In this document: in pieces, positions 1 to 64,000 of the stretch | Numbering within the stretch: the first letter of the stretch is position 1 | Layout of the letters: the number at the start of each line of letters is the position of its first letter | Source: Rebecca billardiae RCC1528 | Taxonomy: Eukaryota > Protista > Haptophyta | NCBI GenBank assembly: GCA_965240325.2 | Contig: OZ251230.1 | Span: forward strand, 1,736,001 to 1,800,000 | Direction: 5' to 3' | Length of the DNA stretch: 64,000 bases | Notes under the pieces: generated by a model | Told to the model about the DNA's origin: nothing | What the model saw: the letters and a program-made list of their open reading frames with translations, nothing else | The model's database searches: none | Translations under genes and position numbers: made by a program

Positions 1-1143
1 CGTCGCGACGATCGCCGCGGCGGCCGCGGCGCGAGCCTCGGCCGCGAGCAGCCCGCTCTCGCCCAACGGCGCGTCGGCGTACGCCAGCGTGTGCTCCAGC
101 CTCGGCAGCTCGACGCTCAGATTCAATCTCGCGCGGCGTGTCGCGATCCGGGCGGCTGTCTGCTCGAGCTGCCTGTAGACCAGCCGGTCCAGCCAGGGCA
201 GCGGCGTGCCGAGGCCGGCGTGCGAGAGCGCGCCGGCGTCGAGGCCGTCGGCCGTGCCCGCGCCGTCGCCGATCAGGGCGGAGGCAGTGGCGAGGCTGGC
301 GTTCGTGTCGGCACCACTCACACCGCCTGCGGCCGCAGTCGCGGCCGCGCCGCCGCCACCGCCGCCGCCGCCGCCGCCGCCAGGCGTCATGAGCGGCGCG
401 CCCCCGCACGACGCGCACGAGGAGACGATCGACGCACAGCGTGCGGCCGCCAGCTCGCGGTGTCGAAGGGCGCGCTCCACGCGCGCTGCCTCGACCTCGA
501 GCTGATCAATCTCGTCGAGCTCGGCCTGGTCGAGACGGTCGGCAGCCGCGCCGCCGCTGCCGGCGCCGCCGCTGCCGACGTTTGCGTCGTCTCGCCGCCC
601 GGCGTGGAACCTCCCGTCGAGCTCGTCGTTGGGGAGCAGGAGGTCCTTCTGCCCGACGCGCAGGTGGCCTGCGTCGTTGAAGAGGCGCAGGACGGCCTCG
701 CCCGCGCGCACCGCGACGCCCGGCCCGTGCGCGCCGTACAGCGTCAGCCGTACCTCCGCATCTGCGCCCAGATCGCGGTAGCTCGCCGGAAACGTGATCC
801 ACTCGTTCCAGCGGAGCGTGTCGCCGGTCGTCGAGGCGGTGCGCTGTACAGCGCAGAGCGCACGCCCGCGCGAGAAGAGCTGGCAGCACACGTGCATGTC
901 GGCGCTCGCCGCGCCCACGCGCCGAGCGAATCGCTCGGCAAACGGCGCGCTGTCGACCTGGCTGTCGCCGGTCGGCGGGAACGTGCCGTGCAGGTCGAGG
1001 ATGCGCAGCTTGACGGGGAGCGAGACATCGCACGAGAGGAAGCAGAGCGGCGCGTGCGGGAAGAACGGCTGGGGCAGGTCGTGCCCCAGGCTCTCCACCA
1101 CTCGCCGCGCGCTCTCTGGCGGCAGCACAGTGGGCGCCGCCAT
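1..1143 (-). CDS. VPS34: Class III phosphatidylinositol 3-kinase (Vps34), N-terminal C2 region; gene runs off the left edge of the window
   Basis: Manual minus-strand translation from ATG at 1143: MAAPTV...CFLSCDVSLPVKLRILDL...LRWNEWITFPASYRDLGADAEVRLTLYGAHGPG...GEAVLRLFNDAGHLRVGQKDL...PWLDRLVYRQLE. This matches Vps34 motifs (SCD-L-x-V-x-L-x-I, WNEW-x3-P-x2-Y-x-DL, WLDRL). No stop before base 1, hence absent from the ORF track. Confidence 0.82.
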   Translation of the reverse strand, partial: MAAPTVLPPESARRVVESLGHDLPQPFFPHAPLCFLSCDVSLPVKLRILDLHGTFPPTGDSQVDSAPFAERFARRVGAASADMHVCCQLFSRGRALCAVQRTASTTGDTLRWNEWITFPASYRDLGADAEVRLTLYGAHGPGVAVRAGEAVLRLFNDAGHLRVGQKDLLLPNDELDGRFHAGRRDDANVGSGGAGSGGAAADRLDQAELDEIDQLEVEAARVERALRHRELAAARCASIVSSCASCGGAPLMTPGGGGGGGGGGGAAATAAAGGVSGADTNASLATASALIGDGAGTADGLDAGALSHAGLGTPLPWLDRLVYRQLEQTAARIATRRARLNLSVELPRLEHTLAYADAPLGESGLLAAEARAAAAAAIVAT

Positions 1144-1258
1144 CGTCGACCGGCGCCTTCCGCCCCCTGCAGCGACCTTGCAGGGCGGTCAAGACGACTC
1201 ACACATCACGAACCGCCACGGCGCCACCCGCCATCGTTCGTCGCGATCACGATTCACA

Positions 1259-2263
1259 ATGCCGCCACGCGCCTTGCGCTGGCGAGCGCTATTCCTGATC
1301 ACGGCGGTCACTGGCGCTCCGCACGACCTGCCATTCACGCGCACCCAGGGCGGGAGCTTCCCCGTCCCGCGCACTCTCGACGCCAGGCTCTCGCCGCGGG
1401 TGTTCACGAAGTGGCGTTTTGCGCACGCCGTGCTCGTCCGCGACGCAAAGCGCGCGCACAACGCGTCGCTCATCCTCCTGGGCGACTCTATCACGGAGGC
1501 GCTGCGTGGCACACTCCTCGGCGTCCCGAGCAGCTTTCGCGCCCTTGCCGCCAGCGCGCTCCGCTCCGAGCTTGGTGACGAGTGGCCGCGCCCGCTCGTG
1601 CTCGCGATCGCCGGCGACGAGACGCAGCACCTGCTCTGGAGAATACAGAACGGCGAGCTGCCGCCGCACCTGCGCACGTCGGGGGCGCCCATCTCCGTGC
1701 TGATTGGCACGAACAACCTCCTCCGTGGCCGTGGGGCGGCGCACGCCGTCGGCGGCATCCTCACCGTCGTCAACTGGCTGCTGGCCAACACGCGCTCGCC
1801 TGTGCTCGTGAGCGAGATCCTCCCCTTCGGCGACACGGAGCGCGCGAGAGCGGCGTGCCCGCCCATCTGCCTCCCCGGTGGGCAGGCGCACCCGTACGCG
1901 CCGAGCGTCAGCACGAGCAACGAGATGCTGCGGCGCGAGGTCGCGCAGTTGCAGCAGCGCTCGGCCACCCACCGTGCGCGCGTCACGCTCGTGTCGTGTG
2001 GCCACTTGCTCCTCACGAGCGCCGGCACGGTCGACCCCGTCCTCGTGCCAGACTTCACGCACCCGACCGCGGAGGCTCATCGCCGCCTGCTCCACTGTCT
2101 GCGCCCGTACCTGCGAGCGGCGACGAAGAAAGGGGGAGCCGGCCATGCAGGCCCCACGCCCGCCAACGGCGACGGTGGCTCCGGCCGCCGCCTCGGCCTC
2201 GGGCCAGACCGCCCAGACAGGCCACGCCCTATTACTCCGACTCAGAGTACTGCGGGCTACTGA
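1259..2263 (+). CDS. SGNH/GDSL hydrolase (PAF-acetylhydrolase IB-like), probable signal peptide
   Basis: In-frame ATG at 1259. Blocks LLGDSIT, AIAGDETQHLLWRI, VLIGTNN and C-terminal PDFTHP (DxxH); hydrophobic N-terminus. Confidence 0.85.
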   Translation: MPPRALRWRALFLITAVTGAPHDLPFTRTQGGSFPVPRTLDARLSPRVFTKWRFAHAVLVRDAKRAHNASLILLGDSITEALRGTLLGVPSSFRALAASALRSELGDEWPRPLVLAIAGDETQHLLWRIQNGELPPHLRTSGAPISVLIGTNNLLRGRGAAHAVGGILTVVNWLLANTRSPVLVSEILPFGDTERARAACPPICLPGGQAHPYAPSVSTSNEMLRREVAQLQQRSATHRARVTLVSCGHLLLTSAGTVDPVLVPDFTHPTAEAHRRLLHCLRPYLRAATKKGGAGHAGPTPANGDGGSGRRLGLGPDRPDRPRPITPTQSTAGY

Positions 2264-3314
2264 CTAATAACACTCAGATAGACCGGTTAACGGACATTTT
2301 TGACGACGACTGGGATGATAATACAGTCGATCGGCGGAGCCAGTCCGTCGGGCGGTCCGCGTAACTCGGACTCACACTCAACAGTCAACTACTGTGCGAC
2401 GTCACTAGGTCATTGCCACTCCGCGTCTCTTATGAGACAGACCCGGATTAGGCTGATATCTCAATGACACTAGTTATGATTCTAGTACCACTCAATTCAC
2501 TACGTATCAACCGTACGCGACGGTACTAGTCAGTAGTCTAACACTTGACTGATCGGCGCGGCGACGAACCGAGTGGACTCGGACTCCGTCGTAATAATCG
2601 GATTACGTAACTGCAACGGACGGCGCCATATAATGTGTCAAACGCCAGGCCAGGATACCCTCGTCCTCTCATGCAGCGGTCATGACTACTGATCTACTCT
2701 AGTCGCAGAGTGTACTCTATACTCGGCGGCAGAGCGCATGCGCAAGGCGGCTTCACTGATCGGGGCACAAGTCTATTGTAGGCGCTTTCACTCGCGACGC
2801 GGACGCGCGGGCTCGGCTCACTTCACGGCTGCGCGCTTGCAAGGATGGGTGCACTGCCTCAAATAGGCGACGCACACGGTCGCGCGTGGCGTTGCGGCGG
2901 CCGCGGTGCCATGTCGTGGGGGGACGACCATTGACGCTGAATGATGAACCAAGTGTGCATACGTACATAGTAAACTGTGCTTCAGGCTTCAGCATCCCTT
3001 CAGCCGGTATTAATCTCGGCGGAAGGTGGTGCGCGTTTCTGACGTTTCCATCAACGCAGCAAACTTCCGAACTTTCCAGCTTGGGTTCTGCGACGAGGAA
3101 TACTGTGAGAATGTCGCCGAGATGAGGAGAGATAGAAATATCTTCGGTGATCCTGTCGTCAGATTGAATCTCCTCGACGATCTCGGCCCCATCAGAGTTC
3201 TTCGTGACTTCGCTGTCGAGTCGACACCCTTCTCCAGAGCCCACGGTTAGCCGTGGACACGCGACACGGCACACGCCGTTGAGAGCGGAGCGTGAGTCGC
3301 CCGCCTCCGCCCCG

Positions 3315-5825
3315 ATGCTCGGCGTGCATTCGGCACGCATCAAACCCGCGCCGCACTTGGCGCCCGGCGATTCGCCCGCCGCTCCTCTCGAGGCCGCGCC
3401 CGCGCCCGAGCCTGCGTCGGAGCACGTGGTGGATGTGGAGCGCGCGCGCGCGTGCGCGCCCGCGCCTGAGCCCGAGGCGGAGCTCGAGCTCGAGATCGAG
3501 TCGCCCGCGCTTACGTGGCGCTCGACATTCCACGACCGCGAGGTCGAGGCGGCGTACGTGGAGGGCGAGCTGCGCGACGCGTTCTACCGCCGCACGCTGC
3601 GCTTCTTTGCCGCGTACTCCTGCCTGGCCTGCATCGTGCTCATGCTCGAGCTGCTGCCGGGGCGGCGCGCGGACCACTACGCGCCCGTCGCGCGTATCGT
3701 CGCCATGCTGCTGCTCAAGCTGGGCGCGATGGGCTTCTGCGCCGCGGCGCGCCGCGCGCGCCTGCCTCTCGGTGTCGCGCAGCCTTTCATCGCCACGCTG
3801 CTGTGCGCACTCATCGTCTTGCTCGTCGTGTTCACGCCGCAGCGCTCGCTGCAGATGCTCGGCCTCGACGCCGACGCGTACGGCGTGGAGCCGCGCTCCT
3901 TCGAGCGGGTCGCCGTCATCGTCGTGGCGGTGGTGATGTGCTCGGGCCTCTTCGTGCCGCTGGACGTGCCGTACTTTGCGCTCGTCGTCGCGTGGGCGGT
4001 CGCCATCCACGTGGCGGCCGAGGCGGCGATGCCGACGGAGCGGTGCGGCGCCGCGCTCGGCGCGCGCGACGCGATCGCGTGGCTGCTGCCACTCGGCGTC
4101 GCGTTCGGCGCGGTGGTCACGCGCGCGCGCACGCAGCGCGGCCAGTGGTTCTTCCGCCGCTCGGTCATTGCCGCCGCGCGCCGGTGGCGCGACGCCGAGA
4201 GTGCCGCAATGGACGCGCGCGCGCGCGAGGTATCCGCGCAGTCGGCGACGGACGCGCGCGCCAAGCTGATCCGCATCGTGATGCACGACCTGCGCAGCCC
4301 GCTGCTCAGCGTGCACGGGCTCGCGCGCGGGCTCGCCGAGGCCGGCACAGAGCGCACGCTCGGCGAGCCCGCGGTGCGCGCGTCGGTGCAGGCCCTGGGC
4401 ACGTGCGCAACGTTGATGGAAGGAATTGTCTCCGACATGCTCGACTTCGAGCGGATCGACTCGGGGCGGCTGGTGCTCGTGCACCAGGCGTTCTCCGCGG
4501 CGAAGCTGCTGCGCGACGCGAAGGACACGCTCGGCGCGCTCGCCGAGCGCAAGGGCGTCGGCCTCGTCTTCGAGCCGCTGCCGCCCGAGCTCGAGCGCGC
4601 GCAGTTTGTTGGCGACGCGCGCCGGCTGCTGCAGTGTCTGAGCAACGGCGTGAGCAACGCGGTCAAGTTCGTCGAGCCGGCGCAGGGGCGCGTGGTCGTG
4701 CGCGCGTGGGAGGGACCGCCGCCGCGCGCGCCGCCGCCGCCGTCGAGCGCGCACTCGCCGCCCAGGCACGGCTGCGCCGTGTCGGCGGCCGAGAGCCCGG
4801 CGGCCGGCGACGCCGGCGCCGGCGCGGCCGGCGCCGAGCGCGAGGGTGCGGGCGCGTGGTCGACACTTCACATCGCGGTCCAGGACAACGGCATCGGGCT
4901 GAGCGAGGCGGAGCTGGGCGTGCTCGGCGCGGGCGCGCTGTTCCAGCAGGTGGGCAAGGGGCAGCTCCAGGGCAGCGGCGGCACGGGCCTGGGCCTCGCC
5001 ATCGTGCGCGCCATCCTGCGCATGCACGATCACTCGGAGCTGCATCTGCACAGTGACGGCCACCGGCGCGGGACGACGTTTGAGATGCGGCTGCGGCTGC
5101 GGCGCGCGCCTGCGCCGCGCGTGCTCGACGAGGGGAGCTCGGCGTCGGCCACGACGCTCGCGCCCTCGCCCGCGCCGCCGCAGCGCCGCCTGATGCCCGC
5201 GATCGCGCGCATCTCGCTCTCCAGCGCGCGCCCGCACTCGCCCGCGAGCTCGCCCGGATCGCGGCTGCGGCACGCTGAGCCGCGCGGCGGCGCCCGGCCC
5301 ACCAGCTCGCGCGCCATCGTGGCCGAGACGGCACCGCTCGAGTCCGCGCCGGCGGCGCCCTCCCGCGCGTACAGCGTGCGCTGCCTGCACGTGGAGGACG
5401 ACGGGATGCTGCAGCTGATGGTGGGCGAGCAGCTCTTCAAAAAGTGCGGCGTGCGCTGGGAGACGGCGGCCGACGGACTCGCGGCACTCGAGGCCGTCGC
5501 CGCCGCCGAAGCGGCGGGCGAGCCGATCTCGTTCATCCTGATGGACAACCAGATGCCCACGATGGGCGGCACGCAGTGCACCGCCACGCTGCGCGCGCGT
5601 GGCTTCACCGGCCTGATTGCGGGCGTGACGGGCGACCCGACCGGCTCGCCCGATCGCGCCGAGTTCGAGGCGGTCGGCCTCGACGCATGCTTCGACAAGA
5701 CGAGCGACGGGCTCGCCGCGATCGAGGGCATGCTACGCGCGCACGTCGAGGACCGCGCGACCGCCGCCGCCGCCGCGAGCGCGGAGGCCGCGTGGCACTC
5801 GGACGTCGTCGCGAGCGCGACGTGA
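3315..5825 (+). CDS. Membrane-bound hybrid histidine kinase (multi-TM, HisKA, HATPase, receiver)
   Basis: H-box VMHDLRSPL, N-box SNGVSNAVKF, G1 QDNGIGL, G2 GTGLGLAI, receiver HVEDD...ILMDNQMP...FDK; about 6 hydrophobic helices N-terminally. First in-frame ATG at 3315. Confidence 0.92.
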   Translation: MLGVHSARIKPAPHLAPGDSPAAPLEAAPAPEPASEHVVDVERARACAPAPEPEAELELEIESPALTWRSTFHDREVEAAYVEGELRDAFYRRTLRFFAAYSCLACIVLMLELLPGRRADHYAPVARIVAMLLLKLGAMGFCAAARRARLPLGVAQPFIATLLCALIVLLVVFTPQRSLQMLGLDADAYGVEPRSFERVAVIVVAVVMCSGLFVPLDVPYFALVVAWAVAIHVAAEAAMPTERCGAALGARDAIAWLLPLGVAFGAVVTRARTQRGQWFFRRSVIAAARRWRDAESAAMDARAREVSAQSATDARAKLIRIVMHDLRSPLLSVHGLARGLAEAGTERTLGEPAVRASVQALGTCATLMEGIVSDMLDFERIDSGRLVLVHQAFSAAKLLRDAKDTLGALAERKGVGLVFEPLPPELERAQFVGDARRLLQCLSNGVSNAVKFVEPAQGRVVVRAWEGPPPRAPPPPSSAHSPPRHGCAVSAAESPAAGDAGAGAAGAEREGAGAWSTLHIAVQDNGIGLSEAELGVLGAGALFQQVGKGQLQGSGGTGLGLAIVRAILRMHDHSELHLHSDGHRRGTTFEMRLRLRRAPAPRVLDEGSSASATTLAPSPAPPQRRLMPAIARISLSSARPHSPASSPGSRLRHAEPRGGARPTSSRAIVAETAPLESAPAAPSRAYSVRCLHVEDDGMLQLMVGEQLFKKCGVRWETAADGLAALEAVAAAEAAGEPISFILMDNQMPTMGGTQCTATLRARGFTGLIAGVTGDPTGSPDRAEFEAVGLDACFDKTSDGLAAIEGMLRAHVEDRATAAAAASAEAAWHSDVVASAT

Positions 5826-7015
5826 TCACCAGAAGTTGCACGATTTCGGTGGAGGTGCCTCCGTATATATAAAAATATAGCTTACTAGTCGTCTTAGAGA
5901 TCAGTCAGTCGTAACTCAGTCGAGTCCGACCTAACTCCTAAGGCTAATGAGTATTAATATATATATGTCCTATTCAACTAACAGGCCGATGAGATTCGGA
6001 GGGCAGAATGAGACGACAGTCGACATCATCAGAGGGCGCACTTTCACTCTTTGAGACAAACTCAATGAGGCGGCGGCCCAGTAGTCAAGTGTGACTGTGC
6101 CTGTGGCGGCCTGACCGAGTGTGAGTAGCTCTGGTAACTGAGCTTGACTCAGTGACCCCCACTCACCACTGCGGCCTGCGGGCGTGGTGGCATGGCGCCC
6201 GCCTCGCACGCGCTACAGCGCCCGGTGAGGTGGACGCAAGTCTGTCGAGGCGCGTCACATGTGTGCCCAAGGTGCATGTCTGGCACCTCCGCTCGTTTGC
6301 CGGCCGCACCGCTTGCCCTTGCCTGGCCTGCACGCACTGCAAACGCCTAGCCGCCGAACGTGTCCCCCGCCCCGCCACTGTGAAGACGGCCGCGAACCGC
6401 GATGCACGGTGCCCTTCAGTGACGTGAGCAAGGTAGCCTACTACTGCAAAAGGACGCCAACCTGACGGCTGGTCATGCCATGGGAGGTAGTAGGGGCGCC
6501 AGATACGCGCCAAGAACCCATGGGAACAGCTTGCTCTCCCCATTGGTGAGCTCTCATCGGGCGTGCGCACGCGGTTTGTCTCCAAATGCCCTCCCCCCAC
6601 CCCAAAGGGAGAAACACTTGCTGGTGTTCATGCTCCTCAACGGCATGGAGCTAGCCCACGAGACTCACGGCTTGAACGCTTCGTCTGATGCCCTCCACAA
6701 CGACGTGCGCGAAGGGCGTGAGGGCCATCGTGGTGGAGCGCAAAACACGATCCGCGATTTTATTGATGTCTCATTCTGCTGATCTGCCCTCAGTCTGTGC
6801 GACAGAACTTTCCGAGGATCTGGTTGCAAGGGCCGTGCCCTTGGCTGGAATATAATCGGGGACCGAGCCGGAGGGTTTGTTCACTTTCTTGGTAAGTGCC
6901 CGGATCCCAGTCATATGTTACGACCCAGCTCGGAAGTGTACCGTAGGAATCGTTTTTTGGTACAAGGCAGTCACGACCCAAACCAAACCACACCTGTCAC
7001 TTGCGCGAGATGTTA

Positions 7016-7609
7016 CAGGTGGATACGGGCTAACTGGACACAGGGGCTATCTGGACACTCAGCGGGCGGCGGGCCTCGTGGCGAGGGCTCGTGGGCGAAC
7101 GAGCACGAGCGCCCACTGGCGGGTCGCCACGACGGCGCACGATGTTCGCTGAACTCACCTGGTCGTGAGACGTCGTCTGCGCACGCGCCAGGTCGCGCTT
7201 CTCGCCGCCTTCGCCTTGTTTCGTGAGTCCCGCGCACAAGGGCGAACGCCAGCGTTTCAAGCCGCAAGGCGCGTGCGCCGACTCAGGAAGGGCGGACTCC
7301 GAGGCAAGGCGCGGTTGCGCTGGCGTGGGTAGGTCCCAGAGCAACCGTCCGAGCCGCTGCACACGCTTTTCCTCCGCGCGCGCGTCTCTGAGCTCGATTC
7401 CCATGCCTCAGCCAGTGCCAGGGGCTAATTGGACAGTGCCATTGCGGCCGCCACGCGCGGAGACGGGCCCGCAGCGCAGAAAGCGCGCTGCGGCGGAACT
7501 CCAGGGACCCCCTGAAGTCCGTCCCTGGCGCCCCTTCGACCCCAATGCTCCCAGGGAGGCCTCCGCGTGAGTTGGGTCGGCCACTGTCCAGATCACCCGT
7601 ATCCACCTG
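7016..7609. mobile_element. Tc1/mariner-type MITE (594 bp)
   Basis: TA|CAGGTGGATACGGG(ctaa)CTGGACA ... TGTCCAG(atca)CCCGTATCCACCTG|TA: terminal inverted repeats with TA on both flanks. Internal copies of the GGGCTAxxTGGACA motif at about 7043 and 7421. Confidence 0.85.
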
Positions 7610-7958
7610 TATCTTGAGCTCTCAATCACCCACTTCCATGGTGACTATTTCGGAATTAATAGCGGTAGGTCTCGAAAAGTTGATACCGGTAGGTCTTGAA
7701 AAGTTAACAAAACGTTGTCTGGGGAACCGCTTTGAGATACACGTATCGAACCGGCGGCTGATACGCCTCAATCGTCGTTCCACCCAAGTACGAGGCGCAC
7801 CCAAATTTCTATAATAGTTGCGCGGAGGGTCAGCCCCCAAATATCGAACGCGAATAATCGTCTTGCAAGCAGCACAAATAGGGGGGGAACCTAACCTGCT
7901 GCCCGTCCGCCACACTCAAAGATCGCACACGATCCACACCGCCGCTCACGCCAGCAAC

Positions 7959-8642
7959 ATGACGCGCTTCACGTCCTCGCACGCACGCTCCTCGTCGAGT
8001 GCCGAGGTGCGCTACGCAGGGCGCGACCGCGCGGATGGTGCTTGCGCACCCATTGCCCGCCCATGCGCGCGCCTCGCTGACCAAGCTCCCCCACCCTCGC
8101 TCTCCGCGTCGCAGTCGTCCAGCCTCCCGACAGACATCTGCAAGACCAGCCGAACGCGGCACACCGCCTCGGCAAGGGCGCAGCAACCGTCCGCGGCCGT
8201 CGTCGCTGCCGTCGAACAACTCGCGCCCGTCGGCCCGGACCACAACCGGACATCGGGGCCCGCCTCAGGGACAACCACGGCCGCGTCCGTGACCAGTGAC
8301 ACGCACAGCGCTCGCAGCCCGGCCGTCCCCACGCTGCCTGAACCATCCGCCTTCGCACACATCGACGCCGACCTTCGCGAGCGCTTCGTCGCGCTGTCAG
8401 CGCAGATTGTGGTCCTGAGTCTGGCGCCATCGACGGACGCCTCGGCCGCCGCGAGTGGCGCGCTCATCAACTCGCTCGTCGACCAGCTGGCCCGGGCGGC
8501 GGACGAGCTGACTCGGCGACAGCTGCACCGGTGCCAGTCCGTGCACACCGTCATCTGCGCGGCGGCCGCGATGATGCACGCGGCGAAAGTGCCCCCGACC
8601 GACATCGCCGACCCGGCCGTTCGCGCCGCCGACGACTTGTGA
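7959..8642 (+). CDS. Hypothetical ORF (possibly repeat-derived)
   Basis: Open frame with helical-looking C-terminal half (DLRERFVALSAQIVVLSL...LVDQLARAADEL); no recognisable motif. Confidence 0.25.
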   Translation: MTRFTSSHARSSSSAEVRYAGRDRADGACAPIARPCARLADQAPPPSLSASQSSSLPTDICKTSRTRHTASARAQQPSAAVVAAVEQLAPVGPDHNRTSGPASGTTTAASVTSDTHSARSPAVPTLPEPSAFAHIDADLRERFVALSAQIVVLSLAPSTDASAAASGALINSLVDQLARAADELTRRQLHRCQSVHTVICAAAAMMHAAKVPPTDIADPAVRAADDL

Positions 8643-9314
8643 GTCGTTCGCTCACTGGCCCCGAAATGGCCACTCCGACCCGAGCAGCCGTGGCCGGGCG
8701 GCACCGGCCCGCGACCGGGCGGCCGTACCGACCGAAAACTTGTCGGCAGCCCTCGCCGCATTTGAGTCATCCAGCAACCTGATGATGCCAATCGATAAGA
8801 CCATTGCTTAGCATTAGTACAGGGATGTGCATGATAGCGTCACAGAACCGCTTGGCTTTAATCAAAACTTTCAGGAAATATTTAATCGTAGTTTATAATA
8901 TTAATAACAATATTGTAATTATAACCGACATTACTATGGATTATTTTTAAAAATTAAATAATGATCAAAAGAATTAGGCATGCGCCATCGCCATTCGCGA
9001 GTGCCTTTTTCGTCGAATAAAACTGGTATTCGTCCCTGCTGACCGATCTGCTTCAGCTGACTGACTCCGCCGATGACGCCGGTGCCGTTGCATGCCACGA
9101 CGTCGAATAAAATGACGACCAGAATGAGCACGCGCCGAGCGCGCCCAAAAAACACGGCTGGGCCTCTCGGCAGCTCGGTGTCAATTGCCGAAGCAATTTA
9201 CAGCTGGAGGCGTGATTGGCTGATTGCGGCATTGCGCCACCGCGACCACGCACACTCGGCTTGGAAGCGCCCGGGCCCGGGCGTGAACACGACGCGAGGC
9301 TGCTTCAGACGCGG

Positions 9315-11705
9315 ATGAAGTCGAGCCCCGCGCACCAGAATGCCGCGTTGGACGGCGGCACAACGGCGGTTGCAGGCGTGCACGACGGCATGAGAGGCGC
9401 CCCCCTCCCGACGCGCTACGTGCTCGACCGCGCTGAGGTGTTGGGCCTGCTCTGTGCCCACCTCACGGCTGAGGGGCTGACGCTCACCGCCGGCGTGCTC
9501 AGGCAGGAGGTGGCTCAGCGCGGGGCTGAGCTGGGCGCGAGCTCCTTCGAGCGGGCTGCGGACGGGCCCAGCGACCGGCTCGACGCACTCCTCGCTCGAG
9601 CCGCGGCGCATGCCGACGGCATTCCTGTGCAGCAGCACGCCCGCCAACGCGCTCAGCTCGCTGCGGATCCGCGCCGCCCGCACCGCGCCGTGCGCGTGTG
9701 CGTTGCGCGGGCATCCGGGGACGAGGCGGTCGTGCTCGTGCATGGCGAGGCTGGCGGCTGCGAGGCGCACACCCAGACGCCGCCCGAGCCCGTGCCGCCA
9801 CCGCACCCCGCGGCCCCGTGCATCACTCCGAGCGCCTCACCCGCGCGCACGCAGCCGGCGCGCGGCGTCCCAGCGCCGGCTGCGCGGCAGGCGCCGGGCA
9901 CGATGGGCGCGCACGCGGCGCTTCGGCGAGATGTACTCGACTCAGAGATGGGCACGCCCGTCGGCTCCGCCCCCGCCACCCAGCCGCATCCGGCCGGCAC
10001 CTCCGGCGCGCGCGTGCCGGCTGCCGACCATCGGTCGGCGCCCGCGGCAGCCGGCAGCCTCACCTGCACGCCTGCTCAGGGCGCGGCACAGCCGGAGGAG
10101 GCCGAGCCGGCGGAGGGCGCGGCGTGGCGGGGGCGTGAGCTGGCATTCGACGCCTACGCGCCGCCGGCGCCTCCCGAGGGCGCGCACCGGCCGCGCCACC
10201 GCACGGCAGAGCTTGCTCATGAGCGCGAGCTGCGCGGCCGCTCGCGCGAGCGGCGCGCTTCGCCGAGCGAGCGCGAGCGCCGCTGGGACCGGTCGTGGTC
10301 GAGTGGCTCGCGGTCGTCGTCAAGGCGCACGGCGTCGCCTCGGGCGCATCGTCACGAGCAGCGCCGAGCGAGCCGCGCCCACAGCCCCGAGCGCAGCCCT
10401 CGACGCGCGCGCGTGTACGAGGGACGCGGCGCGCGCGCGGTGCCACACGACTGGCCGTGTGTCGAGTGTCATGCGCTCAACTTCCCGTACACGCGGAACG
10501 GGCGCGAGCTGAAGACGCGCTGCTTCCGCTGCGGCGCGCTGTGCCCTCGCTGGGTGGAGCGGCGCGTGCGCGAGCACTCGCGCCGCGCGCATCGCGCTGG
10601 GCGGCGCGGCGGCGGTGGCGGCCGCCGCCACCGGGGCCCTGACCAGGGCAGCGACAGTGACGATGCTCACGGCAGCGACGGCGGCGGCGGCGGCGGCGGC
10701 AGCTGGTCTTGCGCCGCCTCGGACTCCGACGCGAGCGAGCGCGGCTCGGGCTCGGCGGGGCACAAGCGCGCGCGCCGAGGCTCGCGCGCGCCTGCGCGCG
10801 CCGAGCCCACCGCGCCATCGGCGCGCGGCGGCCCGACGCTCGGCTGCGTCGCGCCGGCCGGCGGCGGCGCGGCTTGCCCGACTGGCCTTACTGCGGCTCC
10901 GAAGCCAACTGCGCTCCCCGCGGACGGCGGTGCCCTTGCGGCCGCCCAGCTCGAGCTGGCGCGCGCGAAGGAGGAGGCGCTGGCCGCCGCGCTCGCGCAG
11001 CTCGCGGAGGAGCGCGCCAAGCTCGCCGAGGCCGTGCAGCTCGCACAGCGAGCGGCCACCGAGGCCGCGCGTGCGTCCGCGCGCGCTGCGCCGCCCGTGT
11101 CCTCTCCGCGTCGCGATGATGAGACGATCGCGGCCGCGCGGACGGTCGACGCGGCGCCACCCCAGGCTCAGCGCGGCGCGGCGGCGGGTACACCGCCGAG
11201 GGCTGCGAGCAATGCTCGCGCGGAGGCGTCCGCGCGGCAGCCGCCCGCCGCCGTCGCATCCGCCGCGCCCCTCGCCCAGCCCGCCCATGGCGCCCCTCTC
11301 AGCGCCGAGCGCGCGCAGCCTCAGCAGGCTGCAGCAGCTGCATCGGCAACCGAACCGCCGCCAGCCGACGCTGCTGCAGGGGACGCCGAGCAGAGCAAGA
11401 AGCGGCGCCGGCGGGGAGGGCGGGGTCGAGCAGGCGCGGCGCAAGCCGATGTGCCGAGCACGTGCGCAGACGACCTCCGGGGCGCGCTCGCGGCGACGCG
11501 CGCTCTGCAGCGCCAGGCCTTGCAGACCTGTGACGGCGCGAGCTGCGGCGGGGGGCCGTCGGCCGACGCGCCGCGCGGCGGCGCTCGGAGCCTCAAGGAG
11601 TGGCTCTGCACCGCACCGGGGTGCGCCGCCATCAACTACCCGTACGAGCGGGATGGCGCAACTGTGAAGAGCGCGTGCTACAAGTGCGGCGCACCGCGTG
11701 ATTGA
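9315..11705 (+). CDS. LisH-motif protein with RS-rich region and two RanBP2-type zinc fingers (putative nuclear RNA-binding protein)
   Basis: LisH-like EVLGLLCAHLTAEGLTLTAGVLRQEV; DWPCVEC...N...CFRCG and EWLCTAPGC...N...CYKCG; Arg/Ser-rich centre; ATG at 9315. Confidence 0.75.
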   Translation: MKSSPAHQNAALDGGTTAVAGVHDGMRGAPLPTRYVLDRAEVLGLLCAHLTAEGLTLTAGVLRQEVAQRGAELGASSFERAADGPSDRLDALLARAAAHADGIPVQQHARQRAQLAADPRRPHRAVRVCVARASGDEAVVLVHGEAGGCEAHTQTPPEPVPPPHPAAPCITPSASPARTQPARGVPAPAARQAPGTMGAHAALRRDVLDSEMGTPVGSAPATQPHPAGTSGARVPAADHRSAPAAAGSLTCTPAQGAAQPEEAEPAEGAAWRGRELAFDAYAPPAPPEGAHRPRHRTAELAHERELRGRSRERRASPSERERRWDRSWSSGSRSSSRRTASPRAHRHEQRRASRAHSPERSPRRARVYEGRGARAVPHDWPCVECHALNFPYTRNGRELKTRCFRCGALCPRWVERRVREHSRRAHRAGRRGGGGGRRHRGPDQGSDSDDAHGSDGGGGGGGSWSCAASDSDASERGSGSAGHKRARRGSRAPARAEPTAPSARGGPTLGCVAPAGGGAACPTGLTAAPKPTALPADGGALAAAQLELARAKEEALAAALAQLAEERAKLAEAVQLAQRAATEAARASARAAPPVSSPRRDDETIAAARTVDAAPPQAQRGAAAGTPPRAASNARAEASARQPPAAVASAAPLAQPAHGAPLSAERAQPQQAAAAASATEPPPADAAAGDAEQSKKRRRRGGRGRAGAAQADVPSTCADDLRGALAATRALQRQALQTCDGASCGGGPSADAPRGGARSLKEWLCTAPGCAAINYPYERDGATVKSACYKCGAPRD

Positions 11706-12029
11706 TCTGCGGGAGCAGCCGACGGGCGCAGCGTCGTGCCACATCAGGGTCAAGCTCCGCAGTAATTCCCACGGCGAAATTCCCACGCGCTGCTAGTGCT
11801 GGCGGGGCTCATCATTGTCGATCGTCGTCATCACGCTATATCGTCCGGATTATTGGCTATACGACATTCAGTACGACATACATCACCTGGCGGGACTCGG
11901 ACTCATCTGATAGCTGCTCGGACTTCGGTCTCGGACGAGCTGACAGGCCTCGAGGACTGAGACTCTGTGACCGGTAGAGGCTGATGAGCAGGCTGAGACG
12001 CCGTGACATTTATTTTATTAATATATATA

Positions 12030-13607
12030 TGACCGCGTTCCGCGGTCCTTTTCCGTAGAACGAACGTAGTTCAGGGCCCGCGGTGGCGGTGCACCCTCCA
12101 TCGCAGTCGTCTATTGACAGACCCGGAGTTGCATGCCCGTACAACTAGACTCCAGCGGCGCGCCGCCGCCCGCCGCGCCGGGCGCGGGCCCATCGCACTT
12201 CGCAGCCGCCGGCGCGGCGCCGATTGTGTACAGGCGGATGCGACGAGGCGTGATCGACGCATGAGCGCGACTCCACGTGCACGCCAGGCCACGCGAAGCT
12301 GACAGCCAGGGAGCACGGTGCGGGGCCGCGGATTCGTTCGGGCCGCTGCTGCTGACTGACCGCTGTGGCGCTGTCCCGCGGGTCACCGCGCACCGGCAGC
12401 GCCAGGATAGTAGATGATTTGCACTGGTCCGAGTAGGGTTCGACCAGCGCCTGCGCGACGGCCGACAGGCGGGCGCGAGGCGTGATCGACGCATGAGCGC
12501 AACTCTACGTGCACGCCAGGCCACGCGGAGCTGACAGCCCGAGGGAGCACGGTGCCGAGGTCGGATGTGCGAGCGGGCACCAGTCACGGATCGTTCGCGC
12601 ACGCCGCGCGTGCACGGGCTGACACACCTCGATCAGGCTCGGCACGCGTTGCAGAGGCACAGCCAGCTCTGGGGACGTCACGCACCACCGTCGCCCGCGC
12701 AGCTCGTCCTCCTCGTAGAGTACCGTTCAGTTCCGAGGCGTAGCCCTCGCTCAGAGTCGACCGTCGACGATGGACTCGGATCGTCGGCGCTCCCCGGAAA
12801 GGCATGGCAAGGGCGGCGCGTGGTGAAGTCGAAGACTCAGAGATCGATCAGTCCGGCATCAGGCGCCGCTGCCCCCGAGCTTGCGAGAGCCCGAATACAG
12901 GGCGGCTGCCGCGGCGCGGCCGGGGCGCCCCGCGGCGACCGGGCGCGCGGCCGCGCGCAGGCATCGACACGGGGCGGCGGGGGCGCGCGGAGTGAGCGGG
13001 GGCACGAACGCGATGTCGACGGCAGTCGGGACCCGCCGCAGCCGCGCGCTCCAGGCGCCACTCGCCGCGCGCACCTGCCCATCGCCGTCCTCGCCCGTCG
13101 GTCGCTCGTGGCTCGCCTCCTCGGAGCTCCTGGCGCCGCAGCCGCGGCGTACAAACGCGGGCCGCTAACACGCCGCGCGCGCCGCGCCCCCTCCGGCTCC
13201 GACTATACGGATAGTTGCGGCGGGTATTTTCAATGTCTCGCACTATTGAAGTTGGTTGGACGATTATGTCAACGGTCGTTCTTGGCATCTTGCAGCGGCG
13301 AGGCCATATTATTTTACTATGGTCACACTACATTAAGGAGAGTCTACCCACAATTACCCTGCCTCGCACACTTGGGCGTGGGTTTCGTTGATTCCTCTGT
13401 TCACTATTCAAGACGGCGGACGCGTCCTTTTTCGACGAGGATGCACCTGTAAGGGAGTCTCAAAATTCGAAACTCGGTCTCCTCCAGCCCTAAAATCGTC
13501 CCCCGTGGCCCGTCCCTTTTTTCTTTGATCAAAGATCTTTTTGAAACGTGGTTCGGGCCCGCTGGTGCGGGCTCCACGCTGCGCGCTCCGCCCTGCACCG
13601 CGGGCCA
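12030..13607 (-). mobile_element. Asymmetric-TIR/hairpin non-autonomous element, family 1 copy A
   Basis: Minus strand starts TGGCCCGCGGTGCAGGGCGG; about 400 bp is shared with copy B; ends ...AACTACGTTCGTTCTACGGAAAAG-GACCGCG GAA CGCGGTC-A. Internal duplication at about 12245-12320 / 12475-12555. Confidence 0.85.
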
Positions 13608-14097
13608 TAATAAAAGTGATGATATAGACGCGAGTATATAGGGTGAGCGGGCCGGGTGGCCCGCGAGCCGGGGGGCGCCGCGGCTCGGCGTAACCAGGCC
13701 CGGGCTGGGGTGGCTCGAATGTCTCATGACTGCTGGGTCGTTGGCCCGACCGCCCGAGCGTCACATCACACATGGCGGCAAACCTGGAACCTGCGACCAT
13801 GCCGATGAGTGCGGCGGCCGATGCGCGGATGGCGGCAGGTCCACAGGCTGCACAACGGCGCCGGCGACATGCGCGGCCCAGCGACACGTTCCGCGCATAC
13901 GTAGGAATAAGTAGGGGTCGTGCGCCCGTCAATCATTCAAGAAGTGGCCAGCAAGGTCACTCAAGGATGAGGCCAGGCGGTGTCGAGGTCAGGCGCAATC
14001 TTCGCCGCTTCAAGACACGCGACGACTATCCGTGATGTCGGGACGTGATGGGAGACAGGCCGTGCACGCCGGAGGCTGCCGAGCGGTGGCCGCACGG

Positions 14098-15140
14098 TCA
14101 AAAACTGATCTTCTTGCCGGAGAACTCCTGCGTGGCCGCGCGCGCGCGCGACGCACACGCATCGTAAGGGGTGCGCCACCCACCGCGCGCAATTGCTCGC
14201 AGCCCGCGCCGCGCCGGGGCGCGGCGAGGGGAGCAGCGCAGCGCAGGCAGGCGCGCGCGCGCGTCGCGCGCGCACCTGGATGGCGCCGCTCCCGCGCGCC
14301 CTGCCACTCCCCATGCCGCCGCGGGCGGAGCCACGCCCGCCGCCCCGCGCGGAGCCGCGCCCGCCCCCACGGCCGCTCCCCGGCGTCGCGCCGCCGGCAA
14401 AGCCGCCAGCGCCGCGCCCGCCTCCTCCGCTGCCCTTGTCTTCTGCGAGCGTGACGCGCATCGAGCGACCGGCCATGTCCGTGCCGTTCAGCTCGAGCGC
14501 GCGCTGCGCCGCCTCGGCCGTGCTGAACTGCACGTGCGCCCAGCCCGCGGGGCGCGACGGGTCCATCTTGTCCTTCCCCAGCCTCACCTCCTCCACGGGG
14601 CCACACGGGCTGAACGCGGCGCGCAGCTCGTCCTCGGTCGCCTTGAAGCTCAGGTTGGCGACGAAGAGCCTCTTGCTGCCGGCAGCGGGGGGCGCGCTCG
14701 CGCCGCCCGCCGCCTTCGCCGCCTCGGTGATCTCGACGGTGCGCCCGCTGAGCTCGCGCCCGGAGAAGCCGATCAGCCGGCGGAGGTTCTCCGAGCCGTC
14801 GACGCTCACAAACGCAACGCCTCGGTGGTGGCTGCTGTCCGTGCGCGTCGGCATGTGGATCTCGAGCACGGCACCGCAGCCGGAGGGCGCGACAAAGTCT
14901 CTGATCATCTGGTCCGTGATCTCGTACGGCAGGCCCTTGAGGATGGCGGTCTTGCTCTCCGCGCCCGCGCGCGCCATCTTGGCCGCCGGCTCGGAGCCGC
15001 CCGCGTCGAGCTTGCGCTTGCCCGCGGCGGCGCCGCCGTCGCCGCTCGAGTCGTCGTCGTCGTCATCGTCGTCGTCGTCACTCGACTCCTCCTCGTCCTG
15101 CGCGTCGTCATCGCTGGATGAGTCGTCATCGTCGTCGTCG

Positions 15141-15172
<32 letters not shown>

Positions 15173-15272
15173 GTCATCGTCGTCGTCGTCGTCGTCGCTC
15201 TCCTCGTCCTTCGGGCCGACGAGCTTCGGCGCGGCCGCGGGCGTCGCCACCGGCCCATCGTCGCTGCTGTCG

Positions 15273-15322
<50 letters not shown>

Positions 15323-15919
15323 CGAGCTGGCAGGCTTGGGCGCGTTCAGCGCGGGCGGAGGCGGCACCGCATCGTCGCTGTCATCGTCGCTCTCGCTGTC
15401 GCTCGAGGAGTCGTCGTCGCTCGAGTCGGCGCGCTCGGCAGCCGCAGGCTGCGCCGGGCGGCCGTTGGCCACAGCGCGCTGCGCGGCCTCCTCGCTGCTA
15501 CTGGCGCTGCTGCTGTCGTCGTCGCTGCTGTCGTCGTCATCGGCGGGCGCGGGCGTCGCCACCCGCGGCGCAGGCGCGGCCGGCTTCTCGACATCATCCT
15601 CGTCGTCGCTGTCGTCGCTGCTGCTGTCGTCGTCGTCGTCATCGATGCCGCCGCCAGCGACCGGCGCAGGCGCGGCCGCAGGCCGTTCACTCTCGGAGTC
15701 GCTGTCGTCGTCATCGTCGCTGCTGTCGCTGCTGTCGTCAGAGCTGGGCACGGCGGGAGGCTTCGCGGGCGCCTCGTCGCCGTCCTCCTCATCGCTGTCG
15801 TCTTCGTCCTCGTCGCTCTCGCTGACCGCTGCCACCGCCTTGGCCGGGAGAGCCGCCTGCGCTGCAGCACCGCCGCCGTCGCTGCTGCTGTCGTCGTCGC
15901 TGGAGCTATCGCTCGAGCT

Positions 15920-15953
<34 letters not shown>

Positions 15954-16180
15954 TCGGAGCTATCGCCATCGCCAGCACGCTTCGCCCCGGCGGGGCTCGG
16001 GCCGCCAGCCTTCGCCTGATGCGCGCGCGTCAGCTGCGCGAGGGGAATCGTGCCAGGCGGCAGCGGCGCGGGCGTCTTCTTCGTCTCTCGGACGAGGGCG
16101 TCCGCAGTGCGCTGCAGGCCCTTACTCTTGAGGAAGTCGAACACGAGCGACAGGGTCAGCGGGTCCGATGGGCCTTCCAT
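14098..16180 (-). CDS. Nucleolin/Nsr1-like protein (LisH, acidic Ser/Asp tracts, 2 RRM, RGG), 2 exons
   Basis: ATG at 16180; RRMs (ILKGLP...RGVAFVSV; LFVANL...GWAHVQF); RGG tail. Intron 14128-14275 (GTGCG..GCAG) gives C-terminus IQ|EFSGKKISF*, similar to nucleolin C-termini. Confidence 0.9.
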
Positions 16181-16623
16181 CGCAGCCTTCGCGCCGGCCA
16201 GCTCTCGGCTGCACACGGAGGACACGCCACGTCGTCGCGGGTTTCGGTGCCGAGCTTTGCGTGGTCCAGGCCGCGATCGCGCAAAAGCCTTGCGGCCGTG
16301 AGTCGTAGTGCCGGAACGATGGCGCCGTGCGTGCCGGTGGGTTTATTGAGTTTTGACAGGTTTGACAAAAGAAAAGAAAAGAAAACGCCGTCATCGTTCT
16401 CCCCAGAATGATGCTGGCCAGATCTCGAGATCCATGCTCGTGTGCCCGTTCACACCCGTAAAACTTTCAAAACGTGTTTTTCCTGAAAACGATACTACGT
16501 ACTACTATGACGTCAGCCCTTTTGCCGCGGTTCAGCGCGCCAATAACCCAGGCTGAGGCACTCGGGCGCGGTTAATGTCGTAAATCACTGGCCACGCAAT
16601 CAGTATGAGTTAAGCTACTTACT

Positions 16624-16876
16624 CGAGTCCAACTACTACTAACTTCGGCGAGTCCAACTACTACTAACTTCGGCGAGTCCAACTACGACTACTAACTTCG
16701 GCGAGTCCAACTACTACTAACTTCGGCGAGTCCAACTACTACTAACTTCGGCGAGTCCAACTACTACTAACTCAGGCGAGTCCAACTACTACTAACTTCG
16801 GCGAGTCCAACTACTACCAACTTCGGCGAGTCCAACTACTACTAACTCAGGCGAGTCCAACTACTATTAACTTCGG
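16624..16876. repeat. 25-bp minisatellite, 10 copies (CGAGTCCAACTACTACTAACTTCGG)
   Basis: Direct head-to-tail copies with few variants and no unique spacers. Confidence 0.95.
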
Positions 16877-17393
16877 CCACAACATCACCCACCAGCTGCT
16901 GACCAAGAACAGGCTACACCATCGTCCACCATGACCTGCCACTGACCAAGTAGGCGACGACATCATCCGCACCAGCTGCTGACCAAGTAGGGGACGGCCT
17001 GGCCGACGCCAACATGCTCACTCGCCTTTGATTTCGTACCCATGCACTTCCTGGTGGGCCTGACGACGTCCGGACGACGACAACAACGACATCCGCCATG
17101 GGGACCAACATCAACGCGCTCACACCACTGCCACTGCTGCAAGCTTCGACCAGTACCACTACAGACGAATCAGGAGAGCTGCGCCCTCGTGCCTGTGTCT
17201 TTAAATCATAGAATTAGTCTACTTGGCGGCCGCACAGCTGCACGCGGGCACGCTGCCGATCAGTGGTTAGGGTCCACAAGTTCACCTCGTGGACTCGAGC
17301 GTCGGCATGCATGGTGAGTGCTTCGTGGCGCCGTGGGCGTGAGCGGGCGTCACACTACGATCGCCGCCTGCCCGGGCCGCCGCCCCAACGCGA

Positions 17394-18518
17394 TTAGCGC
17401 GCACTGCGCGCGCCTGCGACCGCGGCCGCTGGCTCGGAGGCGGACGTCGCGTACAGATCCCGTGGCGGCGGCACGGGTAGGAGCTGCTGCCGCAGCTCGA
17501 CACGGTTGCAGCGCTCCGACGCGCGCGCCGCGTCGCGCAGCGCGCAGCGGATCAGCGACCGTCGCAGCCCGAACGCTTGCACGCCGAGCAGCCTGCTGAC
17601 GAGGACGGAGATGCGCCAGAGGGGCACGAGCAGCGCCAGCCGCACGGAGATCGCCACGAAGGTGCCGAGCGAGCTCGGCTCGTGTCGGGCGGCGTGCCTC
17701 ACCTTCGCGAGGATCTGCGGGCGCAGGTGCAGCAGCGCTTGCTGCGGGAGCGGGAGGGCGACAGAGCCGTGGGGAGCGCGGGTGGCGGTGAGCGCGCGCC
17801 GGCGGCGCGTTCCGCCGCGTGCGCAGCAGCGGGGGGGAAATGGCTGCGGCCGTGCGTGCGGGGCGGGGGGGCGGGGCGTGCACACCTGCAGGTCCATCTC
17901 CGCGCGCCACGGCGTGAAGAGCGCGCCCGGCTTCGACTCGGCGTCGCCGCGCGCGTCCACGCGGCTCCCGACCGGGCAGCCCGCCGGGACGGCCATCGCC
18001 TGAAGCTTGGAGAGCGATTCGCTCATCGCCTCGGTGGCGCACATGGCCCACGACTCGGCCCACCATCGCGCGAGTGGCATGCGCCAGTGCACGTACGAGC
18101 CGACGAGCAGGGCGAGGCGCCGCGGCTGCTCGAGCGTCGCCGAGAGCACGCGCGACGCCGAGAAGATCGGCTGCGAGATCCCGTAGCCGCGTAGAATGCG
18201 CTGCGCCTCCTCGGTCGCCGTCCTCTGGACGGCGCGGGCGCAGCGCGCGCCCTCGTTGCGGAGGGCGATCTGGAGAGCCATCACGTCGTGCGACAGGATG
18301 CGGAGCACGCTTTCCCGCACCGCCTCGGCGTGCGACGCGAGTGGCGGCTGCTCGTTGGCGAGCGCAATGTTGACGCGCGGCGCTCGCCGCACCACATGTG
18401 CGCGCAGCCTCGGAGGGAATGCGGCTAGTGCGCGCGGGCGGAGCAGCGCGGCGTGTCGCAGCGAGCCCACGCACAGCAGCTGCGCCGCGACGAGGGTGAG
18501 CGCCGCCACCAGCCGCAT
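17394..18518 (-). CDS. Hypothetical protein with signal peptide, probable in-frame intron
   Basis: MRLVAALTLVAAQLLCVGS signal-like start. Probable 144-bp intron 17742-17885 (CAG|GTGTGC...CCCGCAG) whose removal deletes low-complexity sequence. Confidence 0.55.
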   Translation of the reverse strand: MRLVAALTLVAAQLLCVGSLRHAALLRPRALAAFPPRLRAHVVRRAPRVNIALANEQPPLASHAEAVRESVLRILSHDVMALQIALRNEGARCARAVQRTATEEAQRILRGYGISQPIFSASRVLSATLEQPRRLALLVGSYVHWRMPLARWWAESWAMCATEAMSESLSKLQAMAVPAGCPVGSRVDARGDAESKPGALFTPWRAEMDLQVCTPRPPAPHARPQPFPPRCCARGGTRRRRALTATRAPHGSVALPLPQQALLHLRPQILAKVRHAARHEPSSLGTFVAISVRLALLVPLWRISVLVSRLLGVQAFGLRRSLIRCALRDAARASERCNRVELRQQLLPVPPPRDLYATSASEPAAAVAGARSAR

Positions 18519-20841
18519 GGGGCGATGAGCGCCCGTTCACGGACAGTGCGCGGAGCGGAGCGAGATGGGCTCAAGTCAAAGCGGAGCGCATCACACGGAG
18601 ACCTTGACCCGGCGCTCCCGAACTCGTCAAAATCGGGCCTTCGCGCACGGACCGAGCAGCGCTTGGTCCCTCGGCGAACACGTGGCATGCGCGCGCGCCG
18701 TATATGTGGGTAGCTGATTAACCATCGAACCGTCAAAACACTATGAGCTTTAGGCTCTGTTGACGTCACTCATTTTCCACGTGTCGCGGCGTTTCAACTC
18801 GCTGTGGCCAATCAGCGCACGACAGATCAGCGCGGAGATGATCGATGACAAGCCGGTCGTAACCAGACAGGAATCTGCTCAGGAGTCCAGGGACGGTCCT
18901 GGTCTGAAGTCTGGTGCCACACCCCGTCCCTTCCACACGCGCCGCTGCCACCCCCCACGGTCTGCTCCGGCTTCCACCCACCGCAGCGCCGCCGGTGGAG
19001 GCTCGCGGCGAGCCGTTGGCGCACGCCGCGCCGGCGCGCACGGCGGAGAGCGCGCCGCCGCGCGTGGTGCCGCCGCGGGCGCCGCAAACGGGTGCCACCA
19101 CGCCTCCCGCCAAGGATCAGGAAGTGTCGCTGAATGCGGCCCCGAATGCGCGGAGGCGGAGCCTGAATTAGAATGCCACATCGTAGTTGCGACAGTATCA
19201 AGCTCCCTTTGTCTCTCTTTCTCCTTCCTTCCTTCTCTCGTCTCCTCTCCTCTGCTCCTCCTCCCCTTCTCCTCCCTCGTCTGCGGCCGCCGGAGCAAAA
19301 TATTGGGGCGGTTCACTCAGATCACTCCCCTGCGACATAAGGCCAAGGGCGGGTCTGCGGCCGTGGGCGATATCAAGCAACTCATCGTAGTCAGTAGGCC
19401 TGGTTGCGCCCTTGTTAATAACGACATAGGCGGTGAGGGTGCGGTACCCTCCAAGTGTGGCCGATCTCGGCCATCAGGTTCCTAGGCGCCGCCTGGCTGA
19501 AAGGCGGCCGCGTCCTGAATCGCGATTGCCGCAAGGCACCCGGAGACAGCATTAAGCATTTGCCCCGTGCCGGCGGGACGAGTGACTGCCCATCCAACAT
19601 CGCAGCGACCGGCCTGGCCATGTATTCGCCACCAAGCTTGGGCATGGACTTGCATGGACTCTAGACGGCTCGTTGCAGCTGAGGCCTTCGCGGTCCGAGC
19701 ACTGTGATCAGCATGAGGGCAGGCACTGAATGAAGGAAGTGAAGGCCGGGGGGGGGGCGGGCGGGCGGGGGCTTTCTGCGACATTTGGTACGTCCATTGG
19801 TAGCCAGGAGCGTCACATCATTACATCAAATGTTGATGATCGATGAAATGCCTGCTCTATACAAGCGTTGCTTGTACGTAATTCCGTTGCGGCTCGGCAG
19901 ACGGCACGGGTCGTGGCTGACCCCCCGGACTACTAGGGACTAAGGGAGTGTACAGACCATGTCAGCCCGGCGGCCGCCGATGACTCGGCAGTCGGCGCCA
20001 GCTGCTGCATGATAGTATGTTGATAGACGGTGACTATAGCGTGTAGCTAGCTAGTAGTAGTAGTACGCCGCTGATTATAGTTTATACTCAAATGGCCCCG
20101 ACAGACGGACTATCAGTCATCACGGGCGCCGGGGCGTTACATACCAGTCCCCCATGCGCCCCTCGGCGTGATAAAGGGTTTCATTCCGATCCCGCCGACT
20201 CGCGGGCCTCGGCCCTGCCGAGTTTGTATTATAATTTCAGTTTGTTGACAGAGTGACTCCGCGCATCTGTCTGAGATCGTAAGCTAAAGAGTGCTTCCGC
20301 ACGATACGGTTTTGTAACAGTGACGACGGACGATGGCCCAGTAGTCCGTATCAGTGCCCGAATGGTGATAGCGGTCAGTATTCTGCGGCCGATGCACTAG
20401 TCAGGCCCGACTGGCCCGAGGACACTGTCACACTGACACACACCGTCACACGTGTTAAGTGACCGTATTTCGTAGTTACTAGTAGGCCGGTTGCAGCCAC
20501 CAGTTAACGGTTACTATAGTCAGTATTCGTAAGCGCTTAGCTGTTTCACAGTCGGTTTGGATTTGCCATCGCGTCATTCCCGTCCTACAGTACTCAGTAC
20601 TCGTTCGTCGACGTCGTCCGGCCGCCCTCACGCCCCGGCGCCCCGCCAACGGGGCAGCCGAACGGGGCGGCCTTCGAGATCGGGATGAGATCGGTGTTTG
20701 CCATCGGCGTCTCGAATTCTGCTAGCACTCACAACGGCCCACTTCTTGGCTGCCGATTATTGTAAAGCTGAGATGCACCCCGCGACCCGGCCACCGCCGG
20801 CGAAGATGCACGCGCGTCATCGTCGCGCCCCAGCGCTAGGG

Positions 20842-23800
20842 ATGGCGCCGTCGTGCGGCCGGGACTGCGTGATCGACCGCGTGCAGGACGCGGTGCAGCT
20901 GCGCATCCACGCCAGCTTCTACGCCCTCGGCTCGTTCATCGTGCGCCGACCGCTCGTGACGATCGTGCTCGCCGTCGCCGCCGCGCTCGCGTGCGCGAGC
21001 GGCCTCGCCGCGGGCCGCTGGGAGTCGCGCATCGAGTACAGTTATCTGCCGCGATCGATCCCGTCATTCGCGACGTACGAGCGGCAGCTCGAGCTGTACG
21101 GCGCGGCGCCGCGCGTCGAGGAGTTCAAGGCCGAGCCCATCAACCCGTCCGACTCCATCATCGAGAAGCGCTTCCTCCGCGCGCTGCTCGAGATCCACGA
21201 CGAGATTGTGGACTTTGAGGCGCGCGCGCCATCGGGCAAGGCGGTGGCGTTCGAGGACATCTGCGAGGAGCTGTACAAGGACGGCCCGTGCGTGGTGGAC
21301 AACGTGCTCACGGCGACCGGCCTCGAGGACCGGCGCGACCTGCTCAAGACGATGGACCAGCAGCAGATCGACGACTTCATCCGCGAGCAGCGCGACGCGC
21401 TCGAGCGATACCTCGGCGGCGTCGACGTGGACGACAAGGACAAGTCCATCTCCGTGCGGGTGGCGCGCTTCTATTACCTGGTGCGCCAGGTGTCGAACGA
21501 GCCGCAGCCGCTCTTCGGCGCCTCGGACCAGGCGCTCGCCGAGCGGCTCGCGTGGGAGGAGCGCTTCATCGCGATGACAAACAAGGCGGAGGCGGAGGGC
21601 ATGCGGCTGATGGGGATCGCCGGCCGCACGCTGGACGACGAGGTCGCGCGCAACGTGCAGTCGTCGACGCCGATCATGGGCGCGGCGATCAGCTCGATCC
21701 TGGTGTACATGGTCGTGCTGCTCGGCGGGCGCGCGGCCGTTGCCGGCTCGCGCGGCGACGACGGCGCCCGCCCGGCGCGCGGCGCGCGCGCTCTCACGCG
21801 GCTGCTCGCAGACAGCGCGCGCGGGTCGCGCGCGCTGCTCGGGGTGGGCGCGGTCGTCACGATCCTGCTCGCCGAGGCGGCGGGCTTCGGTCTGAGCTGC
21901 GCGCTGGGCGTGCCGCTCACCGACATCAGCCTGATGATCGTCTTCATCGTCGTCGGCGTGGGCGTCGACGACGCCATCGTCGTCGTCGAGTTTGTCAGAG
22001 CAGAGGATCCGTCGCTGCCGGTCGAGACGCGCGTGCCGAGGGCGCTCGCCTCGGCGGGCTCAGCGGTGTTCCTCACGTCGTTCACCAACCTGATCGCGTT
22101 CTGCGTCGCGTCCTGGGTGGACTTCCCGGGCGTGCGCTGGTTCTGCATCGCCGCGGGCATCGTCGTGTTCGTGCTCTTTGTGCTCACCGTGACTTTGTTC
22201 ACCGCGCTCCTCGTGCTCGACGAGCGCCGAGCATGGGCGAGCCGCTGGGACTGCTGCCCGTGCTGCGGCGGCGGCGGTGGCAGCTGCTGCTGCGCGCTGG
22301 CGCGGTCCGGGGGCGAGGACGAGGGCGTGTGGTGCCACGTCGGGCCCGTGCGCGCGGGGGGCGACGGACGGCGCCCCCCCCAGCCCGTGCCAGGGTCCCA
22401 GCCGGTGCCGCCCGTTCCGCTCGCCATTGTGCCAGTTGGCGCGGCCGGCGCGGCCGCGGCGGCCGAGGGCGGCAAGGCCGCGCGGCCGGCAGCGGCGCCG
22501 CGCTCATCGGGGGCGCACGGCGTCTTCAGGCGCGGCGTCGAGGCATATGCGCGCGTGGTCACGCGCCCGGCCGTCGCCGTCGTCGTCGTGCTCGCAGCGC
22601 TCTCCCTCGTGCCGGTCGGGTTTGTGCTCGCGGTCCCGCGGCTCAAGATCGGCGTTGAGTTCGAGGACAACTTTCCGGACGGGGTGCGTGCCGCCCCGGA
22701 CCCCCGAGCCCCGCGCACGGCCACAGCGCGTGCTGCCGCGCGCGCGCGCGCGCGCACTGTGCGGCGCTTCACGCCCGTGCGGCGCGAGCTCACGGCGCCT
22801 TCCACCGCGTCCGCGCCGCGCCGCGCGTCCGCAGTCGTACCTCTCCGAGTACTGGGTGCACACGGACGAGCACTACGAGGGACTGGCAGACAGCGCGCTG
22901 CTGCTGTTCGAGGGGGAGGACTGGGCGGAGGAGGGCGTGCAGGAGCGCGTGCTCAAGATGCTCGACGAGCTGGACGAGTACGACGACATCACGACCGACT
23001 TCAGCGCGTGGCTGCGCGACTACGACCACTACGTGTCGACGCGCGAGGCGCTGATCGAAGCCAAGCTGGACAACGGCACCGCGCCGCGGCGGCACGGCGA
23101 CGGCTTCTTCCGCGACCTGGGCAAGTGGCTGGAGAAGGAGGAACCGCAGTGCTCCAACGACAACTGCACGCGCTTCGTCGTGCCCAGGGCGTACACGAAG
23201 GACATCGTCTGGCGGGGCGAGGGCGACGACCGCCGCATCTTCGCCACGCGCTTCCGCGGCGGCATCCGTACGCCGGACACGCTGCAGGGCCGCGTGGACA
23301 CGATGCGCGCCTTCCGCCGCAAGGTGGAGGCGGAGCGCGACGGGCTGCGCGTCACGCCGTGGGCGTACTACTTCATGTTCTCCGACCGCGACGCGATCAT
23401 CTCGACGCTCATCTTCGAGACCCTCGGCTTCGCCGCCGCCGCCGTGCTCGGCTCGCTCCTCTTCTTCCTGCACGTGCTCACGGTCGGCGTGATCGCGGCG
23501 GGCATCGCGTGCGTCGACGGCGGCCTGTTCGTGGTCATGTGGGTCTGGGATGTCCCGCTCGACGTCTCGGCGTTCATCTGCCTCGCGATCTCGATCGGCC
23601 TGGCCGTCGACTACGTGGTGCACGTGGCGCACGCGTTCGAGCACTCGCCGGGCACGCCGCCCGAGCGCGCGCAGGCCGCGCTTGTCGAGATCGGCGGCGC
23701 CGTGTTCAAGGGCGGCATGTCGACGTTCCTGGGGATCGTCCTGCTCGCCGCCTCGAGCGCGGAGGTGTTCAGAATCTTTGTGCGCGCGCACGCGCGCGCA

Positions 23801-24171
23801 GCGGGGCGGCCGAGCGGCGGCGCGCGGAGGGCGGGAGTGCGCTCGGGCTGGGTGTGGCGCCCGAGCGCTGAGGCCTCCGCTCACGTGCCGATCGCGCCTC
23901 TGTCGCTCACATCCCCGCTGCTGCCGCCGCCCTGCGCACACCGCACGGCCGATGCGCACCTCTGCGCGCGGCACAGTTCAAGATGCTCTTCTCCACTGTG
24001 CTCCTGGCGCTCTTCATCGGCCTGGCGCTCTTCCCCGCGCTCGCAAGCTTGATCGGCGCGCTCATCCCGTCCAAGACCGCAGCTGTGGCGGCCGACGAGG
24101 CGGGTGGACGGCAAGACGACGATGAAGGCAAGACATTCTCGACAGCAGTCGGCGTCGTCGGCGCCAAGTAG
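20842..24171 (+). CDS. Patched/NPC1-like sterol-sensing-domain RND membrane protein, 3 exons
   Basis: GVGVDD (TM4) and SIGLAVDYVVH motifs, two lumenal domains. Introns 22684-22834 (FPDG|SYL) and 23780-23976 (FRIF|FKML) join three ORF-track frames into one Patched-family protein. Confidence 0.9.
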
Positions 24172-25505
24172 GTCGTCACGTACGTCCGAGCGGTACGTCA
24201 GCAGCTAGCTACGGTCACGCTGATGCTGCTGATGATGATGCGGCGGCGCTATATTGTCTATGCGACGACTGCTGCTACAGTCTACATATATCTAGACTAT
24301 CTATATCATCGACGACGACGCGACAGACGACGAGACGCATCCATACTGTATAGTCAGCAGACACTCATCATCACTGATCAGCATGACTCCGCTCGACGAG
24401 TCCGACCGACTCCGAGCCACGTATATTTGCTGATGATTATATTCGCGACGACTTATTCTAGTCTACTGCTTATACACTGCTGAGTAGAATAGTAGTCCAA
24501 TTACGTCGTCGCAGTAGTTACGCCGTCGGTCCTAGTCTTAAGTACTACAATCGATGACAAAATATATGCTGGCACGTCCGAATCCAGTGCCGCGCGACGT
24601 CAATCCGTGCCGCTCGTGGTTTTGATGAGTAGCACGTGCTGTCGTACGCAACTGCGTACACGATGGCTGCGCAAGTCACCATCAGCTCCAGCTGCGCACG
24701 GCTTCACTCCGAGCATCGACGATGTCGATGAGATCGTCGCGTCCAGGTTGTGCGGAGCTCTCGGCTCTGGCCGGATACACGCGCCATATGCAGCAGACGA
24801 AAGCGAGTGATGCCGCACGGGAGACGTTGATGGCTGCTGGGCTAGCTACTTCGCCGTGCGCACGAGACGCACCAAACACCGGGTTCTTTCGACTGCGATG
24901 CAGGATTCACTGACCAGCTGCATTCCCGGAGACTGCTGCCTGTGGCACACCGCGGGCACGGGCGATGTCATCAAGTCCGACAGCAATCGTCATTGGTTCC
25001 GTCCGTGCAGCCGGTAGGAAGCCCGTCGCCTCGAAATGTGCAGAGCAGTTGGCTACAGTATTCGAGGCGTTGTCGAATGGCCGCTTTGGCGACCGTGCCT
25101 CCTTGGCAGCGTTGAGGATGCCCACGCGCAGCGCGTTGGCCCCAGCAGCGATCTGCACCTTGGCGTTTGTACTCACAGAAGGCGGCCGTGGCAGCACAGT
25201 CGAGCCGAGCTGTTGCGTCCACTCGTGATGCTGATCGAGCGCCTCGCGCTCGAGCTGCGCGCGTGCTCCGCGCAAGCGCGCCCGTTCATCCATCGTCGAC
25301 CTCCGCCGCGCTCGTGGCAATTCTCTTCGACCGCCGGCCGCCACTCCAGTATCCACACGACAGGCGTCGTCCGCCACTGTCTTGGCGTCCAAGAAGCCAA
25401 CGGTTGGGGCTCCACATGCTTGATCAACAGTGCTTCCCGGACCGGTCCGGACTTGGAGGACGCTCTCGATGGCGCCCGTCTTGCCGACCGGTGTTGGCAC
25501 TCGCG

Positions 25506-26546
25506 ATGAGGATTAAGCAGCTATGCCGCCTCTGCGTGAACCTTGCCGTCGCCGGTCTATCGCTGGCGCAGCAGCACTCTCCAGCTGATCTGTCTCGGGC
25601 GTTCCAGCACTCCAGGCGGCACCCGCTGCTCTTTGTCCACGTCGGCAAGGCCGGCGGGAGCAGTGTGCGCACATTCATGCAGCAGCACGACATCGCGTAT
25701 CGTCAGGTGCACTTGGTTCGTGTTCGACCGTCGCACCTATGCCCAGCAGGTGCCAACTGTAGTGCCGCGAAAGCCATCGTGCTGCTGCGCGATCCTGTCG
25801 ACCGAGATGCCAGCTCATTCAATTGGCGCCATTTGCAGGGCGGTGGCTCGGGAATTCACAGGGATCGCAAGCAGCAAGTATTCGAGCGTGAGTTATACGG
25901 CTGCTTTGACACCTTTGATCAGTTCGCGCGTGCCGTCACCAACCAGAGCAACGCCTCGCTCACACCGCACTGTGTTGCCCTCGCGCAGCGATCGCTGGGC
26001 TTCGACAACGGCGTCGCACGTGTCCACCTCAACATGGGATATTCATACTACTTCACCGAGCACGTGCTGGACCTTCTGGAGGTTGCGGACGTGCACGCCG
26101 TGCGTATGTCCTCCTTCGACGCCGACGTGAGAGGCGTGCTGCCCTGGGCCCGAGCGGAGACAGCTCTTACCAACTGGAGAGCCGCTTCGGCGAGTTCAGA
26201 GGCGGTGTTCCACGAGAAGCACGAGTATCGCAGAGCAGGCGAGAAGATCGTGAGCGAGGAGGTGGATGCGGCATATGCCCAGGCCCGCCTGGCCGAGTAC
26301 GAGGTCGTCGCACGGCTGCTCTGTCTGAGCAGCAACGTAAATGCGGAACGACGCGTGGCTCCTGAGAAGCCGATACAGCTCGGCCGACTTCGTGTGGATG
26401 CATGTTCCCACGGCGGTGTCGACGCACGAGGCGGTCCCGGGCCCCGCGGGGCTGGCGGTCGCAATGGCAAGCACGCTATCCCACTGAATTTTCAGCTCCT
26501 CAGGCGACGGCATGCTGATCATCTCATGCGCTTCGTTAAATCATGA
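25506..26546 (+). CDS. Golgi-type sulfotransferase (Sulfotransfer_2-like)
   Basis: 5'-PSB motif FVHVGKAGGSSVR, 3'-PB motif LLRDPVDRDASS, N-terminal signal/anchor; ATG at 25506. Confidence 0.75.
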   Translation: MRIKQLCRLCVNLAVAGLSLAQQHSPADLSRAFQHSRRHPLLFVHVGKAGGSSVRTFMQQHDIAYRQVHLVRVRPSHLCPAGANCSAAKAIVLLRDPVDRDASSFNWRHLQGGGSGIHRDRKQQVFERELYGCFDTFDQFARAVTNQSNASLTPHCVALAQRSLGFDNGVARVHLNMGYSYYFTEHVLDLLEVADVHAVRMSSFDADVRGVLPWARAETALTNWRAASASSEAVFHEKHEYRRAGEKIVSEEVDAAYAQARLAEYEVVARLLCLSSNVNAERRVAPEKPIQLGRLRVDACSHGGVDARGGPGPRGAGGRNGKHAIPLNFQLLRRRHADHLMRFVKS

Positions 26547-26647
26547 TGCTGAGTCTGACGATGACGGAGCAGTTCGCCGTGATATATCGATCTGCTGACG
26601 ATTACTATTCACCGCCGTTGACCGCGCGAATGCGAATATAAGTATTA

Positions 26648-28217
26648 TGGCCCGCGGTGCAGGGCGGAGCGCGCAGCGTGGAGCCCGCACCAGCGGGCCC
26701 GAACCACGTTTCAAAAAGATCTTTGATCAAAGAAAAAAGGGACGGGGGACGATTTTCAGGGCTGGAGGAGACCGAGTTTCGATTTTTGAGACTCCCTTAC
26801 AGGTGCATCCTCGTCGAAAAAGGGCGCGTCCGCCGTCTTGAATAGTGAACAGAGGAATCAACGAAACCCGCGCCCAAGTGTGCGAGGCAGGGTAATTGTG
26901 GGTAGACTCTCCTTAATGTAGTGTGACCATAGTAAAATACTATGGCCTCGCCGCTGCAAGATGCCAAGAACGACCGTTGACATAATCGTCCAACCAACTC
27001 CAATAGTGCGAGAGATTGAAAATACCCGCCGCAGCTATCCGCTGGAGTCGTCGCCTCGCCGCCTCGGCCAAGGACTGCCAGCACAGCCGAACGAAAGCGA
27101 ACGGAGGCCGAGGGGCGGCCCGCTGCGGCAGCGCACGATCGTTCAATCCGACGGACTCAGCGCAGGTGCGCGCTGCTGCGGCGGGTATCCCGACGGTCGT
27201 CAGCGTCGCTTTCGTGCCCGCTCACCCCGCGCGCCCCGCCCTGCCGATCCCTCTTCGGCCCAGTCAGTGCGGTTTCCAACCGAGCACCGGACCGCGGACA
27301 CGAATCGATGTCGACGCTCGCGCGCGGAGAGCAGTCGGCGACGGTACGAGGAGGAGACCGCGGGGCATCCTAACGCGTGAATCCATGCGCGCGCCCGCGC
27401 GCGCCACGCCGCACGCCGCGCAGCTGAACTCTCGGCATGTTCAAGCGCGGGCGGTCGCGAGGACGTCGCGGTTCAGCCGCGTCAGTCTCGCCGAGCCTGA
27501 TCTGCAGTGCGGAGCCTTCGCCTGATCCAGTCGGCGTGGTGCGAGCGGGTAGTCTTGGACGTTTTGTCGGGATGTGGAGCAGCCACCACGGCCATCTCGC
27601 TCGCCCAAGCCCTCGCTCGCGCCGTCCATGGCCGAGCTGTGATGGCTCATCCGCGTGCGGCGTGCTGACTGACTGAGTGAGTGACTGGAGCCTCTGGCTG
27701 GACATGATGCAGCGGCGCGGCAAGCAGCGCGCGCAGATCTGCGGGCGACGAGACTGGGCGAGTCCGAGTCGCAGCACGAGCTGGACCACGCGCACATCCT
27801 TTTTGCTCTCGTCCGCCGCATCCGAGCTGTCTCGAGTCTCGACGGCTTGACTGGCGCATGGGCGGGCGTTTCGCGCGCGAGCTCGGAGCTCGGACTGCGC
27901 GCTGACCGTGAGCGGCGGCTCTCACTCACTCAGTGACTGAGAGCCAGCTCTGGCGCTGATGGGCACGACGGATGCCTGACTGCCTGACACGAGAGCCACA
28001 GGCTGATCTGCGAGCGGCGAGTCCGCGCGACGATGGCGAGGTTAGTGGCCGATATGCGACTCCGGGGCGACGCCGCCGGCTGTGTGAGTGTCCGTGGTGG
28101 TCGGACGGAGCGGGTGGCACACCGCACAGACTGTCAGACGGCCGGCACAGACAGACTCTGCACCGCGGGCCCCCAACTACGTTGGTTCTGACGGAAGAGG
28201 ACCGCGGAACGCGGTCA
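26648..28217 (+). mobile_element. Asymmetric-TIR/hairpin element, family 1 copy B
   Basis: Left end T-GGCCCGCGGTGCA; perfect 13-bp inverted copy TGCACCGCGGGCC at 28159-28171; terminal hairpin GACCGCG-GAA-CGCGGTC at 28200-28216. Confidence 0.88.
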
Positions 28218-28290
28218 TAGTATTAGTGACACTGACAGTGACTGCCGAGTCTTAGTCACTCTTATTAGTGCACCGTTGAGCATCTATAGA

Positions 28291-28307
28291 CTCTCTCTCT
28301 CTCTATC

Positions 28308-28393
<86 letters not shown>

Positions 28394-28411
28394 CTCTCTC
28401 TCCTCTCTCTC
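28291..28411. repeat. (CT)n microsatellite
   Basis: Direct observation. Confidence 0.97.
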
Positions 28412-28550
28412 GACTAGTCGTATCTAGATTCTAGCGCATCATCAGGTCATCTACTTAGCATCTAGGCGCATCAATCAGCATCATCGCGCGCGTCGTGCAT
28501 CACGACTATCGTGACAGATGTCGTCCGAACTTCGGTCGTCACGTCTGACG

Positions 28551-31357
28551 TCACATGACCGCGACCATGATCGCGATGAAGATCGTCATCGTGAACGTGA
28601 GCACGAAGGGCGCGCAGAGATACTGCACGAAAATGGCCGTGCTCATCGCCGTTCGGTTCTGCCCGTTGAGCGTGCACATGATCCTGCGGCGGCATGGCGC
28701 GGGCGCATCCGAGCGCAGCGCGCGAGCGCATCGGCTGGAGTGCGGGCGCGTGGCCGGGCGCCCCCACGCGATCTCCTGCGCGCCGGTGCGCGCCGCGCCC
28801 CCATCGCATCACGCGCGCACGCGCGCCGCGCGCACAGGACGTTGTTGGCGGTCGGCGTCGCGGCGACCACGAAGATGACCAGCAGGAACACCTGCTGGAA
28901 CGGGTGCGGGATCGAGCTGACAAAGAAGTTGGTCGTGCCCGCGATCACGAGCGCGATCGCCGGCATCGCGAGCAGCTTGGCGAACGCGATCGCCAGGCAC
29001 GCGCGCGGCGAGATCGCGCGGAAGTCCGGCCCCTTGCTCAGGCTCGCGCCCAGCGTGAGCAGGTTCACAGGCACGGCCGCGTCGCCCAGCTTGGAGATGC
29101 CGCTCAGCAGCCAGCCGAGCGGCGGCGCGGGCGATGACGGGCCCGGCACGAGCGCTGCGCGCGTGAAGGGGATCACGGCGAGGCACAGCCCGAGCAGCGT
29201 CGCGCGCACCGGAGGCACGAGGATCCGATCGATCGCGAGTAGGAGCATCTCCTGCGCACTCCAGAGCGCGCGCCGCGCCGTCGCCACGCGGCCGTGCGAC
29301 GGCTGCGGGTCGGGCTCCGAACGCGCATCGGCAAACTCGGAGGGCTCCGCCGACTCGTCGGCGGCGCTCTCTTCCTCGGGCAGCGACGGCTGGGCTCGGG
29401 GCGTCGGCGGCGCGAGCGCCGCGCCGTGCTGCGAGCCCACGCGCCCCACGCCCATCTCCGCCGCGGAGCGCCCGGACAGATCGTCAGTCACGAGCTCGTC
29501 GCCACCGAACAGGATGGAGGACGCGCGGCGCGGCGGCGGCGGCGGCGGGAGGCCCTCGACGTAAAAGCGCTCCAGCCGCCGGCTGTGCTCGCCGGTGCGC
29601 GGGTCGACGCACTCCACCTCGCGCGAGCGCATCCGCGGCGCCACGCGCGAGCCCGCCTCGCCGTCCGCCACGGCGTTCAGGTGCAGGGCGACGGTTCGCC
29701 GCTCGCCAGGCAGCAGCTCGGGCTCGGGCACCGGCTCGGCCGCGAGCCGCGCGGAGAAAACATCCCAGGGCTCCGAGAAGGCGCGCGCGAGGCGCTGCGC
29801 GGCGGGTGGCAGCCGCGGGGGCGAGTGCGGCGGGGGCCCCGTACCGCTGGCGCCGCCGCCGCCGTTTGACGTGCCCGGCGGCGCCTCGAGCAGCGCGTAT
29901 GCGTTCGCAGCGGTCGACGCGCGCGCGAGCGTGGCGCGCGCCGGCGCGGCCAACTTTGCGCTGGGCTGGAGCACGTCGGTCGGCGGCCCCGGCTGGGCCG
30001 AGACCGGCGTCAGCGCGCCGTTGGCGTCGGCCGCCCTCGCGAGCGCGTCGGCGTCGTCGCTCTCGGCGCCGAGCCCAACCGTCGGCTTGCGCTGCAGCAG
30101 CGACGCCTCCGACGCGGCCGCGCGCCTCCGCCCCAGGAACGGGACGGGGATGGCGCCTGAGAGCAGCGCGTCGCCCACCGCCCACTGCAGCATCGGGTAG
30201 GTGAGCTGGTAGACGGCAAGGTACACGAGCGGGTCGGTCGGCGGGAGCGAGGGCTTCGACGCGCGCAGCTCGCGCACCGCCGGCGACATGAGCGCGTCGT
30301 TCACCACCGAGAGGATGATGATCGGAAGACCCGTCTTGGGCGCACCGAGGCCGCAAGCGAGCACGGGGCAGGGGCACGGGCAGGTGGGCGCGTGCGTGCA
30401 CGCGCGCGCGCGCGGGTGTGGGACGGGCTGGGCGCGCGGGCGGTGCACGGGCCGTGCGCGCGGGGGCGGGGCGGGCTGTGGTGCGGGCACGCGCGTGCAC
30501 GGCCGCACCGAGTTGCCAAAGGCAACCGCCGCGATCATGCCGCGCTCGAAATCGGGCGCTGGCCGGGTGACGATTGCACACAGCATGCCGAGCGCAGCGC
30601 CACACGTGACGTAGACGAAGGGGAGCAGGGCGGCGAGCCAGGCCGAGGCGATCAGGTCGATGCTGGCGGAGCGGACGACGCTGTCGAAGAGCAGGCACGG
30701 GATGAGCAGCCGCGCGGCAATGGCCGACATGGCCTTGGCGCCCTCGGCCGGGATCGCGCCGAGACGGCCGAGCCACAGCCCGCCCACGACGAGCACGCAC
30801 GTCGTGCCGAGGCTCGAGAGCACGCCGACGAAGATGGCGAGGATGCCGCTGCGATCTCCCGACGTGGTCGGCCCGACGTAGAAGTCGTCCGTCGGCCCGA
30901 GCACGTCCGCAGCCGTCAGCGGCGGCGGCGGTGGCGAGTGCGGCGGGCACGGGATCTCGACGCCAGCCGTGGCCTCGGGGATGTTCAAGAGCGGCGGCAG
31001 CGGCGTGTTCACTGGGATGCCGTAGCACTCGCCCGACGCCCCCCCCGACGGGGCGACCTCGGTCGTGCGCAGCCAGGTGTACGCCTGGCAGCGCTCAGCC
31101 TGCGCGCACTCGTGCTCGCACGAATGCGCGTCTTCAAGAGTGCCGAACGCGAGCAGCGTTGGGCGGTGCCGCCCGTGCAGCTCCGCGGGCGAGACCAAGC
31201 TCTTGCCGCCCACGAGCGAGTAGCACGGCAGGGCCGCGCGCGCCCCAGCAGCTGCACACGCCCAGAGGGCGAGATGCCACCCTCGTCGGCTAGAAGCGCC
31301 GCGCCCGCCGCGCCGTGTTGCGTGATGCATCATCGGCGGTCCAAGGTGCGTCACCAT
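28551..31357 (-). CDS. PILS/auxin-efflux-carrier (AEC, Mem_trans) family transporter with N-terminal PAN/apple-like domain, 3 exons
   Basis: LLIPCLLF, AVAFGNS|TGLP, GDAAVPVNLLTLGA and TPTANNV|LIMC motifs. Introns 30335-30508 and 28684-28835; last exon ends ...IAIMVAVM* at 28551. Cys pattern CEHECAQAERCQAYTW...GECY after a signal peptide. Start may be one of the ATGs near 31330-31357. Confidence 0.85.
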
Positions 31358-31444
31358 CGCTTGTGTGTCCGGGGCACATTTTTATCGGAGTCCGGGCTCA
31401 AGCCCCGAATAAAAGCATTTATTTTCAACGCGAGGGAAAATCAC

Positions 31445-31845
31445 TAGCTAAATGCAGACTCATTCTATGATTTAACGACACAGGTAGGACGACGCGGGTC
31501 TCCTGATTCGTCGGCGGCAGTGCCCGATCGTCGACACGAAGTCGGCGTTGGTGGCAGAGCATAGCCTGCACCGCGATCGGATTGCTTGAGCGCGGCCTTG
31601 AGCTGCTGGAGCGCGATCCACCTGCGCTGCGCGGCTCGCATGGCCCTGCTGTGCCCCGAGCGAGGGCGATGATGCAGGTCCGGATGTCAGCTGGCAGTCT
31701 CAGCCGCTGGTAGCAGCTGGTCGAGCCTGCCCCGTGCTCCCTGAGCGGTCGCGTATGCGCAAAACGGGAGAGGCCCCCCGTTCTGAACGTTCTCCAAACG
31801 CGTTTGGGGCCTCGCCGTTCCGAACAGTTTGCTGAACGGCTGTGA
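31445..31845. repeat. Dispersed repeat 'family X' (best-preserved copy)
   Basis: Homologous blocks at 17164-17221 (inverted), 46396-46863 (riddled with insertions) and 32641-32700 / 33688-33749. Confidence 0.7.
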
Positions 31846-32469
31846 GTCCGGATCGCACATGAGTGGTCAGTTGTCATCCGGACTGAGCACTAGCTGTATT
31901 AGTCGCGCGACTGGCAGTCGCGGCGGGCCGTGTGCGACGGCTCAGGGGCCGGCGCCTGTAGACTGACGCGAGCGCTGACGGCCTCGTAGACTTACTACTT
32001 AGAGGAGGCCGACTTCATTAGACATTATGATTAGCCGAGCTATGCTTGGCCTTTATTGACCGGAGGCGATATGACTGATGACTACAATCTGAGCTCAGCA
32101 GCGTGCTCGTCAGCAGCACCGAGCCCGCGTCCAATGCGGCCGCGTACGCCCACCTAGCGGCCCGTAAGGGGCACGGCCCGCCACAGGCGGCGCGGCGGAG
32201 CAGCGACGTGGCTGTGGCAGTCATAATAACGCGCGCGGTATTGACCGCCGCGGACTGGGCCCGCCGCCGCCCGACCCGCCAGTGACCACGTCCACTGACG
32301 ACCGCGGACCACGGTGGTCCGCTGCGAGTCGGGCCGGCACGGCTGCACTGTTATTATTATTAGAGTGTTACGGACAATTACAGGCGGCCTGCGGAACCGC
32401 GGTTAGTCGACTGCCGCTGACTCAGTGAGTCGGACTCTGTCTCTGAGGGCGACTGAGCGTGCAACTACA

Positions 32470-34575
32470 CTATCGTACGAGTGACTAGAGTCGGCACGCC
32501 CCGACCGCCGCGGGCCAGGGCCGGGCATCGTTCGCTCCGGCCGCCGCCGCTGGCGGCGCCGGCCAGCCAGCCCGGGCTGCACCGGCCGGCGGCCTGCGGC
32601 CGCCCGCCGGCAGTGGTTGGTGGCAGCCGATGGAGGCCTGCCGTTCTGAACGTTCTCAAACGCGTTTGGGGCCTCGCCGTTCCGAACGGTTTGCCAAACG
32701 CTCCCAGTCTGGCTAAATGGCCGCGCGGCAAAGGCAAACTGCTGGCACGGCAAGGCCTGAACCTTGGCCATTACAAGACCACAGTCCTATTGCCATTGGC
32801 CAGGGCGCAGCCAGGCAGGGCCCTGGCCCGGCCCAGGCGGTGCCGGACCCCGCGGCCGTGCCCAGGCCCAGGGCCTCGGGCCAGGGCCAGGCAGTCGGGC
32901 CGACGCGAGACCGCGAAGTAGAATGAACCATTGCGCGTCGGGTATAGTCGATCTGACCCACAGAAACCACTACTGGGAGCTCTTCGTCGTAACGGTTCTA
33001 AGCCGTATAACTATAAGCGCGTCGCCGTCAGCGCCGCGCGGCGACTACTGCCTCGGGTCAGACTGACGTGAATAACTAATGTCGTCGTCGTCTAATCACT
33101 ACAGAGTACAGAGTGATGACTGGCGGATCTGACTGCTCGACGGCAACGCCGCCTAGAAACAACTGCCGACGATACTCTCATCGTCATCGATTATTCATCG
33201 TCACTTGCAGCAGCGGGGCAGCGCACTATGTTCTGCTCAGGCGGCGCCGGACCCCGCGCCCAGGGTCGGGCCGACGCGAGCGAGGTTCATTGCGCCTGAC
33301 TGATTCGTGCAGAGTGCCACGAGGTCGGCGACTTGGACGTGTGCGGGGCGCGTCGCCGCATACCAGATCTGGTCGGCAATGTCGTCGGCGACGAGCGAGA
33401 CCAGGTCCTTGTACACCGCATCCGCCTTCGCCTCGTCACCGCCGAAGCGCACGACGGAGAACTCGGTCTCGACGGCGCCGGGTGAGATGCACGTGACGCG
33501 CAGCGGCGTGCCGACGCTATCGTACGAGTGACTAGAGTCGGCACGCCCCGACCGCCGCGGGCCAGGGCCGGGCATCGTTCGCTCCGGCCGCCGCCGCTGG
33601 CGGCGCCGGCCAGCCAGCCCGGGCTGCACCGGCCGGCGGCCTGCGGCCGCCCGCCGGCAGTGGTTGGTGGCAGCCGATGGAGGCCTGCCGTTCTGAACGT
33701 TCTCAAACGCGTTTGGGGCCTCGCCGTTCCGAACGGTTTTGCCAAACGCTCCCAGTCTGGCTAAATGGCCGCGCGGCAAAGGCAAACTGCTGGCACGGCA
33801 AGGCCTGAACCTTGGCCATTACAAGACCACAGTCCTATTGCCATTGGCCAGGGCGCAGCCAGGCAGGGCCCTGGCCCGGCCCAGGCGGTGCCGGACCCCG
33901 CGGCCGTGCCCAGGCCCAGGGCCTCGGGCCAGGGCCAGGCAGTCGGGCCGACGCGAGACCGCGAAGTAGAATGAACCATTGCGCGTCGGGTATAGTCGAT
34001 CTGACCCACAGAAACCACTACTGGGAGCTCTTCGTCGTAACGGTTCTAAGCCGTATAACTATAAGCGCGTCGCCGTCAGCGCCGCGCGGCGACTACTGCC
34101 TCGGGTCAGACTGACGTGAATAACTAATGTCGTCGTCGTCTAATCACTACAGAGTACAGAGTCACTAGAGTGATGACTGGCGGATCTTAGACTGCTCGAC
34201 GGCAACGCCGCCTAGAAACAACTGCCGACGATACTCTCATCGTCATCGATTATTCATCGTCACTTGCAGCAGCGGGGCAGCGCACTATGTTCTGCTCAGG
34301 CGGCGCCGGACCCCGCGCCCAGGGTCGGGCCGACGCGAGCGAGGTTCATTGCGCCTGACTGATTCGTGCAGAGTGCCACGAGGTCGGCGACTTGGACGTG
34401 TGCGGGGCGCGTCGCCGCATACCAGATCTGGTCGGCAATGTCGTCGGCGACGAGCGAGACCAGGTCCTTGTACACCGCAGCCGCCTTCGCCTCGTCACCG
34501 CCGAAGCGCACGACGGAGAACTCGGTCTCGACGGCGCCGGGTGAGATGCACGTGACGCGCAGCGGCGTGCCGACG
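32470..34575. repeat. Tandem duplication (units 32470-33516 and 33517-34575) including the 3' end of the SDR gene
   Basis: Units of 1047 and 1059 bp that differ by +1, +9 and +2 bp insertions and one substitution that I could see. Confidence 0.95.
33237..33516 (-). pseudogene. Truncated duplicate of the SDR 3' end
   Basis: Encodes VGTPLRVTCISPGAVETEF...GSGAA*, as in the SDR C-terminus, but lacks the Rossmann fold and YxxxK. Confidence 0.9.
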
Positions 34576-35117
34576 AGGTCGTGGCGCGCCGAGGCTGTGA
34601 AGGCCGTGAGGGCGTGCTTGGTGGCCGCGTAGACCGAGCCGCCGGCGTACGTCTCGTGCCCGGCGATACTCCCGATGTTGATCACGTGGCCCTTGCTGCG
34701 GGCCTTCATCTCCTTGAGGAAGGTCGAGGCGACCATGATGGCTGCCGTCACGTTTGTATTGATCATCGTCTGCACAGGCGCGAGCTCGTTGGCGTCCGCA
34801 GCGTTCTTGCCGAGGGCGAGGCCCGCGTTATTCACGAGGATGTCGACCGCCCTGAACTCCTCGGGGAGCTCGGCCGGCAGATTGACGATGCGCTCAAACT
34901 CCTTTGACAGGTCGATCGTGATGGTGTGGCATGCGGCGCCGTGCTTTGAGGACAGTTCCTGAGCCAGCTGCTCCAGCCGCTCCGCACGGCGAGCCACCAG
35001 GACGAGCTTACGGCAGCCCTCCTCGGCGAAGCGCCGCGCCGTAGCCTGACCGATGCCAGCGCTCGCGCCAGTGACGAGCACCACCTTGTCCGCGAGGCTC
35101 TGCGTGGCGTACGGCAT
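34296..35117 (-). CDS. Short-chain dehydrogenase/reductase, YdfG/YMR226C-like NADP-dependent 3-hydroxy-acid dehydrogenase
   Basis: TGASAGIG, ARR, NNAGLALG, GSIAG, YAATK, PGAVETEFSVVRF; ATG at 35117. Confidence 0.92.
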   Translation of the reverse strand: MPYATQSLADKVVLVTGASAGIGQATARRFAEEGCRKLVLVARRAERLEQLAQELSSKHGAACHTITIDLSKEFERIVNLPAELPEEFRAVDILVNNAGLALGKNAADANELAPVQTMINTNVTAAIMVASTFLKEMKARSKGHVINIGSIAGHETYAGGSVYAATKHALTAFTASARHDLVGTPLRVTCISPGAVETEFSVVRFGGDEAKAAAVYKDLVSLVADDIADQIWYAATRPAHVQVADLVALCTNQSGAMNLARVGPTLGAGSGAA

Positions 35118-35423
35118 CGTGTGCGTGATTTGAGGTTGGCGGCGACTCCAGGTTCCGCCGTTCCGGAAGCTTCCCACGCCAAGGACAGTGACAGGATGAC
35201 ACCCTTTTTTGCCCACGCCAACCAGGGACGGGCGGGCGCTGATCAAGAGCTGGGCAGCCGGGCGTGCAATTCACCGCCATCGAGATTCGAGCTCGTTGAC
35301 CCGTTCTGATCCTGTGAGGCGCTAACAACCTCATCAATTCCGAGCATCGGCCAGCCGAAGACGCGAACGAGTTGCATAGCACCAGTCCCGGTCGTGGGAT
35401 GTCGTGGAGGGACCAAAGGCTCG

Positions 35424-37838
35424 TCACAGCAAGAAGGACTCGGTGTGCACGTCGCACGCGTGCGCGCGCGCGTGGATGCGAGCGTCGTCCAGAAGCGGCT
35501 GCGGGCCGCACGCAAACACGGCCGCGCGGCCGTCCCGGCTGGCCGCGGCCTGCGCGGCCGCCCGGACGAGCGTGTCCAGATCCGGCCGGCCGAGTGTGAA
35601 CGGTGGGAGCCCGGTCGCGTCGCCGGTGCCGGTGCCGGCGTCGGCGCGCGTGCCAGCGGTGCGTGGCGCGCCGGCGCGCGTCACGTGCAGCGCGAGCTCG
35701 ACCACGGCGCCCGAGGGCAGCGTCGTCGTGCCGCGGCTGAGCAGCTCGCGCCGAGCGGCGGCCTGCAGGCCCACCGTGCCGTGCTCGCCCTCGGCGTCCG
35801 GCCGGTCCGCCTCGGCGGGCGCGAGCAGGTGGCCCAGCCAGCGCAGCGTGCTGGCATCCCGGACCGTCCACACGAGCGTGAGCGCGCGCAGCCGCGGCAG
35901 GCTGGGCGCGGAGTGCAGCACGGAGATGAGCGGCGTGATACCCACGCCGCCGCCCACGAGAAGCAGCGCGCTGTACGCGCCGAGCTCGATCGCGGGCGCG
36001 CCGTGCGGCCCGCGCAGCAGCACGGGCGCGTCCGGCAGCGGCGCGGCGTCCGTGATGCCCCGCTGCCCCGCCGCACCGTCGGCGCCGCCGCTCGCGCACG
36101 CCGCCTGCGCCGCCTCGCGCAGCGCGCGCGTGAACGTGCCCGGGCCCATGTCCTTGACCAGGAAGCGCGCGGTCTGCGCGCCCGGCGCGCACGCGAGCGA
36201 GAACGGATGCGCCGCGCCGAGCCCGCGGACGGTGACGAACATGTACTGGGCGGCGCTGTGCGCGACGGGCGGCGTGGCCGTGCCGCCGACGGCGACGACC
36301 CTGTTGCGGCGCTTCAGCGAGGAGAGCGCGCCGGGCATGGGCAGCTCGAGCAGCGTGTGCTCGCCGTCGGTGCGCACGATCGCCGCGCGCCAAGCCGGCC
36401 GCGCGCGCAGCCGCGGCAGCAGCACGCGGCACAGCCACACCAGCGCCCACGCGGCGAGGGGCACGCCCATTGCCGGCGCGAGCGACGGCACGTGCACGGC
36501 GGCGAAGGCGAACGTGAGCTTCGTCAGCACGGCGTGCGCGCACCAGAACGCCTCCCACGCGCGCCGGCGGACGGGTGGAAGGGCCGCCAGCACTGAGAGC
36601 GTCGCCGCCGCCCAGCACGCCAGTCCAAAGGCCGGCAGCGCGCCCGACGCCCCGTGCGGCAGGAGCGGCGAGCTGCTCCCGAGGGAGGGAACGCTCAGCG
36701 CGCCGTGCACGCACATCGTCAGCCAGAGCAGCACGCCCGCCGCGCGGTGGTGGCGGACGGAGCGCTCGAAGGGCTGCGCGCCGAGCAGCGCGAGCGGACC
36801 GTAGTGCGCCGCGGGCACGCTCACCACGAGCAGCTGCCAGAACGCACACCCGCCCAGGGCTCGCCGCACCGCCGGCCCGCCCGCGCCGCCATCGACGGCG
36901 ACGAAGGCGACGTACGCGAGCAGACCTGCGACGTAGACGGCCCAGAAGAGGAGTTCCGCGCCCGTCGCCGTGCGCACGCCGCGCGCGATCGAGCGCGCCA
37001 CGTGCCCAAGCCCCGCCCCTGACGCGCCCGATCGGCCGGGCGGCGGCGGAGTGCCCATTGGCTGGGCCAGCCAGTGCGCCACCGTGCCTGGCTTCAGCCC
37101 CGAGGCGCGCGCGCGCGCTCGTGCCAGCAGCGCGGCGCCCAGCATCGCCAGAAGAAGGCAGCCGGCGAGCACAGCGCCGCCGACGTTGAGCGCCGGCGGG
37201 AGCAGGCTCTGCGTCCCCGCGGCCACCACGCCGCTCCCATCCGACCCCGGCCCGCCCGCGCCGGACGCGCCCGACATCAGGTCGATGGAGCGGCTCGCGC
37301 CGCGCGCGTCCGGCGCGTGCGCGTCGAGCAGGGCGCTGGAGCTCGGGTTGTACGACCAAAGCACGACGACGCCGTCGGCGCCGAGGTCGACGTCGTCGTC
37401 GCCGTCCGGGGACATGCGCAGCTCGAACTCCACGGTGAGCGTGCCGCCGCTCCCGCCCGCCACCTCGGACGAGGACGAGAGCAGGAACGAATCCGGCTTG
37501 CGGTCCGAGTCGGAGAGCGCCTGGTCGCGCAGCTTGTACGCGCGCACCGTATCGGCGTTGCCGAGGACCGCGTCGGCGCCCGCCATCGAGGAGGACGTGC
37601 CGAAGCCGACGCCGACCCAGCCACCGGCGTGCGGGCTGCGCACCGCGCCGCGCAGTGTGCGCGTCTCCTCTGCCGCCTCCTCTCCGTCGCCATCCCCCGA
37701 CTGCTGCGCACGACGCCGCTGTCGCCGCCTGTCGGCCGAGCTCTGGACGGACCACGAGAAGCCGACAGCGCCATCTTGCAGGCTGACGAAGTTGGTGTAG
37801 CCCGAGACCTTGAGCGCGTCGCCGTCGCCGCTGCTGCT

Positions 37839-37869
<31 letters not shown>

Positions 37870-38840
37870 TCCCCACCTGCGGAGGCGGATGCCTCGGGCG
37901 GCGAGGGCGGCGGTGAGGGCGGTGGTGATGGCGAGGTCGAGGACGGCGGTGGCTGCGGCGGCGGCGGCGAAGGCGGCGGTCCAGGCGAGGGCGAGGGCGG
38001 CGGCAAGGGTGGCGGTGAACGCGGCGGTGGAGGCGAGGGCGGCGGCGAGGGCGGCGGCGGACTCGGCGGCGGCGGCGGTGACGGGGGCGGTGACGGCGGA
38101 GAGGGCGGCGGCAGCGGATTCACACGCGGCGGCGGCGGCAGGTACGGCGGCGGTGCTGGCGGCGGTGGCGCTGACGGTGGCGGCGGGCGCGAGGGTGGCG
38201 GCGGCGGCCTAGGGGATGGAGGCGATGGAGGCGGGCGTGGTGGCGGCGGATGCGGCGGCGACAGCGGCGGCGGTGGTGATGGCGGCAGCCGCGGAGGCGA
38301 AGGTGATGGTGGCGGGCTGGACGGCGGTGGCGACGGCGAGGGAGACGGCGTGGGCTGCTGCACGACATTGACAGCGGGCGCCGAGTGCACCGCGTTGAAG
38401 TCGCCGCACAGCGCCTCGATCGTCCACGTCCCCGACGTGGGCGCGCGAACCGAAGACCATGTGCGCTGCGACGTCTTCGTCCGGTCTGGTTGGCACGCGC
38501 CATTGGACGTCTTGGCGATGACCTCAAAGTCGGAGCGCGAGGTGATGGTGAAGCTGTACAGCCCGTTCGGCGTGTACCCAGACGACAGGCTGCTCGGCGC
38601 CTCGATCGTACACAGCCCCAGGCCACCCGCTTGCTTGTTGCCGGCGGCCATGCCGCCAACGGGCTGTCCAACGGCGAACGAGGGCGAGCAGCCGTGGAAA
38701 TCTGGGTGCGCCGAGGCCTCACGGGGCAGATCGAGGTGGACGAGGATGGCCAGCAGGCCGGCGGTCCAGCGCACGACGGCGGCCGAGCGCCGTGCCGAGC
38801 GACGCTGTTGCATCGCTCGCACCAGGCCGCTGCACCCCAT
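35424..38840 (-). CDS. Reeler-like / Pro-rich stalk / DOMON / ferric reductase-NADPH oxidase family protein, copy L
   Basis: Signal peptide; reeler-like YTPNGLYSFTIT...WSSVRAPTSG; SPPP repeats; DOMON GWVGVGF..SMAGAD..LWSY..AH; two bis-His helices (HRAAG..CVH; HAVL..AVH); HPFS (FAD); LLVGGGVGITP and FACGP (NADPH); terminal ESF. Confidence 0.9.
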
Positions 38841-39204
38841 TGGCTCGACGCGAGGTGGTGTGAAGAACTGCAATGTCTGAATCCGTCAGTTCCGCCAGGC
38901 TTTCCAGCAACAAGGACCATCAAATACCTTGATGATCCTTTCAGCAACAAGGTCGAGCTGTAGCCGGGATGGCTTGGAGCTTGCTCTTCATGATGTTGTG
39001 GCGCGGACCAAAGAAGGGCGAAAAGGAGAAGGCCGCACGGGCAAGCGAACCTTGGTCGCTGGACAGGTGCGCCGAGAGATTCGGAAATCAGACCGTGCCC
39101 GGCCGGTCCGGAGCGGTGCGGTGATGATGAGCTGGAGAGCAGCGCGGGGCCGCCGAGCCGGTCGGATCGATCTGGACCGAGGTGGACCCTGCTCGGTCAC
39201 GACA

Positions 39205-42200
39205 ATGAGCCTCATGAGGTGCATCGGCCTGGTGCGAGCGATCCACCGGCGTCGGTCGGCACGGCGCTCGGCCACCTCAATGCGCTCGACCGCCGGCCTG
39301 GTGGCCATCCTCGTCCACCTCGATCTGCCCCGTGAGGCCTTGGCTTATCCGGATTTCCACGGCTGCTCGCCCTCGTTCGCCGTTGGACAGCCGGTGGGCG
39401 GCATGAACGCCGGCGACAAGCAGGCGGGTGGCCAGGGGCTGTGCACGATCGAGGCGCCGGGCAGCCTGTCGTCGGGGTACACGCCGAACCAGCTATACAG
39501 CTTCACCATCACCTCGCGCTCCGACTTTGCGGTCGCCTCCAAGACGTCCAACGGCGCGTGCTTCACAGACCGGACAAAGTTATCGGAGCGCACATGGTCC
39601 GAGGTGCTCGCGCCCGATTCGGGCACGTGGACGATTGAGGCGATTTGCGGCCGCTGGGGCGGGGTGTACTCGGCGCCCGCTGTCAATGTCGCGCCGCAGC
39701 CGTCGCCGCCGCCGTCCAACCCGCCACCATCGCCCCCACCTCGGCGACCGCCGCCGTCACCTCCGCCGCCCAGCCCGCCGCCGTTTCCGCCGCCACCGCG
39801 CCCACCACCATCGCCCCCACCCCCGAGCTCACCGCCGTCGTCGCCGCCATCGTCGCCACCAGTACCGCCGCCTTCGCCGCCGCCGAGTCCACCGCCCTCG
39901 ACGCCACCGCAGCCACCGCCGCCGCCTCCGCCGTCGCCGCCACCTCCACTACCGCCGCCGCCATCGCCGCCGCCATCGCCGCCGCCGGGGCTGCCACCCT
40001 CGCCGCCGCCCGTGCCGCCTCCGTCACCGCCTCCGTCGCCACCGCCAGCACCGCCACCCACTCAGCCACCATCGCCGCCGCCAACACCGCCGCCAACACC
40101 GCCGCCGTCGCCGCCGCCGTCGCCGCCGCCAGCACTGCCGCCCTTGCCGCCGCCGTCACCGCCGCCATCACCGCCACCGTCGCCTCCACCGCCATCCCCG
40201 CCGCCATCCCCGCCGCCAGCGCCACCGCCGTCGCCGCCACCAGCGCCGCCACCTACGCCACCACCACCGCCCCGCGTCCTGCCACTGCCGCCGCCATCAC
40301 CACCCTCGCCGCCACCGTCGCCTCCGCCATCGCCGCCGCCGTTGCCACCGCCCCGGCCACCGCCATCGCCGCCACCCGTGCCGCCGCCCTCGCCGCCGCC
40401 CTCTCCGCCGCCCTCGCCACCACCGACGCCGCCGCCATTGCCACCGCCATCGCCGCCACCGCCATCACCGCCGCCGTCGCCACCGCCGTCGCCACCGCCA
40501 GCTCCGCCGCCCGTGCCGCCGCCCTCGCCACCGCCCTCGCCGCCGCCGTCGCCACCGCCCTCGCCGCCGCCCCTGCAGCCGCCGAGCCCGCCGCCATCGC
40601 CCCCGCCTGCAACTCCGCCGTCGCCGCCGCCGTCACCGCCGCCATCGCCGCCACCATCACCGCCGCCACCACCCCCACCCTCACCCCCGCCCATGCCACC
40701 GCCTTCACCTCCGCCGAGGCTGCCGCCGAGGCCGCCACCGTCGCCCCCGCCCTCGCCGCCACCGCCTCCACCGCCGTCGCCGCCGTCGTCACCGCCGCCA
40801 TCACCGCCGCCATCACCACCGCCCTCACCGCCGCCCTCGCCGCCCGAGGCGTCCGCCTCCGCAGGTGGCGATGACGACGACGACGACGGCAGCAGCAGCG
40901 GCGACGGCGACGCGCTCAAGGTCTCGGGCTACACCAATTTCGTCAGCCTGCAAGATGGCGCTGTCGGCTTCTCGTGGTCTGTCGAGAGCTCGGCCGACAG
41001 GCGGCGACAGCGGCGTCGTGCGCAGCAGTCGGAGGATGGCGACGGAGAGGAGGCGGCGGAGGACACGCGCACGCTGCGCGGCGCGGTGCGCAGCCCGCAC
41101 GCCGGTGGCTGGGTCGGCGTCGGCTTCGGCACGTCCTCTTCGATGGCGGGCGCTGACGCGGTCCTCGGCAACGCCGATACGGTGCGCGCGTACAAGCTGC
41201 GCGACCAGGCGCTCTCAGACTCGGACCGCAAGCCGGATTCGTTCCTGCTCTCGTCCTCGTCCGAGGTGGCGGGCGGGAGCGGCGGCACGCTCACCGTGGA
41301 GTTCGAGCTGCGCATGTCCCCGGACGGCGACGACGACGTCGACCTCGGCGCCGACGGCGTCGTCGTGCTCTGGTCGTACAACCCGAGCTCCAGCGCCCTG
41401 CTCGACGCGCACGCGCCGGACGCGCGCGGCGCGAGCCGCTCCATCGACCTGATGTCGGGCGCGTCCGGCGCGGGCGGGCCGGGGTCCGATGGGAGCGGCG
41501 TGGTGGCCGCGGGGACGCAGAGCCTGCTCCCGCCGGCGCTCAACGTCGGCGGCGCTGTGCTCGCCGGCTGCCTTCTTCTGGCGATGCTGGGCGCCGCGCT
41601 GCTGGCACGAGCGCGCGCGCGCGCCTCGGGGCTGAAGCCAGGCACGGTGGCGCACTGGCTGGCCCAGCCAATGGGCACTCCGCCGCCGCCCGGCCGATCG
41701 GGCGCGTCAGGGGCGGGGCTTGGGCACGTGGCGCGCTCGATCGCGCGCGGCGTGCGCACGGCGACGGGCGCGGAACTCCTCTTCTGGGCCGTCTACGTCG
41801 CAGGTCTGCTCGCGTACGTCGTCTTTGTCGCCGTCGATGGCGGCGCGGCGAGCGCAGGCGGCGCGGGCGGGCCGGCGGTGCGGCGAGCCCTGGGCGGGTG
41901 TGCGTTCTGGCAGCTGCTCGTGGTGAGCGTGCCCGCGGCGCACTACGGCCCGCTCGCGCTGCTCGGCGCGCAGCCCTTTGAGCGCTCCGTCCGCCACCAC
42001 CGCGCGGCGGGCGTGCTGCTCTGGCTGACGATGTGCGTGCACGGCGCGCTAAGTGCCGCAGCCCTCGGGAGCAGCTCGCTGACACTGCTGCCACACGGGG
42101 CGTCGGGTGTGATGCCGGCCTTTGGCGTGGCGTGCTGGGCGGCAGCGACGCTCTCGGTGCTTGTGGCCCTTCCACCCGTCCGCCGGCGCGCGTGGGAGGC

Positions 42201-43338
42201 CTTCTGGTGCGCGCACGCCGTGCTGACGAAGCTCACCTTCGCCTTTGCCGCCGTGCACGTGCCGTCGCTCGCGCCGGCGATGGGCGTGCCTCTCGCCGCG
42301 TGGGCGCTGGTGTGGCTGTGCCGCGTGCTGCTGCCGCGGCTGCGCGCGCGGCCGGCGTGGCGCGCGGCGAGCGTGCGCACCGACGGCGAGCACACGCTGC
42401 TCGAGCTGCCCATGCCCGGCACGCTCTCCTCCTCCAAGCGCGGCAACATGGTCGTCACCGTCGGCGGGCGCGGCGGCGGGGCCGGCACGGCTGCGCCGCC
42501 CGCTGCGCACAGCGCCGCCCAGTACATGTTCGTCAGCGTCCGCGGGCTCGGCGCCGCGCATCCGTTCTCGCTCGCGTGCGCGCCGGGCGCGCAGACCGCG
42601 CGCTTCCTGGTCAAGGACATGGGCCCGGGCACGTTCACGCGCGCGCTGCGCGAGGCGGCGCAGGCGGCGTGCGCGAGCGGCGGCGCCGACGGTGCGGCGG
42701 GGCAGCGGGGCATCACGGACGCCGCGCCGCTGCCGGACGCGCCCGTGCTGCTGCGCGGGCCGTACGGCGCGCCCGCGATCGAGCTCGGCGCGTACAGCGC
42801 GCTGCTTCTCGTGGGCGGCGGCGTGGGCATCACGCCGCTCATCTCCGTGCTGCACTCCGCGCCCAGCCTGCCGCGGCTGCGCGCGCTCACGCTCGTGTGG
42901 ACGGTCCGGGATGCCAGCACGCTGCGCTGGCTGGGCCACCTGCTCGCGCCCGCCGAGGCGGACCGGCCGGACGCCGAGGGCGAGCACGGCACGGTGGGCC
43001 TGCAGGCCGCCGCTCGGCGCGAGCTGCTCAGCCGCGGCACGACGACGCTGCCCTCGGGCGCCGTGGTCGAGCTCGCGCTGCACGTGACGCGCGCCGGCGC
43101 GCCACGCACCGCTGGCACGCGCGCCGACGCCGGCTCCGGCACTGCGACGAGCCTCCCACCGTTCACACTCGGCCGGCCGGATCTGGATGCGCTCTTCCGG
43201 GCGGCCGCACAGGCCGCGGCTAGTCGATACGGCCGCGCGGCCGTGTTTGCGTGCGGCCCGCAGCCGCTTCTGGACGACGCTCGCATCCACGCGCGCGCGC
43301 ACGCGTGCGACGTGCACACTGAGTCCTTCTTGCTGTGA
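39205..43338 (+). CDS. Reeler-like / Pro-rich stalk / DOMON / ferric reductase-NADPH oxidase family protein, copy R (longer stalk)
   Basis: Same motifs as copy L in inverted orientation; ATG at 39205; Pro/Ser stalk about 39694-40845. Confidence 0.9.
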   Translation: MSLMRCIGLVRAIHRRRSARRSATSMRSTAGLVAILVHLDLPREALAYPDFHGCSPSFAVGQPVGGMNAGDKQAGGQGLCTIEAPGSLSSGYTPNQLYSFTITSRSDFAVASKTSNGACFTDRTKLSERTWSEVLAPDSGTWTIEAICGRWGGVYSAPAVNVAPQPSPPPSNPPPSPPPRRPPPSPPPPSPPPFPPPPRPPPSPPPPSSPPSSPPSSPPVPPPSPPPSPPPSTPPQPPPPPPPSPPPPLPPPPSPPPSPPPGLPPSPPPVPPPSPPPSPPPAPPPTQPPSPPPTPPPTPPPSPPPSPPPALPPLPPPSPPPSPPPSPPPPSPPPSPPPAPPPSPPPAPPPTPPPPPRVLPLPPPSPPSPPPSPPPSPPPLPPPRPPPSPPPVPPPSPPPSPPPSPPPTPPPLPPPSPPPPSPPPSPPPSPPPAPPPVPPPSPPPSPPPSPPPSPPPLQPPSPPPSPPPATPPSPPPSPPPSPPPSPPPPPPPSPPPMPPPSPPPRLPPRPPPSPPPSPPPPPPPSPPSSPPPSPPPSPPPSPPPSPPEASASAGGDDDDDDGSSSGDGDALKVSGYTNFVSLQDGAVGFSWSVESSADRRRQRRRAQQSEDGDGEEAAEDTRTLRGAVRSPHAGGWVGVGFGTSSSMAGADAVLGNADTVRAYKLRDQALSDSDRKPDSFLLSSSSEVAGGSGGTLTVEFELRMSPDGDDDVDLGADGVVVLWSYNPSSSALLDAHAPDARGASRSIDLMSGASGAGGPGSDGSGVVAAGTQSLLPPALNVGGAVLAGCLLLAMLGAALLARARARASGLKPGTVAHWLAQPMGTPPPPGRSGASGAGLGHVARSIARGVRTATGAELLFWAVYVAGLLAYVVFVAVDGGAASAGGAGGPAVRRALGGCAFWQLLVVSVPAAHYGPLALLGAQPFERSVRHHRAAGVLLWLTMCVHGALSAAALGSSSLTLLPHGASGVMPAFGVACWAAATLSVLVALPPVRRRAWEAFWCAHAVLTKLTFAFAAVHVPSLAPAMGVPLAAWALVWLCRVLLPRLRARPAWRAASVRTDGEHTLLELPMPGTLSSSKRGNMVVTVGGRGGGAGTAAPPAAHSAAQYMFVSVRGLGAAHPFSLACAPGAQTARFLVKDMGPGTFTRALREAAQAACASGGADGAAGQRGITDAAPLPDAPVLLRGPYGAPAIELGAYSALLLVGGGVGITPLISVLHSAPSLPRLRALTLVWTVRDASTLRWLGHLLAPAEADRPDAEGEHGTVGLQAAARRELLSRGTTTLPSGAVVELALHVTRAGAPRTAGTRADAGSGTATSLPPFTLGRPDLDALFRAAAQAAASRYGRAAVFACGPQPLLDDARIHARAHACDVHTESFLL

Positions 43339-43579
43339 CGAGCCTGTGGTCCCTGGAGGGCATGCCACCACCACGGCGGGACTGACACGGTGCTGTAGTT
43401 AGTAGGCTAATTGTAAGCCAGTAGTAGTTAGTGACTGACAAAGTGTAGTAGCAGTATGAGCAGATAGTATAGTCGTAAGTAGTAAGTAAGCTATGTATCT
43501 GCCACATTGACCCTCCTTCAGTCCTTGATTGCCCAAGCCCGCGGAGGCGCGGACGGGTCCCGGGGCCGGGCCGGGGGGC

Positions 43580-44443
43580 ATGGCGACGACCATCTCGACG
43601 GCGCGCCTCTTCGGCGGGACGCTCCAGCGGCTCACACACCGCTCGGCGGCGACGGCGTGCGACATGACGTTCGCCGTATATCTGCCGCCCCAAGCAGCGC
43701 AGCAGCCCGTGCCCACGCTCTACTGGCTGTCCGGCTTGACGTGCACGGATGAGAACTTCACGCATAAGAGCGGCTTCGCGCGCGCTGCGGCCGAGCGTGG
43801 CCTGTGCGTGGTTGCGCCCGACACCTCACCGCGCGGGGTTAATATTCCTGGGGAAGACGATTCGTATGATTTTGGCTCAGGCGCTGGCTTCTACGTGGAC
43901 GCGACGCGCGCACCGTGGAGCGCGCATTACAACATGTACACGTACGTGCGCGACGAGCTGCCGCAGCTGGTGGAGTCGACGTTCGCGAGCGAGGTGCTTC
44001 CGGGCCGCCGCTCTGTTTCGGGCCATTCGATGGGTGGGCATGGCGCTCTCACGCTCTTCCTCAAAAACCCAAGCGCGTACGTCTCCGTCTCGGCGTTTGC
44101 GCCGATTTGCGCTCCAACCAACTGCCCGTGGGGTCAGAAGGCCTTCAAGGGCTACCTGGGGAGCGTCGACGCGGGCCGCGCGCACGACGCGAGCGAGCTC
44201 GCCCGCACATTCGATGCACGGGTGAAGCACGCTATTCTCGTCGATCAGGGTACGTCAGACACATTCCTCTCGGCAGGCGGTGTGGACCAGCTGCAGCCGA
44301 ATGCCCTGCGCGCCGCATGCGCCGCAAGCGGGCTGCCGCTCGAGCTGCGCATGCAAGACGGGTACGACCACTCTTACTACTTCATCTCCAGCTTCATCGA
44401 TGACCACGTGCGCTTCCACGCAAGCGCACTCCAGGCTGCATGA
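43580..44443 (+). CDS. ESD: S-formylglutathione hydrolase (esterase D)
   Basis: LYWLSGLTCTDENF, PDTSPRG, GAGFYVDAT, GHSMGGHGAL, CPWGQKAF, GYDHSYYF. Confidence 0.96.
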   Translation: MATTISTARLFGGTLQRLTHRSAATACDMTFAVYLPPQAAQQPVPTLYWLSGLTCTDENFTHKSGFARAAAERGLCVVAPDTSPRGVNIPGEDDSYDFGSGAGFYVDATRAPWSAHYNMYTYVRDELPQLVESTFASEVLPGRRSVSGHSMGGHGALTLFLKNPSAYVSVSAFAPICAPTNCPWGQKAFKGYLGSVDAGRAHDASELARTFDARVKHAILVDQGTSDTFLSAGGVDQLQPNALRAACAASGLPLELRMQDGYDHSYYFISSFIDDHVRFHASALQAA

Positions 44444-44625
44444 CTACTCCATGGCAACACCCAGCCGGGCCGCCTGGCGGCCGGCGCCTCAATCGGACTG
44501 AATTACTGAATTATAAGCCCGAAGAATTCGGGCATAATACTAGCAGCGTGCATGGAGCCCGCTGTCGGCGCGGCGGGCACGACCGCACGAACCACTCGTC
44601 GCCAGACTAGATATACTATTATTCA

Positions 44626-46395
44626 TGGCCCGCGGTGCAGGGCGGAGCGCGTAGCGTGGAGCCCCGCCGGGGGCCCTCACTACGTTGTCAAAAAGATCTT
44701 TTGATCAAAGAAAAGGGGACGGGGGACGATTTTGAGGGCTGTTGGAGGGTGAATTTTCGCTTTTTCGAGGGGTACGTACCGTACATTGCTGTCTATCCGC
44801 AAGACGCGATTGACGAAATAGGCGCGCCCGCCAATTCGCCGTATGTCGATGGACGGACGTGGGATCAGATACCCCGGGGGTGAAACAAGTGAGTAGTTCC
44901 CAGTCCTACCCCTCTTGTTTGTATGCTGAAGTACGAGTTTGCCGAGCGACGTTTGATTGTTTTGGGTCGAAAACAGCTATGAGGCCAGATTCTTTTGAAT
45001 AGTGCTTGTTCAAATACGTTACCCGCCTGTCTCGATGGATGAACCGCCTCGTCATATTAAAAGAGTTTCTTTTCAATAGCGCTTGTCCAACCAAGTTACC
45101 CGTCTGCCTCGATGGATGAACCTCCTGTGTCATAATGAAGGGACGATTGTTTTGAATAGCGCTGGTTAAACCAAGTTACCCGCCTGCCTCGATGGATGAA
45201 CCTCCTTTGCCATAATGAAAGAAAAACGGGTTACCCGCCCGCCAGCGTCTCGTGACGAGGACGGGTGCCCAAGCGGCAAGCGCGCACATCATGATCATCG
45301 CCGTCGGCGGGCCCATCTTCGGCCGGCTCGAGCTGATGCACATCACGACGCTCAAGCAGGCGCTGTCCGTACCGACGTTGGCGCGCCTCCAGCGGATGGT
45401 CGACAAAGCACCCGTGGGCGAAGGAGGACCACAATCATGGCCGAGTCATCGGAGACGTCGCTGACCTCGCGGCTTCAAACATCAACCGCTCAGCCGGTTG
45501 CCACCGCGGCCGAGCGGTGCGCGCTCGCCACCGCGGCCGGCGCTGTGCACGGGCGTGCTGAGCCCGGGCCGCGTGAGCTCGCCCACCTCGCCCGGCGCGC
45601 ACGCCGACGCCGCCACCGCGGCTCGGCGGCCGGACTCATCTCGGCCCGCAGCGCGTGCGTCCCCCCGCGGCGGCGCGCGCCGCCGTCGCCGCCGCGCAGG
45701 CCGTGCACTCGGTGGATGAGGAGACGGCCCTGCTGCGCGCGGAGCGCTGCGCGCCGCGCGCTGCTCCTGCTGCGGCGCGCAGTAGTCCGCTCGTCCGCCC
45801 CGCGGGCTCGCCACGGAGCCGACGAGCGCGATGACGACAATCGAATGAGCACGAGTGCGCACGGAGGCGCTGGGCGCCGAGCTGGCGAAGCGCGGCGCCG
45901 AGCTCGACGCGCTGCGCGACGCGGCGACGGACGCGCTGGGCGCGCGCGGCGCCCTCGTCGCGACGCCCCGTGCAGCAGCTCGAGCAGCCAGCTGTGGAGT
46001 CAGACGGCCGTCGACTCGAGGGCGCCACCGCGCCGGGTGAGTGAGCACGCACGGGCTCCGCCTCGGTCGGAGGCTGGCTGGCCGCCGCCGTGGCTTCGAG
46101 GCCGACGCGGCGGAGGAGGCGGCGGGCGAGCACGGTGGCGCGGTGGAGCAGGCGCGCACGCGCGGCGGCAGGCGCGACCCGCCGCTCGCCTCGTTCCACC
46201 CCGAGCTCCGCGCTCGGTCTCGCCTCTCGGTGCGCGGCTGCGCAGCGCCGTGAGCGCAGGCTGGGGTCCGTACTTCTTCGCGCGGCCCGCGGCGACAGTC
46301 CTCATCGGCCCGCCATGTTGACCAGACTGAGACAGCAGCCGACGGAGGGTGCACCGCGGGCCCCTAACTACGTTGGTTCTACGGAAGGACCGCCA
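44626..46395 (+). mobile_element. Asymmetric-TIR/hairpin element, family 1 copy C (diverged, terminal hairpin collapsed)
   Basis: TGGCCCGCGGTGCAGGGCGG left end; right end TGCACCGCGGGCC-CCTAACTACGTTGGTTCTACGGAAGGACCGCCA; cargo shared with copy D. Confidence 0.78.
44993..45220. repeat. About 80-bp tandem repeat, 3 copies, inside copy C
   Basis: Core TT(G/C)AATAGYGCT...GTTACCCG(C/T)CTG(C/T)CTCGATGGATGAACC repeated three times. Confidence 0.85.
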
Positions 46396-46927
46396 TAAAC
46401 GACACATGCGGTAGCACGCAGCGCACGGGAGTCTCCTCCCCGGGGATAGACTGACGCTCCGATAGCCGTCGGCCGCAGCATGAGCAGCTAGTGAGTAGTG
46501 CCCGACGATTGTCGACCGAACTGTCCGGGCGTTGGTGAATGGTGGGAGAGCACAGCCCTGAATGCACCCGCGATCAGATCGCTCAGAAATGGCTTGAGAG
46601 CGGCCGCCCGCGAAAGTGAATCAGTGTCAATTATCAGCAAGAGCTGCCGAGTGCCGTGGAGCGCGATCCGCACCTGCGTTGCGTGGCTCGCATGGACCTG
46701 CTGTGCCCCCGGTCGAGGGCAAGGGTGCAGGTCCGGATGTCACTAGCTAGACACTAGCTTACGCTGGCTCTCTCAGCCGATGCCTAGCTAGTTCACTGTT
46801 CACTGTTCTGTGTTCAGCGGCTGCCGGTCCAGCCTGCCCCAGTGCACCCCGGGTAGGCGCGTATCATCTTCTTTTTTTTTTTTTTTTATAGTAACAGTAC
46901 GCACGTACTACGACTATCGATCACAGT

Positions 46928-48711
46928 CACCTTGAAAAAACGCCACCAGCGTTCGCGGCCACATTGAGAAGTTTTTCACGGCTCATTGATCGACGCTAAG
47001 CAAGAATCCACCATTAAGGCAGGTCGGCCAAGGGAATCACGTCCATCGATACGCGACCAATCAACAGGCTCCATTCGGTTTACTCATGATTCCGGCGAGG
47101 CTGGTAATGCGGGTAGATGAAATGGCGCTGTCTGATTGGTCAGCCGTTTGCTATCGTTCCTTCGCGGCATCCAATCATCTGCAACTCTGAAACGAAGAAC
47201 AGGGCCCAGGTCTCTTTTCGGGTGCTCGGTAGATCGAAAGCGGGCGCTCGCCCCTCCGAGCAAAGGACTCCGAGCGAGCGAGGCTCGCCATCCACCTGCG
47301 CCGCGGGCGGGCGGCTGGGCCACGCATCGCGTGAGGTCGTGCAGCCGTTGCGTTGCCCTGCTGTGGGCGTGTGCTGCCTGGGCTGCGGCAGATCAGCACT
47401 ATGCTTCAGCCTGCCACGCAAGTGCTCCTCCTTGACACCGTCTCCGGGTCTGGAAGTCATGCGCGCCGGCCCCGAGCGCCCGATCCGCTGAGCCGCGTGT
47501 CGGCATGGCGCAAGCGTGCGCGCGCATGATGCGCGACACTGTGAGTCGGTGTCGCGGCTGCCATCGACGAATATAGCTCTTCATGGGCGCATATGGTGGT
47601 AATCCGCCCGAAGTCCGCCGACGCATTCACTTGCAGTGGCACGAAGGCTTGCGCGCTCTCACTCACTCCGAGCCCGCGGTCCGCGCGACTGGTCAGCTTT
47701 TGGCCTGTCTGCGCAGACGCGCGGGCGCGTACTGGCGAGAGCGCGTTAGGGCTGCTTAAGCTGCAGAACAGTACTACGCTTGTCCTCGCCGCACACCCGC
47801 TCCTCCTTGACGACGTCTCAGCGTCTCAAAGCCATGCGCGCCACCCGTTGCGGACAAGGGAGGGAAGCCGATCAGATCCGACTGATCAGCGGGGAGTGCG
47901 CACGCGCGTGATGAGCGACAGGGAGCACTGCAGGCGTGACCGCTACAGGCGAATGCAGCCTTACTTGGCGCATATTGAGCCACCTGGATCGCATCCACCC
48001 GTAGATTTGTCGCGCACCAAAGGCGTGCACGCTCTCAAGCCCGGCGCCGTCATTGAATCCGAGCCCGGGCGGTTCTGCGGATGGTCGTCTGCTCTCTGCA
48101 CAGACGTGTGGGCCCAAGCTGGCGCGAAGGATCGCGCGGTAATCAGGGCTACGCTCACCCACGTCCCACAGCGGATCGACCCCCTATATCTCTCACTGTG
48201 CACGCGCACTTCTCCCTATTGACCTGCTACCGCCGAATGACGGGCCCGCGGACTGTCTGCCCTTCCGCTCGCGGTTGCACGCCGCCGCGTGCAACCCTTG
48301 GAGACCCGCAGGCGGTGGGAAGGGAGAACGCTCGCAGGGCGGCGTCACGCGTGATGCTGTTCTGCCGCAGCCCATGCAGCGCGCGCCCACTGCAGGGCAA
48401 CGCGGCGGCGGACGCGTTTCGTGCGGCCCAGTACAACGTGACGGTGGCGGCGGACGGGCGAAGGGCAAAAAGCGCCGCCTCCGTCCTCCAACGAAGACCC
48501 ACGAGGCTAGTGAAAGGGTCCACTCCCGAAATCCCTTTGCTGGAGCTTGCGCATCTGCGGCTTCGGCGCCTATCGTCCGAGATTCGCACGCTTCCCAGCT
48601 GATTATTGCCGCAGGTAAGTGCACCTTAGGCGATCAAAAAATGAGCCCTATGCAGTTCACGTGAGAACGAATGTAGAGGGCCACGGACGCTGGTGGCGTT
48701 TTTTCAAGGTG
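46928..48711. mobile_element. Non-autonomous TIR DNA transposon (1784 bp)
   Basis: Perfect 25-bp TIR CACCTTGAAAAAACGCCACCAGCGT; degenerate inner inverted repeats (about 47314-47400 vs 48350-48431); empty site present in the paralogous segment at 57841-57856. Confidence 0.93.
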
Positions 48712-49711
48712 TGTATATCTCCCGCCTACTTACAGCGTGCATTGATAGTATACTGCTGATTGATATGTCAGGTAGAAGCTGAAGCGACGCGGAGCGTGGT
48801 TGACCGTTTAGGCGGTTGCTCGAGGTCTCGTGGTCGTCCGCGCTTCGCGGGTGGGTTGCTCGCCCGCGATGGCTTATTCAATATTAATATAAGCTAAAGC
48901 TAGCAGCAGTAATTCACTCCGTTAAGTCAAACTGCTGTAAGACTAGTGACTATCAACGTAATATATAAATTAAAAGCGGAACGCTGATGTTTAACGGTGG
49001 GCCGAGCCGTGCGCACCGGGACCGGCTGAGCCGCAACCGCCCGCGCCAGATGTGAGATGCCAGACTATGGGGCCGGGACCAAAGTTGTTGATGAACTGGG
49101 TGGGTATCCCAGTGCCGGAATCCGGGAGTCGCCTCGAATGCCGACGGTACGTAATTTTACCACGACGACTCGATAACGGGCACGAGCACTCTCGTAACGG
49201 TCGTCATCATCGTCAGCCCATCGGAGTAGCCCGGGCAGTAGCCCAATCTGCTCGTCATAAGCAGGCGGTCCCGCGCAGCCGGTCCTGCGTCCCGTGCCGT
49301 GCCACGAATCAGGCCGGGTTACTAGGCGGGTAGTGAGTCTGGCACGGAGTGGTGTGCCACCGAATCGCCAATCGCAATCGGGCATCGGCGAATGGCGTGC
49401 CCCGGCCCGGCACTTAGCAGCTAACGACTCAGGGACGTCATAAATAATCGGACGACCATGCATGCATGCTGACTGGTCGACTCTCATCATAGCGTGCGCG
49501 GATGGTGCTCAGAGGCCGGTGTCGCGATCGAACAGCTCCGCACGCACGTTGGCAGCCACCAGCATCTCTCGAAAGGCTGGTCGTCGGTATTATTGCGCGT
49601 CCGGCGACCTGCTGGAGTGCGGTGAGTGAGTGCGGTCGGCTAGGCCCGACCGACACGATCTACATCGAGCGCGCTCCAGCCCCTCAAAGGGTGCCTCTCG
49701 TCGGAAGCCTC

Positions 49712-50581
49712 TCACGGCTTGCGCGTGTGCTGCTCGAGGAGTGTCGCGAACAGCTCCGCCCGCACGTCGAGAGCCGCCCGCACCGTCTCGAAAAGCTGGT
49801 AGCGCGTCTCCGTGTCGAGCCCGACCGACGCAATAGCACGCTCGAGCCCCTCAAAGTGCCCGTCGTCACACCCGATGTGGAGCGGGAAGAAAGAACTGTC
49901 ACGCGGCGACAGCTGCGTGAACTTCTGGATGGCCTTGAAGGTGAAGGTGTTCATGCGGGGGGCGATGAGCTCGTTCTGGTAGGCGAGGACCGCCATCGCC
50001 ACGGCGGCTGGGCTCTTCTCGAGCAGCTCGATGACGGTCTTGCTCAGCTTGGTGCCAGGGCCATCAGCGGGCGCCAACTCCGGCATGGTGACCCCGGCCT
50101 CATTTGCGAGTGCCTGCTTGTAGCGGATGAAGAGATCCTTGTGGTGGACGCCTTGCACCCACTCGGCCTCGATGCCCTCCTCTGCCATCGAGGCCAGCAT
50201 CTCGTCGTCGTACTCGCCGCACTCCTCGCGCCGATTGATGTCAACCGCGGTGTACGCCTCTGAGCCGACGTCCAGCTTGGCCTGGATCATCTCGACCATG
50301 CGGACAAAGTGGCGCGAGTAGGCGGAATACTCGGTGGCATAATCCAGCAGGGCGGAGGCCATCGGCACGGCGATCTTGTTGTCCGCGAGTGCGTGGAAGT
50401 ACGGGTGCTCGGCCGCCGGGTGCGCGAGGGCAAACTCACGTACGGCGGCGAGGAAATCCAGCGGGCTCGTCTTCTCCGTGTCGAAGAGCGTCTGGTTCAG
50501 CCCCTCGGCCTTCCCATCGTTGAGCTTCTCTGCGGGGGTGCTGAACTCGATGGGCGTCATCGTCGCCTCGGCGTGCGGCAT
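49712..50581 (-). CDS. Heme-oxygenase-like diiron oxidase (CADD/PqqC/TenA/BesC superfamily), copy 1
   Basis: HPYF...YATEY...N-x2-EE; candidate ligand set E120, H147, E204, H235-x3-D239-x2-H242, matching the CADD-type diiron motif. Confidence 0.82.
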   Translation of the reverse strand: MPHAEATMTPIEFSTPAEKLNDGKAEGLNQTLFDTEKTSPLDFLAAVREFALAHPAAEHPYFHALADNKIAVPMASALLDYATEYSAYSRHFVRMVEMIQAKLDVGSEAYTAVDINRREECGEYDDEMLASMAEEGIEAEWVQGVHHKDLFIRYKQALANEAGVTMPELAPADGPGTKLSKTVIELLEKSPAAVAMAVLAYQNELIAPRMNTFTFKAIQKFTQLSPRDSSFFPLHIGCDDGHFEGLERAIASVGLDTETRYQLFETVRAALDVRAELFATLLEQHTRKP

Positions 50582-50744
50582 GTCGACGGGTCACGTGGTG
50601 GACCCGGGCGTGGTGGATGGGTGCGCACCCACCCGCTTTGCAGGGTTGGGGTGCGCCAACCGAACGCGCGCCGAAGAAATCCGGCGCGTATCTCATAATC
50701 AGTGTGGGATGGGATGGGATCTGTCTGGGTCGTTATCATATATC

Positions 50745-50745
50745 A

Positions 50746-50791
<46 letters not shown>
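50745..50791. repeat. (TA)n microsatellite in the HDO/MFS divergent intergenic region
   Basis: Direct observation. Confidence 0.95.
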
Positions 50792-50793
<2 letters not shown>

Positions 50794-50818
50794 GGGTAGT
50801 GAACAACGTTCGTCAACG

Positions 50819-52336
50819 ATGACGACCGCCCGGGCCGGCATGACAACCACGGGCGCGGGCACGACCGCGGCGCTGTGCTTGCTGACGATGATCGGTCCGC
50901 TCTCGCTCAACCTGTACACGCCCGCACTACCCATCATGACGCAGGCGATCGCGGGCGGCTTTGTCAGCTCGATGCAGCTCACCCTTGCAGCGTACTCGCT
51001 CACGTTCGGCCTCATGCACGTGCCCGCTGGCGCAATCTCTGACGTGCAGGGCCGCTGGCCCGTGCTGCGACTCGGCGCGGGCGTGTACCTGCTTGCATCA
51101 TGCGTGTGCCCGCTGGTCACATCGGCGCTGCAGCTGACGACGCTGCGCATCCTCCAGGGCGCCGGCGCTGCTGGCGTGTCGATCACTGCCCAGGCATCTG
51201 TGGCAGACCTCTTCGAGACGCAGATTGCACGCCAGCGCGCCATCGGCTACCTAATCATCGCGAGGCAGTCCGCGTACTTCGCTGCCCCTGCGCTAGGCGC
51301 GCTCGCGCTCAAGCTACTCGGTTGGCGATGGGTTCTCGCGCTCTACCCGATGCTGGGCGCGCTCGTGGCGATTGTGAGCGCTTTGCACCTCGCGCCGCTC
51401 CTGGCAGCGCGCGACGCACGCACGCGCGCCAGCGCAAAGCCGTATCCGTCGAGCTCAGGCAGCGGTGACGTCGGCAGCGACCAACACATCGCGCACCCAG
51501 GCGGCACGATGGCACTTGTCGGCGCTGTGCCACCGCGTGCCGCCGCTGCTGCGCGCCTGCGCGCCGGCTGCTGCAGCGTGCTGTCGCCATACCGCTCGTT
51601 CTTGTTCGACGCTCGCTACCACGGCTATGCCTGGGCGGACGCCCTCACAGTGGGAGCCGAAGTGGCGTTCGTCAGCGCGGGCAGCTACGTACTGCAGAGC
51701 TTCTACCAGCTTCCTGCTGCCGTGTTTGCGGCCGCAATGGCGTTGCTACCCACCGCAGTCATCGCGGGCGTGCACCTGGCACCGCGGCTGACAGGGATGC
51801 AGCTGAGCAGCGCATACTGGGCGGTGCCGGCGGGCCTGCTTGTCGGAACCATCGCGCTCGCAGCCGAGCTCGTGGCCGCTAGCGCCATGGACAAGCCTCC
51901 GTGGCCCCTCTTCTGTGCGGCTGGCATGCTGATGGCGCTCGGGCGTGGTGTGCTGACGCCGTTGGTCCAAGGCTTCCTGACGGAGCACTGCATTGGGGCC
52001 GTTGGGAGTGCCATGGCCATGCTCAACTGCTGGCGGTTCTGCGCCGGCACGGCGAGCACATACATCGTCGGCGTGGTGTACGACAATGGGCCGTGGCCGA
52101 CGGGAGCCCCTGCGCCCGCGGCGGCAGTCGTCCTGTCGCTGCATGTGCTCGCACTTGTGCTCTTCGAGACGCTTGCGCGGAGAGCCGAGCGCAGCGGCGA
52201 GAGAATGGCGATCGCCCCGGACGTGGAGCCGTCCAAAAGTGAAGATGGCGCTGGGGCAGCTGCATCTGGAGTGACGGCAGCCACGCCGGCGTATGAGGAC
52301 GCTGCTGCCGCTGCTGCTGATGCGGCTCGGCGCTGA
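50819..52336 (+). CDS. MFS transporter, DHA1 Bcr/CflA-like drug:H+ antiporter
   Basis: IGPLSLNLYTPALP (TM1), GAISDVQGRWPV (motif A), LRILQGAG (motif B), APALGA (motif C); about 12 TM; intronless; ATG at 50819. Confidence 0.9.
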   Translation: MTTARAGMTTTGAGTTAALCLLTMIGPLSLNLYTPALPIMTQAIAGGFVSSMQLTLAAYSLTFGLMHVPAGAISDVQGRWPVLRLGAGVYLLASCVCPLVTSALQLTTLRILQGAGAAGVSITAQASVADLFETQIARQRAIGYLIIARQSAYFAAPALGALALKLLGWRWVLALYPMLGALVAIVSALHLAPLLAARDARTRASAKPYPSSSGSGDVGSDQHIAHPGGTMALVGAVPPRAAAAARLRAGCCSVLSPYRSFLFDARYHGYAWADALTVGAEVAFVSAGSYVLQSFYQLPAAVFAAAMALLPTAVIAGVHLAPRLTGMQLSSAYWAVPAGLLVGTIALAAELVAASAMDKPPWPLFCAAGMLMALGRGVLTPLVQGFLTEHCIGAVGSAMAMLNCWRFCAGTASTYIVGVVYDNGPWPTGAPAPAAAVVLSLHVLALVLFETLARRAERSGERMAIAPDVEPSKSEDGAGAAASGVTAATPAYEDAAAAAADAARR

Positions 52337-52535
52337 GTCAAGTGGAATAACATTTTATATAATTATAATCTGCTGATTAAAATCAGAAGCCCGCGTGCTG
52401 TGTCTCCTGTGTCTCATCGGACCGTTGAGAGTTTGAGACATCACGGGTGACATCACCGGGCCGTCACGGAACCGGAGAGTCGGACCAAGCCGGACCCGGT
52501 CCATCCAAGGCCAAGGGCCGTATGATGCATTCGGA

Positions 52536-54019
52536 TGGCGCACGGCCCCCCCGAAAGGTCTGACTTGAGCGTGAGCGAAAGCCGGGGGGGGGGGGGGGGG
52601 CGCACGTGCTCCGCAAAATCAAAAAAGAGGATGCGCGCAGGATTTGGGGGATTTTTGTAGGTCGTGGATTTAGGTGTGAAACCGCAGCATAGAGACCCCA
52701 TAGGCCATATCGCTGCTCATGATTGATTGCGTTTGTACTGCCCCTTAATCTTTGGATAGTAAGTAATAGAAGAAATCGGAATCAAATAGGACGAAGTCAT
52801 CTCTGATACCTTTCTGATAGTCAAGATTCGTGTGTTGAACTGACCATAAAAAAGGTGAGATGTCGAACTAATTCTCTGGATAGCTGTTCACTCCTCAGAT
52901 TCATTCATCAAAGCGACGCGATATGGTATTGCGCGGGCAGCTTGAATCGACGTTCCCGCGCGCCCTGGTATCATACGGTTATCAAGCTACTCTTGCTGAT
53001 ATACTTTTGGTCATCTACTGATACGACGTCAATGCGGGTGGCAATCCATTCTTGTGATTGCAAGAAGCCAGCAAGAATGGATTGCCACCCGCATTGACTG
53101 GCCTGAAGATCTCATGAGCATAAGAATTTCTACCGCTTCACGCACGACCCTTGATTCTCTCCCATTTAATACCGGCGCGTCCGGGAGAGCTTGACGAATA
53201 TGAACGATAAACTTGAGCGGACAAATCTTCATAATATCTCCCTTCATGATTAATACTATACCATGGTACGGCCTTTGGCTTTGCGGCTCGCGCATTGACG
53301 GGCGCGGGGCATCAGGCTCCGAACGAGGCGCAGAAAGCCGCCACTGCCCATGTAGGCCGCCGCCGCACGATCGTTCAATCCGACAGACTCAGCGCAGGTG
53401 CGCGCGGCTGCGGTGGGTCCCAACGGCCGTCGGCATCGCATTGCCATTCGTGCCTCTTTCCCCCCTCGCGCCCCGCCCCGGTGCCGACCCGCGTCCGCGC
53501 GCGTCGGCGCGCCCGTCGCGCAGTTTATTAACCCGACTGCTCAGCCGCATCACCCAGCGCAGCTTCGCCCGCGACGACGGCTTCGCCTGGCTACCACTGC
53601 TCATCAGCCGCGTGCCCGGCTTCGGCTCGGCGGGCGTCCGGTTCGGCGAGCACGGCTGCAGCGCAGCACGCGAGACCTCGGCTGGATGGAGCGGCCGGCT
53701 GTGACGCGGATGGCGGAGGCGGGCTTTGGGCTCGGGCTGCCCATGAGCCACCACGGGCTGTACCGTCTGCGCAGATCGCGCTCGGCCCGGCCGCAGCCCT
53801 CCTGAGCGCGCGCCTCAGAGCTGAGACTGATCACGGGCAGGCGCACGAGCGACACTGCCGTGCGAGCCGCCGCGTGTGCTCGCAGGCGCGGCGCTCGCAT
53901 GGGCTCAACGCGGGCGCAGCGGGTGCGCGCAGCTGGCGCACGCAGCCACGCGCGGAACTAGCTAGGGCCGTGCGCCCTCAACTTCGTTGTTTACTACCCG
54001 AAGATCGGCGTAGCCGATC

Positions 54020-54020
<1 letters not shown>
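52536..54020 (+). mobile_element. Asymmetric-TIR/hairpin element, family 2 (copy E)
   Basis: Left T-GGCGCACGGCCC, inverted copy GGGCCGTGCGCC at 53965-53976, spacer CTCAACTTCGTTGTTTACTACCCGAA, hairpin GATCGGC-GTA-GCCGATC at 54003-54019. Internal 53360-53500 is homologous to copies A and B. Confidence 0.8.
53028..53098. other. Perfect 27-bp-stem hairpin with 17-nt loop
   Basis: GTCAATGCGGGTGGCAATCCATTCTTG / CAAGAATGGATTGCCACCCGCATTGAC are exact reverse complements. Confidence 0.95.

Positions 54021-54021
<1 letters not shown>

Positions 54022-54107
<86 letters not shown>
54022..54107. repeat. (GA)n microsatellite
   Basis: Direct observation; abuts the right end of copy E. Confidence 0.97.
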
Positions 54108-54109
<2 letters not shown>

Positions 54110-54518
54110 CCGCGTGGCCGGCCTTGCTAGTACTTAGTCACTAGCCGTTAGTAGAGGAAGTTCTAGTCTGTAGCTTGCCCGACTGAGAAGAATCCGGGAG
54201 CCGCCGATTCAGTCTTTCACTCATTTCAGACGGCGGTGCCGTGAGTGTAAGACGGTAAACGCCGAGGCAGGCACTGGCAGTGCCAGTCCGGGACGACGAG
54301 TCCGCCTATACCGACTACTACCGTAGTATTCTCGAAATCTGAGTCGGCACCGCTGCATCGTCAGGTCCCGAGGTCGAGGAGCTTGGCTGGGCGCCCGGCT
54401 GACACTGATAACTTCAAGAGTTAGTTAGTTAGATTAATAGATCGCGCTGCCTATTACCCCATGCCGCTTCATGTCGGAGCATGACTGCATGTCCGCTCAG
54501 ACGTATAAGCTAGCAGCC

Positions 54519-54714
<196 letters not shown>

Positions 54715-55538
54715 GCCAGATGTATGTATGTATGTATATATATATGTCTAGCCGTCCTCGAAGCGCCTGCGCCATCCAGATGCAGCTTGGAAGATGCAGC
54801 TCGAGAGCCGCCAAGCCGCACGAGAGCGAGGCACGAGGCACCATCGTGCAGAGGCGGGCGCCCTGAAAGATGCAGGCCCAGAACAGCTGCAGCCATCAGG
54901 ACAGTGGGCGCTTCCGAAACGAAGGGCGTCGTCCGCTGCGTGAGCGAGAGAGACACAGGGCCGCGTCGGTCGGCTCGGCGCCAGATGAAAGAATCCAGGC
55001 CACCAATTGGCTGTCCAGAGCCACCATGCCAACCCGCTCAAAGCTCAGGAGCAGCACAACGAGTTAGCTAGTTCTGGGCCGTTGTGCGTGAGCACAGAGC
55101 AGGCTCGAAAGACCCTCGTGGCACGAGAAGAGGGTGGCCAAGATGGCAGCCGGACTTGCGCTCGGCCGCCTGCCTCGGGCCGATTGGCAGGCAGGTGTTG
55201 ATACCATACGGCGCATTGCGCTCCCACCGTCCTCTTAGACAATCAGTTATTGTGCCAATAACCCCACATATATACAGAGAGGGGCACTGGGGCAGGGCTG
55301 CGGGGCCCCCGAGTGCGGGTGGCGCATTGCCTGACCTGGACCTTGGAAGGCGCGGACGCATTCTATGTGTCTGCTGCACTCTGAGCCTGACGCTTTCAGC
55401 CTGTTGCACTTGTACAGCAGAGTAATCCGCACTGAGAATACTGTCGTCGTCGTTATATTATATATATATATATATATATCTGATTCAGTCATGTAACACC
55501 GAGTTTATTGACGGACGACGTCCCGGCCGCCGTGAGAC

Positions 55539-55667
55539 GGCCTGGCCGGCGGCCCGCCTGGCGCCGGCTGGCGGCGGCAGGCCTGGCCGGCGGCCCGCCT
55601 GGCGCCGGCTGGCGGCGGCAGGCCTGGCCGGCGGCCCGCCTGGCACCGGCGGCGGCTGGCGGCGGCA
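55539..55667. repeat. 41-bp GC-rich tandem repeat, 3 copies
   Basis: GGCCTGGCCGGCGGCCCGCCTGGCGCCGGCTGGCGGCGGCA starting at 55539, 55580 and 55621. Confidence 0.9.
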
Positions 55668-55730
55668 GCCGGAGTCGCAGGCCACGGCCATCGCCCGTCC
55701 GCATCGATATCGGATGCGTGGTTATCGTCA

Positions 55731-57797
55731 TGGCCCGCGGTGCAGGGCGGAGCGCGCAGCGTGGAGCCCGCACCAGCGGGCCCGAACCACGTTTCAAAAA
55801 GATCTTTGATCAAGAAAAAAGGGACGGGGGGCGATTTTTAGGGCTGGCGGAGACCGAGTTTCGAGTTTTTGAGATCGCATAGAGAGGTCTATTAGGCCGA
55901 AAATAAGCGCGTCCAGCTGATTCCCTTAAGTAAAGTGCGATCTGGACGTCAGCTGGACGTGACATTAGTGTAACGGTTCGTTACGAGCGCGATTTTAAGT
56001 ATGAGATTGCCGCCAACCGCCAACCGATAAAAACGGCAAGGCAAGGGCTCGGGAAACTTGATCACTTGTAAATGTGAATAGTAAAATGCTCTCCCCGAGC
56101 GCGCCTGTCGCCTCGCAGGCGCACGGGAAACTTGATCACTTGTAAATGTGAATGGTAAAATGCTCTCCCCGAGCGCGCCTGTCGCCTCGCAGGCCGCGCG
56201 TCTCGCCCTCTCCTCGCTCCGCTCTCCCCGAGGCTGAGCTCGCGGCCCGCCTGTCACCTCGCAGGCGCGCGCCACGGACACATGCGCGACGAGATCGCGG
56301 CGGGGGCGGCGAGATCGCGGCGGGGGCGACGGGCAACAACCTGCCCGCGGGCGCGTTCGTCACTCGAGGAGCAGCGCGCAAGGGCGAGCCGAGTCCGGAG
56401 CACGCGAGCTCGTCGCTCGCCGACCGGAGCAGAGCGCGCCGCCCGCCGCCGCCGAGCGAGCGGCGCGGCAGAGCTGATGAGCCGGATGCGCCCGGAGCTC
56501 GCGCGGCTGAAGGGCGAGCTCGAGCACGCGAGCTCGCGCCTCGACGCCGAGCCCGAGCTCCTCCTCAACTCAGTCGACGGCGGCCCGGAGCAGAGCGCGC
56601 CGCTGCGAGCGAGCGGGCAGCGCGGCAGAGCTGATGAGCCGGATGCGCCCGGAGCTCGCGCGGCTGAAGGGCGAGCTCGAGCACGCGAGCTCGCGCCTCG
56701 ACGCCGAGCGCGAGCTCCTCCTCAACTCGGTCGACGGCGGCGCGGAGGTGCAGCAGCGTGAGGACGAGCAGGAGCATCAGTGAAATGCGCGCCGGTTCCG
56801 GGTCGCGCAGCGGCGCCCAGCTGCCTGCCACGCGAGCGGCGGCCACGTGGCGCGAGGAGGCTGCGTGGGGAAATCGCCGCGCGCGTCGACGCGGCGATCA
56901 CCGGGCTGCAGGCCTCGGCAATCGACGCGGTGCGCACCCTCGCCGCCAGCCGCGACGACTCCGCCGTCGAGCTGCAGCAGCTGCGCGCGCAGATGCCAGA
57001 AGTGCCGATGGGCGGCGGCGTATCAGCAGGCTGACGTGCACGAGCACGTGACACGCGGAGGCGCTAGGCGCCAAGCTGGCGAAGTGCGGCGCCGAGCTCG
57101 ACGAGCTGAGCGACGCGGCAACGGACGCGCTGGGCGCCCGCGCCGCCATCGTCGCGGCGCCCTCCAGCAGCTCGAGCAGCTGTGGATAGTTGGCCGTCGA
57201 GGCGACCGCGGGTGTGACTCACAGTGTGAGTGAGCCGGCGCGCGGCTCAGCCTGCCGCTGGCAGCCGCCGTCTTCGAGGCCGACGCGGCGGAGGAGGCGG
57301 CGGGCGAGCACGGCGGCGCGGTGGAGCAGGCGCGCACGCGCGGCGGCAGGCGCGACGCGCCGCTCGCCTCGTTCCACCGCCCCGAGCTCCGCTCGGTCGG
57401 TCTCGGTGCGAGGCTGCGCAGCCGGCAGGCCGGGGCCAGCAGTGGCGCGCGCTCTCGCTCTGCCGGCACGAGCGACCAGCGGCCCGTCGTCGAGCGCATG
57501 GCGCAGGGCGAGTACCTCAAGCAGGTGCGCCCGCTCGCGCGCACGCGCTGGCTCGCGCCGCGCCAGCGCCTCTCGTCCTGCCTGCGCGCGCGCGCCGGCC
57601 GCTAGTCCCCGCGGCGGCCCGCGGACCCGCGGCGACAGTCCTCGGCCCGCCGGCCCGGTGGGCGGCAGTGACTGAGTTGGCGGTGGCAGCTCAGGCGAAC
57701 TGTTACACATGTCAGACTGACACAGCAGCCGACGGAGGGTGCGCCGCGGGCCCCGAACTACGTTCGTTCTACGGAAAAAGACCGCGGAACGCGGTCA
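55731..57797 (+). mobile_element. Asymmetric-TIR/hairpin element, family 1 copy D
   Basis: Canonical left end; right end TGCGCCGCGGGCC-CCGAACTACGTTCGTTCTACGGAAAAA-GACCGCG GAA CGCGGTC-A; internal duplications of about 75 bp and about 157 bp. Confidence 0.88.
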
Positions 57798-59860
57798 TAT
57801 TCTTTTTTTTAATAGTAGTACGCACGTACTACGACTATCGATCACAGTGTATATCTCCCGCCTACTTACAGCGTGCATTGATAGTATACTGCTGATTGAT
57901 ATGTCAGGTAGAAGCTGAAGCGACGCGGTGCGTGGTTGACCGTTTAGGCGGTTGCTCGAGGTCTCGTGGTCGTCCGCGCTTCGCGGGTGGGTTGCTCGCC
58001 CGCGATGGCTTATTCAATATTAATATAAGCTAGCAGCAGTAATTCACTCCGTTAAGTCAAACTGCTGTAACTAGTGACTATCAACGTAATATATAAATTA
58101 AAAGCGGAGCGCTGATGTTTAACGGTGGGCCGAGCCGTGCGCACCGGGACCGGCTGAGCCGCAACCGCCCGCGCCAGATGTGAGATGCCAGATGGGGCCG
58201 GGACCATTGTTGAACTGGGTGGGTATCCCAGTGCCGGAATCCGGGAGTCGCCTCGAATGCCGACGGTACGTAATTTTACCACGACGACTCGATAACGGGC
58301 ACGAGCACTCTCGTAACGGTCGTCATCATCGTCAGCCCATCGGAGTAGCCCGGGCAGTACGTAGACCAATTAAAATTTGCTCGGCAGCAGGCGGCAGTCC
58401 CGCGGTCCTGCGTCCCGTGCCGTGCCACGAATCAGGCCGGGTTACTAGGGTAGTGAGTCTGGCACGGAGTGGTGTGCCACCGAATCGCCAATCGCAATCG
58501 GGCATCGGCGAATGGCGTGCCCCGGCCCGGCACTTAGCAGCTAACGACTCAGGGACGTCATAAATAATCGGACGACCATGCATGTCACTGGTCGACTCTC
58601 ATCATACTATTCATAGCGTGCGCGGATGGTGCTCAGAGGCCGGTGTCGCGATCGAACAGCTCCGCACGCACGTTGGCAGCCACCAGCATCTCTCGAAAGG
58701 CTGGTCGTCGGTATTATTGCGCGTCCGGCGACCTGCTGGAGTGCGGTGAGTGAGTGCGGTCGGCTAGGCCTGACCGACACGATCTACATCGAGCGCGCTC
58801 CAGCCCCTCAAAGGGTGCCTCTCGTCGGAAGCCTCTCACGGCTTGCGCGTGTGCTGCTCGAGGAGTGTCGCGAACAGCTCCGCCCGCACGTCGAGAGCCG
58901 CCCGCACCGTCTCGAAAAGCTGGTAGCGCGTCTCCGTGTCGAGCCCGACCGACGCAATAGCACGCTCGAGCCCCTCAAAGTGCCCGTCGTCACACCCGAT
59001 GTGGAGCGGGAAGAAAGAACTGTCACGCGGCGACAGCTGCGTGAACTTCTGGATGGCCTTGAAGGTGAAGGTGTTCATGCGGGGGGCGATGAGCTCGTTC
59101 TGGTAGGCGAGGACCGCCATCGCCACGGCGGCTGGGCTCTTCTCGAGCAGCTCGATGACGGTCTTGCTCAGCTTGGTGCCAGGGCCATCAGCGGGCGCCA
59201 ACTCCGGCATGGTGACCCCGGCCTCATTTGCGAGTGCCTGCTTGTAGCGGATGAAGAGATCCTTGTGGTGGACGCCTTGCACCCACTCGGCCTCGATGCC
59301 CTCCTCTGCCATCGAGGCCAGCATCTCGTCGTCGTACTCGCCGCACTCCTCGCGCCGATTGATGTCAACCGCGGTGTACGCCTCTGAGCCGACGTCCAGC
59401 TTGGCCTGGATCATCTCGACCATGCGGACAAAGTGGCGCGAGTAGGCGGAATACTCGGTGGCATAATTCAGCAGGGCGGAGGCCATCGGCACGGCGATCT
59501 TGTTGTCCGCGAGTGCGTGGAAGTACGGGTGCTCGGCCGCCGGGTGCGCGAGGGCAAACTCACGTACGGCGGCGAGGAAATCCAGCGGGCTCGTCTTCTC
59601 CGTGTCGAAGAGCGTCTGGTTCAGGCCCTCGGCCTTCCCACCGTTGAGCTTCTCTGCGGGGGTGCTGAACTCGATGGGCGTCATCGTCGCCTCGGCGTGC
59701 GGCATGTCGACGGGTCACGTGGTGGACCCGGGCGTGGTGGATGGGTGCGCACCCACCCGCTTTGCAGGGTTGGGGTGCGCCAACCGAAGGCGCGCCGAAG
59801 AAATCCGGCGCGTATCTCATAATCAGTGTGGGATGGGATGGGATCTGTCTGGGTCGTTAT
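57798..59860. repeat. Segmental duplicate of about 46864-50736 (minus the TIR insertion), carrying the HDO gene
   Basis: Collinear near-identical sequence; homology stops at GGGTCGTTAT (50736/59860). Confidence 0.95.
58836..59705 (-). CDS. Heme-oxygenase-like diiron oxidase, copy 2
   Basis: Intact 289-aa ORF that differs from copy 1 only at D22G and D80N. Confidence 0.82.
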   Translation of the reverse strand: MPHAEATMTPIEFSTPAEKLNGGKAEGLNQTLFDTEKTSPLDFLAAVREFALAHPAAEHPYFHALADNKIAVPMASALLNYATEYSAYSRHFVRMVEMIQAKLDVGSEAYTAVDINRREECGEYDDEMLASMAEEGIEAEWVQGVHHKDLFIRYKQALANEAGVTMPELAPADGPGTKLSKTVIELLEKSPAAVAMAVLAYQNELIAPRMNTFTFKAIQKFTQLSPRDSSFFPLHIGCDDGHFEGLERAIASVGLDTETRYQLFETVRAALDVRAELFATLLEQHTRKP

Positions 59861-60211
59861 GGCGGGCCGTAGGTCCGCCCTTGTAGTGCCCGGGGAAAAG
59901 ATAAGAATAACTCGAGGAAAAAGATCCGCGGCCCCGGCCGTGCTACGCAAACGAATTCCGCCCTCTGATCATCAACCCACGTTCAACGTGACTGCGGCTA
60001 CTACTCTGTCTGAATGACAGTGACAGTGACCAACTTAGCAACCGGGCATCTGATGAGGAGACTGACGATGTGCCCATGCGTGACGACCAGCCGGGGTCAT
60101 CGTGCGGCGCTGAGGCCTGGCCAGACCTGTGACTCAGTGGTCACGGCACCAGTGCCACCGTGCTGACCTACCAGTACCCGCGCCCCTCACGGCCGCACGG
60201 GCGTCTGTACA

Positions 60212-60372
60212 CCACCCGTCCCAGCCCCCGACATCAAGGCTCCCTGGTATTGAAAATACCCGCAGCTATTCGTTACCAGCCCATTTCATAGTCACTGAGC
60301 TCATGACCGTCCATGGACGGTCATGAGCCCGCTGAGCCGAAGACGGGCTCACGGGCTTTCTGGGACGGGTGG
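60212..60372 (+). other. 161-bp structured repeat, copy 1 (13-bp closing inverted repeat, internal 30-bp palindrome)
   Basis: CCACCCGTCCCAG...CTGGGACGGGTGG; palindrome at 60299-60328; inverted homologue at 63767-63928. Confidence 0.8.
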
Positions 60373-61597
60373 TAGTGCGTCCGACCAGGTCGCCTCCAGC
60401 ACGAGCCGCAAGTTAAGGTGGCGCGCTCCTTCCGCTTCCCTGCCGATTCAGATTTGACACCTGGCATCAATGGTCCAGTGAGCTGCGGCTGCTGCAGCCG
60501 CAACGTGCTGGCGCGGCGAGACAGTGGACCAAGACCACTAAGCACCATGGCTTACTCGTGCAGCATCCGCAATGCGCGCGCACAAAGAGTTCAGAGCGTA
60601 ACGCAGGGCGACGCGCGCGCGCGGCGAGCGAGCCGGGCAACCACCGCCCGCCTCCACATTCAGCCCCCGCGCGCGCGGCGCGCACCATGACCATCCGCCC
60701 CAGTGCCATAGCGCGCAGCGCCTGCGCGGTCGCACCTGGGTCGTTGGACGTATGCCGTGGCGCGGGCGCGGCGCGGCGATGCCGCGCTTGCTTCTCCCGA
60801 GGGCCTGAGGCCCCCACGCGCGGCGGACTCCGCGCGCGCGCCCCGCCTAATGTGCAGCGCGCGGCGGGCGGCGCTGGCCAAGCCTGGCCACCGGAGCCTC
60901 CATGCGCCGGGCCGTTGCGCGGTGCCGCCTGGTGCGTATTCGGTCTCGTCAGATGCGTGCTCGGTCTCGTCAATCGTTACCCGCGTCGCTTGCGGCAGGC
61001 GGCCCCCCTTCTAGCGGTTCTCGAGGCCAACCATCGACGCTTAGACGCCTACGGCCGCGCGAAGCGACGGCGCCGAGCGGGCGCGCGCGCCCGGTACGAG
61101 AGGTAGACTCCCACATCGTGCCTCCACACCCCGCCCGCGCCAGCGCACCCGCCCCTGGCGCTCTTCCCGCTCGTCGGCGGCGCTCGGCACCCGAGCCGAG
61201 CCGAACGCGTGCACGGCGCACGCCGCAGCGCGGCGCGACGGGCGCGGCGCGGCGCGCTCGGAATTTTCCGGAAGAGGGCTCCGAGCGTACGGGCCGACGC
61301 GCCCACTCGCGGCGCGCTCCGCGCGCGCCCCGCCAAATGCGAGGTGACACACGAGGCGCGGGTCGAGACGCTCGGGTGCTCGGCGCGGCCGTCAAACAGG
61401 GCCCCCCCGCGAGTTGAGGAGCGTCCCCGGATTCCATTTTCCGGACTCTCCTTGATGCTACGCAAAGCCGCGGGGGCGGCCGTCCCGTCGAAACGGACGT
61501 GCCCCCCCCGCGGAAAAAGAAACAGGAAAAAGAAAACCGCCTCGCAGAGAAAAGAAAATCGCCTCGCTCACTGCCGGGTCGCTTCGCTCACTACCGG

Positions 61598-62327
61598 CTT
61601 GCAAACCAAGCCCCCCAAAACGGGATGGCGAGCACTGGGCGACGCTAGGGCCCGCCTGCGCAGCGCTCCCAAGGCCGCATGCGGGCGTGACAGCCGTGCG
61701 CGGGCATTTTGTGGGGGCTAGAAGACCCGTAGGCAGCAATCGTGCCGCCTCGTCGACGCCCTCGCCGCCCTCTCCGCGCGCAGAGACCTGCCGGATGGCA
61801 AGCGCAGTTCTGGAGAAGGCCTGTCCGACGAGCGTGATGGGCACGCGTGCGCCCCTGGGACATTCAAAGGTCGGCTTTTTCGCTTCTGCGAGATGGGCAT
61901 GGGTGTACTCAATATCACTGCTTCGCCGGCAGCCATGCCGACATCGATCAGACCGCACACACACGCTCGACAGCTGGCAGGCCAGCAACCGGTTGAAATG
62001 GCGGCGCGCGTGATCACAAGGCTGTCGGCGAGGAGACCGCAGTGCGAGCCAAAGGAGGGCGCGCAAGACATGCATCTCGGTCGTGAGGCGTGCATGAGCC
62101 ACGAGCACGGGCACGACGTGCACGGCAAAGCCCGTCATGCTCCTCGACGCGCACGCGCCGCGGCGGACGACCGAGGAGGGCGCGCGCAGGCTGGCCTTCT
62201 TGGCGGCGGCTGTCCGGGAGTGCCCGCGCACGCGCAACGCGTATTCAAAGAGCTCCCGGAAGGCATCGACTCCTAAGGGACGGTGCCTTTCGCCGCGCGA
62301 GGGGTTTTGGGGGGCTTGGTTTGCAAG
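61598..62327. mobile_element. Non-autonomous TIR DNA transposon (730 bp)
   Basis: 24-bp perfect TIR CTTGCAAACCAAGCCCCCCAAAAC flanked by the direct repeat CTACCGG (61591-61597, 62328-62334); equally parsed as a 25-bp TIR with a 5-bp TSD TACCG. Confidence 0.9.
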
Positions 62328-63766
62328 CTACCGGGCGCCCTCGCAGCTCCCACTGGGGACGCTCGGCCGAAAACCATGTGGCGCCTGGCGCGGAGCGCGT
62401 GGGCGGCGCGCGCCAAATCCAACGCTGGCGCGGACATCGCGAGAAGACTCCCGAGGGGGTTTTCGCCCGATTCGCGATTGCTGCCCTCGTCGTCTCGCGT
62501 GCAGGTCGAACGGGGGCCAAAGTCGACGCGTTTGGAGGCACGCTCGGCGCGTCGACACGATCGTGCGACCTGGGGCGGTCCTCGCCCGACTTGCACGTTG
62601 AGCGCTCGCACGAGCCATAGCATCAAGCGCTGCGCACGACAACCACCTCGCGCGATCCACCGTCGCGCGTCGGCCTCGGTGCGGAAAGGCCCTCATCACG
62701 AGGTGTCTCGCGGGCGGGAAGCGCCATCGCACGCGACGCAAGATTTGGCGCGGCCTTCTGAACACCATAACCGGAATCCACACACCGGACTGTCGCGTGC
62801 CCCGGTTGGCACGGTCGGGCGCATGCAAATCCGTTTGCTACGGTCGGTGGCGTTCCAGAGCGGGCGATCATCTTTCACGCTCGCGAGCTCGCGGCCAAAA
62901 ATCGCTCGGCGCTCGAGGGACCGCACGCACTTGCCGGGTCTGCAGCCGTGGAAGGAACCGCGTCTTGGCGAGTCGGCGACCCAGGCGACAACGCGCTATC
63001 GCCGATCCCAGACGGGCATCCGCCACGAGATGATACGCCGAGCGTGCAAGATCGCCGCGCCATCCTCGCCCATGGCACGGGCGCTGCGGGAGGAGGCCGA
63101 CGTCGTGAAGCCGGTGGCGCATGCGCTGCGCTTCCTGTGCCTGATCGAGCAGCGCGTGCCCACCCTCGATCGCGAGTGGCACACGCTCTCGCACTGCGCG
63201 CGCGTACACCGCCAACAGCTCCTGATACCGCCGAACGTGCGAGTGCCGCCCAGCTGGAGCACCTCAGCGCCGCACGGGCCTCTGCGCGCGCTGCGCACCA
63301 CACCGCGCGCGCGAGAGACACGTCGACCTGAGCATCGCCACCGCTCCTTGCGTTGAGGGCGATCACGCCATCGCCGTCACCGCCGAAGTGGCGCGACGCG
63401 GGTGCAGTCGCCGGTAGATACTATGACTAGACAGTGATCAATAAACGGTAATACGGTACGTACGATTTTAATATAAAGACCGGGCCCATTACACTGATTT
63501 CAAATAATAATAACCGTTAGAAATCAACATAGAGAGACAGAGAGACAGAGAGACAGAAATCGGTAGGATGCACTGACTTCCAGACGACCTGAACAAATGA
63601 ATCAGGACATCACACTCCGCCACAACTTGAACTGTTTTCGTGTTTAGCTCCAAGGACAAACCGTCACCGTCAGGCGCACACGGGCACGCCGCCGTCGCAC
63701 GCCAATCAGTTGGCAGTGCGTGCGCGCAGTCGAAGGCTCGGCACGATGACGAGTAGCACAGTGGGT

Positions 63767-63928
63767 CCACCCGTCCCAGAAAGCCTCTGAGCCCGTCTTC
63801 GGCTCAGCGGGCTCAAAAACTTCGCAGCGAGGTTTTTGAGCTCAGTGACTATGAAATGGACTGGCAACGAATAGCTGCGGGTATTTTTCAATACCAGGGG
63901 CCTTGATGTAGGGGGCTGGGACGGGTGG
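63767..63928 (-). other. 162-bp structured repeat, copy 2
   Basis: Reverse complement of 60212-60372 with a different, still base-paired internal hairpin (63811-63841). Confidence 0.8.
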
Positions 63929-64000
63929 CAGGAATACACGCGCAATCACACTGTCGCTGAGCTCGCATTCCAGAGTCATCTGTCGCGTTATTATTCGTCA

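Follow-up and report, generated by a model that had tools for sequence, protein, structure and literature searches.

FRRS1/SDR2 proteins join a reeler domain and a DOMON domain to cytochrome b561 (PMC10691727), as a first, sequence-only reading of the DNA described here had correctly stated. Among these proteins, ferric reductase activity is known for Drosophila CG8399 and presumed for human SDR2 (PMC10691727). CYBDOM proteins whose DOMON binds a haem act as reductases of ferric and cupric substrates (PMC10784544). An eFRE clade with one or more extracellular DOMONs (model M10 of Zhang et al. 2013) includes paralogues of Naegleria gruberi as well as D0MUZ3 of Phytophthora infestans and F0X089 of Albugo laibachii, and the supplement of that study annotates D0MUZ3 and F0X089 as having 1 DOMON and 1 TM (PMC3591440). 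The sequence-only reading had implied that a DOMON on an NADPH-dependent FRE is new, however, this arrangement was catalogued in 2013 for Naegleria and oomycetes (PMC3591440).

The window, which is the whole 64-kb stretch of haptophyte DNA that was analysed, holds two genes, L and R, that encode a DOMON-FRE core of this known type with unusual additions, namely a Ser/Pro rod and an N-terminal head. No description of a rod and head on such a core was found in the literature. We consider it fairly probable that L and R are surface FRE-class flavocytochrome paralogues in which the DOMON haem is outermost, a ferric or cupric acceptor is the likeliest, and the head is carried on the rod.

The gene pair

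ORF reading of the 64-kb window places L and R back to back as two intact divergent ORFs. Gene L (35424..38840, minus strand) encodes 1138 aa plus a stop, begins with the ATG at 38840, and has a GC3 of 0.89 in frame. Gene R (39205..43338, plus strand) encodes 1377 aa plus a stop and begins with the ATG at 39205 or at 39214, the position where its similarity to L starts. The ATGs of L and R (38840 versus 39205 or 39214) are 364–373 bp apart, in agreement with the ~365 bp and the ORF placement of the sequence-only reading, whose observation is confirmed at the level of the sequence. The shared divergent intergenic region (38841..39204, no strand assigned) is a unique spacer between the inverted arms and is presumed to function as a bidirectional promoter. 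The inverted duplication covers ~35390-43372. The two copies are 93–98% identical in nucleotide sequence over the body and 74% over the head and 5′ rod, and the proteins are 94% identical in the body and 79–81% in the head. Both proteins feature the same order of parts: signal peptide, head, Ser/Pro rod, poly-Asp linker, DOMON-like domain, extra helix, and FRE module. The dN/dS between L and R is 0.13 in the DOMON, 0.17 in the FRD, 0.41 in the FAD/NAD part, and 0.70 in the head, while dS varies from 0.01 to 0.21 along the gene. L and R would be functional paralogues that arose by inverted duplication in a GC-rich, intron-poor alga, and purifying selection together with patchy gene conversion may have held the catalytic body near-identical between the copies as the heads and rods diverged.

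The FRE-type reductase module

The six-helix ferric reductase domain of L (36408..36950, minus strand) features the histidine pairs H698/H712 and H769/H783 and matches Ferric_reduct (PF01794) with 37.1 bits. The corresponding transmembrane domain of R (41779..42342, plus strand) features H932/H946 and H1004/H1018 and matches the same family with 36 bits, the cut-off being 28. The FAD/NADPH dehydrogenase is located at 35427..36395 (minus strand) in L and, from Pfam and motifs, at 42355..43335 (plus strand) in R. It matches NAD_binding_6 (PF08030) with 46.6 bits in L and 47.6 bits in R (cut-off 22.2), and FAD_binding_8 (PF08022) reaches 17.5 bits in R, which is under the cut-off of 22, and is not listed for L. 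The FAD part aligns with NOX5 and with a metagenome FRE, L002. Both copies contain Hx13H twice (TM3 and TM5), HPFS, GGGVGITP, and CGP, and these motifs together with the Pfam matches, FAD_binding_8 being sub-threshold, bear out the NADPH/FAD/bis-heme module that had been read in each gene. A PDB sequence search with the dehydrogenase part found NOX5 and NOX2 structures with E about 6e-7 to 2e-6, and the search with the TM part gave no match and no NOX alignment. A cytochrome b561 domain was not found by Pfam in L or R. The metagenome scan with the body returned one FRE, L002, which is 26% identical and lacks a DOMON, rod, or head; the word-index protein search with the body was swamped by low-complexity candidates, so that its lack of anything new says little. 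NCBIfam gave generic FNR-type matches only.

The same NADPH/FAD/bis-haem module is the core of NOX, and it is possible, but in our view unlikely, that L and R are NOX-like superoxide producers that generate ROS for an oxidative burst or wall cross-linking, with a head that would bind microbes or glycans, in the manner of insect reeler proteins, and so serve as a sensor or tether. The spacing of the TM5 histidines in NOX is Hx12H (NOX2 His209/His222), whereas in L and R it is Hx13H. NOX proteins also feature a His-119 equivalent four residues past the second TM3 His and a Thr-Gly in TM4 (PMC3591440). In L and R the residue at this +4 position, which is one of four NOX signature positions, is Ser (CVHGALS) instead of His, and the module would therefore be FRE-type. 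EF-hands and other NOX regulatory parts were not found by Pfam in either protein, which also argues against ROS production. As far as the sequence can be read, the signatures of the haem helices speak for the metalloreductase class rather than NOX.

The DOMON-like domain and the proposed path of electrons

In the DOMON-like domain of L (37266..37820, minus strand; PF03351), Met419 and His508 are the candidates for haem ligation, and one loop is charged (RRRQRRR/DGDGEE). The domain of R (40909..41463, plus strand) is 98% identical to that of L. The candidate Met is located in GFGTSSSMAGAD and the candidate His in LLDAHAP, the two being 89 residues apart; the Met-His spacing in haem-type DOMONs is 84 in HYP1 (PMC10784544) and 93 in CG8399 (PMC10691727). 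The PF03351 scores of 25.5, 25.1, and 30.4 bits are all under the Pfam cut-off of 32.7, and the isolated domain gives 30.4 bits with an E of 5e-7. A PDB sequence search with the DOMON gave no real match, only spurious summed WD40 hits, the domain was not found in a scan of bacterial and archaeal genomes, and the word-index protein search with this region returned nothing new, a blank that says little. The AlphaFold model of the DOMON, built from 2 sequences, has a pLDDT of ~40. The DOMON label is probable, not proven, and a haem would be bound by this domain in both L and R.

The DOMON of L is followed by an extra helix, TM0 (37122..37178, minus strand; hydropathy 2.36), and then by an Arg-rich cytoplasmic loop (36951-37121, minus strand). 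The TM0 of R was placed by hydropathy at 41551..41607 (plus strand). TM0 and the Arg-rich loop provide the topology that an outside DOMON needs. The self-sufficient NADPH-driven chain of the sequence-only reading is compatible with this order and topology, in which a signal peptide and an outside DOMON are followed by TM0, by a loop on the inside that is rich in Arg, by the FRD with its 6 TM, and by a dehydrogenase on the inside.

In the preferred reading, L and R are type-I-like proteins, probably located at the surface, and their membrane part would be a metalloreductase-type flavocytochrome. Electrons would pass from cytosolic NAD(P)H to FAD, then to the inner haem and the outer haem of the 6-helix domain, and from the outer haem to a third, Met/His-ligated b-haem in the extracellular DOMON that is held by TM0. 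The DOMON haem would then reduce an external one-electron acceptor, the likeliest being a ferric (or cupric) complex in reductive uptake. A DOMON haem past the outer haem suits metal or protein acceptors, which is a further point against superoxide as the main product. FRE-type enzymes can leak superoxide too, so the acceptor is not readable from the sequence. Genes for iron uptake (permease, multicopper oxidase, ISIP-like) were not found in the 64-kb window.

The Ser/Pro rod and the acidic linker

The Ser/Pro rod of L (37878..38363, minus strand) is 162 aa long with 12 SP3+ motifs and is encoded by imperfect 12-66 nt repeats. The rod of R (39688..40863, plus strand) is 392 aa long with 51 SP3+ motifs, and its DNA contains a repeat array with a 12-nt period at 39832-40844. 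These lengths are slightly greater than the ~150 aa and ~385 aa estimated earlier for L and R. The rods are 64–71% Pro and 17–19% Ser. Extensin-type Tyr cross-linking motifs were not seen in them, Tyr is outside the eight commonest rod residues, and the L rod contains one Tyr; judged by Tyr motifs, these SP3+ repeat rods do not appear to be classical extensins. A rod fully extended in the polyproline-II form would measure ~50 nm in L and ~120 nm in R, provided that it is stiff. The acidic linker of L (37821..37877, minus strand) features an 11-residue poly-Asp run with (GTC)10 at 37839-37868. This poly-Asp linker and the presumably stiff Ser/Pro rod, both N-terminal to the DOMON, would bear a small disulphide-bonded head.

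It was also considered that L and R are membrane-anchored electron donors to secreted or wall-bound redox enzymes or to the cell covering, in which case the rod and head would be an anchor in the extracellular matrix. The analogy is with cellobiose dehydrogenase, whose DOMON-like cytochrome domain feeds copper enzymes. This role is improbable, since a partner enzyme was not found encoded nearby and an extended rod would put the head 50–120 nm from the DOMON, where only a bent rod would let it bring a partner to the haem.

The signal peptide and the head

The signal peptide of L (38709..38840, minus strand; aa 1-44) features an Arg-rich n-region, the hydrophobic segment WTAGLLAILVHL, and ASA before HPDF, with the cleavage site placed by the -3/-1 rule; the predicted +1 residue of R is Tyr. 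In a secondary-plastid alga a signal peptide by itself is no proof of plasma-membrane location. The head is located at 38361..38708 (minus strand; aa 45-160) in L and at 39346..39693 (plus strand; aa 48-163) in R, where it is 79–81% identical to that of L. It consists of 116 aa and evolves much faster than the body, with a dN/dS of 0.70 that is well above the 0.13–0.41 of the latter.

An exhaustive phmmer search of 1.84 billion proteins with the head gave two matches, P0001 and P0002. P0001 (4289 aa, repetitive) was rejected as a relative, its score merely summing 14 weak stretches. P0002 is a secreted, stand-alone protein of 189 aa from a contig that terminates in poly(A) and is therefore an mRNA, and in a 3-sequence alignment the four Cys of the head are invariant in L, R, and P0002. 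With this single true relative in 1.84 billion proteins, the head appears to be nearly an orphan. A Pfam search with E up to 10 gave no match, including to Reeler (PF02014), for either of the two heads or for P0002, within the limit that HMMER filters may drop matches with E above ~0.1. The head had no match in a PDB sequence search and was not found in the metagenome and viral contig scans, and the word-index search of proteins with the head profile returned nothing new, which again says little. The AlphaFold model of the head from the 3-sequence alignment has a pLDDT of 40. Language-model features pointed to Reeler, with 0.82 when the head was compared and 0.91 with P0002, 29 of the 30 language-model matches of P0002 being in Reeler clusters. 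On these features the label "reeler-like" is at best probable, and it is less secure than the DOMON label. The mature N-terminus (HPDFHGC) was considered as a His-brace or copper site, a reading that was rejected because position 1 of R is Tyr and in P0002 a Tyr replaces the second His of L and R.

The head probably binds something, and the candidates include polysaccharides, microbes, particles, and the cell covering itself; that it tethers particles at two distances, as the sequence-only reading proposed, may be one such role. The language-model features also tie the head family to "defense protein" clusters, and quick divergence is common for binding surfaces. Both points would suit a sensor on a ROS-producing enzyme, however, the head dN/dS is not above 1.

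Reality of the genes

The window DNA is 75–79% GC and contains many overlapping ORFs of 400-900 aa in other frames, so that long ORFs by themselves are weak evidence. The reading frame given here is supported by the domain matches, by an in-frame GC3 of 0.84–0.94 in L and R, and by the indels that separate the copies, all of which are in frame. This GC3 and the body dN/dS of 0.13–0.41 indicate, at the sequence level, that L and R are real, constrained genes. An exact match to the window comes from a contig of a different run, ERR14847148, which ends inside the repeat edge, as would be expected of a true two-copy sequence. That the gene models are wrong or the genes dead, the rod being an intron or non-coding repeat or one copy a pseudogene or a palindrome assembly artefact, could draw on the many long ORFs of such GC-rich DNA and on the exact proteins not being found in a 15-billion-protein collection, however, it is very improbable given that a single frame is kept in both copies from the head through unequal rods into the DOMON, that GC3 periodicity, in-frame body indels, and a body dN/dS well below 1 are present, that the contig breaks as it should, and that the arms differ by 2–26% and in rod length, unlike a chimeric-read palindrome.

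Comparison with known systems

Haptophytes are major marine primary producers, and to our knowledge the genes behind their reductive iron uptake and their sources of extracellular ROS are poorly defined. The L/R pair may be regarded as a concrete candidate for a surface reductase that has three haems and is self-powered, and its two natural rod lengths on an almost identical enzyme offer a ready-made, tractable test of the effect of rod length. It is conceivable, but doubtful, that the head belongs to the true reelers as a very divergent member and that reeler plus haem DOMON forms an ancient extracellular unit, which was fused on separate occasions to two unrelated conduits, b561 in animals and a self-powered NADPH-FRE in the alga. 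With a true reeler, the head would take a direct part in catching the substrate or the target to which the DOMON exports electrons, and the two rod lengths (~50 and 120 nm) would give the proteins two different capture radii across the cell covering. Should the head turn out to be reeler-like, finding it again next to a DOMON, with another electron conduit, would offer a useful clue. The pair would be an ordinary member of its family, with decorative extras, in the event that its core is no more than a DOMON-FRE regulated by iron, like those of oomycetes and Naegleria.

The eFRE-DOMON proteins resemble L and R in layout, with an outside DOMON, one extra TM (as annotated for D0MUZ3 and F0X089), and FRE-type FRD, FAD, and NADPH parts, the match being judged by layout. 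They differ in that a rod and head are not reported there, and haptophytes are absent from that data set. FRRS1/SDR2/CG8399 resemble L and R in having an N-terminal adhesion-type head, whose fold is possibly the same, and in placing a Met/His DOMON after it on a membrane conduit with two haems. In these proteins the conduit is an ascorbate-fed cytochrome b561, whereas L and R have an FRD with its own FAD/NADPH domain, place a Ser/Pro rod of 162–392 aa between the head and the DOMON, and feature a head without a Pfam Reeler match. In the plant CYBDOM proteins (HYP1/CRR, AIR12) the DOMON b-haem is likewise the outermost station of a trans-membrane chain to ferric and cupric substrates, however, these proteins are fed by ascorbate via cytochrome b561 and have neither a rod nor a head. 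Yeast FRE1, plant FRO2, NOX2, and NOX5 share the Ferric_reduct, FAD, and NAD(P)H core with the four haem His, HPFS, and GxGxGxTP, but have no extracellular haem domain, and L and R have neither the NOX signature His nor the NOX regulatory parts.

The insect reeler proteins Noduler, BmReeler1, and Hdd11 are small, secreted, Cys-containing, and beta-rich; P0002 is likewise secreted and stand-alone, and the clusters nearest to it by the language model are these stand-alone reelers, although alignment-based similarity between them and the algal head was not detected. HRGP chimeras (LRX, PERK, pherophorins, and algal agglutinins) also use SP3-5 repeats to space a globular head from an anchor. L and R differ from these in having no Tyr cross-linking motifs and in that the anchor is a redox enzyme instead of a kinase, a wall domain, or a polycystin-like base.

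Organization of the locus

An ORF scan of the interval revealed two long ORFs that point away from each other, L on the minus strand (35424-38873) and R on the plus strand (38929-43338). Each encodes an N-terminal head, a Ser/Pro rod and a body made up of a DOMON-like domain and the parts of a ferric reductase (FRE). Start codons were chosen from the similarity between the copies and from reading of the DNA. In L translation probably begins at ATG 38840, and in R at ATG 39205 or 39214. These starts are 364-373 bp apart, which confirms the head-to-head pair, with its ORFs and parts, that was described in the sequence-only reading. The pair forms an inverted duplication (35390-43372) whose arms run ~34 nt beyond both stop codons. 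Nucleotide identity between the copies is uneven, 93-98% over most of the body and only 74% over the head and the first part of the rod, and the protein identity is 94% in the body and 79% in the head.

The pair is flanked by genes for a short-chain dehydrogenase (34296-35246, minus strand) and an esterase D/S-formylglutathione-hydrolase-like protein (43529-44443, plus strand), and the window also encodes an RRM protein and an MFS carrier. A survey of neighbouring genes across the 64 kb found no iron-uptake genes. Among the other long ORFs are those for a hybrid histidine kinase with a receiver domain (3204-5825, plus strand), a sterol-sensing/Patched-like protein (20698-23871, plus strand) and a Mem_trans (auxin-efflux-carrier-like) protein (28643-31357, minus strand), none of which is tied to iron uptake. 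The window has a GC content of 67% and most of its genes consist of a single ORF, features that are consistent with the streamlined genome of Diacronema lutheri (73% GC, 45% single-exon).

Membrane and dehydrogenase domains

The DOMON-like domain is followed by one extra transmembrane helix and a 57-aa Arg-rich loop, and this is the arrangement required for an outside DOMON placed ahead of a ferric reductase domain (FRD) with cytosolic N- and C-termini. The FRD features six helices, scores over the cut-off for PF01794 and carries the histidine pairs H698/H712 and H769/H783 in L. The dehydrogenase part carries the HPFS, GGGVGITP and CGP motifs, scores over the cut-off for PF08030 and matches the dehydrogenase domains of NOX5 and NOX2 in a PDB search. 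Both haem helices of L and R have Hx13H spacing; NOX enzymes have Hx12H in TM5 (His209/His222 in NOX2). A Pfam search found no EF-hands in either protein. The module classes as FRE-type because Ser occupies position +4 after the second TM3 His and EF-hands are absent; the PDB sequence search gave no NOX alignment for the transmembrane part, so the Thr-Gly position of the NOX signature has no aligned counterpart.

The sole body relative retrieved by a metagenome scan is an 825-aa FRE-type reductase (L002:23-2500, contig Ga0194129_10069733) with 26% identity, which lacks a DOMON and instead has a long, multi-helix N-terminal extension. The KDMGPGTF motif and the C-terminal CD[VF]HTE motif are common to this protein, L and R, and the protein could point to a broader FRE subfamily in protists.

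DOMON-like domain

The DOMON-like domain matches Pfam PF03351 at 25-30 bits, just below the curated cut-off of 32.7 bits; searched in isolation, it has E 5e-7. In haem-binding DOMONs a Met/His pair ligates b-haem, and the two residues are 84 apart in HYP1 (M90/H174) and 93 apart in CG8399 (M286/H379). The candidate ligands in L, numbered as in both proteins from the ATG, are Met419 in GFGTSSSMAGAD and His508 in LLDAHAP, 89 residues apart, and the Met ligand of HYP1 and CG8399 lies within a comparable Ser/Asp-rich motif. This resemblance is only suggestive of a role of the Met-His pair as b-haem ligands in L and R. The AlphaFold model of the domain has a pLDDT of 40. The domain also contains a highly charged loop, RRRQRRR...DGDGEEAAEE. 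The acidic linker between rod and DOMON includes a poly-Asp run, encoded by (GAC)n, of 11 residues in L (37839-37868) and 6 in R (about 40880-40900), and this run and the charged loop could be a candidate cation-binding or dibasic processing site.

Signal peptide and rod

The signal peptides have an Arg-rich start and then a hydrophobic core, and the predicted cleavage sites are ASA|HPDF in L and ALA|YPDF in R. The residue at +1 would be Tyr in R (39343-39348) and His in L (38706-38711). Algae that have secondary red plastids can use an aromatic +1 residue to mark proteins destined for the plastid, and for this reason the location of R is not fixed by its signal peptide alone.

The rod of L has 162 aa (64% Pro, 19% Ser) with 12 SP3+ motifs, and that of R has 392 aa (71% Pro, 17% Ser) with 51; the underlying DNA consists of imperfect repeats with a 12-nt period. 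Only one Tyr was seen in the L rod and Tyr is outside the eight commonest rod residues in both copies, a scarcity which argues that the rods are not classical cross-linking extensins. As polyproline-II, at ~0.31 nm per residue, the rods would span ~50 nm in L and ~120 nm in R.

Head domain

The head has 116 aa and four cysteines. It has no Pfam match at E up to 10, and sequence and profile searches of the PDB gave nothing credible. An exhaustive phmmer search against 1.84 billion representative proteins returned two matches. One of them, P0001, was rejected as a relative, since it is a 4289-aa repetitive protein whose score only sums 14 weak stretches. The other, P0002 (E 4e-4), is a stand-alone secreted protein of 189 aa that has a signal peptide of its own, shares 37% identity with the head and carries a His/Asn-rich insertion of ~50 residues within the domain. 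P0002, L and R have in common the start H-P-x-[FY]-[HY]-G-C, all four cysteines and 34 invariant columns. The P0002 gene (L001:460-1029) lies on a Logan contig from run SRR20015798 that is AT-rich (40% GC) and ends in poly(A), and it is therefore an expressed mRNA of another eukaryote. P0002 is the sole outside relative detected; profile, metagenome and viral searches found no more members, and this is a near-orphan family. A metal site of the His-brace type at the N-terminus of the head was considered and rejected, as neither His is invariant.

A language-model feature search placed the L head closest to Reeler (PF02014) clusters (0.82) and, independently, P0002 closest to the same clusters (0.91; 199 of 256 features shared, 29 of 30 hits), a kind of match that by the method's own calibration is a lead and not proof. 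The AlphaFold model of the head, for the three sequences, has a pLDDT of 40. The probability of a reeler-like head is estimated as between about a half and two thirds. Between L and R the head has a dN of 0.147 and a dN/dS of 0.70, and it is fast-evolving, without proof of positive selection.

Proposed function

The reading best borne by the data is that L and R would each be a self-contained trans-membrane electron exporter, in which electrons would pass from NAD(P)H to FAD, to two membrane haems and to a third haem in the DOMON. The DOMON haem would then reduce an acceptor outside the cell, one electron at a time. FRE/FRO enzymes and the DOMON-bearing CYBDOM reductases serve as the analogy here, and they make ferric or cupric complexes the most likely acceptor. 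That the proteins act instead as electron donors for extracellular enzymes is quite unlikely. An extended rod would hold the head away from the DOMON haem; more probably, head and rod serve for binding or anchoring and would reach through the cell covering. The copies may differ in specificity or in reach, as the fast divergence of the head and the unequal rods suggest.

Evidence for two genes under selection

With 75-79% GC, this region also has many overlapping ORFs of 400-900 aa in its other frames, so the length of L and R is weak evidence for them. It is nevertheless very improbable that the gene models are wrong: Pfam domains occur only in this frame, third-position GC runs from 0.84 to 0.94 across the head, DOMON and FRE parts and is similar in neighbouring genes, all body indels between L and R are whole codons, and both copies keep a single frame across rods of very different length. 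The dN/dS between L and R (Nei-Gojobori) is 0.13 for the linker and DOMON, 0.17 for the FRD and 0.41 for the FAD/NAD part, and the body is therefore under purifying selection in both copies. The dS varies from 0.01 in the extra helix and loop up to 0.21 in the head, a pattern consistent with gene conversion acting on the body in patches. Positions 43290-44649 of the window recur with 100% identity in a Logan contig (L003) from the public run ERR14847148, and the same organism was therefore sequenced in that run. The contig's first bases fall within the final 49 nt of R, at the boundary of the inverted repeat, and a break there is as predicted for a genuine two-copy sequence in a short-read graph. 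The sequence evidence supports L and R as real genes in this frame, with transcripts predicted to include the rod.

Comparison with known architectures

The interpretation given in the sequence-only reading holds in part, with its electron-export chain best supported and its core architecture not new. It was right that FRRS1/SDR2 proteins combine reeler and DOMON with cytochrome b561, as CG8399 also does. The novelty that it implied for a DOMON-FRE protein is preceded by two stramenopile entries, F0X089 and D0MUZ3, which are labelled '1 DOMON, 1 TM' in the supplement of Zhang et al. (2013; PMC3591440). Their tables include neither 'Reeler' nor a haptophyte. No DOMON-FRE whose N-terminus is a head mounted on a Ser/Pro rod was found in the literature searched; that literature describes neither the rod nor the near-orphan head as an addition to this core, and the paired copies with unequal rods are a neat natural experiment. 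The '1 DOMON, 1 TM' label corresponds to the layout of L and R, and the architecture of their catalytic core is one that is already catalogued.

Follow-up and report, generated by a model that had tools for sequence, protein, structure and literature searches.

Intact nuclear genes for HDOs, diiron-type proteins with a heme-oxygenase-like fold, exist in eukaryotic algae: the stretch of DNA that we analysed (64,000 nucleotides, hereafter the window) carries one whose product, judged by its sequence and predicted structure, is a genuine eukaryotic HDO. The HDO class of enzymes is growing fast, and its unusual chemistry includes N-oxygenation, C-C scission and the formation of nitriles, alkynes and azetidines. 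According to a 2026 review, about a dozen HDOs have been characterised and the superfamily is spread over myriad bacterial species; our search of the literature found nothing on eukaryotic HDOs or on an HDO-methyltransferase-TauD fusion. The explanation that we consider probable as a whole is that the algal protein belongs to a distinct HDO subfamily, whose first ligand-bearing helix is broken by a conserved excursion, itself helical and about 20 residues long, that it comes from the eukaryotic branch of this subfamily and stands alone, and that its coupling to the adjacent MFS transporter gene is possible.

The gene (copy 1) occupies positions 49712 to 50581 on the minus strand and is a single intronless ORF encoding 289 aa, or 282 aa if translation begins at M8 (50560). 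Both this gene and its MFS neighbour had been described as intronless in the first-pass annotation, and each is indeed one uninterrupted ORF, full-length in comparison with homologues; the string from the first Glu to the first His quoted in that annotation is present in the HDO ORF. The gene is carried on a eukaryotic nuclear contig, GC3 is host-like (0.88 and 0.79), the codon composition is strongly host-adapted and intronless genes are common elsewhere in the host genome. A PF14518 search of the genome found two HDO copies only (29.3-29.6 bits). A search for RNA runs containing the locus found none; in two runs with a low share of it, coverage was confined to repeats and to pieces of the 3' end of the MFS gene. 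Logan contigs from ERR14847150 were considered as evidence of transcription and rejected for their genomic look, as they stop at the (AT)n tract between the two genes or enter repeats.

The AF2 model of the algal protein is confident (pLDDT 93.5, pTM 0.89) and forms a heme-oxygenase-like helical bundle, for which CADD is the best Foldseek match (TM 0.85 by target). When the model was compared with solved structures by VIA-align, the top matches were all HDOs, namely HrmI (Z 23.8), CADD (Z 22.9) and both UndA and BesC (Z 21). The 3-His/3-carboxylate set is complete: E120 (codon at 50222-50224), H147 (50141-50143), E204 (49970-49972), H235 (49877-49879), D239 (49865-49867) and H242 (49856-49858), all on the minus strand, align with E81, H88, E142, H174, D178 and H181 of CADD in the family-profile alignment. 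The initial description of a diiron-type protein with a full E/H/E/H/D/H set is thus borne out. The family profile, built from 41 members, matches CADD (4.6e-19) and BesC (2.5e-16), and the alignment pairs all six ligands. The algal sequence itself passes PF14518 marginally (29.9 bits, cut-off 28.9) and matches zero NCBIfam families at E <= 1, including TIGR04305 (CADD) and NF042919 (BesC); a bacterial relative reaches 20.6 bits against NF042919, for which the cut-off is 500. A single-sequence PDB search suggested an ankyrin-repeat identity, which was spurious and came from a 'PLHxxxDDGH' stretch; three repeat proteins among the HMMER matches (P0119, P0137 and P0148) align with this stretch and were set aside. 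We infer that the algal protein binds metal and performs O2 chemistry. That it is instead a metal-free protein of the same fold, of the TenA thiaminase II or PqqC type, is hardly credible. TenA and PqqC structures do match the model at Z 17-20, as expected from the shared fold, and the automatic names of some relatives read PqqC or TenA. However, a Pfam scan of the algal protein found no match to PF03070 (TenA/PqqC), the 3His/3carboxylate set varies little or not at all within the family, and at the profile level the protein is matched with CADD and BesC rather than TenA or PqqC. This kinship, which the first-pass annotation had named as evidence that would refute its own reading, is not supported.

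The spacing between E120 and H147 is 27 residues in the alga but only 7 in both CADD (E81 to H88) and BesC, so that exactly this interval is longer by 20 residues; the profile alignment confirms the unusual spacing reported initially. The excursion (residues 121-146, that is, the 26 residues between the two ligands; positions 50144 to 50221, minus strand) is modelled by AF2 as a loop, a helix at 126-134 and a short helix at 139-142, which would split the first ligand-bearing core helix. An acidic insertion had originally been presented as a trait of the alga, but it is common to the family: 27 is the modal spacing, found in 88 of 117 family domains, and what is algal is the extreme acidity, the net charge of the excursion being -8 against a family mean of -3.3, the most acidic of all. 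The subfamily has the spacer consensus NLxEExG..GIxxEWVxGVPH, of which the alga keeps N116, E119, E120, G122, G136 and H147, and the six ligands are retained in 111 of the 117 domains. An exhaustive HMMER search found 196 relatives; a word-index protein search, constrained by its sensitivity, returned the query alone. By its sequence, the algal protein can be classed with an HDO subfamily that is uncharacterised and has CADD and BesC as relatives. It matches 19 of the 23 highly conserved family columns and departs at four. One of these is a second-shell position, seven residues beyond the second Glu ligand, at which Tyr is nearly invariant (113 of 117 members). Both algal copies have Asn211 there, the sole Asn at this column among the 117; the tyrosine would have been uniquely lost in the alga (Y211N). 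Such departures could reflect decay rather than new function.

In a careful tree, the alga falls into a clade of five rows together with P0023 and P0057 (UFboot 99, SH-aLRT 90). The contigs of these two relatives, which were entered exon by exon and not as spliced models, are eukaryotic and carry exon-split HDO-methyltransferase(-TauD) genes; P0023 is 40% identical to the algal HDO over 169 aa. The algal HDO sits on a long branch, deep branches were not resolved in a quick tree of 117 rows, and an AU test did not reject placing the alga beside the clade that holds both bacterial-record rows (p = 0.58). We therefore base the placement on the local five-row clade and the pairwise similarities, and draw no conclusion on the position of the root. 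The supported clade indicates that the nearest relatives of the algal gene are eukaryotic rather than bacterial, and the algal HDO would accordingly be placed in a eukaryotic branch.

The subfamily is tied to a methyltransferase and a TauD-type dioxygenase, through an operon in one bacterial-looking contig and through fusion in eukaryotes. The former is a marine metagenome contig of 25 kb with an HDO-methyltransferase-TauD-cupin operon, whose methyltransferase is of the class-I SAM type; the TauD part is nearest to TmpA, gamma-butyrobetaine dioxygenase and trimethyllysine dioxygenase, all enzymes of trimethylammonium substrates. Fusions of the three are found in Pyropia yezoensis (KAK1865775.1), in the diplonemid Lacrimia lanifica (EP01063_P013797) and in EukProt transcripts. 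Eukaryotic fusions often have an N-terminal EF-hand domain and some bacterial relatives a cNMP-binding one. The algal HDO stands alone: its ORF ends at residue 289, there is no methyltransferase or TauD exon near the HDO genes on their contig, and a search of the 72-Mb genome for cognate partners gave weak generic methyltransferase matches and one unlinked TauD match only. The algal protein would then have descended as an HDO without these partners, and what it oxidises is probably a small polar metabolite (an amine, an amino acid or an onium-type compound); since the partners are absent and Tyr211 is replaced, this substrate need not be the one usual in the family. Among the relatives, class II aldolase fusions also occur, and in one case a cupin with a weak DMSP_lyase match adjoins the HDO. 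Together with the methyltransferase, these prompt the speculation that the HDO family might have a role in the DMSP pathway; a literature search for a link between the two found none.

The MFS gene (copy 1, positions 50819 to 52336, plus strand) encodes a DHA1/Bcr-CflA-like transporter of 505 aa, starting at the ATG at 50819; the listed GTG at 50702 would require translation of the TA tract. PF07690 (MFS_1) matches the protein with 73 bits, and the best family match is TIGR00710 (6e-34, 118 bits), below its cut-off of 200.9. The protein is Ala/Gly-rich. The start codons of the HDO and MFS genes are 237 bp apart (50582 to 50818), and this sequence, presumably a shared promoter region, contains an (AT)27 microsatellite identified by TRF (50738 to 50791). 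The head-to-head arrangement across a (TA)n tract was therefore described correctly from the outset. At least four full-length paralogues of the MFS, at 40-41% identity, are found on other contigs of the same genome with no HDO nearby. In other words, the transporter is a member of an expanded and dispersed algal multigene family.

The pair is part of a tandem duplication, which we mapped by blastn in the window and 8 kb beyond. Copy 1 of the duplicated segment (48711 to 55456, about 6.7 kb) comprises both genes with the intergenic region between them and the 3' flank of each. The left part of copy 2 (57847 to 59860) extends from the 3' flank of the HDO gene to 155 bp upstream of it and is 97% identical to 48711-50736. 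HDO copy 2, which lies in this part (58836 to 59705, minus strand), has 3 substitutions in 870 nt relative to copy 1, at nt 65, 81 and 238 of the coding sequence; two of them cause D22G and D80N, and the other is synonymous. In copy 2, a repeat/mobile-element insertion of 6.4 kb, the first 4.1 kb of which lie at 59861 to 64000 and which runs to about 2,285 bp past the window end, replaces the (AT)n tract at exactly the same place and separates the HDO from MFS copy 2 (G000:C13:1802316-1803830). Of the intergenic region, 155 bp by the HDO and 30 bp by the MFS are 99-100% conserved in copy 2. The coding regions of both copies are intact and 99.7-99.8% identical, with three differences per gene. 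As only three differences, two of them non-synonymous, separate the HDO copies, selection (dN/dS) is not measurable between them. HDO copy 2, the duplication of the pair and the family-wide nature of the excursion had all been missed in the first-pass annotation.

It might be asked whether the two genes form an oxidise-and-export module of whatever origin, in which the HDO makes or modifies a metabolite and the MFS exports it or imports the substrate, both served by a bidirectional promoter of 237 bp. The short head-to-head spacing, the transporter being of the DHA1 drug/metabolite efflux type and the duplication of both genes as one unit with intact coding regions are all consistent with this. 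Nonetheless, we regard such a module as unlikely: an MFS gene adjoins the HDO in none of eight contexts of relatives (L009, L010, L011, L032/L033, L035/L036, L037, L040 and the P0030 contig), many dispersed MFS paralogues exist without an HDO, tandem duplication carries along any adjacent gene, and in copy 2 the ORFs have stayed intact although 6.4 kb now split the genes. The enzyme-plus-exporter unit proposed in the first-pass annotation is not supported by these observations; the annotation had itself held that an MFS unlinked and not co-expressed in relatives would tell against it, and the first half of this is what the observations bear out. Support for linkage is limited to the shared intergenic region and the joint duplication. 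Functional coupling of the MFS to the HDO is possible and finds no support in conservation, and in the explanation that we prefer the transporter would be an expanded-family member that shares an intergenic region and a duplication with the HDO.

A more specific version, put forward initially, was that horizontal transfer had brought in a bacterial HDO and its exporter jointly, as one natural-product cassette. In its favour, the 2026 review describes the superfamily as bacterial, both genes are intronless, the AU test allows a place beside the clade with bacterial-record rows, and the best external matches of the MFS are bacterial DHA1 proteins. Yet those matches have 27-36% identity and cover parts of the protein, compared with full-length paralogues at 40-41% in its own genome; the lack of introns is shared by other genes of the genome, the GC3 of both genes is host-like, and the pairing of HDO with MFS occurs in none of the bacterial contexts examined. 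As to the label 'bacteria-derived', the HDO genes closest to the algal one come from eukaryotes, contain introns and are followed by methyltransferase/TauD parts. The cassette reading is largely contradicted and we consider it very improbable.

The absence of cognate partners from the genome could also mean that the HDO lost its original activity once it was separated from them and is now a relic domain, decaying or non-catalytic. Y211N and the three further departures at conserved columns, the long branch and the fact that two of the three differences between the copies are non-synonymous would fit such a history. On the other hand, none of the six ligands has been lost and 19 of 23 highly conserved columns are unchanged, the fold is predicted with confidence, the codon composition remains strongly host-adapted, and neither copy has an indel, frameshift or stop despite the 10-14 indels in the flanks. 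We therefore hold a relic to be improbable, and continue to favour an intact stand-alone HDO.

For the claim of an enzyme-exporter cassette, the outcome of this analysis is mainly corrective. For biochemists, it offers a defined three-enzyme marine system and a natural 'HDO-only' variant with which to compare it. A bolder reading, rather doubtful in our view, would combine a marine pathway of the enzyme trio under second-messenger control with an algal offshoot module of HDO and MFS. If true, there would be an undescribed, widespread marine pathway for an osmolyte-like metabolite of the quaternary-ammonium or sulfonium kind, common to bacteria, red algae, diplonemids and haptophyte relatives, in which the EF-hand or cNMP-binding N-terminal domains would serve as sensors providing that control. 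The algal HDO would have had its active site remodelled (Y211N and the hyper-acidic excursion) and would have been recruited, along with the MFS, to form a new oxidise-and-transport module that was amplified recently.

Among known systems, the best profile match is CADD (CT610) of Chlamydia trachomatis (PDB 1RCW, 8VA9), a self-sacrificing 4-aminobenzoate synthase. The likeness is considerable (Z 22.9, rmsd 2.2 over 212 residues, with the H-x3-D-x2-H motif aligned), whereas the Glu-His spacing differs, and so do the residues of CADD that we take to be the sacrificial one, Tyr27, and the amine donor, Lys152. The position of Tyr27 is occupied by F62 in the alga and Leu in the family, and that of Lys152 by T214 and Ile, respectively. 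Since equivalents of Tyr27 and Lys152 are absent and TIGR04305 is silent, the algal protein appears to be HDO-like in its working without being a CADD-type pABA synthase. The 4-chloro-allylglycine synthase BesC (PDB 7TWA), the lysine N-oxygenase HrmI (PDB 9N1X/9NH9) and UndA (PDB 4WWJ) share with it the seven-helix HO-like fold and the 3His/3carboxylate site. However, these three are bacterial natural-product enzymes with an identity of only 13-16%, and they are without the 20-residue excursion in the first ligand helix, as shown by alignment for BesC. BesC, HrmI and UndA use amino or fatty acids, and these are the classes of substrate given for HDOs in the 2026 review. As for the transporter, Bcr/CflA efflux proteins have about 400 aa compared with 505 aa in the algal MFS, which also scores below the TIGR00710 cut-off. 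The HDO-methyltransferase-TauD trio shares with the alga the spacer motif, the ligands and the conserved H59, Y85, Y88, F92 and R274; it differs in that the alga has the HDO only, with no EF-hand and with Asn in place of the near-invariant Tyr211.

The HDO gene is a genuine nuclear gene, intact and duplicated, whose product is a predicted dimetal oxygenase of the HDO type. In copy 1 it forms an uninterrupted ORF of 289 aa (49712-50581, minus strand), and its ATG lies 237 bp from that of the divergent MFS gene (50819-52336, plus strand, 505 aa). We take the ATG at 50819 as the true MFS start instead of the listed 50702, because a start further upstream would put an (AT)27 tract into the protein. 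All the elements described in the first-pass annotation, namely the intronless divergent ORFs, the TA tract and the spacing of 27 residues between the first Glu and His, are found in the sequence. Genes without introns are common in the genome of this alga (72 Mb, 41 contigs, ~65% GC), of which the window covers G000:C13:1736001-1800000. The two sequencing runs matching the locus are DNA-like and cover the MFS 3' end alone, with no RNA run among the matches, and Logan contigs encoding both HDO and MFS are genomic in appearance.

Absent from that annotation was the tandem duplication of the whole HDO and MFS unit. The left part, 48711-50736, recurs at 57847-59860 with 97% identity, and the right part, 50789-54620, recurs with 98% identity in a stretch starting 2,286 bp past the window end, where the second MFS copy occupies C13:1802316-1803830. 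In copy 2, a 6.4-kb block of repeat/mobile-element DNA (59861-64000 and on to ~2,285 bp past the window end; G000:C13:1795861-1802285) stands in place of the 52-bp (AT)n tract, that is, at the (AT)27 site of copy 1, so that HDO and MFS are ~6.6 kb apart. Its junctions read ...CGTTAT followed by GGCGGGCCGTAGG... and ...GCGGTCAT followed by TATGGGGGTAG. A mobile element may have inserted at a short TA site before (AT)n expanded in copy 1, or the order may have been the reverse. The coding regions of the two copies differ at 3 of 870 nt (HDO) and 3 of 1518 nt (MFS) with zero indels, and the flanks show mismatches of 0.5-1.3% and 10-14 indels each. These differences are too few for dN/dS, but the pattern fits a recent duplication together with constraint against frame-breaking changes. 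One Logan contig from run ERR14847150 (L008:1951-2310) tracks the 3' flank of the MFS gene as far as ~52739 and then passes into unrelated AT-richer sequence, which suggests that sample and assembly differ in structure, for example in whether an element is present.

A 2026 review puts the HDOs at >10,000, found "in a myriad of bacterial species", with about a dozen of the enzymes characterised. The algal protein scores 29.9 bits against PF14518 (iron-containing redox enzyme; Pfam cut-off 28.9) and matches no NCBIfam family. Since a word-index protein search returned the HDO itself only, we ran an exhaustive HMMER search, which gave 196 relatives at E <= 1e-3 with a top identity of ~40%. In an alignment of 41 relatives F92, H147, E204, F231, H235, D239 and H242 are invariant, and H59, Y85, Y88, N116, E119, E120, G122, G136 and R274 nearly so. 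The profile of this alignment matches CADD (1RCW/8VA9) at 4.6e-19 and BesC (7TWA) at 2.5e-16, and all six known CADD ligands align with E120, H147, E204, H235, D239 and H242. An AlphaFold model built on the same alignment is confident (pLDDT 93.5), and HDOs head its list of structural matches: HrmI (Z 23.8), CADD (Z 22.9, rmsd 2.2 over 212 residues), and UndA, BesC and FlcD at ~Z 21. PqqC and TenA rank lower, as expected from the shared fold.

The first Glu-to-His spacing is 7 residues in CADD and BesC, whereas it is 27 in the algal HDO. In the model, helix 108-120 stops at E120 and H147 opens helix 147-162; between the two the chain passes through a loop, helix 126-134 and a further, short helix at 139-142, so that the first ligand-bearing helix is split. 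The insertion is no oddity of the algal enzyme, since 88 of 117 family domains have the same spacing and a conserved motif, NLxEExG...GIxxEWVxGVPH, runs through the segment. Its net charge averages -3.3 in the family and is -8 in the alga, the most acidic of the 117 domains. Position 211, seven residues or two helical turns past the Glu204 ligand, is Tyr in 113 of 117 members and Asn in the alga alone. Asn is encoded in both copies (49949-49951 and 59073-59075), so that this change predates the duplication. L62F, L113V and V207A are milder departures from conserved columns.

Elsewhere, this split-helix subfamily has a methyltransferase and a TauD-type dioxygenase as partners. A marine metagenome contig of 25 kb (L010, positions 8001-11068), bacterial-looking in its gene layout, has HDO at the head of a row of overlapping or abutting genes, with a class-I SAM methyltransferase, then a TauD-family dioxygenase and finally a small cupin behind it. 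The trio recurs, as operon or fusion, on contigs L032/L033 (Tara), L035 and L037 and in relatives P0031-P0033, P0103 and P0106. Many matches are single proteins of 800-1250 aa ordered (EF-hand)-HDO-methyltransferase-TauD, including EF-hand fusions in a cluster with Pyropia yezoensis KAK1865775.1, in the diplonemid Lacrimia lanifica (EP01063_P013797) and in further marine eukaryotes. The TauD part is closest to TmpA, gamma-butyrobetaine dioxygenase and trimethyllysine dioxygenase, all enzymes of trimethylammonium substrates. In other branches HDO is fused to a class II aldolase/adducin domain or a cupin (P0052, P0077, P0127, P0136; P0056), and two more bacterial contexts have HDO by itself or beside a cupin. 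ESM Atlas neighbours include proteins of Planctomycetota and cyanobacteria joining a cNMP-binding domain to HDO; together with the eukaryotic EF-hands, these suggest second-messenger control of HDO in both domains of life. On the contig of relative P0030 (ENA ERZ24794637), a 171-aa cupin directly after HDO weakly matches PF16867 (DMSP_lyase), a hint that some family members may handle sulfonium compounds. Our literature search found no publication on the trio or on eukaryotic HDOs. A search of the algal genome revealed neither a cognate methyltransferase or TauD partner nor an HDO besides the two copies; it gave weak generic methyltransferase matches and one unlinked TauD-family ORF on contig C7.

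The MFS protein matches PF07690, with Bcr/CflA as the top family (118 bits, under the 200.9 cut-off). Outside the alga its relatives reach <= 36% identity over parts, and this Bcr/CflA-like family has no close relatives in a 5.8-billion-protein index. Within the alga, full-length paralogues, likewise intronless, reach 40-41% identity on C21, C8, C24 and C35, and numerous others lie at ~30%. At least five intronless paralogues fall at 33-41%: C21:589184-590581, C8:971427-972773, C24:501105-502463, C24:514903-516234 (the two on C24 being 12 kb apart) and C35:375300-376559. They are a lineage-specific expansion, and given the 40-41% paralogues the MFS belongs to an expanded algal family and is not a lone import. 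Moreover, none of the eight genomic contexts examined for HDO relatives places an MFS beside HDO, and the proposed bacterial enzyme-plus-exporter cassette is not supported. Functional coupling of the two genes is the less probable reading: they lie close together and were duplicated together, but the same eight contexts speak against it.

The data do not favour a bacterial derivation of the enzyme either, since its nearest relatives are eukaryotic and intron-split and the GC3 of the two genes (0.88 and 0.79) resembles that of the window's other ORFs. A careful maximum-likelihood tree built from 71 HDO domains places the alga with P0023, P0025, P0040 and P0057; this clade of five rows has an ultrafast bootstrap of 99 and an SH-aLRT of 90. 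P0057, on Tara Oceans contigs, is an intron-split eukaryotic fusion: an upstream 81-aa ORF supplies the missing HDO N-terminus (34% to alga residues 20-81), and methyltransferase and TauD pieces follow across short gaps. On the 63% GC contig of P0023, the best pairwise match (40% over 169 aa), the reading frame shifts over intron-like gaps before a methyltransferase. P0027 and P0208 have contexts of similarly eukaryotic appearance. Because the deeper branches form a polytomy, and a position of the alga next to the clade holding both rows from bacterial records passes an AU test without rejection (p = 0.58), our claim is limited to the nearest relatives being eukaryotic and does not extend to a root or a transfer direction.

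The algal HDO stands alone and has a modified active site; it is an offshoot of a split-helix HDO subfamily that is itself uncharacterised. Identity as a CADD-type pABA synthase was rejected, the equivalents of CADD's sacrificial residues Tyr27 and Lys152 being absent: where CADD has these two residues, the alga has Phe62 and Thr214, and the family consensus Leu and Ile.
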